A stretch of 57,095 nt of DNA, the filler included, from Bipalium vagum (Eukaryota), in the NCBI GenBank assembly GCA_037834085.1. It is 3 parts of 3 records of this genome, joined end to end, with 100 filler letters (N's around TTAATTAATTAA, not from the genome) between each part and the next. Parts side by side here need not be neighbours in the genome. Positions count along the whole stretch, not along the records: positions 40,611 to 57,095 come from JBBMKC010109179.1; 2 more parts are not named here. The stretch is one strand, 5' to 3'. The position numbers were made by a program, and so were the translations under genes. The notes under the pieces were generated by a model. That model saw only the letters and a list, made by a program, of their open reading frames with translations, was not told the origin of the DNA and did no database searches. Of the stretch, positions 1 to 57,095 are shown in pieces (positions within the stretch are counted from its first letter, which is position 1; every line of letters begins with the position of its first letter).

Positions 1-597
1 AATGATTTTGTGCAGAAAATCCTTTTTCCTATATCTGGTCAGGAGGGCTACTGCGGTGTTGTATCGACTTTCTTTGTACTGTGGAGTAAGAGCATGAGGG
101 ACCCATCTGCAGGCTCTATGAACCCTTCCTAGTTGGATGGATATAATCTGTTGAGTAACATCAAGTTGTTTAGCAAGCTCTGCTTCCGTTTGATATGAGT
201 TTTCATCCAACAATTTTTCAGAGACTCATCTGTAAATTTTTTTGAGTTCAACATCTGAAAGGTCCAAATTTCCACTTTCAAATCGGCCGAACCATTTTTT
301 AGACGTTTTATAAGTTACTACGCCTTCACGAAGTGCAGAAACAATCATCTGTGTTGCTTCGTATGCCGTTTTCCCCAATTGGAAGACAAAAAGCAAACAA
401 TGCCTCATATGTATTTTTTTAGAATCCATTCAAATTTATGCGGTTATTGATATATTATTAAAACAAATGATTCAATTATTTAATTAATGTCAATATCTTT
501 ATTTATAAATTTAATCATTTAATACAAAATATTCGGTTACATTGTGACTTTATAGTCGTTTTACTAAATAGGCACCTTTTCTATTTGTAGACCTTTG
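1..597 (-). mobile_element. Degenerate mariner (DD34D-type) element, 5' part: TIR and N-terminal HTH region
   Basis: ORF 226-429 (MDSKKIHMRHCLLFVFQLGK...KKWFGRFESGNLDLSD) is a mariner HTH region. A WVPHAL motif follows near 89-107 after a frameshift. A TIR-like sequence lies at about 566-597, flanked by TA. Confidence 0.85.
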
Positions 598-1759
598 TAA
601 GATTTTCAATATTATATTAGACAACACAATATCATAAAGATTGTATTTTTGAAATGCAAAGCATTTGGATTTTGATACTTTTTAAATATTCTATTACTGC
701 TCTATTGTTGCCTAATTGAAAGTGTAGAACTTAAATTAAATAAAACTGTCCGTAAATTATAGATTTTTATTAAATAAATTTTAAATATAGCGAAATTTTA
801 AGAAAATCAATCAAATTAATAGTTACACAAAGGAATTAAAATTTACATAAAAATATGTATTCCAATGCAACAAATTCAATACAAACATTAATACTGAAAA
901 AAGATTTCATAGGACAAGTAATTTAACTTCGCGACAGCAATATTAATATAAATAATAAAGAAATTGATGTCAATTTAATTAAAAACAAACAATTGATATT
1001 TACCGAAGTATGACAATTGATTTATTAAATAATAAATCCAGGATATAACAAACTTTTCTGACTCGTTAATTTATATAATAAAAACGACAATAGGATAAAA
1101 CTTGCTTAAAATAAAAATAACTAATACAAAAAATATATTCATAGCTGCAGCTTAATCCTTCTTTAATTCGGATTACATGGTTAAAATCCTAACATTTACT
1201 GATCTAGTAAATAGGTTAAAAACAAAACGGGTCTGTTTCACCTCTCCAATTGCAGCTTTCTTTCAAATTATCAGAAAGTTGAGCATTTTATGACATTACA
1301 CAATCGCGCTTAATACAAAAAATTAAAAATTTAATTAGTATTAAATTTATTAGCAAAAAATGAATATTTTAATTATAAGATTCGAAAAACTTAAGTCTCA
1401 CAATTAAAATGCATTTAATATAATACAAAAATGTCTTCAAATTTAGTTAAAATAGATATAACTATAATGAACAAAGATATTTCTAAATGCTTCTTTTTAA
1501 AATATCAATTTAACAAAACAAAATAAATAATTTTAAATAATACCTTTAATATTAAATGATTTGACCAATTCTTAATAATTATAAAATAAAATTTAAATTT
1601 AAATTTACCGTTATTTTAGATATTAATTTTATTAAATTTTTATTTTAAATTTTAGTAATTTTGTAGATATTGTTTTGGTTAAAATAACTGTTATACATTA
1701 ATATCTACACACTAAGTTCTAAGATAAAATAATGAAATAAGCTAAAAAGTATGACACCA

Positions 1760-2612
1760 TCGGTAAACGGTGTTCCTTTAAAGCGAGATATTCAATTTTA
1801 AAGTTTAATAAAAATCCGAAAAAAATAAGACTTGATTGAAATTCAAATAATCTGGGTTATACTAAAACTACATTTAATACTTATTTTCATTATTGTCCAT
1901 TCTGCTTGAAAGACAAGAAGGAAAATTGTACTGTGAATACTTGAATCATAAATTTTAATAATTTATGATTCAACAAAATCGGAAAATATTATTGATACTG
2001 GATAATGCTCCATGTCATCATACTATCGAATTGTCAAACATCAAGTTAGTATTTTTACCTCCTAATACAACTGCTGCAATACAGCTGGAATAATTATAAT
2101 ATTCAAGCTTCGGTATCGTCAACTTTTATGGAATTACCTGCTGACAGTAAGTGAGATAAATGAAAACGTATTGAAAAATTTGCAAACAATAAATTTTAAA
2201 CATGAACCAAGCTTGCAAATAAAACCATCAACGACTAATGCAATGGGATGTCTAAAAATCTTATCCGATTATAAAATTTTTAATGACTTGGATTCAGCAA
2301 TACCTTCATTATCTGAATTAAAACGAATAATATTATCTAAAAAGATAACTGTATTGAAAATAACCACCATTGATTAATATTTTAATAAAGAATAAATGTT
2401 TACATATTCGTTATTTAATTTTGTAGTACCTTAAGTTGTTAAATTTAATTACCTTATTTTTATTTTTCAAAAACCTTTTAAAATTGAACAAAAGTGTAAA
2501 CAGATGTGTAATGTAACCTGTTAAAATTGAACACCTTGATTATCTGAACACCTCTCTAATTTGAACTTTTCAGCAAGGACACTATGGTGTTCAATTTAAG
2601 CAAGTTTCACTG
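1760..2612 (+). mobile_element. pogo/Tigger-like (DDE_1) transposon remnant
   Basis: 1981-2085 translates as KILLILDNAPCHHTIELSNIKLVFLPPNTTAAIQ, the DDE_1 signature. The right end ...AAGTTTCACTG|TA at 2612 has sub-terminal TGAACA repeats. The left boundary is approximate. Confidence 0.8.
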
Positions 2613-4992
2613 TAATTAATTTTTTTGTTTAAATAATTTGATTTGTATGTAAAATAGATTTTTGAAAATTTTTTTACTTATTTAATTGATTTTAACTGAG
2701 AAACCGTTTTGACAGCTAACTCATATTGTAATATAATTATTAAATTAAAAATATAGAATTTATGTATTATATAAATTCTTATTTTTATTATGTTTTAGAT
2801 ATTTTTATAATTTTTAGATATATTTATATAATTATTTATAATAAATAACTTGAAAGCTTTGCTGGTTAAAATTATGAAGAAAAAAATTACTAAAAACGAA
2901 TTTTTGAAAAATTACCAACATTTTTAAAAAAAAATTTGTGAGGCCTATTAACAAAATTGAGATTCAAAATTGTATCAGGTAAAAAAGTAACGAAAAATAC
3001 AATTTTCGGTAATTTCTCTAATTAAATTAAGTTTAAGACCAGGAAAGGTATAAAAACTTGATTCATTTCGTTAAAAATAAGAAAAAATTTATATCTAAAA
3101 CTTTTATCAAATGACAATTTTCACAGAACAATATGTTTTGCTACTGCAAAAATTCAACAATAAAGACCACTACGACTACACGAATTGCATCATAAAGAAT
3201 AGTTAGACAATGCGCAGAATATCCGATCTATCATAAATCTATACCTTAAAGTTCAAATAGTAGAAGAATATAAGGAATTTTTTATACCGTTAACTTTGAA
3301 TTCGGACGAATGAGACAAAATTTTAGATATAACACACAAAAAGAATCGTGATAAAAGAAATTTGATATTATGAGCTTGAGTCCTCATACTCACCCCGAGG
3401 CTACTTCAAAACTTTCAGATGATCTGATAATGATCTAGATACTAGGTTTACTCAGACAATTTTCATTTAAAGTATAAAGCTCTAAGGGAACCTCCTCGAT
3501 CTTTGAAAGCAAATTTTACTCCTTGACCGATTTAATATATTTTATCATTTCTTACCGGCAGAAATATTATTTCATGGACAAAATGACGACACGTTATTTG
3601 ACAATTTAATATCAGATATTACTGTAACCTGATTTTTTCGAACAATCAATTTTATAACTCACTAAAGAGAACTTTTTTCATTCTCATTGCTGTTGACACA
3701 AAAATGATTTAAATAATAATTTTTAAAATTATGATATATTTTGTTCATTAAAATGATAAATATAGGAAAATGTGCATAAGGGACTGAAGTTAGCTTAATT
3801 TTAATATATAACAATAATTCTTATTAATGAGAAATTAAAAATAAGTAGACCTGGTTAAATTAGTAAATTAAAAATGTTGGGTTAATGCATATGAGTTAGG
3901 TTAGTTCGTCTAGTCTTTGACTAACTCAACAAAAAAACTCCAATGAGTATTTAAATTGAATAAGAAAAATAGGTTTTAGTTTAATAATACATATTTTTAT
4001 CGAATAAAATACAATGAATCAGATTGATAAAAAAATTCAATGCATTCAAACTTTAAATAGTTATATTTTTATTTTGTTTCTTTATTTAAAGCATAAAAAC
4101 CTTAACGACTGATGGTGGTCTAATTAAATCCACAAAGCTACGAATCATTACATAATAGGTTTGAAATTCTGAGTTTGCACCAAGTTAAAAGTTTAGATCT
4201 TTAGTTAGTTTTAAAGAGAGAATTCTTTGAGTTTACTTATTTTACTTCTGAATGATTTTTAAAAGATTCTTGTTCTAAACCTTTAGGGAATTTCAAAATT
4301 TTTATTAATATTTGTTATTATTATTATTATTTCTTATCTGATCTAAACTAGAAAAGTTTATAGATGAAAAATTATTTTATTTTATTTAATAATTAGTAAG
4401 TATTAAAAATTTCCTGATAAATAAATATATTATTTATGGTGTGTATTATTTACAAGAAAAAATGGAGACAGCACAGATCAGTGATATTGAAAAAAAGTTT
4501 GTAAGTATTGTGAAAGATAAAAAGTGTTTGCTAAGAGCAAAGAACATATTGGTCCTCGCCGAAGATAAAAAGTTGTTTGAGGTCATAGAAAATACTAAAG
4601 AAGCATTCATTGAAGATTCTTGTTCAAAATTGTTGAAATATGAGATCTAAAACATAGGAGGACCAATCACAAAAAACCGTGGAGACAGCCTATATACTTA
4701 GAAAACAAATTAATGTTGCAATAAAGAATTATTTGAGAATAGAATTATTAAGAATATGCAATTTCTTATGAAACACGTCAGGCTGTGTGTATTCTTTAAA
4801 AACTTCAACCAGATGATGGAACGACAGGCTCTTTCTATGTCAAATATTAAGGTCTTATTGAACCCATTATAGGGAGTAAAATATTTTAATAGAATTGAGT
4901 TTGGTAATGCATGGCATTATTATTATTACAAGACTATTCAAATTTATATTATTTTATAATTTATAATATACAATTGTACTCAAATTAAAATA

Positions 4993-6218
4993 CTTACTCC
5001 ATACCATAAAAACCCGATTTATTTATTTTAGAAAAGAATTTGTAAGTTTAGTTTGTTTAATTGATGTAATATTGATTATTTTAGATGGCACTATCTAATG
5101 GTAAAAAAATATTAATCTTAATCCACTAAGATAAGATTCTCATGAAAATTGACAAAGTACAGTCACAGTACGAAAGAATTGAAAGTCTATGCGATGCATT
5201 CAATGTTAACAAAGATTACTCACACGACTTTCGAAAACATTTTTTGAAACAGGTACTCTGGACAGAAAGAGTGCTTCAGGAAGAAAGTATATCAAAGGAT
5301 ATGCTGACAGACGACAAAGAGATGTAGAATCTATTCAGAAGAGGAGATTCTCTAGCATCTTGTGTATTTCTGAGGAGACTGAGATTCTATTTACAAGTGT
5401 TCAAAGAATTATCAAAGAAGAAGAAATGAGACTTATTTCCAGAAGAACATGCTCTCTGTTAAGTTATGACCAGAAATTGAAGAGGTTAAAATGGTGTCGA
5501 TATAATTGTCATCAACAATGGAAGGTCATGATAGCAGTCCACGAAGAAAACAGCAACTAAAGGTAATCCACCAAAGATCATGATTTTCACAGCTATTGCA
5601 AAGACTGATGTTGAAAATGAATTTAATAGATTGATTGGTATTTGGAGGTATTATAAAAATGTTGAGGTCCAGCGTTCCTCTAAAAATCATCATAAGGGTG
5701 ACTTGTACAAAATTGATTGCACAATAACGGAATATAGTTTTTATGACTTGATGACCATTGAAGCTATGCCTATGATTTGTAACAAAATGAATTTGAGTCA
5801 GAATGTGATTGTGGAAATGGACAATGGTCGTCCACACGTTGGAAAGAATAATTTTGAACTGTTCAATGACTTCGGAGGTAGTCTTGTTCTCAGCCAGATT
5901 TATTCATCCAACCAGAACAGTCTTCCGATTTAAATGCAAACAACGGTTTTTTCACGTTTTTCAATAAGCAAGTTCTTAGGAATAAATTTAAAAATGTTGA
6001 TGAATTGTGTTTTTCATTAGAAGAGAATTTCTGGTAATTTAAACCTGGAACATTGACCTCTATTTTTGAAAGCAAATCTAGGATAATAACGGAAATTATA
6101 AAGCATATAGGTTTAAATGTTAAAGTACTACATTCGTTATAGTAAACTGTTAATATTATAAGTCTTATTTTATTATAATTTAATTTTAATAAATCGGGAT
6201 TTCTATGGTAGAAGTAAG
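4993..6218 (+). mobile_element. Degenerate Tc1/mariner element of the DD39D (plant-mariner/GT-like) type with both TIRs
   Basis: TIRs TA|CTTACTCCATACCATAAAAACCCGATTTATT and its near-reverse complement end at 6218|TA. Motifs are PPKIMIFTAIA, FNRLIGIWRY, MDNGRPHVG and, after a frameshift, QPEQSSDLN. Confidence 0.8.
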
Positions 6219-7478
6219 TATGTCTATCCAAATTAATATTATTTATTAATGTTTTTTAAATAATGTAGATTATAACAATGACAAGAAAACAAAAAGACGG
6301 ACAAGATATTACCGAAGAAATATATACAGCTATTGTAAATATGCTTTAATATTATTATTGTGAATATTTAAACAAATTGTAGAATCTCAAATTCTAAATG
6401 TGCCTCACTATTTAAAATTAACTAAATTTAAATTATTTTATATTTTTAAGATTTATTTTCTTAAATTCTAAATTATAGTTTGTAAAGATATGTTTGAATA
6501 TAAAAAAGGCACATTATATTAACTCATTGATTAAACTGTTTTTTAAATAATACCAGATTTGGTAGGTTTTCTGAAAAATTTAATTTCATACAACAAACGT
6601 TTTCTCTTGATATTGTGGCTTATAAATATAATTAGTATCCCTTTGCACTACTTTTTTTACTCCAAAACCTGACCTCTCATAAAAATCAAACATTTCGTAA
6701 GCTTAATTTTCAGTATTTTAAACGAATATTATTTTTTTGTTATCTTTTCATTTTCAATTTATAAAATTAATTGATTGTTTCAATTTTTCGTATTCTTCAA
6801 TATTAAAAATATTATTTAGTGCAAATAGTGATAGATATATTTGGACAAATATTACATTATATCTTCTTTAAACTTAAAATATAAATAATATATGAAGCAT
6901 TAAGAGAATATGAATATCATAATTTGATAGTAATTTTCTTAATAATTAAAAAAACTATTCATTTTCATTTTAAAAATATTTTTATATTTTCCAGTTAATT
7001 TTAATTGATTTTGTCCCGAGCAGATTATGGAATGTAGTCTAATGTCCCTAAAATCGACTTTTAATTATGTAATAAGAACAATTTGTTATTTCTGAACCTT
7101 TTCTAGCCATAATTTCTCTTAAATAAACTTCAGAAATAATTATAAAAAGTTAATTCATCAATTCACAAATCGTCTGATAATGCAGGAAAATGAATAAATA
7201 AGATGAAATAAAAATTAAAATAATTGTTGATATTTATGTTTATTTTGAAAAAATAATTTTTCCGATATTTTAATTTTGATAATAAAATGGTTTATTTAAT
7301 TTTTTAAAAAGTAATTTTTCACCCTCTTCGTTGAAGAGACTATTTAAAACTTAAGAACTGTAATTCAAAATGATTGCTTTTAATTATTTCTTTTTTCTTA
7401 TAAAAATAATTAAAAGTCAGTGGTAATCAAATTTTCAATACAAAATAATATTTTATTATATAATCTGAATTGATAATA

Positions 7479-8651
7479 TTGTGTTTTCCAAAAAGTTTCC
7501 ACCGATTTTATCAATTTGAAAATCGATAAGACAATTATAGAAATTTATTAAACTAAATATGCACCATCTTGGTCGATAATGTCTTGTCATTTCTTTAGTA
7601 AAGCTAGAATTCCGTCACTGTAGAATTTCTCAGATTTTTCACCGATAAGTGGTTTTTGGTATTTCCCTTTGAATTCAATTTTACACCATTAAGTAAGTTC
7701 TACAGTGACCAACTTAATGAGAGTCTGACGGTGCAATATCAAGACTAGATGGAGGATGCAACAAAACTTCCCAGTCAAAGTCTTTCAAACTTTTCTGAGT
7801 CATCAAAGACTCATGTGGTCTTACTTTGTCATGGTAAAACATAACGCATTTCTAATTGATCAATTCTGGCCGCAAGTCAATAGTTGACAGTAGAGAACAG
7901 AGTCAACATTTTGTCCTGGTTGGAGTATTTCTTCGTAGATGAATCCTTTGTAATCCCACCAGATGCGAAGCATGACCTTTCTTGGCGTCAATTTCGGCTT
8001 TGCCATGATTTGTGGGGTCTCATCACGTTTTGTTCAAGATTATTTTCTAGCATTGTCCTTGTATCTTTCAAGAATGGTTTGATATAGTTTTTCAGATTGA
8101 AATTCGGTCTATTAAATTTTTCGGTGTTCAATCATTCCGAATCCAAACACAAAATTTCTCTTTAAAACCAGAAATTTTAAAATAGTCTGATGATGAATAT
8201 CAAGGTTTTCTGAGATTTTACGACTGCCAATATGCCTGTCTTCGTCCATCTTCTGAATTATTTGATCGACTTTTAGATATGTTAGCCGGCTAGAACAAGT
8301 TGCGTCTTTGACGCCGAAATTTCCAGAGAGAAATCCTAGGAACCATTAAAGGACTATTCTGTCAGATACCCCATCTGCAACATAAACCTCACCAAATTCT
8401 TTTGCAGCCTGCATTGCATTTTACCTTCAATGAAATAAATTTTATAAGGTATTGAATTTCTTCTGTATTTATATCCATTTCTAAATATACGTTAATTTTT
8501 ATTTATTAATAAAATGCCAAACTTAATTAAGCAGTTTGAATGCTGTGATTATTAAATTTATATAATTGAAATATTTAAACAAATAAAATATCAATCGAAG
8601 TTTTTCGAGTCGCCTGTTCACAAACGGGCGGAAAATTTTTAGGCAACCTGA
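7479..8651 (-). mobile_element. Degenerate full-length mariner (DD34D) element
   Basis: Imperfect TIRs at both ends. HPPSSLDIAPSD (YSPDLAPSD-like) lies near 7720-7760, and a mariner N-terminus (MDINTEEIQYL...) near 8478. Multiple stops and frameshifts. Confidence 0.85.
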
Positions 8652-9584
8652 TATATTTAGTAAACAAAATTATTTTGATAGTGAAAAGACAAAATGGAAT
8701 CTAAGGGTGTGGAAATAAATGATATTTTCTGAGATAAGACTGATTTATTTTTAATAAAAAATTAATAATAATAAAATAATTATTTTTTATAATAATCAAC
8801 CAAGGAAATTAGAAATGAATATTACTACATGCACATATTTTTTACTGATTCAATGAAGACTTTTTAAAACCTTTTTTATTTCTTTAATATTATCACTGAA
8901 TTCATTTTTTGAGTTTTAAGAGACAGTTTTCTTTATAAATCTTGTCTAATACGTACATCGAAAAATATTTATCAAATTACTTAATTAATTTTTTATAAAA
9001 ATATTTTCATATTATTTACTTAATAATTGAGAATAGACATGAAATATAAATGTTATTTAATATTATACCATAATTCTGAAGATATTTATATATTCACCAA
9101 CACCCGACGAGGATATTATTAATTTAATTTTTTTACCAAAATGTGGGAAATATTTTTATTTTTATGGTAAAACAAAATGATATATTTTGACTATTTTAAA
9201 GAGAATAAATTTTTAATATTATTTTTCAAGCAACAATAAACATTGAAAAATTGACATCTAAATGAATTGTAGAAATATGACTCCATAGTGAAATTCAATA
9301 AAATACGACAAAAATAATAAATAATATTCCTTAATATCAAATGGAAGCTAATATTTATTGATGAGAAAAACAAGACTCGGTACAAAATATCATACATAAA
9401 AACATAAAGCGACTCTACGGTCTATTTTGTCAATTGTTCACTGTTAGAAAAATAGGACATAAAAATGAGACCTTTAACCTTTTTTTATGGATATGAATTC
9501 TTCCCGTCAATAAAATGACTTCAAACTGAAATATATGACATTCTAAAGATCTAATCAAATATTAAATGGTTTTAACGATATAAA

Positions 9585-12500
9585 TCAGTTTTTCAGATGA
9601 TGCCAGTGATAAACTATTTCTCCCAAATTGGAAATCCCCTTCTGCCAGTGAAGTAACCCGGTTCCATCTGCAAATTGAATAGGTCCCAAAACGCATTTCC
9701 CAATGACATGGGTAAAGCCAATGTTGTTTCTACCGCACAAGAATAAAGTGATAAAGGTTTCTTGACTACTCAATTTTGCAAAAGATTTCGAGCTGTCTTT
9801 TAGAAGAGATTTTTGGAAAGAAAGATTAAATTCAAAAGATTCGTCTATTTTAAAATGTCCGTTTTCCATATGATGCTTCACTTTGATCACCTTCGATTTT
9901 CTCGAATCAATCACCTTGTCTTCAGATGCTAGAGTAATCCGAATATTCAGGCCATCTAAATGGAAGAGTTGTCAGCAGATCAATAAAGAAACAAGTACTA
10001 ATAACATAAAAATATCATAAATTTCATATTTATATCTTTAAATTCCTGTTATTGCTCCAGTTGGGATTCATAAGGAAAACAGATGCAACATAATTATCAA
10101 CAGCAAGAAAATAAGAATAAACAATTTCAAACCCGTGTTCAGACCTAATCAAGAGGAACAAATGGAAATCAACAACAACTCTCTGAAGCTATGAAGTAGA
10201 TATTTAACATTAGGGTTTTTAATTTCAGATGATATTAGGGTGAGTAATAAGAAATTTTGGTCTACTTTTAAAAGTGATATATGAATATATATAGTTGTAA
10301 AACAATTTATAATTGAGAATTGTATTTCGTTAAGTACGATCTATACTTATTAATTAGTTTGTTTTAATAATATTTAAATATTGCAGAAAGATTTGAATTT
10401 ATAATGATTGATGAAAAATATGTTTTTTGTGCCGCTCTTTTATTTCAATTCAAATTGGGTGAAACTGCGACTGAATCGCACAGAAAGCTTTTGGTAACGC
10501 GTTATATCAAAACGTCAGTGTGAAAATTGGTTTATGAGATTCAGAGATGGAGATGATAGTCTGGAGAATTTAAAACATGTACATCGAATTTTGACTATGA
10601 ATTTGGAATTTTTGAAAAAAAGCATTGATTCAGATCCTCAATAATCCAAGTGAGAACTTGCCTATAAATTCGATTGTTCTCAGTAGACTATTTGTAACAA
10701 CTTGCATTGCCTTGGAATAACATGTAGGAATGAAAAATGAATTCCCCATGATTTGTCAAAGAGCAACAAAACCAGTCGTACTCCTCTCTGTTCTTCATCG
10801 CTCTCGCGATCTAAAAATAAAATGAATTCTTCGATTCATTTTAACATCAGATGAAAAGTGGATTCAATACTACAATCAAAATAAAAAATTTCAATAATTA
10901 AGCAAATGTGATCAGGCAATACTAACCGAAAAGTTCAAAATCAAGTCAATAAAATATTTCTTTGTGTCTGGTGGAATATACACGATCTAGTGTTTTTTGA
11001 GTTTGTCAATCGAGGAGAAACAATAACTGCAGAACGTTATTGCCAATAATTAGGCTGTGTGGAACAGGCTCTTCGTCGACAAGGAGTAAATACTGTAAAG
11101 ACAAAATTGTTACATGACAATGCTCGACCGCATGTAGCAAAATTGACACAGTTGAAATTAGAGGAATTAGATTGGGAGGCTCTTTCTCATTCGCCACAGC
11201 CCTGATCTGGCGTCAACGTACTATCACTTGTTCAGATCCATGTAGCAAAAAAAAATTAAAAGTACACAGGACATTGAAATTTTGGTCAAGACTTACTTTG
11301 ACTCAAAGAAACCTAATTTTTTCAACAAATGCATTCATGCTTTCACTGTAAGATGGCGAAACATCATTTATATGATTGATTTGAAAATTGAAAATGACGG
11401 GACAAACTTTGAATATTAAAAAGTTGAATAATAGAGTATAAATAGAAAAGGTATATATTATGATAAAAAATATTTATTTTTTGTTAAATTTAAAATAATT
11501 TTATAAATAATAACATAAAATTAAGAAACAAAATATTAAAAATTTTACAAAATTAAAATTATAGTTAATATTTAAGTTTATGTATCTAGAAAATTGACAG
11601 GTTAAGGCCAGCATAAATTAGTTCATCATTATCTCAAAAATTCATTCATTAAATTGTAGACTAGATTTTATTGTTAATTTTTTGTTTTAAATCACAATCT
11701 TTGAAGTTTAAATATTTTATTGTGACTTCTCATCGTCAGTCAAATGACCTTTAAATTGCTGGATAATTTTGGATCCGTTGACTGGGAAAGTTGAATACAG
11801 TTAAATATAAATCAATGGTGGAGGCATATGTGAAATAGTTATCTCATTATGAGTGAGTACTATTTTGTTATTATCATTTAAAAGTGAAAGATGTTAATGG
11901 GCCTTGCTTGCTCTTTATGATATTTCTAAAGACTATTTGTTTAAATTGTTTTTACGAAAAGTAATCTAATGACCATATATTAGTTTTTCTTCAAAATTCT
12001 ATAAAATCGTCATCGATATATTGCTTATTCTGAAGATGACTTGTCTGGCAAGAATAAATTTACTGATATTTACTTAATGAAAGAGAGAATGAGTTTTTAA
12101 ATCAATCTTCGAATGGAATGATTTGAATAAAATAATTACAAAGACCGTCTGATATTCTTAAAAAAGTTCAAAGTGTACTTTCAGATTCATTGAGAAAATC
12201 ACTAATCTCCCAAAAAAGATGTGTTCAATAACTTGACAGAAAAGTTTTGCGTCTTCACTGACAGATATGAATAGTTAATATTATATTTAGAAAGGAAAGA
12301 AAGATTGAATCAGACAAAACATTCTTTGGAACCAAAATAACGGCCGAGGCAAAGATGTGTTTTGATAAATACTTATAAAATTCTTAACTCCCATTATAAA
12401 TTTTTCAAATAAAAGTGGCCGACTAGAAAGGAGACCATGAAATTTGATTTTTTACATTTTGTGACTTATGGATAAGTTAAGTTAAAATAACTATGAAATG

Positions 12501-14556
12501 ATAACCACACGAAATCAGAGAGGGAATTCAAAAGATCGTAATTGATGTTTTGAGATACATTTCTAAAGATTATCAGTATTTGTTTGAAATATTTTATAAC
12601 CAATCGAAAAGGTGTATCGAACGCCTAGTAATGTATTTTCGAAGTTTTATACTAATAATGACTGTATTTAAATATCAGCTTATATTTTTAGTTATTTTTT
12701 CTTTCACATCAGTCACCGTACCCATGGGACATATCATCTATCACCGCCCACTGATTTATATATTTCAATATTATTTCAGAAGACACTCATATAATGAAAC
12801 TGATAATTTGAAAGTCAAGATCCATGTTCTATTTAATTCAATGGCATTTTGATGAGTAACAATTTTATTTTCAATTCAATAAAATAAAATCATTTGGAAT
12901 TGGACCTGCTTGTTAATTACATCTTTAAGATAATTATTGTTAGTATAGTCTGGTAAAATTTCACTTTACTGGATTTTTATTTTTTTTGTGGTTACCTAAT
13001 GGTACTAGAAGACTGAAACAGAAATTTTTTTTTGTAGACATAATTTTAAAAAGTTGAGTAAGTTGATTTTTTCAACTCCAGGTTCATCCTCAACAGTAGA
13101 GTAGAATACAGGAGAAGTAAGGATATAAATTGACTAGTAAGCAACAAGCTTAGATAATTATAGTTAAATTTAATATTTTTTTATAAGTAGTTCAAAAAAT
13201 TAGTTTGCTTGAATTTTTTAAAATAAGAACCTTACGTCTAAATTAACGATTATTAAATGTTATTAAGCTGCAGTCTTTATAAAATATTTTTAGTTAAAAT
13301 TTAAATAAAATTGCAAAACAAATGTTGGTAAATTTTTATAAAGTAAATAATTTAATTTTAAAAAAAGGGTGAGCTCAATGTTTGAAAAGTCTGTTTAAGT
13401 AATCCGATTTACTGAAATATATTTTTTTGCTTTGATCTTATATTATTATTAAAAATGACACACAAGAATATAACTTTTTTAATGACTAAATTTAAGTTTT
13501 TAAAAATAAGTACTTCATTTTTCACTAGAATTGTTCACACGTTACCATTCCAATTTCAGACTATTTACAGGTAACCATTATATGGATATTATATTTTCAA
13601 GTTATTATGTAAAATTGCTAATTTGGACCAATCAACGATTAAAATTTCACAAAAATAATATTTAAACAAAAAATAAAAAAAATATTAATATTTCATTTGA
13701 TTGTGATAGTATGAAATTTATTTTCTAACATTAATAAAAATATGGGTAATAAATGGAAGAATTGGGTTTTGTTAATTTTAAATAGAAAAAATAAAATATT
13801 TTGATATAAAAACTGTCACAGAAATGCAATAAATGTAAATATTTAATCAAATAAGTTTTCCGGATAAGATAAGACTTTTCATTCAATGAATAGAATGTCT
13901 TGATAAGAACAAAGTTGTAAGCTTAAATAAAGAATTTAATAAAAATAAAATAAAATATTTTAAAAAGAATAGTATACACCAGTAAGATAAAATTCGTTTT
14001 GGTTTTATTTCATTTAATTTTTTAATTAGAAATATTATTATTATTTAAAAATAATAATATTTGAGTAAAGACATTTTTCCTTGTTAATTTAAGCATTTAT
14101 CGTATCTCACACTTCATCTTTTAAATTATTTATTTTTATAAGAGGAAATGAATCAAAAGTCATTCTTCCCTTGCCTATTTCATTTCTCTCATTTGAAAAT
14201 AAAAAGGATATTGAAGTAATCCACAACAAAATTAGAGTAGGAAACATAATGTTTTATTATATAAAACGCATTATTTATATTTGTGACACTTGATACCTAA
14301 TTTTCAGTTGATATTGTATATTGCTCTCCATAAAACGATATCAATTGATTAAATTTATTTGCTTCCACATTCATTTTTATTTTATAATCACAATATTTTA
14401 GTATAATTAGAAATTAAAGGATATTTATCGCTTACTAAACGGTTTTTTGTCCGAAATATCTTTGATTTCCACAATTCCGACAACAAAATTCAGAGGACAG
14501 GATTTTGTAAACCTCAGAAATACTAAGGCTTTTCCACTGCTTTCTTTTATTTTCTC
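9585..14556 (-). CDS. Synaptotagmin-like C2-domain protein, last two coding exons (14436-14556 and 9585-9955), partial
   Basis: Exon 14556-14436 (EKIKESSGKALVFLRF...VVGIVEIKDISDKKPF) ends in phase 1 at GTAAG. It splices in frame to TTTAG|9955 (N-GLNIRITL...KSKVIK...IDESFEF...IGKCVLGP...GLLHWQ...IVYHWHHLKN*), a C2B-type C-terminus. Confidence 0.75.
10410..11420 (+). mobile_element. Degenerate mariner element
   Basis: HTH region (ENWFMRFRDGDDSLE), TSDEKWI, CVWWN, LLHDNARPHVA and SPDLA-like motifs, with stops. Same family as the copy at 32700-33470. Confidence 0.85.
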
Positions 14557-16633
14557 CTGCAAAATGTTAAAATATAACTTAATGGGCACGTACCTTGTAA
14601 GATAGAAAATATAAAATAAATAACAATCTATTGGAAGTTCATGATTAAACATAATTGAGATATCTGACTGATTATTTATAGATTTTTTACCATCTATTTC
14701 TCAGGGAAAAGATACTTCAGCAATGCACGATATTTTTAATACCAGTGAAGCTGTATAAGAACATTCTCCTCTGATTAGGATGATTTAAATGGTAGGTCGC
14801 AAAAAATGAGAATAAAAACAGAGACCAAATTTAGTTACAATGAGGAACAAGAAAATATTAGTTACAAAAAAGGTAAAACAAGTGTCAATATATCGTTTCT
14901 TTATATATATGTAATAAAATAAATAATATAATATGATTTGATTTAATTTAATTTGTAAAACTTGAATAATACTTATTATTAGTTTTGAAAAGAAAATATT
15001 ATAAAACGAGAAAGGGTTACTGAAAAATCAGTGCAGCTTATAATTTTTTTTCTTTCGAATTATTCCGAATAGAAATAGCATCATCTCCATACAATTTTTG
15101 AAGATTCGTACTTGCTGTTATGGCTTTATTTTCAAGTAGGAACTCGTACTAAATTATATAATCCTAATTTCATCGTTTTTGATTTTTAAGCAAAATTTAA
15201 ATATTGCAGGATAAAATTCTAATTTTTCAATCAATAATATTATTAACACAAATATCATTCATTACCTTGTTAATATGTTATTTATTAAGTAACGAGAGAT
15301 TTCATTTTTTTCAAAAACGGTCATCAAAAATGCGAAAACAAGATGAAATTTCATTTGCACTAACCTAATAAATCAGAAAAAATTTAAATAAAAAATTTAT
15401 CTAAAATTTCAAATAGTTTAAATAAAAATGTTAATATTTCATTCAACTTATTTTTATAATTTCCATAAAAAGTTTAAAGTAACCTGTATTTAATCTTAAT
15501 TTTAGATTTTATGATAATTATAAATCTCCATTTATTTTCCCATCTTATCACATTGCCAAGTTGTCACTTTGAATATGTTTTTCAAAAATATTTTAGAAAA
15601 ATAATATTTTTATTATTACCATAAAAGATTTAAGAAAAAAATGAAAATACCCATTTTAATTTTCAAATAAAATAATTATATGTTGATTCAAAATAAATTT
15701 TATTCCAATTAAAAATATTCATTAAGACCAAACTCTTTTTTTAATGAGAAATAAAAATATGATGGTATAACAAAATTTAATTCGTAACATTTCAATATTT
15801 TTTTAAGTCACCTAGGTGAATTTTTATAATATATATAACAGTGATAATGGACAATAGAAATTTATTAATTCATTCGACTGAATTGTAAAAAAAGACGAAA
15901 TTATGAATTTGTTTTAATGTACTCTAAAGAATTTGAGAATTCCGTCAATGTTATAGAGATTTTATTGAGAAAATTTTGATTTTCTGTCAAATAAATAACT
16001 GAAACCCTAAATTTTCCGTTAACTCACTTATTCTGGATGTTGAAGAATAATTTTACTGTCGCTGGCAAAGCATTAATTGAATTATTTTCTCTGTATTAAC
16101 CCGTATGTATTTCATCTTCAAATTATTCTGTGAAAAGATATTTTTAATTTATTTTTATTTGAATTTAATTCTCTGTGATTCGTCAAAATTATTAATTTTA
16201 TTAGTTAAACAAAGTACGCTGTGGTCCAAAAATATTTTATTTGGATTTATTTCATGATTAAAAAAATAAATAAGAATATTATTTCGTTATTCGAATTTGA
16301 ATTAGAACACTTAAAAAAATTAAAATTAATGAAAAAAAAGTCAATATATTTATTTCAGGATTTGAAAATCTTATTTTTATTTATTTACTATAATAAATAA
16401 ATGAAAATATTAAAATATATTTGTCAATATTTTCAAAATGTTCACAACTGAATGTCTGAAATAAAAAGAAAATTATGATTGATTATGAATGAAAATGTCA
16501 AAGAAAATTATAATTAAAAAAATAAATAACTTTTAAGAATTTTTAAAAAAGTATAAATAAATAAATATCTTTTTTGACATTTAATATCATAAAATTAGAA
16601 TTATATGATACTATCATTATAGTCTATAAAAAT

Positions 16634-16733
16634 NNNNNNNNNNNNNNNNNNNNNNNNNNNNNNNNNNNNNNNNNNNNTTAATTAATTAANNNNNNNNNNN
16701 NNNNNNNNNNNNNNNNNNNNNNNNNNNNNNNNN
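16634..16733. other. Assembly spacer: 44 N + TTAATTAATTAA + 44 N (probable artificial contig join)
   Basis: Exactly 100 nt with a six-frame-stop palindrome in the centre. Identical to the spacer at 40511-40610. Confidence 0.9.
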
Positions 16734-17092
16734 GCTTATTCCGTTAGTCAAGCCATACAATGGACTGCCAATTTGATTGTCCTCTTCAGTTTCCCCAACA
16801 TGAATGTGAGTTTGTTAAAATATTATTCAATTATCTATTAATTTTCACTATTAAATTATCTAATATATATTTTCTTTAACAGAAAGCCATCGGAGGATAT
16901 TCATTTTTGCCTTTCCTGGTTATTGTCATCATTTGTTGGATATTCTTTTTCCTCTACATGCCAGAAACAAGAAATCGAACCTTTGACGATGTAGCCCGTG
17001 ATCTTGCTTTTGGAACATTGGCCATTGGCAAGAAGAGAAGTCAATCCCTCAAAACCTCAGGTTACGACAAAGTGCCCTTAGAAGACCACTAA
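16734..17092 (+). CDS. GLUT/SLC2-family facilitated glucose transporter, 3' partial (exons 16734-16805 and 16883-17092)
   Basis: AYSVSQAIQWTANLIVLFSFPNMN|GTGAG...AACAG|KAIGGYSFLPFLVIVIICWIFFFLYMPETRNRTFDDVARDL carries the sugar-porter PET motif. The intron position matches the minus-strand paralogue. The 5' part is lost at the spacer. Confidence 0.9.
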
Positions 17093-17788
17093 CACCTTAA
17101 AAATTTGTAAAACTTATATAAACGATTGATAAAATTTTCATAATTTTTATGAAACTAATTTTTAATTTTGATGAATTATCAGAAAAATTAAATGCAGGTA
17201 TCAAGAATTTTTCAATTTGATTTTGGAAAATTTATATAGCTTATTATTTATATTTTTGTCTTGTATTTTTTATAAAAATATATTTATTATTTTTAATTTT
17301 GACTATTTATTTTTGAATAAATGTTATAAATAATTTATTTTAATAAATAAATAAATCTTTATGGTTCACATATTATGTTCAAATAAAAAATAAGCTGAAA
17401 TAAATAGTTTAAAAAATCGAAAATTCTTTTTATAATTTAAACAAGAGACTAAAAGAAATTTATTTTTCTAAAATTTTAAAGTTATAATTTTCATAATTTT
17501 TCCATGAAATAAGAGGCAAAAAATATTTTTACTTATTTCTTTTAAATAAATGATATACCTTAACTTGAAATATTATAATACAAAATTAATAAAAATTGCA
17601 CTCATTTTATAACAAAAGAGGAATAATAATACAAAGAAAAAAATCTTTAAGTAATAAAATAATAATAGTAATAAAAAAATAATAATAATTGATATTTAAA
17701 ATAAAAATGATTAAAATATTTTATTAAATCATTAGTACGAAAGATGAAATGTTATAAATAGTAAAATATTTAGTCTTAATTCCATATA

Positions 17789-19084
17789 CAGGGTTTTTAG
17801 TTCATTAACAAATGTTTTAAACTAAATAAGAAACGTTTAAACTTCAAAAAACAAACTTATACAGGAAATTTCATAATGCTTAGCAATTTACATGTAAAAA
17901 TTGGCAAAAGTATACAAATACCTTTTAATTACTGTTGCGCATTTTTTTAACATCTTGCAAAAAAATCCGGTACAATCATTAGTAACAATTGTTTCTAATC
18001 CGTTTGAAATTAAAATATTTTATTCGTCTACGTTCCTTGGTTCATTTATGCGAATATAATGTTTCAAACTTACTAAAAATATTGTCTATCTGATTAAACT
18101 ATGAAGTAGATGCAGGTGAAAACTGTAATTCAAGACAATTTGCTCAGATTAAATCTTTTATTTTAGTATTCTTGCGAAAAGGTACATTATCCATTACCAA
18201 CGTGCACATTGCCAATTTACAATTTTATGATATCTATGACATGAGATTTTCAATATATGCATGAAAGAAAGTTGAATTAAATGCATAATTTTGTTGCTCG
18301 TAGAATATATCCACATGCCTATATATTAAGCAACAAACGCTTATGTTCCCTGGTCGTAGGGCAGATAGACGCTTTACCGGTATTTTGCTTTTAAAGCTCT
18401 GTCGTGGTTCGATCGCATACTGACGTTAAATGGCAAAATAAAGAAGATGTTATCGTGAGTAAATCTTGAAATTCAGTACCTTATGTAATTCTTTGTTGGA
18501 TCAATTCTGGTAAAACGCGTTTACCTTTATTTTTTTAAAGAATAATGGAAGTCATTCAGACAGTTATGAATAGTTGTTTCTGATAAAATATCCTTGACTT
18601 TTTCCATTATCATGGTTTTTAAAATTTTCAGAGTACTATCAAATTTTTTTTCATCAGAAATAAATGTTTTTATATAAGTAACTTTTATTTCCATCCGGAA
18701 ATAAAGTTTTTTAAATGAAAATAATATTATTAATATATTAAAATAAAGTAATATGTTAGTTAAACTATTAACCTTGATCTCAATCCCAATCAACAGATTA
18801 ATTATTTTCTCAATTTTATGAATCCTTTTGTAGATAAAATAAATGAGCGCAGATCAAAGAAAACATACAAAACACTGTGCTTTTCTGTTTTTTCGTACTT
18901 TATTTTATTAAGATGGCATCAATAATTATTGGATAATGGAAAAACAGAAATCAGTAAAATTAAATTACAAAAAAAGGTTTATAATTGAACATGAGAAACT
19001 TTGATAATAATGACAGAGGTTAGAGATTTAGAGATCATTAGATAAATATATAGATATAAAATCGAATTTATGCATCTTAATCTG
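17789..19084 (-). mobile_element. Degenerate Tc1/IS630-like (DD34E) element
   Basis: TA|CAGGG end at 17789. VMDNVPF motif near 18180-18200 and an HTH-like segment (LSETTIHNCLNDFHYSLKK) in ORF 18527-18793. The far boundary is approximate. Confidence 0.7.
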
Positions 19085-19412
19085 TAATAATAATAACATC
19101 ATAATATAAATATCAAAATATCTTATATGGAACATTAGTTCGTAAGCTTTTAAATGGATCATTAAATATTCAAATTAATGGCTTCTTGGTGGCTAAAATT
19201 AGCTTTAAAAGACAAATATGAAAAAGTCTTTTTATATTGAGCAACCTAATACAACTTGGGTAAAACATAAGGGGTACAAATAAATAATATGGATTTATTT
19301 AAAATAGATTTGTGAAATATCGAAATATAATTGTGATTTGAAATATAAATCAACTTGTTCGGATAATATTAATTAATAGGTTAATCATTTAAATTTTCAT
19401 AATATGTAACTA

Positions 19413-19934
19413 TTAGGTGTACAAGTTGAAAGTGACGTTTTCATAAATGATAATGTCATTTATTAAGATAAGATGTTTTAGTAATCATATATATTTGTTT
19501 TACAAAATTTATTGGATGAAGATGCCTGTCAATCGCAAAATCAACTTGCTATAAGATTAGGTGTTACCCAGCAAGCAAAAATAGCGCGCCTAAATGATAT
19601 GGATAAAATTTCAAAGAAAAGACAATTGGAGCCTCATCAATTAAAGTCTTTCTTCCATTGACTATAGACAAGAGATTAAAAGGCGATCTATTTTGAAAAT
19701 CTCAAACGTATGAGATCATTGGTTAGCCCAGGTCAACCATCAGAACAAACTACAAGACCAGACTGCTTTGATAAGGAAACATCTCTCTGTGTCTGGTGGG
19801 ATCAGCCATGCGAGGTGTACCATGAGCTTCTCAAAGCAGGTGAAAGTGTTAATTCGGAGAGATACAATAAACAAGTAGCCCAGCTGAATCAGTCTTTAAT
19901 AGTTAAATATCCAGAATTTTGTTGCTTTGACTGA
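19413..19934 (+). mobile_element. Internally deleted mariner fragment
   Basis: TIR-like TA|TTAGGTGTACAAG. ORF 19710-19934 contains LCVWWDQ...YHELLKAGESVNSERY. Confidence 0.8.
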
Positions 19935-20605
19935 TAATCAGCTCTAACCTTTAGGATAAGATGAATTTCTATTAGAAGAGTTCTTAAATCTGACAAGCAG
20001 TAAAATATCACTTGAGCAAATTGAGGTATTACTGGACATTTCGATTTTTTTAATTTTTTCTACGAAAGGTGGTTGGCTTTTTGATTTTCTACGATAAGGA
20101 TTGTGCTCGTCCCATATGGAGTTTGTGAGACTGGCATGTACTGGAAAGATTCGGATAGTTTAACAAGCTTATAGTAATTTTTCTTTGTATAAATAACTGA
20201 AAAGATTCAACAATCATATTTCATTATATATTACTTTATTTTAATTTTCGTGATGTCAAGATGTTTGAGATGTTTTGTTATTTTCGAACATGTTTTAAAC
20301 TTTATTTTGAATAAGTTACTGTGCTGCGGTTAAATAAAAATTTTCGACTTGCAAATTATTTCTTTTTGGTAAGTGTTGATTATTAATGAACGCAACTGGA
20401 TGATTTTAAGTTGGATCCTTCTTTGAACCAGGTTAATATAAATATTAACATATTATTTGGTGACATGCCAGACATAATTCGTATTAATTTAGGGATGTTT
20501 GGAAAATTTGTGAGACGACGTTGATTTGAGTAGTCAGTTTCATGTTTTGAGTAATTTGAATTTCCTGTGAAAAGTGGTGAGCCTGAGGAATTTACTGAGT
20601 TTATA

Positions 20606-20847
20606 TCAGGTCAGTCCATAAGTTCGTGCGTATTAATAACTATTATGTAAATATAAAAATAAAAAGCAAATGAAATCGATATGAAACATTTATTCATGGA
20701 AATATATATATAATATATAATTACCATCGTTTTCTATAATCTTTTTCCACCTGTCAGGAAGTTTTTTAAAACCATCTGCTTAAAATAACAAAGGTTTGAA
20801 GAATCAAAGATATAATGCAATACGCACGAATTTATGGACTGGCCTGA
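20606..20847 (-). mobile_element. Mariner-derived MITE / deletion derivative (about 242 bp)
   Basis: Near-perfect TIRs TCAGGTCAGTCCATAAGTTCGTGCGTATT / AATACGCACGAATTTATGGACTGGCCTGA, flanked by TA. The interior keeps the transposase C-terminus (DGFKKLPDRWKKIIENDGNY). Confidence 0.85.
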
Positions 20848-21239
20848 TATTTTAATACTTTAAAATTCTAAAATTGATTCATTTATAAGATTAAAAATTC
20901 GAATATTAAATATTGGTGACTGATATCGATCTTTAAAATGTTCTAAACGAATTTCCTAAAAAATACAAATGTTTATAAAATATTTAATGTAAAGAAATTT
21001 TTGAAAATTATTGAAATGTGTCATTGTTAAAATAAAAAATTAGAATTAATGATAAAATATTATAGTTGAACTTCGATAATCACTGCAGGATTTTGTCAAG
21101 GTTAATATAATATTTCATATGGTATAAATTTTTTTAGAATCCAGACTTACTGAGTGATTTTTTTATTAGTGGAGCGTTTTATGGGAGAGCACAGACCTTA
21201 ATAGCGAAAATTATCATTAAATTTAAAAGTATATGTACT

Positions 21240-21974
21240 ATACTATAACAATAAAACTTGCTCAGAGCTTGAAAAATGTTAGAATTTATTGATGAAACTA
21301 TTCGATTGCAGCTTCACCAGATGGGAAAGACTTGAAAGTTAAGTCAAGAGGTCCAATATGAATTGTCAAACGATAAGAAATCACAAATAAGACTTAGCAT
21401 TTGTTCTGTAACTTTATCCGGTAATGAAAATTTTTTTCTGCACAGTTTTTTATCTTGCGACGAAAAGTGAAATATATACTCCAATTCTTAGAGTTCATGT
21501 CATTGATTATCACCAAATGATCCAATGTATTACACTCCAAAAGCTTCATTACATCCAAAAAGGGTTTTTTGTATGTTCTGTAAACAAAAGCTGGTATCAT
21601 CCATTGAGTTTTTGAAATCTGGTCAAATCATAACCTCGGAATTAGTCTTTGATCAATGGAAAGAAATTGATATAGAAAAATACCAGGACACATACTGCAA
21701 AATTATCCAGTGTAAAAACTTTCGAACTTGCATAGATAGAATTGCCTATTGATTACCACTTAATTTTGGTTTATTCATCTCAATTCGAGTTGAGATAATA
21801 AATGGAGTTGGTCAATTTTTTGTTACAACCTGGTGACCAAGTTGCAAAAAGTCATTGATAGTGGTGGCAATTACTTAATAAATAAGTTACTGTTTTATTT
21901 CATTCTTAGTGGAATTGCTTTCTATTTCCTCATTCTAAATTTTTTTATAAAATTCAGTTTGATAATCAACCTAA
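21240..21974 (+). mobile_element. Degenerate mariner fragment
   Basis: ETIRLQLHQMGK, EFLKSGQIITSE and a WQKVIDSGGNY-like C-terminus. Right TIR-like end ...CAACCTAA near 21974. Confidence 0.65.
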
Positions 21975-24114
21975 TGTTTATATTATGTTTATGTTTAAAA
22001 TAGTATAAATAGGCAGCTAAAAATTATAATTTCAAAAACTTAGAATTAGTTTATGATAACTAATAATGAAAAAAAGTATTAAAATCTTAGTTCAAAAAAA
22101 TTAAAACTTAGATTAACTATTGAAAGAACTGAGTTTATCATAACTCTTGGTAATATAATAAAGTGAAAATGAATTATAAAGTTCACAAATTTTAAATAAT
22201 ATTATTACGCAGAACGTGAATATAATTTCCATTTCTGCTTTTACTTAATTATATTTCTCAGATTTTTGTTTTTGTTTCCGACATTTACAATCCTTTGAAT
22301 AATAGATATTTTTACTTCAGGACGTCTTCATTCTTCCTAGTACAGATAGAGTTCTTTAAGTTAATGAGATGCTATTTCGATCACAAACGTTTTATTTTTA
22401 AAAACCAAAAGAATGTAAATTTTAATTAAAAAAATAATTTAAAACTTTATTGTTTTAATTTTATTGGAGGAAACATCTTTGATTGGTCTACTACTTTCAC
22501 AACACTAGAAATAAGCTAAAAAATTATTCCATCATATACAATACCCAACATGTCTGTAGATCTGTAAATGTTTATATTAATTTATGGTCCATTTCTACAG
22601 ACGCTTCTATTTTAGATTTACACTCTTGTTAAGCCAAATCAAATATTAATTTTACTTTTAAAGTTAATTATTTTAAAGCTGTTTCTAGTTTTCTCTTGAA
22701 ATTAGATTTTGAATATAATCTTTTTAAATAAATAATATAATTTATTATCAATATTTGACCCAAGGTCAGTGAAATTGTGCAAGGGATTTATATTAAAGGA
22801 ACTTAAACATGCAAGATTTAATTCACTAGAATATTGATAGGCCGCCAATTTTAAATAAAAAATTAAAGATATTTTTTAACAAATTTATTTTAATTTATAC
22901 TTTTATTTCTTTTAGTACTACTCTTCGTACTGTTTTAATACATTTACTCGTACTTTTAATATTTTTTATATTATTCATTTCTGTACTATCAATACTTTTA
23001 TGTCAAAGTTTTGGAATATTTTTCATACTCTTCTGGTAAAACTCAGAGGCATAAATAAGGGTTAAACGAATCTTCTATTGGAATGGGATCGACTTAGATT
23101 CAGAGATCTGTGTGTTCTATTCAATATTCCATGAGAGATATGAATCCGAAGGCGGCAGAAGAAAAATAATAGACATGTTGATGAAATGATATTTGTTTAC
23201 TGACTATACATTGTCATAAACATTGAATGCCTCTTCCTGTCAGATTTCCAAAAAATTTAAAAAACAATGACAGAAACAAACTAAGTCAACAGCTTTCTAT
23301 CTGATGCAAATACAATAACCCAAGACATCAGTCATGGGCTAGATTTTAGTATGAATATTTGACCTCACTGACATTTAAATATTCAATAAAAATGTTTTGA
23401 GTCATTTGAGTCATGTTTTCACGGAAAGATATCACGTATATTTTGCATCCACACGAAGAACGAAACAATTTTGACATCAGGAATAAGTTCTGAAGTAAAA
23501 TTTTTGCATCTTAAAAACACATTAAAACTATCTATGACAAATTAAAAACTGAGAAATAGGCTTAGTGATACTAAATTAGGAATTCAAAAGGAAATAAATA
23601 GATAACATTGAAAAACAATAACATATGCTTTCATAATTAACAACCACCTGCTTTCTACCCTCGGATACGACTTGTCCAGTCTAAGATTCAACATTCTAGG
23701 ACTCTCTATAGGCTTCATTAAAGGAAAACCGAGGTGAGCATTTAATTTTGGTGGAAAAACTATGGGATAGTAGATATTTTTGCTTGTAATTGACAAAGTT
23801 GTGATATATGTGATTATGTAATTTGTTTAGTGAATTTACAAAATCATATTTGCAATTTAATAAACACCTCGTGGCACACATTCAAATAACATCTTTTAAC
23901 ATAGTAAAATTTCGCTTTTGGAAAGGAAATGATTGTAACTTTTGTTTTTCTTACATTTAAAAAAGGTTAAATTTGTGAGTGACATACATAACACCATATT
24001 TATTTTATCATAAAACTTTACATTCATAATGATTATATTTATAAAATAATTATTTAAAGTTTTTGATATAATAAAAATAACTGTTCATTACATAATTGAA
24101 AGTGTTGAGAAGGA

Positions 24115-27100
24115 TCACAAATCGACATCGATCAATTTGTCTCTAATTATCGGAGATTTTTCGTCTACTGATATATTTGAGGATCGGGTTTCTTTTGATG
24201 ACCCAAAAGCAAGGTCTCGGGCTATATTATCAAATGTTCGATTTTTTGTTTCTGGCATATAGAAGTAAAAGAACACCCAGCATATTATGACAAAAACAAA
24301 ATATATCAAAAATGAATATCCTCCAATGGCTTTCTGTAAAAGAGAAATCAATTTCATTAGTTATTATTTATATTTAATTATCATTTTATTGAAGTGATTT
24401 TGGACTGTCATGGTGATTCAAAGCCTTAGAAAAATATCTTTAAATTATTTGATTAAATCATCACGTTTGAACATCAGAAAATAAATATCTGAAGATTTTT
24501 GATTATCGCAAAATATTAGTTTCATTTTTTGAAATGTCTTGGACTGGTAAAAGATACAATTTACTTTCTTTTTTAAAGTGTTTGTGTTTTTGGTAATCTA
24601 GAGGTATTAGAAGACTAAAACTAAATCTTTTTTGCGGAATTAAAATTTCTTTATATCAAGTGTGATATATATTATAAAGTTTTTTTGCTTTTCAGATGAG
24701 TAATGATATAAGAAATTAGAAATTTAGAAATTAAATTTTATTAATCTAATAAAAGGAACCTGAGTCACTTCAAAAACATACCTGGCTAAATTACTTTGAC
24801 TAAATATTATTTCCTATTATAAAAGAAACGAAATAAAATTAAAAAAGACAGTTAGATATAGTGTAGTTTTACTATCCTTTTGGGATGTGCAGACAGTTGA
24901 TTTTGTAAAAAATTTTTAGAAGTTAAAGTAAAAATCATAATTTCGCATAAATGATGCCTTTTTGATTTATACTTTGCTAATTAAACCTTTTTGGAAAATA
25001 TAATTATAGAGATATTTGAAAACTATTAACTAAATATTTTTGAAAGATAATTAACATAAAGGTCCATTAGTAGTTCGGTCACACAAATTACTTAATTTTA
25101 TTAGTACTATTATGTGTGGGCATAAGTTTGAAACCATTTTTTCATCGTTCTTTTACTAATCCAAATATTATCAAATAACTGCTCTGAAATTTTACATTGG
25201 CAATCAATATATTAAAATTTATAAATATATTAATTTTATACATTATACATTAATTTTATTTTTTATATATATAAATTTAAAAACCAAAATATCAGTCTTC
25301 AAAATGAGTGATGAAAAATTGTACATTCGGTGTTGCATAAGATATGAATTTGATCAAGGCAAAAATTCATCCTAGGCATTTAAACCAATATGTTCCGTTC
25401 TTAGTAATAATGCCGTTTCCTGCAGTACATATAAATACTGGTATCGTCTATTCAAAGATTCATTTTGATGTTACCGATCGACCACGTAGTGGTGCTCCAC
25501 AGATATTGGAAGAGCTAAAGAATGAAAATAGAGTCCAGGCGCAAATTTATGTCTACACCTAATGCACATCATTTGTGATTAAAAGTTATTACATAATATA
25601 TTATTTATGAATTAATGTACCGGGTGTTCAAGTTAAAAGTTCATAAATAGAAGATTGATCAAACTTCCTACAGGTAATGAATTCATGAAAATTTTACATT
25701 TTCATAAAGATCAAAAATGCGGATTTATTTTTTTAACTAAGTTGAATTACAAGATATGTTGTATTTTATCAAAATAGTTACAAATATGATATGTACATAA
25801 ATCATATTTTTATTCGAAGTATCCACCCTTATTTTCTAAGCATGCTTTCAACCTATGAGTGAAATTTTTCAGGACTTGTTGAAGGTTAATTTTTGTCACA
25901 ATCTGTACAGCTTGGATGATATTTTCCTTCAGTATTTCACGACTATTAGGGCGATTGCCGCCTGCATACATTTTTTCTTTCAAGAATGACCATAACCAGA
26001 AATCCAGGGGTGTTAGATAAGGGCTTTGGGCAGGCCATTCGTTAAGAAATCCTCTTGAAATTATTTTTCCAGAACCGAAAGTGTTTTCCAAGAATACTCT
26101 TGCTTGTTTGGCAATATGGGGAGCAGCACCATCTTGTTGGAAAATTAAACGGTTAAATCTCGGCATTGATTTGAGACTCGGAATAAGATAGTGAATAAGC
26201 ATATCCAAATATCGTTCCGAATTTATAGTCTAACTATTGCCATTATCCTCAAATAAATATGGTCCAATAAGAAAGGAAGAAGATATCGAAATGAATACAT
26301 TGACCTTTGCAGAGAATGTTGAGTATTCAACCAAATTATTGGGCCTTTGCGTCCCCCAAAATCGAAGATTTTGTCTGTTCACCCAATCATTGAGATTGAA
26401 TGAGCATTCATCACTCCATACAATTCGGGATAAAAATGTATCATCCTTGGATTTGCCATATGTTTTTCTGAGAGACTGCCCGATTGTGACTTTATAGGGA
26501 AATAATTTCAATTCATGTCTGAGATACGTGTGAACTAATCCAATAGAGGAACCTGAAGCAGAACTCAGTTTCCTTATGCTCGTAGATGTTCCTCTGCTTT
26601 CATCTGGTGTAAAACAGTATCAATATCCTTTTGTTTCTCTTCTGAAGCTCTAGGAGATCGTACATTGTGATCTTTATTAATGCAACAAGTTTGCTGGAAT
26701 TTAAAAATAATTTTTCTTATTTGCTGTACTGAAGGCGTGTCAATCTTTTGTTTTATTTCTTTTTCAGTTGAAAATTTTCTCTGAGTTTCAGCGAAACTCT
26801 CAGTTTTAAAAAATAGCTCTACCAGCCTAATTTTACCCGATTTTGATAATATGTAAGGCATATCTAAAAATAAAATATAATTTTAAACAAATAAATTTAT
26901 TTATTGTCATTATTTGTGCATTTAAACAACATAAGTTTATATATAAAGCAGGATTTACTAAATCCGTAATAAAGGTTATTCTATCAAATAAATTTATTTT
27001 CAATAAAACTTTACAGCATAAAAAATATTACGCTTTTGTTTATGAACTTTTAACTTGAACACCCCGTATAATTATTAATTGTCTAACATATCTATCCAAA

Positions 27101-30100
27101 TATTTACTGAAGAATTTCCTCTGTGTAACGCTAATATTAACAATTTTTAAGAAGCTTACATGAAAAATGAATTTTATAACTTTAACAAAGTAAAAAATAC
27201 AGATTTATTTATGACTAAAAATAATAACACTTTGTAAATAAATAAATACTGATGGAACATGTGTAATATTCGATTGTGGTGTGAAATAGAAAAAGCACTA
27301 AATGTCAAAAAAGGTCAAATTGGATATCCACCTTATTCACCTTATCTCACGCAATTAAATCATTTGTGAAAATGTCGAAAATAATGGCCATATCCAAAAA
27401 TGTGTACAAACCGCCGACAAAACAGATGGTCAAATCAATATAGTTCTTCTGCCAGTTGCCTGGTTCGTTTTTTATATTTTTAAGGATTTTTTTTCAAAAA
27501 TAATTTATAATTAGCATTTTATATTTTTGTTTATATAAATGTACAATGAAACTAGTAGAAGAATTTTAGTCTTCATATACTCTTAACTTCTATGAAGGTT
27601 GTATAAAGGTGTTAATTTGTCTGTCATAGACAAAAATATTTAAAAAATTTGAACGTTTTAAATATCTAATACAAAAAATATATATTTTTATGATATTAGG
27701 TTATTAATTTAGAAATGTGCGTTTTAAAAACTAGATTGGGACCCATTTGCCACATTTTTTGACAATTAAATTGGCAATTTCCACTTGACTGCAGTTGAAT
27801 CTCTCATCAATTTCTTGAGCAGTTTGTCGAGGATGTCTATCCATGACTTTTTAATTCATTATAATCTACCGTTTGAGAATTTCGTCGATACTGATCATCT
27901 TTCAGATGTACATAACCTTGTCTAAATCATCGAAACCATCTTCTGCATTGGGTATTACTAATAGCAATATCACCAAACACATTGAATATCGTTCAGTATG
28001 ATTCTGTACCAGTCCTTGAAAAATTCCTTGTTTGAAATCACACCACATAGAAATACAATTTTTATTTTTGGTCATCCAAATTTCCACCTGAAAATGAACG
28101 AAATGAAAGATAATATTAATAAAATATTATAAATGTGACAAATATACACAAATTTAAAACGCGTGTTTTTTGGTGGTTTATGCAATATTGAATGTTATTC
28201 ATTAAAATTAAATTTGTAGCTTAAAAGGTCAATAAATCTGGAAGATCATATTTTATGGAGATAAGAAAATATTATTATAATATAAAAATATATTTAGACA
28301 AAAATAATTTTTTTAAAAAAACATTTAATTTAATTTTGCATTTTATTTCTTTGTTAATTATCAAAATGATTATTTAATACTTAATCAAAAAAATAATATT
28401 ACGTTCATATTTGGAAAACTGAATACAACGATCAATATTGCAGTCCATTCTACACCTTGACTAACAGAATATCCAGCCCCTCGAGATTCTTGTCGGAATA
28501 TCTCTGCCACAATCAAAGCAGGAACCGGACCCAAACCAAAAGCATATCCACCAATATAAAGCATTATTACAAAGGTAGAAATTCCTCCAACTACTTTTTT
28601 GTTGTTTTCCGTTAAAAGACCCGGTGCATTGACCATGTTGACAGTAATGGTGAGACTCAATAAACAAATTGCCAATAAAACAGATGGCCAAAGTAAGAGA
28701 GTTCTTCGACCATATTTTTCCAATAATGGTAAGGCGATAAGTGTGCAGAAAACATTGAAAATTCCAATTAGTATAACACAATATTGGTTATATGCTGCTG
28801 GGATATCTGCCGTTTCTAACATTGAACTGGAGTAAGAAATGACCTAAACGTTATCATTATCAGTGGAATGATATTTAATAATGTCTTACAGCATTTATTC
28901 CGGAAAGTTGTTGCATAACTTGAATGAGACAAGCGATTATTAAAGGCATTCTCAAATCTTTATGGGTAAATAATTGACAAAATCTGAATTTTTGTTCTGT
29001 TTTTGATATCTCAACCTCTTCTTTAAGTTCTTTTATGAATTCATCAGCATCTTCCACTTTATGAAGTCTGATAAATTCTCTTTTTGCCAGATCTTCATTA
29101 GGCTGTGTCAAAAAAATATATCTTGGACTTTCCGGACACAAAGGTAAAAGAAAAAGTGATATAATGGCTGGAATTGCTGCACAGGCACAGGCAACAGGCC
29201 ACAAAGTTTCTGTATTAAGAGTATGGGTCATAGTCAGAATATAACTAAACACAATTCCCAAAGTAACAGCAAGTTGATGACAAGCTCCAATTGCACCACG
29301 ATATGCCATCGGGGCTATTTCAATGAGATAAATGGTTGCCAACGGCACAGTGAGACCAGAATTGATGCCGATGAAGAATCTTCCTACAAATAACAAAGCA
29401 GCTACTTTTGTTTTAACAGTCAGCCCATTAATGATGGCTCCAATTATGACAAATATGTGATTGAAAATCAAACCATTTTTCCTAGGCAATTTAGGTTTAT
29501 AAGTTACTTTTATTGAAATATACTTTATTACCTTCCAATTAAGTCAGCGATCCATCCACTCGAAAAGGCTCCAATAATTCCGGCTATAACATAAACCGTA
29601 TTTGTTTGGGCATAGAAAAAATCGGCATCAAGCTTTCCTTGTTGGATGTTGTTGATTAAGGACGAATTAAACGTTGGACTCGATGTATTATAAGCATCTT
29701 TACATGGTACATTCAGAATTGTTTCATTCAAGAAACATTTTATATTCTTTAATATTAATAAAGATAAATTTTAATATAACTCTTATAATATTTTCTAAGG
29801 AATAGAAGGCAGAAACTTGTGAGTCACCACATTATAATAACTGAATATTAAATTTTTTTGGAAAAAATTACAATAATTAATTAATTCATAATTAATAATA
29901 ACTTAAACTACTAAGGTATTTGTGTGAAATATTATTAATATTATTTATTTATTTATCATTATTAGCATTATTACTATTATTATTTATAATTATTTACTAT
30001 TATTATTATTATTTATTATTATTATTTATAATTATTATTTATTATTATTATTTATAATTATTATTATTTAATATTATTATTCAATATTATTATTTAATAT

Positions 30101-30695
30101 TATTATTTAATATTANNNNNNNNNNNNNNNNNNNNNNNNNNNNNNNNNNNNNNNNNNNNNNNNNNNNNNNNNNNNNNNNNNNNNNNNNNNNNNNNNNNNN
30201 NNNNNNNNNNNNNNNNNNNNNNNNNNNNNNNNNNNNNNNNNNNNNNNNCCGAGAAAATAAAAATTGTTTCTCTTATGAATAATTGTTTTATACTTCTATA
30301 TCATCTATTAAAAGCTTTTTTCGAAGAAATTTAACTTTGTTTTTTTATAAAAATAAAAAATCTCATTTTATTATGACACCAGGATGTAAAAATAATAACA
30401 ATAAATTATTAATTGATTATAATAAGTACAATAATTAATTATTATTATTAAAAGTTAATATATTTTTAAAATGTTTACATCTTCAATAAAATATTAACTA
30501 ACCTCTACTGGGAGATTTAGCACAGCCATGTTATATCCATATTGCATTGAAGAACCAAAACATGTTAAAATCACAGTTATAACAAGTGTTTTAGAAAATT
30601 TCTTAATAAAATTATTTTGGAATCATTATTACTATCATTTAATGTTTATTAATGCTTACCTTTTGGCTTTTATTCTGAGAACCTCCGTTTGTCAT
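24115..30695 (-). CDS. GLUT/SLC2-family facilitated glucose transporter (flatworm SGTP-like), complete 6-exon gene, 533 aa
   Basis: Exons 30660-30695, 30503-30601, 29532-29746, 28890-29481, 28403-28843 and 24115-24333 all have GT-AG boundaries and consistent phases (1602 nt). Motifs: GSSMQYGYN, GRK, PESPRY, QQLSGINA, GRRTL, GLGPVP, PETK. Confidence 0.95.
25112..25562 (+). mobile_element. Mariner 5' fragment in the last GLUT intron (a C-terminal remnant resumes at about 27290-27370)
   Basis: MSDEKLYIRCCIRYEFDQGK...DVTDRPRSGAP HTH region. A GYPPYSPYL remnant lies after the nested DD41D element. Confidence 0.75.
25620..27066 (-). mobile_element. Full-length, mildly decayed DD41D/rosa-type Tc1/mariner element
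   Basis: 28-bp TIRs C(C/G)GGGTGTTCAAGTTAAAAGTTCATAAA with TA on both sides. ORFs 26574-26861, 26230-26511 (WSDECSF) and 25810-26208 (QQDGAAPH...WPAQSPYLTPLDFWLW), with 42 residues between the last two Asp. Confidence 0.93.
27400..27453 (-). pseudogene. Short pseudo-exon fragment of a GLUT paralogue
   Basis: Translates as GRRTILI*PSVLSAVCT, against GRRTLLLWPSVLLAICL in exon 5 (about 28670-28712). Nucleotide similarity is clear. Confidence 0.65.
27725..28090 (-). mobile_element. Mariner N-terminal fragment
   Basis: CDFKQG HTH-like start and a KWVP motif near 27740-27750. Confidence 0.65.
29930..30115. repeat. Degenerate (ATT)n low-complexity tract running into a 133-N gap (30116-30248) in GLUT intron 2
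   Basis: Directly visible. Confidence 0.9.
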
Positions 30696-31465
30696 TTTAT
30701 AATTTTCAATTTTGAAAATATATAATTTAAATGAGCCAGGTTGGGGAATAATATAAGTATGAAATATTGACCAATGAAATTGATTATAAAAACGTGTTCT
30801 ATCTTTTCATTGTAGTAGAGTCAATAAGGTGGCTCAAAATATACTTCAGTTTATGCCTGTTTTTTCAAAGAGAACTGAGTACTATTAAAACTTAACACGT
30901 AAATTAAAAATATTTTGACTTACTTTTATTTATGATAATATTTTGTAAATATTTATTGATTGTTCAATAAGTTGAGTAGTAGTGGTATTAGTAGAAATTC
31001 CATTTCTCTATCTCAATTTTCATTTTCATAAGAACATTATACACTTGATAATTTCTATTATTATCAAAATAAAAAATAAAATTGTTTTAATTAACTGAAC
31101 AAAAGCTTTTGAAAAATGACAACAATAAATAAAATTTTAACATATTTCTTTTAACAATTACACCTGTTCAAAGGCAATTTTTTGTCTATTTCTTCTTATT
31201 CCCATGTAAGAATATTTTCATTTCAATAAAAGAAATAAAAGTCAGATATCATTTTTTGACGATTTTTTGGATACTTATTGATTATAAAAATCTATATAGT
31301 TTTCCTTTCGAAGATTTAAGTTTTACAAAGATGATTATTTCTAACAAAATAGATTTCTGTATTATTATTAATATTAATATTAATATTATATTAATATTTA
31401 TTATATTTAGTATTATAATAATATTTTTATAATTTCATTGATTATTATACTGTTATAAAAATATT

Positions 31466-32561
31466 GGATCATGTTTTTTTTGACTGAAATGACTATCAAG
31501 TCTTTTTTTTGACCGGTCTGTTTCATCAAGTCTCTATTTTGACCGATCTCAATTTTTTCATGTTAATATTAAAGAAATAAATATTAAATCAATAAGCAGC
31601 ATGGTGATGGGTGTTCCATTTGATGAAATTATGTTTTAAGAAAGAACAGTCTGTTATTCGTATTAGGTAATTTATAATAATATTAATATTAATATAATAA
31701 ATAAATCCATTAAAAAAGCAACACTTTATTAAAAAAAACACTTCTTGACTATCTTCGTTGGAATATTTGATATTTCCACTTCATTTAAGTTTATCTTGGA
31801 CATCATTGCGTATTTTTCTTTTCCTTAGTAATCCTATTTCTGTTATTTCTTTTCCTCTTATTCTTATTTTTTGGTTATTCTTAATATCATCATTTTTATT
31901 AATTTTATTTAGTGATGACTGACCCGTATTATTTGAATCTTGATTATTTAAAGTTAAATGAGGTTGTTTCTGATGTTGAGGTTACTAAATTCTTTTGTCT
32001 CGGCTTGGAGACAAAAATACCAATTAGAGGCTATTGATGGAAATAGCTGTCTCGAAGCGTAGAGATTGGTGATCTTAGAACAATCTCTGCGACTTTATAA
32101 AGAACAGCTATTTCTGTCAATTTGCCCAAAAACGCTAGGACACGAGCACACAAGCACACGTTACTACGTCTAAGTATAATAGTAACAAAATTATGTTCAT
32201 CAAACTGTCAACCACAACATAAATTTTGTTGACATGGAGACTGGTGCTCACATGCGAAGATTTGAATCTATTTGGGGGAAACTGACGATTAAGATCGTGT
32301 TAATGAAGGGCGTCTATAATGATCTCTTTGAATTATATCTAAATGAATGAATGTGGCGCCAAAATATTCAATCAAGGAATTGCGAATCATTTATTTAAAA
32401 TAAATTTGTAAATGGAAAATTATTTGTTTTCGTTACTTTTTGTGATTCGTCTCACGTTTCTTTTTTGACCGACCAATCGTATCAAGTCTCTTTTTTGACC
32501 GTCTTTTTCGATCGTATTAAGTCCATTTTTTTGTTCGAGTAGGTCAAAAAAAACATTATCT
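31466..32561 (+). mobile_element. Merlin (ISXO2/IS1595-like) DNA transposon, degenerate
   Basis: TIRs GGATCATGTTTTTTTTGAC / GTCAAAAAAAACATTATCT. The flanking 8-mers AAAATATT and ATAATATT match at 7 of 8 positions (TSD). Sub-terminal ~30-bp repeats (ATCAAGTCTCTTTTTTGACC). 32201-32285 translates as QTVNHNINFVDMETGAHMRRFESIWGKL, the Merlin/ISXO2 motif. Confidence 0.85.
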
Positions 32562-32575
32562 ATAATATTAAGCAA

Positions 32576-32576
<1 letters not shown>

Positions 32577-32612
<36 letters not shown>
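32577..32612. repeat. (AAT)n microsatellite
   Basis: Directly visible. It accounts for the poly-Ile in spurious ORF 32420-32689. Confidence 0.9.
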
Positions 32613-32616
<4 letters not shown>

Positions 32617-32699
32617 TAATAATATCAGGGTGAATAATAAGACATTTCGGTTTTGTAATATATAATTTTAAAAATATAAGACAAAGCACACACTATCTT

Positions 32700-33470
32700 A
32701 ATCCATAAAATAATCACCATTCATATAAATGATGTTTCGCCATCTTACAGTCAAAGCACGAATCCCTTTGTTTAAAAATCCAGGTTCCTGTGATTCAAAG
32801 TAAGTCTTGACCCAAATTTCAATGTCATTTATATTTAAATTTTTTTCCAACCAAATAGTGCTGTATGGGCCTGAACGAGTGGTAGTTTGTTGACGCCAGA
32901 TCAGGGGTGTATGGCGGATGAAGAAGAACCTCCCAACCTAATTCCTCTAATTTCAGTTGTGTCAATTTTGCTACATGATGTCGAGAATTATCGTGTAAAA
33001 ATTTATTCTTTACGGTGTTTACTCCGTGTCGACGAAGAGCCTGATCTACACAACTTACTTCTTGGCAATAATGTTTTAAAGTTATCGTTTCTCCTCGAAT
33101 GAGCAACTCAAAATACACTAGATCGTGTATATTACTAGACACAAAGAAATACGTTATTGACTTGATTTAGAGTTGGTATCGCCTAATCACATTTGCCCAA
33201 ACATTGGAAATTTTTATGTTAATTTTCGTATTGAATCTGATGTTAAAATTGAATCAAAGACCGCAAGAGCAATGACAAACAGAGAATACGACTGGTTTTA
33301 TTGCTCTTTGAAAAATCACGGGAATTCTTTTTCCAAGCCTACCTGTTTTCCCAAGGCGATTCAGGTTTTTACAAATAGTCTTCTGAGAACAATCGAATTT
33401 ATAGGCAAGTTCTCGAATGGATTGTTGAGAATTTGACTCGATGCTTTCTTTCAACAATATGAGAAGCTAA
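32700..33470 (-). mobile_element. Mariner element fragment (same family as 10410-11420)
   Basis: ORF 32825-33142: FLHDNSRHHVAKLT...HPPYTPDLASTNYH. ORF 33254-33457 is HTH-like. Confidence 0.9.
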
Positions 33471-36120
33471 AAATATCTGAGTAACATATTGAAAATTCTA
33501 ATTTAATTTACAGTATACTGAGCTAAAAGATTTTAATGATTAAGTAAAAGTGTAAATAAAATTTTTTTAAAAAAAAATACACATTTTAAAGCTCAATATA
33601 TTCGAATTCAATGCAAAAATTTTTTATGAAAAATATTATAATTTCATTTGTTTTAATAACAAATTCACCAAAACAGAAAACGGTTTGAATTAATAAATTG
33701 TTGTGGAGTCTAATGAATTTTTTTTCGTATTTCAGGTGTTATTAGTATTCTTATTACTAAATGTAAAAATGTTGAGAGGAGACTAATTATAAAATATGAT
33801 TCATTATGATAAAAGATTATTAACAAATTCACCTTGCAATCCTACCAAATAGAGAACACCTTCAATGATTGTGTACATTGATTTATAATTGAGCCCATTA
33901 CCATTTACCCTTTCAAAGTCTTTTCTCATCATATATTGTAGTATGGGATATAGTTTTCATTACCAAATCTATCAATAAGTGATTACTTTAATTATGTGAA
34001 AGTAAAAATAGCGAAACATATTGAGAGTGCTTTTAAAAATACTTAAATAAACGCAGCTCCTTGAAACACTAAAAAATGGTTTCAAACTTCTGGCTGACTT
34101 AAGCCAAGTTGGTTCATCTGTATTAATAGTAGTTCCATAATAAATTACAACATCCCTATGACATCAACATCATGACAAATTCTTTATTGGATAAATTATA
34201 ATCCAATTAAATTTCATTATTAAAAATTTATTAATTGAATAATTAAAATTTAAGATTATTCAATTCAATTTTGAAGACAGTGAAATCATGTAAGTTTCAA
34301 ATTTTAAATTTTTTCAATTAAAATGAATTTAGTTTATTATTTAAATATTACAAAAATTATTTTCGTAATATTTAAAGTCTTCTAAAATATAAAATATTTA
34401 TATTTCACCTTAAAGTTGGAATATTTTCCGTAATAATGATAATAAAATAAAACTATTATTATTAGTAATAAAAATAATCTTAATAATGAAATCAGTCTTT
34501 CAAAGACCCCTATTATTACATAACATTTGGATGAACTTCATATTTCAATTTTTAAATTTATTTATCCTATGTTATTATTATTAATTTTTTTTATTATTAC
34601 TGTTATAATTAATAAATATAATTTTATGTCTCCTATCAAAGTTCTATTACTTTTTGAACAGATCATTTATCTGATTAAATAATAACATTTATGATAAAAA
34701 TACAGACATTAAAATGATTTCGCCGTGTACTCATTAAATCATTTAGGCAAAATATTAAGAATAATATTTATAGTTTTATCAAGGAATTTTTTACATTTAT
34801 TAATATCTTATATTAACGAAGATCACTTTTAACATGGTAATGTTCTGTAATAATCATATGGACAAATAACTCAAGCAATAAAAAATTCAATTTATTACTC
34901 CAAAGAAAGATTCTGGTTATCCTCAGAAAACAAAACTATATGGAAATTATGGGTGTTGGGTCCTTTAATCAATATTTTTACTCTCTTTCACAAATGACCT
35001 AAATATTGCTTATTCGTATTGATTAGGTTTGAAAAAAACAAAAAGCTTTTCTTTCTTTGTTCAACAACACTCTTTGCTTCTCAGGTCCTGGAGGTTCGTA
35101 CATGTTTTTCACAAAAGCCAATTAGAGCTTTCCTAGAACAAAAAGCTCTTAGGTTTTTTTTATCCCAAACAAATGTCGAAAGAAAATCTATGGGGCAGCT
35201 TATGGTGCTGTCAAAGAAATTTCTCAGACAGGATTATCACTTTAAAAAAGATATATTAATATTACTAATATTTATTAAAATAATATTATTATTACCAATG
35301 TAAAATTTTAATTATCATTTTATAATTAATTGATTTTTATTATTATCATAAGGGGTTAAAACCCAATACAGCATTATTTTAAAACTAATATTTTATATTT
35401 TAATTTAAAATTTTCTAGTTTAAATCAAAAAATTAAAATATTAAAAACTTTTTAATTAATAATTTTCAATTTTTTGATAGGTGAACTTTAAACTATTTAT
35501 TTTTTATCATTTAATAATGGATATTTTTTATCTCGTATTTTTACTTTTTTGTAACATTTATTTGTGAATTTTTAGAAGAAAATAAAATAATCTTTCCTGA
35601 AAAAATCATGTTCCAATATTCAATATTCACAATAATAAATAATAGTATAAATGGAAAATATCACATTTATATTTTATATATCATGATTTTTATTACATTT
35701 TTCATTCAATAGAAATGGTTATAAATAAGATAAAATGGGATTTTAATAAATTAAGTTAGAAAAAATACAGACCATTTTTTTTAAATTTGCATAATTTTTC
35801 TCAAAAAGAAATCTTTTCATTATCATAATAGTTTAGTCTGAAATGTCAGATTAAAACCCCCCGCAATTCTCCCAGTGACAAATTATGATTAGTAGTAAAG
35901 AAAATAGATAAATAGATTAGCTAATAAGCTAAAAGCGACTGATATTTTTTCAAAGGTAGAAATTTATCAGTATTTTAAAAATTATCGATTTTTTTGAAAA
36001 TTTGATAATTTTACACCATTGGTTTATTTAATAATAATAACGGGTCATTACAGGGTTATTCAATATTATAGTTGATTTTATTTTAAATGTCGAAAAACAA
36101 AAATATATGTACTATTTTTT

Positions 36121-36160
36121 AACATGTTTCGATCTCTTCTTTCAGATCTTCAGTCAATTT
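36121..36160 (-). ncRNA. Putative minimal hammerhead-ribozyme core at the PLE 3' end (degenerate or truncated)
   Basis: The minus strand reads CTGAAGATCTGAAAGAAGAGATCGAAACATGTT: CUGAnGA box, stem II (GATCT/AGATC), GAAA box and palindromic ACATGT stem III. The 3' strand of stem I is absent. Confidence 0.5.
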
Positions 36161-37015
36161 TATTCTTCTTCAATGTCTATCTACAAATGATATCACTATC
36201 ACGATTTTAAAAAGTTCATCTATATTATTATTGGACAAAAGTAAAAAAACCCTTCTAATTTTTAAAAATATCATTTTTTAATATTTTTAAAAATTTTTTT
36301 AAAAATTATTTAAAAAATAGTTTTTTTTATTTCAAATATTAGTTAAAGAAAACATTAATCATTCATTGATTACTGCTTTCTTCATTTTGTGAATTAATTT
36401 CTGGTTTCAGTTTTTTAATTACTAATGATTCGCATAATTTTCTTTCTTCATCGTTATCATAGTTGGTCATTACTATAGTAAACTCATTCTCATTGGCATA
36501 TTTATTTCCTTGTGTTTCTTTGCATTTAATAGTATGATCCAACACTTTCCTTGTTCTACTTTTTTGAGAATGCTCACTAATTCGTGTCTTTAGGTGACGT
36601 CGTGTCTCCCCCTGTCACCACATCCATGATATTAGAATTTGTAAACGATATTAGCTTGCATTGGTGTTGGAGTCACTGTTTTGATTTTTTAAAAATTCTT
36701 TGTTTTTGCAGTTAGAGATATTACTTTTAGGCCTTCTTCATTTATTGTCTGTAATATCTTACTTTTAAAAATCTTGAATCCCTCTGAATAGGGACTTTTA
36801 ATAATTTTCTTATATTCATTTTTCTTTTCTTTCTTCTTATTGCATTCTTGATTGTTCATAAAATTTATTTACGGTATCTTCTATCGTCTCATCAATTTTC
36901 CAATTTGGATACGCATTATTTTGTAATCTTCTCTTAAGCTCATTCAACTCTATATCAATTTGCTTATAATGTGATGTTAATGAGCAAAATCCGTGTATTA
37001 ATATATAGTATATAC
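36121..37015 (-). mobile_element. 5'-truncated Penelope-like retroelement (RT C-terminal linker plus GIY-YIG endonuclease remnant)
   Basis: ELNELKRRLQNNAYPNWKI (PLE L..NGYP motif), ANIVYKF, GETRRHLKTRISEH and ERKLCESLVIKKLKPEINSQ (GIY-YIG C-terminus). Confidence 0.85.
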
Positions 37016-38299
37016 AAAATTTACACAAAATTCCTTTTCTTTGAATCCATGACATTCGAGCCTATAGTCATTATTTGGATGGAAGTATTTATACATTCCA
37101 GAAGAGGCATATAAGTGGAATTTAGTCGTAATGCTTTTAATTTTGACATTGCCATGGAAAAAAAATTCCTCGATGGACTTAATTCTGGAGAATAGGGGAC
37201 TAAATTTTTCACGGTTACATTATTAGATCGTAAAGTGTTTAACACATCAGTAAATTTATGGAACCGTGCGGTATCCATTATTATTAGGACTGACGTTAAA
37301 ATATGGAATTATATCATTTTTAATAAATTCATTAAAGATATCCGCATCATATGCTACCTGTTTAATTTTGTATGACACAACTCCATTAATATTAATCATA
37401 CAGAATACACTATTGTTTATTTTTCTGTTTGCTAAGATAGTGCTATATAAACCTTGGAATTTTTAGAAGAGTTCTAAGTTCTACGGGTATGTTCATTAAA
37501 TTGTTCTTCATCTAAAGCACTAACTTTGAATCATAAATCAATCCTATTTCGGTTACTTAGATCGCACGAGCATTGATTTTTTTTCAGCTTTTCTTTCGAT
37601 TGGGACTTGGATAAGATGTTTTCTGGTAAGATTCATCTTTTTTAATTTCCTGAAAATTGTTGGTTGGGATAAATTGATTTTGTGTTGTGCTCGGTCAATG
37701 TCTTGCAGATCCTTTTGGAGATTGCTATTTTCGCACGAATTGAAAATAGATTGATCGACATCATTTAAAACTGCATTTTTAGTTGCTGTGTTGCTTGGGT
37801 TTAATCCGAGCAGAAATAAACTCCTTTTATTCCCCATTCAACTTTAAAATTCGGGATACAGTTTCTCTATGTAAATCCGCTAATAATCCAATCTTTTTGA
37901 TGGTGCTGGTTTCATCATTTCCAAAGCGAATTACCATATCATGTAATTCCTAAGTGATGGTTTTTCTGGGTTTTCGTGGCATTATTACTTTTTATATAAA
38001 ATATATTATTTAAACAACTCTTTGCATAGGCTAAAAATCAGATAATAGATATAACTTGTAATATTGAACTTTTAAAGTACAGATAATAAATTTTTTAATA
38101 AATACAATTATAAGATTAAATAAATAAAACTATAAGATAGAATACATGCAATTATAAGATTGAATAACCCTGTAAAAATTAACCTAATATCTTTATTTTT
38201 TATTTAAATAAACTGAATTAAAAAAAAACTATTTGTTTATCTAAAGAAATAACGCGAATTTTTAAATAAATGAAAATCTTGTTCATAAAAGACCGCGTA

Positions 38300-38620
38300 C
38301 TTCTTGTAAAGCCTGCATGGCACTGATCATATAACACGTTATTTTTGGTTGTGGAATGCTGTAAATGAGTATGTGTTTGCTAAACCTTTACCTACTTCTC
38401 TATTTGAAATAAAACAAGAAATCAAAGAGGCATTTAGAAATATTCAAATTGAAAATCTACCTGATGTAAATTTGAGTGTTATAAAGAGAATGACTTGTGC
38501 TGATGTTAACAGAGTAAATCTTCAGGATGCATTTTTAAATATCTTGTCAATAGCAATAAATTACTGATTTTTTATTTTGTTTAGTTACAAATAAAAAATA
38601 AGATGGTAGGTGACCCGATA
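38300..38620 (+). mobile_element. C-terminal remnant of a DD37D/DD41D-type transposase
   Basis: WLWNAVNEYVFAKPLPTSLFEIKQEIKEAF resembles the segment after the final catalytic Asp in these families. Confidence 0.55.
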
Positions 38621-39096
38621 TGATAATCATTTCTTTTTTTTCATAATTTTACCAGATTTTTGTCAGCTGTTTAGCTGAATCACACCAAGCAAATTTTCAT
38701 TCCGGAATGAAAGTTTTTCGATATAATGTTACCATGATTTACCATTGGGAAATAAAAATAGGGTTTTAGAGCACAATTTTTTCACTTTTAAAAAGTAACA
38801 TTTCCTTCAATTAGCGTGGAATTTGCTTATTTCATTTTGATGAATTTGGCATTTTGATACATTTTTACTATGTAAATAAGAAAATTTTCTTATAATAAAA
38901 TTAATATTCGTTATAGGTGTAAGGATAAAATTTTAATTAATATTAAATAATAAAAAATAATTTATAAATATTTTTAAAAATATTTAAAGTTTTCTTTTAT
39001 AACAAATAATTAAAATAATGTTAAAAAATTTTAAATAATTAATTTGTTTAAATTAATAACAATTCGACCACTCAATTATTTTCTTCAAATAAACAA

Positions 39097-40092
39097 TGGG
39101 TTGTCTAAAAGTTTCTACCGATTTAAGCAATATGAAAAACTTAAGAATGCTAAGACAATTTCAGAACTTTATTAAACTATATGTGCACCATCTTTTTTGA
39201 CAATGCAATTTCTTTGGTAAAGCTAGAAATCCGACACTGTAGAACTCTGATTTTTTGCTGAAAAACTGGGAAAAGTGGTTTCTGGTGTCTTTCTATGAAT
39301 TTAGTTTTAACCATCATGAACGTTCTGCAGTGAACGAAACAAATGATAGTTTGATGCTGCAAGATTAAGACTATATATATGCTGGAACTTCCCAATCAAG
39401 GTCCTTAAAATTTTTCTGTCATGAAAGACACATTTGGTCTTGCTGTGTTATGGTAAATACAGATCATTTCATTTTGATCAATTCTGCCTACTTTATTGAA
39501 ATTGCCTGTTGTGTTCTAGTTAATTGTTGACAGTATGGAACAGGGTCAAAAGGTTTACCTGGTTTGAGTATTTCTTGGTACATGATTCCTTTGTAATCCC
39601 ATTAAATGCAAGGCATGACCTTCCTTAGTGTCAATTTCGGCTTTGTCACAATTTTGTGGTGTCTCATAAAGTTTTGTTCATGATCGTTTTCTAACATTGT
39701 TTTCGAATCTGATTTATATTTTGTCACTCGTAATAAGACGTTTCAAGAATGGTTCGATAGAGTTTCTTTTCGGTCTATATGATTTTTGGGTGTTAAATCA
39801 TGCGGAATTCAAACACCCAGCTTGTTTTAAAAAACAGCTTGTAGATGAAAAAAGTTTTGGCAATTCAAGGCTGCTAAAATGCCTGTTTTCTCTTCTTTTT
39901 GAATCATTTAAAAACTTTTGACATGTTAGGCGGCCTGAACAATTTCGTCATTGACGTCGAAATTTCCAGAGCAAATTCGATGGAACTATTCATGGACTGT
40001 TCTATCAGATACATTATAAGTGCCATAAGCTGCATAAATATCTTTTTGCAGGACTGGAATCATTCAACGACCTTTAGGCTTGAAACTGTAAA
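39097..40092 (-). mobile_element. Mariner element (same family as 7479-8651), interrupted by a DD37D element
   Basis: Extensive nucleotide similarity to 7480-8380, including the TIR GGGTTGTCTAAAAGTTTCTACCGATTT. Confidence 0.85.
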
Positions 40093-40094
40093 TA

Positions 40095-40510
40095 CAGGGT
40101 GCGCATAAAGTCTTTGGACTTTGTAAACGATTATTTAAAGACGAAAATTCATCAACAACAAAAATGTTTTCTTATAATTACATAAAAAGGCTACAAATTT
40201 AGTTATTTAAATTCATTTTCGAATATTCCTCCTTTAGATTTGATGCAGGCTCGTAAACATCTCGGAAACTGATCTATCGCGACACGCACTGTTTCTTCGT
40301 TAATTTCTTTCCAGGCTTTCTCCAAATCACGTTTTAATGAGTTTACAGACGTATGTAATTTATCACAGGCTTTTCTCTGCAGTATTCCACATTTTGAATA
40401 GTCCAGAGGGTTCAAATCTGGTGAGTATGGACTCCATTGATTGGAGTCTAAAAAATCCGGAAAATTCTCTTTACAGAACTGTTGGGTCCTCTTTGCTCGA
40501 TGAGCAGGCG
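40095..40510 (-). mobile_element. DD37D (maT-like) element, 3' end
   Basis: TA|CAGGGTG end. SPDLNPLDYS...LHTSVNSLKRDLEKAWKEI...RACIKSKGGIFE. Truncated by the spacer. Confidence 0.85.
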
Positions 40511-40610
40511 NNNNNNNNNNNNNNNNNNNNNNNNNNNNNNNNNNNNNNNNNNNNTTAATTAATTAANNNNNNNNNNNNNNNNNNNNNNNNNNNNNNNNNN
40601 NNNNNNNNNN
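40511..40610. other. Assembly spacer: 44 N + TTAATTAATTAA + 44 N
   Basis: Identical to 16634-16733. Confidence 0.9.
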
Positions 40611-41667
40611 GCAATAATATTTGGTATTATATGTAACTTTTTTATAAGTCAAATGTAAAGTGTTCAATAAATTTGAAAAGGACTATAGAAAGAAGTAGAA
40701 TAAAAGTATTTATTTATACCAAATATACACCTCTTACATTGATAATCTTTTGTCAATTTCAGATAGTCATTATTCCATCAATAAAAATTTTATCAAATAT
40801 TCTTATCAAATTCCTGAACTTTACCTCAGTAAGATAGTTCTACAGAGATCTAAATAAATGATAACGGACCATGATTAGTTTGAATATTATTGGCAAATAT
40901 AACCAAATTTTTTGTCGTCCGAGATATATTGATTCGGGAATTGTTTACTTTGATTTTTTAAGAAAAGCTCAATCAGATTTGACAAACATCACCCTTTCGT
41001 TATATTTTTCAAATACTTTTAAAAAGATTTGTGGTTTATATTTCTCAGTTACCTCACAATACAAGAATGTGTTAAAAATTTTTATATCTTAACTTAAATA
41101 TAACATTCTAATTCAATGCTTTATACAATACGAAAAACCTTTTTCCACGCCCAATATTAATGTGAAGAAATTTGGAATAAGGAAATAATGATTATTGCAC
41201 TTTGTATATTTATGTATTAATATTTCTTGTTTTAATTTTTAATTAATTATTTAACAATAAAAGTGAAAATCATAATAAAGTCTGTTAATCAACAAGATAT
41301 CCACTATTAATATTAAAAAATTTAAAGTACAACTTGTTGGTTGTAGGAACATTCAAGAAAGAGTTACATATTTGCTAACAATTTTTACTGAGTCAGAGGT
41401 AATAAATCAGGGACTCTAAAATCAACTTCTACATATATCATCTTTAAGAGATGAAATATTGTTTAAAATTTTATTGCAGTTTTGACTAGGACATGGCGTG
41501 ATTGAACTCCACGAGACTGGGGACAATGAACTTCTATAACTATTTATCCAGAAATCAAAAAAGTTTCTCAGTTCATATTCTACCACTAACATGTTAGTTA
41601 GAATTTTTCGGAAAGTACCACATATTCACGCTTAACTCAGCATGATATATTTTTCATTTGACTATTA

Positions 41668-42700
41668 TGGTGGTCCGTAAGTTTCTGGAATTTCAATATA
41701 ATATTATTACAGAAATTCAAAATTATAAGATATAAGTTTATTCTTCGAAATACAATCCCTCGTGCTGAATAGTTTTTAACCACCTCCTGAAAACCCGGAA
41801 GAAACAATTTGAATATCAGGCCGTATGCTTAGATGCAAAAAATTCGTAAAATGCTTTTCAATATCATTGAGATACAGAAATTTGCTTCTTTTCAAGAACG
41901 TACATTAGTCGAAGTAGATGGAAATATGATGGGGCCAGATCAAGACCATATGCTAGATTTGGTTGGATTTCAATATCTAGACAGTTATTTTTGTTTTAGT
42001 TGCAATATTATGTGGCGTAACATTATCTTGGTGAAGAATAACTCTTTCAATTAGTTAATACTGGATATCGTTGATGCATAACCGCGTACACCCAAACGTT
42101 TTATTGGCAATCTATTTCAGTATTGATAGCTACATCTTCAGGAATTATTTTGACATAAATTAACCTTTCATAGTTCCACCAAACGCGTACCTTTAATTTT
42201 TAATCGATGTGACCTCTTTTTGGGATTTGTTTTGCAGACTAGACATTCTAAATCAAGTGATTTTTTAAATATGAATTGTTACAGTAAATCTTTATTCCTC
42301 ACATTTCAAAATTCTTTACAGGAAATGAATATCGTGATGATTTTGCAAAATTAATTGCAAATACCCAATCGCCTATCTACCTGTTCTGGTGTTAATTCTA
42401 AGAAACATTTCGGCACATATTATAAATCATGCTCAGCTTATACAAATGCCTCGACATAATTTCTTTAAAGGCATAAACCTCTGCAGATATGTTCCTTATG
42501 CTGGATTTAAGGATTACTTTCTACAATTGTCTTCAATACCTAAAAATAAGTGAATGTTGGTTACCAATATTTGGCTACGAGTCAAAAACATCACTTCAAA
42601 TTTTTTTGAAACATTCATGTGGCGCTTTTGTTAATAGCATCTTATCCTATGACTTAAAAAATTATTTGAATAATCTCAGATACAGTTTGAGGTCTTAAAA
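41668..42700 (-). mobile_element. Highly degenerate mariner element
   Basis: TIR-like TGGTGGTCCGTAAGTTTCTGG. The minus strand gives LHQDNVTPH and YGLDLAPSYF remnants near 41920-42035. Confidence 0.7.
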
Positions 42701-42900
42701 TAGTTAGTCTGGAGTTAGATTTTTCATGAAAAAAATATAATTATCTAAAACTATAAAAAATATCAATAGTAACAAAAATAATTTGAATGTTTTACTGCTA
42801 TTTAAGTAAAGTAGGAGTTTAAAACAAAAGTTTATTTCCGCAAATATAGCATAATTTAATATGCAAAATTACGAAAACTTTGTAGGCCACGTTAATATTA

Positions 42901-43630
42901 CAGAGTTTTTAATTCAAATTGGGACAATTTTAATTCAAATTCGCATTTTATAAAATTTTGTCACCATTCCTGCATGCGGAGAAAGAATTTCATATTTCGA
43001 AACCATCCTTCCCAGTTGTCTCTAGTAATTGTTTTCTAGTCCTTCTTTCATGACATCTGATAATTCATCTTCTGAAATACAACTACTTCTTTTTCCTCCA
43101 TTTCGAAAACATATTTTCGATTGAGTTCAGCATTGGAGAGTAGGGTGAAAGGTATTGTATAGCGTGTCCCTTTCCTTGAGAAATCTCTTTGACACTGTTA
43201 CACTTATGAAAAGGAACGTTGTTCATTATAACCACACATGTACTGACTGCTTCGCCTTCAATATATTCAAAAAAATATTTATGCATCCCAGAAATGAGAT
43301 AATATTGTACGGCTTGCAATTAATTTCATGAAAGGACATTCCAGTTCTTGATACAGCACAGCAAGTACTTACATGTTTAGATTTAATATTTTTAACTGTT
43401 GCTACTGGTGTTGACCCAATCTTTGCTCTACCTTTACTAACTCTCGTGGATAAGTTGAATCAAACTTCATCTACAAAAAAAATATTAGAGTCGAAAAATT
43501 CGTCACCCAACGTATCAAGCAGTAATGCATATTATTTTCGGAGTTTTAGTTTTTGGAATTATTTCTTTTTTAATAATAGATAGAATACGAATTTGAATTA
43601 AAATTGCTACAACTTGAATTAACAACCCTG
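42901..43630 (-). mobile_element. Deleted Tc1/IS630-like (DD34E) element with both TIRs
   Basis: TA|CAGAGTTTTTAATTCAAATT and AACTTGAATTAACAACCCTG|TA. Motifs FFVDEV and IMNNVPFHK...YLSPYSPMLNSIENMFSKW. Confidence 0.85.
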
Positions 43631-43959
43631 TAATAATCCGAGAAAAACGAATTGCTGTTTTAATTTTAAGAATTAGTTAACGTTGAGAATAGGTCAAATA
43701 CCATTATTATTTAGATCCTCTTGTATATAAATGTACTAAATCATTAAATTTTCAATTGTACTCAGTTAACTATCTTAAAGTTATGTTTTCGCTTTCGAAG
43801 GAGAACTCAATTACATGTTTTAATTCATAATTTATCAGACTGATTCCCGAAAGACTTATCTTGTAGATATTTATGTTGCTTTCTGAAAAAAATTTTTTTT
43901 GTTAACTTCTGTTTTGGAATAACCTTCGAAAATATTGTTCAGTATGATTCTTCTTCAAT

Positions 43960-45001
43960 ATTTCTTTTTTAAACTTCAAAGACTTATTATTGTAAGGATA
44001 TCCAATGGCAAATATGTACATGAACAGATTTTCTTTTACAGTTGCCCATCTTTCAGGCAATGGATGGATTTCGTAAAGTAAAACTATTTTGAAATAATTC
44101 AGCTATTGATACAATTTTGAAACTCTTCACCTGAACCTATTCTCAGAAAGTGCAAATTGCATCGATCGGAAAAAATGGAAATACGAAGGAATGATGATGA
44201 TGGTGAGTGAAATCAGACTTCCCAGTTTGCATCTTTTCAGTAATTCTAAATAAATGGATGAACATGTTGTCTACCTTTATTATGTTGCAAAATTAATTTT
44301 TCGTTTTTGTGCGCCTATTCTGGTCTTTTTTGGTCAGAGCTCATTTTAAATGAATTAATTGGCATCAAAAATCCTCACCAAATACGGTTTCTGTTGATTT
44401 TATCACTTTATAATAAATGATACCTTTTGATTCAACCAATTACGCAGTATAACTTTAGACACGTGAATGCTCTGTTTATGTGTTGATGTACAGAGTTCAC
44501 CAGGCTTCACCCAAGATGTTACGATCTATTTTTCTTCTCCCGTAATAATCATATGCAAAAAAAGTTTTTCTTTCTCTGAAACGGGTTAGCACAAAACTTA
44601 TTTCGCATTTCACTGAGTCTTTCCTTCGTTCTAAATCGGACCCAATTTTCTAATCATTACCATGCTAGCCAGTCTTTGCGATACAGTTCCTTGGGTCACA
44701 TTTAATACATCGGCCAGTTCGGATTGTGTTTGACATGATTCTTCATGTAATAAAATTGGTAATTCTTTATCATGAAAGACTTTTTCTGATTTGCTATTTC
44801 TTTTGTTCTCCTTCATTTCAGAATCGACAAAACCTTTCCTTGCATGTCGTATTAGAAAAAGCATGTGTACCATATATTATTAGAAGTAAGCGTTACATTC
44901 CTGGTGCCGTTTTGTCCGCAATATACTAATATAAAATTACTTTGCTAGGAATAGAACTTAACGCATTTTTGAAAAAGCCAGAGTCATGCTTATACACTTA
45001 T
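43960..45001 (-). mobile_element. Degenerate Mos1-like mariner element
   Basis: ORF 44631-44873 (EESCQTQSELADVLNVTQGTVSQRL), an IITGEEK motif and a C-terminal IHPLPERWA. Confidence 0.8.
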
Positions 45002-46058
45002 TAGATAACTACATTTACCAGGCAGCATAATTAAATGTAAGTTATAGGTTCATTATATAAATATAAATGAGAGTCAGAATATATATAACCAGATATTTTA
45101 CTGTAAATGTGTTCAAAAATAAGCTATCAGTGATATTTTTGTGTCTTCTTAAAATATTTGACATTAAAGTATGCTAATATACCCATTAAAACGGTTTTAT
45201 AATATCATTCGTGCAAGAAATGTAAGCGAAAATATATTTTAAAAATAGTTTACAGTTATTAAGAGAAGTCGATAAGTTTCTGGAGTACAAAAGAAACATT
45301 GCTGAAAATAAATGTCACCATTGATATTCAAATTATTTGCAGTCATAATATATACTTTTTCATTTCATCGAATCAGTTTTTGAAAAATTTATTCCAATCC
45401 AAACCCAATAACTCAAAAATTTCACTTGAATGTCTACACAGCCTCTTCAGGATATGAAAACCAGAGACAGTACAATCTATTTTAGATGGTAGGAAATGGA
45501 AAGAATTCACATGCTGCCAAATGAGATGAAGGTATCATTACATGTATATTGTACGTTTTACTTATCATTTTATTTATTTATTATACATCGTCACCTGCCA
45601 ATTAGTCGATTGTTTTGAGGGATGTATGGTAGCTTGCTTTAAGGTATAGAATGATTGAACACATTTAGTTAATTTGTCAAATTCATTAAGAATATGTAAA
45701 TTTTCCCAAACTGTTCACGATCTTCTATTAGATGAAAAACGACTAATTATACTCCAAAAAATTTTGTGCATTGCTATAAAATCGAACAATCTTAATTATA
45801 ATACTTCCCAAGAAAATCAAAACAGGTAACTTAATTTTTTAGGCAAATGCACTCATTATCCAACAAGATGATCTTGTGATATGTTGTGCTGTATATATTT
45901 ATACAAAGCGGCAAACACCCAAGAAAATGAATTAAGATCACAAAAATTTTCAGACATTTAATTTATAAAATATTTTTAAATATCTTCTAAACTGATACTG
46001 TGAATCGAACACAATCTTTCATCAACTTAGATATTGGTGAACAACCTAATCTCAACTA

Positions 46059-47138
46059 TTAGGTCAAGCTAAAAGTAATGTCCGTTTTTTGATCAATTTA
46101 TTAAAAGTTTAAGTAAAATTAATAAATAAATTTAAAAGTACTTTTTTAATATTATTATTTATTTAAAATATCTGCAGTTAATTTAGGAATTACAAGCCTT
46201 AAACGATCAGAGGAAATTTTAAGAAATTAGATATTAAATGAATGTTACCAATGCAAATCATCACCAGAAGCCATTAATTCGGTTTATGAGAAAGCGTTGG
46301 ATGAGAGCAACGCACGAAGATGTTTTTTAAAATTTTAAATCGGGAAATCCTCGTTCGAACCTTAGTTAAAGTTCAGAAACTTTCAGTGCACCTATGTCAA
46401 CAATATTTGACCATCTCAACTGGTAAAAATGTCTTGAAGGAAGATGTGTGCCGCATCTTTTAGCTGAAATGCAAAAAATACAATTAATATCAATTTGCAA
46501 TTTTTTGGTTACTCAATCGAATTTCTTAAAAATTGATCCAGCAAGACAATCGAAAACGTAAAAGACAATGGCTCTCACCAGGCAGAACTTCAAGAGCAAC
46601 ACAAAAACCAATCATCTATGGAAAAAAACCCATTGATTAGCGTTTCATGGAATGTCCATAGAATCCTTCATTTTGGATTGCTGAAACGACACAACAATTA
46701 CAGTTTACTTCTTTAGAGAACCAATAATCCAATTAAAAGATACTATCCAACTTAAAAATCCTGGATTTACCAATAGAAAATACGTTATCCTTGATCAAGA
46801 AAAGGCCAAAGAGCATACCGCAAAAGTCACCGAACAGAAAAGTAAGGTATATGGATTGGATGTTCTCCATCATCCTCTTATTCCCAAGATTTAGAGCACT
46901 TCGGATTATCACTTAATACGCTCGATGGAGCATTTCCTTTTCGGCAAAAACTTTCAAAATAAAGATATTATCAAAAACGATATTATCAACAAAAGATGAA
47001 AGAAGAAGAGAATTTGAAAACTTGGTTTCTCGTTAAACACAGATGGAGAATACTTCGATGATTAGATAATTAATAATTCTTAAAAAATGTATTATAATTG
47101 ATGGAATAAAACGGACATGTCATTCGAATCACCAATAA
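46059..47138 (+). mobile_element. Degenerate full-length mariner element
   Basis: TIRs TTAGGTCAAGCTAAAAGTAATGTCCGTTTT and AAAACGGACATGTCATTCGAATCACCAATAA. Motifs CVPHLL and LHHP..SQDL.TSDYHLIRSMEHFL. Confidence 0.85.
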
Positions 47139-48059
47139 TACAGAAACACTTCCATTTGTGAATTCTTTACACTTTTAATAAAATGCTCCTCACCAAATAC
47201 CAACTATCATGGTATTACTTTCTTTTATTTTACTTGTACTTTACTTTTCTCCATATCGAAAATCATAGAAAATAATAATTCCACATATTTTGCCAAATTA
47301 CATTTCTTCTTATTATGAGGTTACTATTTTTAAACTGAAATGATTATTTCGACAATGCATTTTAATTTGACAAAAAATTATTTTCTAAAGCAAATATATT
47401 TTACATACTTATCAATTTCATGTCGACTATCTTTTCTACTACCATTTCCGAATTTTTTCAACCGACTTCTTTATTATTTTAAATAATTATTATTAACTTC
47501 ATTTTTGCTTTTTAATTTTGTCATAGTTTTGAACTTCATCTTTCACAATTTTATCAATTAAATTCTAATTCTTTTATTAAAAAAAATTTTTTTTTTTAAA
47601 AATAAATAAAAAAAAATAATAATAAATAATAATAATAATAATTAGCATTATTATTATATACAAATTGATAATTATGATTACATAAAATTAAATTTTAATC
47701 AATTTTTAAATTACCGAAACATAAATATTTTTCTTGTATTTTATATTTATAAAATTAAAATTTCTAAGACCTTCCATGTCCAAAACATCACGATGAAAAA
47801 TGTGGAAAGGCTTTTTTCTTTTCTTATCAAAAATATTAAGATATAATAATATAATAAAAAATAATTATTAATATCTTAGAATTATAATTTATTTTTTTAA
47901 ATAATTGCATTAAATAAATTTGTACATTTATAGTGAAAACATTCAAAATCAATTTCACGCTTTATCACGGTAATATGGAAAATATCCCATATGTTCAATT
48001 CTTGCTTTCTTTTCAATAAAATATAATTAGAAATAATATTTTCATCATATCATAGGTTG

Positions 48060-48610
48060 TTCAATTAGTTCGTGGAACAGAAATGAAAAAACGAATTTAT
48101 AGTTGTAAAAATGATTTTATTTTAAAGTATAATTTCCCTCAACTTCCACACATTTAGTCAAACGATTCTGTAATCTATGGATCCATTCACGGTAGTGTTT
48201 TTTCAGGAAGATCTGTAAAATACTTCTCAACGACAAATATTACCTTTTCGTTTGATGAATACTTTTAGATGTGAGAAGACCCAGAAGTCAGAGAGAGGTA
48301 ACTCTGCTGAATATACTGGATAGTTCAACAACTCATACTTTTAATTCATTGATTTTACCGATGTTTTATGAGCTCTGTGAGAAGTTTCGTTAACATGATG
48401 AAAAAAAATTTTTTTTCTTCGTGTGTGTCGTTTTTAAGGCTTTTACAAGAACATTTAAATAATCCAACCCATTTAACTCACATTGTTTTTAAAGGTGCTG
48501 ACCCATCCAAGACAATTATCATCTCTGTATGGATTGTCATTACATTTAAACCTTTTTCAAGAGAAATTTAATTAATAAACGATTCTCCAATTTTCCATTT
48601 TTAAAACAAA
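48060..48610 (-). mobile_element. Highly decayed mariner-like remnant
   Basis: SDFWVFSHL and SSNEKVIFVVEKYF resemble a mariner C-terminus. Confidence 0.5.
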
Positions 48611-49740
48611 GTCAGACATGTTAATTTTAAAAGGCTTTTAAACAAAGAATTAATAAACAGGTGTAAATGAAATTGTAGTTAGTTTCTTATATAACATGGA
48701 ACATTAAAATAGTGTTAAGGTTTCGGTTTTACTATTGACGAGCATATGGTATTCCGCGAACTTATTGAACAACTTGATAACATAAAACATTGGGGTTTAC
48801 TTGAACATAATAAGAAAACGAAATGCAGAACTTTCCTTTAATTACTATTTTCAATATTGATAAATCAATTTTAGAAAGAAAAAAAATCGGACGGATTATT
48901 GATTAAGAGAAGATAATTTTAAATTTTAATTGTTTTAGTAATAAGTTCTCTGTCAAACTTTAGCACTAAAAATTTAAAAAAAAGATTTTAGTGCTTTTTT
49001 ATTTATGTATTTATTAATATTATCAAATAAATAAATTTATTTATTTATTTTAAGGTTTGTGTTGGTTGACCTTAAAAACAATTTTTACGAATCAATTGGA
49101 GTGGTTAATTAAAGATAATCTCTCTCTCCATCCACAATCTTTAAATTATTGAAGAATCTCAAGATTGCAGAAAAATTGTTTATTACACTATAAAGTCATA
49201 ATCATAGATTTAATATATATCACAGAATATAAATATGCATATAATAATCAATTAGATATAATCATAATAGATATAAAATAATGATTATGTTCAGTGCTCC
49301 CGTTGATAAATGGCCTCAGCGTTTAACAATGTGTACCAAGATTAGAAGTGACCATTTTGAATCAATATATTACAAATTTTATTATGGTTCGTAATTATTT
49401 GTATTTCAAAAACCTTTCTTTTCTTAATACCTATTTTAATTTGTTATGATATTTTGAAGTGGGTTCAGAACTTATAACGAAATTATTCACTTTAAAATTT
49501 TGCCTTTTACTCAATACTTTCAATCGAACTCAGTTCGAATACTTCCACTTCAAAAAAAAATTTTGAATAATAATAATAATTATTATTAGTCATTAATGTT
49601 CTTAATTTATTAATTTGTGTAAATATTGTTATATTTTCAAATATTATCAATTTTTAATTGTTTTTTTCTTTAATTTGTATTATTACGTTTTTTATTTTAT
49701 ATATTTTTAAACATTGAGAGTATATATTAAATAATATATT

Positions 49741-49741
49741 C

Positions 49742-49778
<37 letters not shown>
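49741..49778. repeat. (AAT)n microsatellite
   Basis: Directly visible. It accounts for the poly-Leu in spurious ORF 49654-49845. Confidence 0.9.
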
Positions 49779-49781
<3 letters not shown>

Positions 49782-51346
49782 TATTAAATAATATAAATAT
49801 AATATATATAATAAGTATTCTTAATCCTAAGAAAAATAAATCCAATATTAATCGTTAGAGCACTTCTTACCATTGAAAATTAATATCTGTTTTACAATAA
49901 TTTTTGTTATGTTGATAGAAATAATATTAACAAGACAAAATTTCAATTCTATGTGAAAAAATCTAAAATTAAAAGTTCAACAGAAACAATCTTTATGAAA
50001 TAAAAAATAGGAATATTTATCCCAATACATTTATTAAAAAACAAATAAAATTAAAACACAGCTCAGTGAATAGCACTTAACAGAAAATTGGCCTTCCGTT
50101 TAAATCACATTCGAGAAATCATTGAAAAATTAAAAATACATTAATGAAAGAAATTTTCATTATATTGATTACAATTTTCAAATAAATACCAGATTCAACA
50201 GAGAAATGTAAAATTTCGAAAAGCAAATGATCTTTAAAAAACGATACAATGCTTGATGGTTCCAATATTTTAAGAAATTCATAATCACCATTATAAAATA
50301 TTTATACATTATTGATAATTACAAATCATTAATGAAAAGATTATTTTTCAATAAGTAAATAATAAAAATCAATAAAATTTGGAAAATAAATAATATATTA
50401 CGCTATGAAAAAATGCACAATATTTTGAAATTAATTTTTATAACTCAACCTAATAAATTAATTATCTTGTTGATAATCAATAAGAATCCCATCGTTTTTA
50501 AATTTCTCTGGCCCAACGGAAAGAAATTCTGCTGCAATATCAGAAAACCCCTTTTATTAATATTATCAATTAAAACAAACTTATTTTATTTCATTTAAAT
50601 TTTAATATACCCAGTCCAGTAAAACATCAAGTTAATTAAATTTTTGTTCGAATTTAAACCCTTTTTCTGTAATTTATTGTTTGGTTTTCGTTATCTATTG
50701 TAGTCCTATTGTTTGCTAAATCAAACACAATTAAAATTCTTTCGTACTTTAAGATGAATTGAATTATAAGTTAATATTATTGGTAAACAATATTTTAAAA
50801 ATATAAAAATATAATTTTTGGTGCTGATTATTCCCTAACATATCATACTTCATATATTATAAATTTTCCAAATAATTTTTCGTTAAAATTTAAAAGAAAA
50901 GAATCATTAAGTTTGATCCAAGATGATACCAATTTCCTTATATTACAAAATATCTAAGAAATCTCAACCTGAAGTCTTCATGATAAATAATACTATACAC
51001 TTTATTGAGTTAGATTAAGAAAATATAAATAATATTTGATGTTATAATTGATAGGTAATCGGGGTACATATATACTGAAAATTAAGTTTCGAGGATGATA
51101 AAGAAAAGTGAAGGAATTAGACAAACATTGAAAGGTTTTGTGGATTATATGAGGTTAACTGGTTTCCCAGAATAAAAGTACAAAAGAGTTTAATACAACC
51201 TTTGGCAGATGCAATTTTGTTTGATAATTAAGATTTGATTTTTAAAAGATCCATGAAAAACCTAGAAAATTGAATTTTACGTTTAAAAATAGAAAGGGTT
51301 AAATAATTATTTTATTCTGTTATTATAAATATTAAAATTACCCCAC

Positions 51347-51567
51347 CTGCAGTTGTCAAACCGGGACTACTGGTAAACTTAATTATATCTACAATTTTAA
51401 CAGCGAATTGTTGTTTCGTTTCTTTATGAATACATCTTCTTACAACACTGAAAGGACCCCTTTTAAAATATGGAATTATAACATTTAAGAAAAGCAAAAA
51501 ATGTGCTTTACTTTCCAATCATTTCACACAGCTGATACACATCATCAAATAAAATTTCTTCAGCCAT
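51347..51567 (-). CDS. CASK: CASK (MAGUK with N-terminal CaM-kinase domain), coding exons 1-2 (51512-51567 and 51347-51459), partial
   Basis: Spliced translation [56 protein letters not shown] closely matches the CASK/LIN-2 N-terminus, including the diagnostic GKGPFS loop. The 52-nt intron is GT-AG. Confidence 0.95.
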
Positions 51568-52225
51568 AAATGTAATGCAAAATTAAAATTCAAATTATTT
51601 ATATTTATTCACCTTCATTAGAATAAATTACAGTTCATTTAAACAATATCTCAGAAAATTAACCTTAAAAATTTATTCAAAATAGAATTTTATATTTTAA
51701 AAACTTTTTCAAATTAAAAATTTTTTAAAAGATTAAAAAATTTATTTCATAAAAAATTGATTAATTAAAAAATAATAGAAAAACAGTTTTTATTTTCTAA
51801 ATAATAAACGTTTATATACAATCCATATTAACAATATCGATTTTTCATTTAATCCAGACATTGTCAGACATACATATTTACAAAGCATGTTTTTGACATA
51901 AATACGCACACGCATCCAATAGTAACGTTCTACGACTTATTAATAGAGATGGACATGCAATTACAGACCTGCGACACTTAATGACAGGCAAACATATACA
52001 CCACTTCACACAGAGAAAACACACACCCACACACCCGCAAAAACATAAAAAACATCGTAGAGGCTGAATGAAAATGAATGAAAATTTGGTATTATTATTA
52101 TTGAAATTATTATTAATTATTTTTCTTTCTGATCGATTTTGTCAATAACGATAACCGTTACATAATTACGTGGGGTGTAGTTTAATGCTAATTGGTCAAA
52201 TTTGCCATTGATATTTATTTCATGA
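51568..52225. promoter_or_regulatory. Probable bidirectional promoter between CASK and the UBA-domain gene
   Basis: 658 bp separate the divergent ATGs. A locally GC-richer island with CA-rich motifs (ACGCACACGCA, ACACACCCACACACCCGC) lies at 51900-52040. Confidence 0.55.
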
Positions 52226-53146
52226 ATGGGTGCTAAACTCTCAAATTCCTCCTGGAATCCGAAAAATTTTTCCAATTACAATACGCATCTTACCTCAGAC
52301 TATTCAAATCGTCGTGATTCCAACAGTTTAGACTATAATAATTCGCCTGAAATTCCTTCAATTGTGGTTGATTATTCCGAAGAATATATTAATAAATCTG
52401 ACCATTTGATGCCGTCCATCATCTATCAAAAAGACCAAGTTGAACATTCAGATTTCACAAATTACTTGCAAAATCATACAGACCAAAATTTCAATGATAC
52501 CAATGCAACAGAACCAGAGATTTTCCCGAAATTGACAGCAGAAAACAAATCTGCACCGGTGAGCAGTACGAATTGGTTTCGAATACATCCCATAAAACAA
52601 AAAGGTGTCAAGCTCAGTGATACTCACTATTGGATCATTAACGAACCTAAACATAAACGATGTCATTCTGCTCGAGTTAAACGTAACCCACCAGAAATGT
52701 ATGTCAATGCTACTTCATTGGGAAATGATCAGTATGAAGAACCCGATTTACCGTATGATCTAAACGAACAGATTTCACAGGAATATTCAAGAACACGGCC
52801 AGTTAAGCGAGGCAAATCGGAAAATTCTAAATCTTATTTATTCAATATGCACAGAGGTCTTGTGATCCGTATGATGCTCAAAATTCCGTCCGCATCTGAA
52901 ATGGAATGTAACAGTGTTCTTATTGGTGCCAATTGGGATTTTAATGTTGCAGAGAAAAGACTGAAAATTGACATGCTTCACAGAAAAAGCTATGTCAATC
53001 AACAGCGTTGCACTCAGCTTTTGGAAAAATACAAATGGAATTTAGAAGAAGCACAAAAACAAGCTCAAAAAGAGTTCAGACAACTGCAGATTGAGAGACA
53101 GTCGTCTAATTCTTCACGCAGCCATTTTTCAGATGATATTGGATAA
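52226..53146 (+). CDS. Intronless 306-aa protein: N-terminal MGxxxS, low-complexity middle, C-terminal ACK1/TNK-like UBA region; no kinase domain
   Basis: Long ORF in AT-rich DNA with an in-frame TGA immediately before the ATG. The C-terminal ECNSVLIGANWDFNVAEKRLKIDML...CTQLLEKYKWNLEEA matches the ACK/TNK C-terminal UBA pattern (EC..AL....W....A...LK.E.L.......C...LE...WNLE.A). Confidence 0.85.
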   Translation: MGAKLSNSSWNPKNFSNYNTHLTSDYSNRRDSNSLDYNNSPEIPSIVVDYSEEYINKSDHLMPSIIYQKDQVEHSDFTNYLQNHTDQNFNDTNATEPEIFPKLTAENKSAPVSSTNWFRIHPIKQKGVKLSDTHYWIINEPKHKRCHSARVKRNPPEMYVNATSLGNDQYEEPDLPYDLNEQISQEYSRTRPVKRGKSENSKSYLFNMHRGLVIRMMLKIPSASEMECNSVLIGANWDFNVAEKRLKIDMLHRKSYVNQQRCTQLLEKYKWNLEEAQKQAQKEFRQLQIERQSSNSSRSHFSDDIG

Positions 53147-54755
53147 AATTATGTTTTGTAGCCAATGAATTAATCTTATCCCCCCTTACCTCATCTAGAT
53201 GGCATAATTGTTCTTTCTGTATTTATGAAGTTAAAAAAATATTCTCAAAGCAAATTTATTTGTTTATGAAGTCAGTGTTTCTAAGTAGTGCATTTTGATA
53301 TTTTGTAAATTAACTCTAGGCCTATGTATTAGTATTTTACTTTATTTGTATAATTAAATACAAAAATTATTTTATTACTTTAAAACCAGTGTTTATCTAA
53401 TCATATGATTTATTCTAAAATTAATGCAGATAAACAAATTTACTTTTTTGTATTTGACAAAATATGACATGATTGCTTATGTGAATGAAAATATTTTTTA
53501 AAATAATAAAAAATATTGCTTGATATTATTTTTCATTAGTGTATTTACCAATTTAAGTCGGATGTGACTAATTATCATTTATTGACATTCTAATTTACTA
53601 ATAAATTCCATATCTCGAATATGTATTTTTTAATTTGTCACTATTTGATAATGACAGTGTTTCGTTGTGCAGTTTTGTCATCAGAAATGATTTTACTGTC
53701 GACATTAACTGAACGAAAGTTAAAAACAGATTTATCAAATATCGTCGTAAAAATGATGCAATTAATTTTCAACCTGATTTCGTAACATTGATATTAAAAT
53801 GCAGAATGTATGCAAATTTCATTAGAAAAAATCAATTCAGATTTAGATTTTATGTGATCACATTAGATTTTGAAAATTATTATTGAGAGTTCAAATGTTA
53901 GATGTTGTAAAAATTTTATATTCAATTTTAGTGAATAGAACAAAATCTGGTTTTAAAAATCAAAATTGTATTTTTGTGGTAAATTAAAGTCAATTATAGT
54001 TCCAAAAATGTTATTTTTATTTTTACTAATATCGTTAAATATTGTTCACCGATTCGGTCAAATTAATAAAAATTATTTCTGGTATTATCATTAAAAAGGT
54101 GTTTTGAATTTTTATTTAAATGAATCACTTTAATATTTAAAATAATTTTTTTTTTAAAAATAATTTAATATTGACATTTTTTTAAAATATTAGGTTCGAT
54201 ATTATTCACACTAATATTGATTTTTAAAAATCGATTTTAAAGCATCAGACTCCAAATATCATTTCAGGTAAATCAATGATAATAAAAAAACTTCCGCCGT
54301 TTACTTAGTTAGTTGTACGTGAATAAATATGAAACACGAAGGTTTCGATTTAGAAGGACATATGAATAAGAGGATTAGAAGGATTATGAATAATTAACTG
54401 AATAACGTATCAATCCATAAAATGATGTGTTGTTTAACGTCTCATCTGCTTACCTTTTAATGTTATTTATTATGAAATCAAAAATAATTCATTATGGATA
54501 ACTTTCTTGAAACCTTCATTTGAGTAAGAATTCTAAGATGTCTTTATATTGATAAGAAAGTTAAAGATATACAAGTTAAAAAGATATCAGAAATAATTCC
54601 AAGTATAAAATTATAAAGAAAAGTAAAAGTAAATTTTAAAAATATTACCAAAACCACTGATAACAAATTAAATAGATGATAACTTAGTTTTACTATCTGA
54701 ACCGTTAATTGATTAATGGAGTACTTATCGAAACGATATGAAAAATTTATTTATA

Positions 54756-54983
54756 TTAATATCCACCTTTCAGAAATGGCACCAAGAGAAATGCAGATCC
54801 ACATTTGATCTTATAAAACCTGAGGGTTTTATTTTCCAATTTTTTCTTCTCAAACAAGATTTGATAATGCTCAAAACTTAGTTTCTCTTGACTTTCCAGT
54901 TTTAATTTTAGTTCAGAAATTGTCTCATTTTCATGAACGTCCATTGAAAAGGATTTATCTTCATAAAATACAATAATCTTCAT
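54756..54983 (-). CDS. Divergent single-domain ubiquitin-like protein (75 aa, ends LKGG-Y)
   Basis: Aligns end to end with the ubiquitin fold pattern (ETISELKLKL, QILF..KKLE.KTL..Y.I). It has a di-glycine plus one residue, and an AATAAA just after the stop. Confidence 0.8.
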   Translation of the reverse strand: MKIIVFYEDKSFSMDVHENETISELKLKLESQEKLSFEHYQILFEKKKLENKTLRFYKIKCGSAFLLVPFLKGGY

Positions 54984-57095
54984 ATTTTGATACTTTAATC
55001 CTCAATTTAAGTGTTTATATACTTGAAAGTTATGTAATCTGAAAATAATGATTTCCTTAAATTAATTTTCTGAAAAGTATAAATATTTTTGTTAGTCAAT
55101 TTTTTAAAAAAATTATCACGATCATTATCGATTCATTAATTCTGGACACTTTTACTGTAGTTTTCCATGGGACACGTCGAGTTGATAAGAGTAACATTTT
55201 ATAGTAGGACTTTCTTCAGCTCTGGAAAAAGTTTTAATTAAAATAATAGCCATAATAAACGACAAAACAATAATCATTAGTCTCTAGAAGAAATAATTCA
55301 CTTTGAAATTGTGCTAGGTTGAGCATTATTATACTTTCAATAATAGCAATATGACGGTACTATGAATCTAAACCATAATTTTTACACATTTCTTATCCCT
55401 TTCTTTATCTGTAAATTTCACAAAAAATTTTCATTTTTTGAAAAAAATTCACCACTGATAAAACTACGAATGAAACTTTTAAGTGTGAAAAAATAATAAT
55501 AGTGGGAAAATTAGTTTTAAAAAAAGTATGAATGTAAAAAGTATTAAAAGGATTAGTGAAAGTATTGGGAGTAATGATATGTATTTTATGAAAAATGTAG
55601 TAGTTTTATCTTAAAAAATAAGGAAAAGATTAAATTTTATTTAAAGAAAAGAGCAAATAAAAAATTGGAAATTTTCCTTGAGATCGCTTTAAAAACATTT
55701 TAAATAAATAATTATTTTATATCAAAATTTTTAATATATTCCAAAAGATTTTCAATTAAGACAGGATTGTTGGTCAAATAAATTATAAAACTGGATTATT
55801 TTTTAAACATTTTGCTTCATTTTAGTTTTGTTGGGTTAGCCACGGGCACATCCCTGTTAACCCTGGTAAAAATTATACGTTAAAGACCGCAAAAGTATCA
55901 GAAAATAATAATAATTATTATTAATTAAAAGTATAAATATTAATTATATTAATATTAATAATAAAATATTAATTTATCATTTTTTCAAAACCGATCTAAT
56001 CTTGACAATGACAAAGCTAAATTGCCAAGATTAGATCAGAGTTCACGAGGAGGGACTGATTTACCAATAAGGATCTAAAAAGGAAATTGACATTCCCCAT
56101 TGATAAAATGGTCTACGATTGATTGATCGTCTGACCAGAATAGTATATAAGGAGCTAGACTTCTCAATGGTGACTATCTGGAAGAATGACAAAAAAAGAA
56201 ACGCTTTAGTTTGGACTTTGAGAAATTAAATGTTAAAAATTAAAATCAGAACAATTTTTCCGATGCCTAACACAGAAAAATACTTGATTTTCTAGAAGAT
56301 GTCACATATCTAAGTGTTTGTGGTTCGACGCTTACTGCTAGATCTAATCTCAAAAATATAAAAATGCTAACTCTATTAATATAGGTTAGAACTGGGCTCA
56401 CCAACTACGTCAAAGGTAGTGTAACAAACAGGTATTTTAAGATACGAACTACGTCTAATTCAATTAACTAAGATGATACGTTTTTTGTTACAAAAATATA
56501 TTTTGTAATACAAATTCAACTCTTATCACAGTTATAATATTAATTAATATTAGCCCTGATGTCAAAAATACGTATTCTGTCGCCTAGAGCGAAACAGAAT
56601 CGAATTGCCAAGAAAACAAACAAAAGAAATAAGAAGATTAATGAAAAGAACGTATTGCAGAGTTAATGATTATATAATTAATATAATTTTTCTCAAAAGA
56701 GATCGATGTTTTAAATATCCGAAGCGTATTTATTACCTTTTACCAGCTTAACTTGTCGGAGCGAAGTTAATTGCGAATTGAAGGAGAAAGCCAAGAGCTT
56801 ATATACTCCTGATTTTCACATTTCTGATCTCTTGATTGATGGAAAATAAAACTTTCCATTAATAGAATAATATGGGGTTTTCTGCTATTTTAGGAAAGTT
56901 CTTATATTATAGAACTTACTAAATATAGCCTCCCACATATTAATTTTTCATATTAATGTATTTTTAGTAAGTTTCTTTTTTTGATTTATTATTATTCATT
57001 ATTACTCATTATAATTAGTTTTATCAATTTTGTGAGTTAAGTTTTAATTAACTTCAACCCACAATTTATATTATTATTTTATTTATTTATATTAA

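Follow-up and report, generated by a model that had tools for sequence, protein, structure and literature searches.

Does the C-terminal tail of an ACK-type tyrosine kinase exist in flatworms as a protein of its own, and if so, what would such a protein do? The question is raised by an uninterrupted open reading frame (ORF) in a stretch of DNA from the flatworm Bipalium vagum, here called the window, which measures 57,095 nucleotides and joins three parts of the genome assembly. The original prediction described the product, here P0001, as a stand-alone, probably myristoylated adaptor or decoy ending in an ACK-type UBA region. That core idea stands; its most conserved element, segment 2 of a Mig6-homology region (residues 119 to 141), had been missed, and we set out a Mig6-like hypothesis instead.

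We confirmed that the ORF runs without interruption from MGAKLS and that a stop codon directly precedes it in frame (Table 1). P0001 shares its start methionine with three relatives of 304 to 308 aa that are 76 to 82% identical to it. Comparison over 304 codons with L001, the DNA of one of these relatives, gave a pN of 0.095 and a pS of 0.79, a difference beyond chance, and the pN for residues 117 to 147 was 0.013. Codons 1 to 15, which all precede the first AG of the ORF (52297), differ from L001 at five synonymous positions and by one replacement. The upstream AG nearest the ORF is at 52179, and an in-frame stop that is also kept in L001 then intervenes, so that Met1 is unreachable by read-through from upstream exons. 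P0001 is a genuine coding unit, complete in itself, and purifying selection acts on it as far back as Met1. Two AG sites at codons 34 to 35 are common to L001, and an internal acceptor there is formally possible but unsupported. Of the 218 plus-strand frames of at least 38 aa upstream in the window, 217 were scanned with Pfam and none of these matched a kinase, SH3, or SAM domain; motif patterns used to check for shorter upstream exons gave one four-letter match. One contig of sequencing run X1 spans 50500 to 54815 with zero differences; X1 may itself be the source of the window, and the agreement argues only against an assembly slip. L001 starts 9 bases 5′ of the ATG and terminates in a run of A, which is compatible with a transcript. 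In both sequences, an ATG in another frame lies four bases upstream of the start codon and opens a short overlapping upstream frame (52222 to 52236 on the plus strand of the window; 6 to 47 in L001).

The neighboring gene on the other strand had been named CASK, and its proximity was taken to leave little room for kinase exons. The distance and the kinase-type exon hold (the only match obtained is a weak Pfam Pkinase one in the second exon, E = 0.005), and we presume the neighbor to be CASK-like. The gap between the genes does not by itself exclude kinase exons; the stop-ATG junction and the relatives of P0001 do. On the 3′ side, the 41-base block shared with L001 contains ATTTA and TACCTCA, the latter presumably a let-7-type seed match. 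The block is likely a 3′ UTR control element, and its identity suggests post-transcriptional control.

Table 1. Features of the P0001 locus, in window coordinates.
Feature	Position	Strand	Remarks
Kinase-less ACK C-terminal protein P0001, uninterrupted ORF, 306 aa	52226..53146	+	Start MGAKLS; relatives of 304-308 aa with same start; pN 0.095, pS 0.79
In-frame TGA abutting start codon, common to L001	52223..52225	+	
MGAKLS, predicted N-myristoylation signal (Gly2, Ser6)	52226..52243	+	MGxxxS/T in 12/24 flatworm-clade sequences
PSIVVD (residues 44-49), PxIxIT-like	52355..52372	+	Identical in 4/25, closest relatives only
Segment 2 of the Mig6-homology region (residues 119-141), with a predicted beta-hairpin	52580..52648	+	
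Tyr135, equivalent of Mig6 Y394 and ACK1 Y859	52628-52630	+	Next residue Trp, not Tyr
Tyr159-Val-Asn (residues 159-161), YxN motif	52700..52708	+	25/25 flatworm-clade sequences have a YxN between segment 2 and UBA
YEEP (residues 170-173)	52733..52744	+	4/25; not family-wide
RGKS, basophilic RxxS site directly before UBA	52808..52819	+	RxxS in 23/25
ACK1/TNK1-type UBA region, about residues 207-283	52844..53074	+	Sequence profiles; pLDDT 90-98; 1.1 Å over 71 columns to TNK1 UBA 7tcy_A
3′ flank, 41-base block identical to L001	53186..53226	+	Identical despite near-saturated synonymous sites
Head-to-head neighbor, first coding exon, kinase-type	51512..51567	-	Starts at 51567, 658 bases from P0001 ATG

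Elsewhere in the window, a divergent ubiquitin-like ORF on the minus strand (54756 to 55001; Pfam ubiquitin, E = 4e-7; about 75 aa from its Met) ends in Gly-Gly-Tyr, like a processable precursor. Its position 1.6 kb downstream from the UBA gene is probably coincidental, and further copies are suggested by a 200-base contig that has a higher depth and 17 differences. Sugar-transporter exons occupy 28385 to 29543 (minus strand; Pfam Sugar_tr, E = 1e-48), with a separate sugar-transporter C-terminal fragment on the opposite strand at 16880 to 17089. Broken remnants of mariner/Tc1-type transposases were identified by Pfam within 1962 to 20000 and by eye at 25810 to 26882, 32825 to 33166, and 40203 to 40562. 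A resemblance to a synaptotagmin-like C2 domain at 9585 to 9971 (minus strand) was likewise seen by eye and has no Pfam match. The window ends in a very high-copy repeat (55900 to 57095), with a summed contig depth of 50,000 to 100,000 compared with about 22 over the P0001 gene.

The UBA region is the part of P0001 that ties it to ACK. Single-sequence matches were weak (ACK1 UBA, E = 0.05; Pfam UBA_4, 21.5 bits against a cutoff of 21.8). A profile of 11 flatworm-clade sequences searched against the PDB found the ACK1 UBA at E = 3e-8 and the TNK1 UBA at 5e-7, and a wide profile of 75 sequences found the ACK1 UBA at 3e-27; PF28526 (UBA_Sid-3) is precomputed on five of eight longer relatives. A first fold from four sequences was poor (mean pLDDT, 38.5), and fold searches with it returned the TNK1 UBA amid generic UBA/CUE structures. 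The model built from the wide alignment has a pLDDT of 90 to 98 over residues 201 to 290, with predicted disorder elsewhere except for a hairpin at 123 to 131, and the 11 best Foldseek rows were all TNK1 UBA structures (7tcy_A: 1.1 Å, 71 columns, target TM 0.86, E = 0.008). Profile and model thus bear out the ACK-type UBA fold that had been read from the sequence, and ubiquitin binding is predicted, as established for the ACK1 and TNK1 UBAs in the material available from PMC10047419 and PMC9703632. A casein kinase 2 match (E = 0.1 to 0.2) was rejected as chance; it was gone with deeper profiles.

What had been described as a single protein is a member of a flatworm-wide family rather than a one-off. 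A library profile search gave 81 matches, 18 of them at E < 1e-10, and none of the 18 had a kinase match. Fifteen of these were looked up, yielding 11 named relatives that are all flatworms, from planarian and monogenean to fluke and tapeworm (Schmidtea, Cichlidogyrus, Schistosoma, Paragonimus, Opisthorchis/Clonorchis, Calicophoron, Echinostoma, Fasciolopsis, Taenia, Mesocestoides, and Schistocephalus). A tree built from 48 selected sequences (132 columns; 18 sequences from the flatworm clade and 30 others) places the flatworm sequences, among them S. mansoni Smp_159590 and Taenia TsM_001123000, in a single clade that includes P0001 (UFBoot 90). The nearest neighbor of P0001 in this tree is S. 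mediterranea AFJ24731 (99), which makes a triclad planarian the likely source of the window. No kinase-fused sequence falls inside the clade, in the library matches or in the tree, and Pfam scans found no tyrosine kinase, SAM, or SH3 domain in P0001 or its 18 best relatives; the same scan finds these domains in P0062, P0069, and P0078. The stand-alone, kinase-less character first proposed is upheld by these relatives together with the constraint to Met1 and the conserved stop-ATG junction. Sequence comparison supports a single clade of stand-alone, kinase-less ACK tails across flatworms.

Members range from 234 to 579 aa, the fluke and tapeworm forms being longer, with added PxxPxR motifs. An earlier search for longer relatives was blank even though relatives of 545 to 579 aa exist, a sign of its insensitivity; a later one gave eight matches among 4590 candidates, all of 545 to 579 aa, and was itself insensitive, missing non-flatworm ACKs that score 56 to 64 bits with the same profile. 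AFJ24731 (P0005) has only 234 aa, is 37% identical to P0001, and sits on a long branch; it may be a second planarian paralogue and not the orthologue. Its identification with a wound-induced gene of Wenemoser 2012, suggested by the accession series, was set aside as unproven, the paper being tied only to JX010 nucleotide numbers. Databases already hold the flatworm sequences, labeled as hypothetical, "UBA domain-containing," "Activated CDC42 kinase 1," or "Protein kinase domain-containing"; HRD and DFG are absent from the flatworm records labeled as kinases, and the kinase labels on these family records are misleading. Many non-flatworm matches (250 to 820 aa) also lack a kinase, some of them called on long genomic contigs, and are probably fragments or large terminal exons of ordinary ACK genes. 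If so, the family may have arisen when an ACK tail exon gained its own start. Outside flatworms, P0045 begins MGKSIS and is kinase-less with segment 2 and a UBA, and kinase-less ORFs of 600 to 800 aa with both elements occur on genomic contigs; an older kinase-less form, or kinase-less isoforms outside flatworms, may exist.

The resemblance to Mig6 lies in residues 119 to 141. Residues 104 to 163 have no Pfam match, and single-sequence PDB searches with residues 104 to 163 and 114 to 143 did not find Mig6; profiles alone did so. A flatworm-only profile matched residues 50 to 68 of the Mig6 chain 4ZJV_C at E = 0.0093, and the wide profile matched it at 6e-7, a value that is less independent as the profile takes in probable ACK tails. 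The Ack1 Y859-Y860 peptide, taken from the accessible Table 1 of PMC10473914, aligned with residues 125 to 140 of P0001 at 7 of 16 identities, a score matched by 3 of 200,000 shuffles; across the 34,893 places in the six frames of the window, it scored 43 at P0001 and 31 at the runner-up. Of the 81 library matches, 66 contain a strict segment-2 pattern, including 4 of the 5 that bear a kinase, and the entire hairpin, beyond the tyrosine alone, is nearly invariant. The residue after the tyrosine is never Tyr in these 66 motifs: W occurs 34 times, F 31 times, and L once; absence of the second tyrosine is therefore the invertebrate norm. By profile and peptide comparison, these residues are Mig6-homology segment 2, homologous to that of Mig6 and ACK1. 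Segment 1 was sought with the ACK1 segment-1 peptide, which had no significant match in any of 29 sequences, invertebrate ACKs included (lowest p = 0.095).

In the consulted portions of PMC10047419, segment 1 of Mig6 (M346, F352, and Y358) blocks the EGFR dimer interface and segment 2 takes up the substrate site of EGFR after phosphorylation of Y394/Y395, being a weak EGFR binder without it. High-potency inhibition by Mig6 needs both segments, according to passages of PMC8306081. In the part of an adult S. mansoni phosphoproteome at hand (PMC7089424), Smp_159590 carries pY345, the equivalent of Tyr135, in a segment-2 peptide identified from one spectrum (XCorr 3.3; 2.5% FDR filter). That one spectrum shows that the schistosome orthologue is made as a protein and that the segment-2 tyrosine is a kinase substrate; inhibition is not implied. 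In the accounts available (PMC3135232, PMC3117856, PMC12837073), separate genes for two ACK kinases are recorded both in S. mansoni (Smp_162900 and Smp_164930) and in F. hepatica, and fluke ACK kinases measure 1259 to 1461 aa (PMC12837073, in part). Four EGFR-family kinases are listed for S. mansoni in the sections consulted of PMC3135232.

Shorter motifs are conserved unevenly. The N-myristoylation consensus is a Met-Gly start with Ser or Thr at position 6. Half of the flatworm-clade sequences (12/24) begin MG, and every one of these 12 has Ser at position 6, even though their N termini are otherwise unalignable and represent about five independent lineages; only 1 of 63 other library matches has MGxxxS/T. 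The other 12, including all cestode records, have no MG start, through loss or start miscalls. Conservation of the Gly2/Ser6 start, an expectation of the original prediction, is supported, and myristoylation is predicted. The PSIVVD, YVN, and YEEP motifs noted there are all present, and of these only the YxN, a Grb2-SH2-type motif, is family-wide; PSIVVD, of the PxIxIT type used in calcineurin docking, and YEEP are each kept in 4 of 25. PxxPxR occurs in 18 of 25 sequences and is missing from the planarian ones. A clathrin box was found in none of the 25, and Pfam GTPase_binding (CRIB) matched neither P0001 nor any flatworm protein, being present in four kinase-bearing matches.

P0001 can be compared with several known systems. 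Like ACK kinases (human ACK1/TNK2, Candidula P0062, and Patiria P0078), it has the order proline/linker, segment 2, YxN, UBA, and it shares the THY(F/W) form of segment 2 with invertebrate ACKs; unlike them, it lacks SAM, kinase, SH3, CRIB, and clathrin box and has a new MGxxxS N terminus, and ACK kinases of about 1200 to 1350 aa contrast with 234 to 579 aa in the flatworm family. Like the vertebrate tumor suppressor Mig6 (ERRFI1, Gene 33, RALT), it appears to be a kinase-less ACK derivative whose segment 2 bears a Y394-equivalent tyrosine, phosphorylated in the schistosome orthologue. P0001 differs from Mig6 in lacking segment 1 and a CRIB match, in having Trp for Y395, in its predicted myristoyl anchor, and in keeping a UBA, which we take Mig6 to lack. 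P0001 is Mig6-like in proposed action yet no member of the Mig6 family, because neither segment 1 nor CRIB was detected and the tandem tyrosine is absent. Its UBA shares the TNK1 UBA fold; TNK1, in the portions available of PMC10047419 and PMC9703632, is a kinase and has no Mig6-homology region. Reviews describe Mig6 as vertebrate-only and ACK1-derived (PMC8306081, relevant passages) and ACK1 as its only homologue (PMC10047419, likewise). A full-text literature search, with most subscription papers and supplements outside its scope, returned no paper with Smp_159590, AFJ24731, or I1ZI77, nor one on planarian ACK1 or ERRFI.

With a probability of roughly 50%, P0001 acts at the membrane, to which it would be anchored, and damps receptor tyrosine kinases, most likely of the EGFR type, by Mig6-like feedback that evolved independently. 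Myristoylated Gly2 would hold the protein at the membrane, where an active receptor kinase would phosphorylate Tyr135 and the hairpin would stay in the substrate site, as does Mig6 pY394, with the Trp at +1 standing in for primed pY395. Phospho-Tyr159 would recruit Grb2, and the UBA would bind ubiquitin on the activated receptor complex, leading to its uptake or turnover; anchor and UBA together may supply the grip given to Mig6 by segment 1. The origin would be an ACK gene, independent of vertebrate Mig6, because the UBA is retained and the flatworm clade is nested among invertebrate ACK tails. A damper is favored since catalysis has been dropped and exactly the receptor-facing parts kept. 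In the available portions of PMC10473914, the C-terminal proline-rich/Mig6-homology part of ACK1 binds EGFR and ACK1 affects EGFR turnover, a process on which its UBA bears (also PMC10047419 and PMC9703632, in part), and C. elegans ARK-1 dampens LET-23/EGFR via Grb2/SEM-5 (passages of PMC3038647). Against the damper reading, segment 1 went undetected, the priming tyrosine is missing although segment 2 binds EGFR weakly when unphosphorylated, the flatworm proteins show no CRIB match or clathrin box, the MG start is found in half of the records, and the schistosome phosphosite, from one spectrum, points to a substrate and not to an inhibitor. We offer as tentative a more specific version, a priming-independent, product-type Mig6 analogue in which a freed, myristoylated ACK tail, handed over by the ACK kinases through gene fission, limits EGFR/ERK signaling both in regenerating planarians and in flukes and tapeworms that live as parasites.

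The same parts could serve a scaffold whose tyrosines recruit SH2 proteins and whose UBA couples them to cargo that bears ubiquitin; no kinase would be inhibited, and the role in signaling might even be positive. The constancy of YxN (25/25), the frequency of PxxPxR (18/25), and the failure to detect segment 1 would fit such a scaffold, as would the activation, rather than inhibition, of Abl by phosphorylated Mig6 (PMC10047419, text available). The near invariance of the whole hairpin suggests instead a shaped kinase-binding surface, and we consider the scaffold possible but doubtful. Fission of a flatworm ACK might also have left a tail that acts in trans, restraining the ACK kinase domain until Tyr135 is phosphorylated. 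The Mig6-homology region of human ACK1 autoinhibits the kinase, which becomes active when the region is phosphorylated (PMC10047419 and PMC10473914, as far as available), the flatworm clade has no kinase-fused sequence, and no longer relatives than those of 545 to 579 aa were found although fluke ACK kinases are more than twice that length. That blank is weakened by the non-flatworm ACKs that the search also missed, and the isolated region would be expected to bind weakly in trans (excerpts of PMC10047419); we regard restraint of ACK as unlikely.

Very improbable, in our estimate, is that P0001 is a fragment produced by gene calling or only the terminal exon of a longer gene for an ACK kinase. 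Probable terminal-exon fragments among the non-flatworm matches and the AG sites shared with L001 at codons 34 to 35 would accord with this. Against it, coding constraint reaches Met1, ahead of the first AG in the ORF, the stop follows the nearest upstream AG, the upstream frames scanned gave no kinase, SH3, or SAM, and kinase-less genes are annotated in many flatworm genomes as distinct from the ACK kinase genes there.

The phylum-wide flatworm family indicates that the regulatory tail of ACK was freed from its kinase at least twice, in vertebrate Mig6 and here. The family offers a natural test of what segment 2 does when segment 1 and priming are both lacking, and it corrects database entries in which these flatworm proteins are named kinases. 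For planarians, P0001 and its relatives are concrete candidates, open to RNAi, for the feedback brake still missing from receptor tyrosine kinase signaling.
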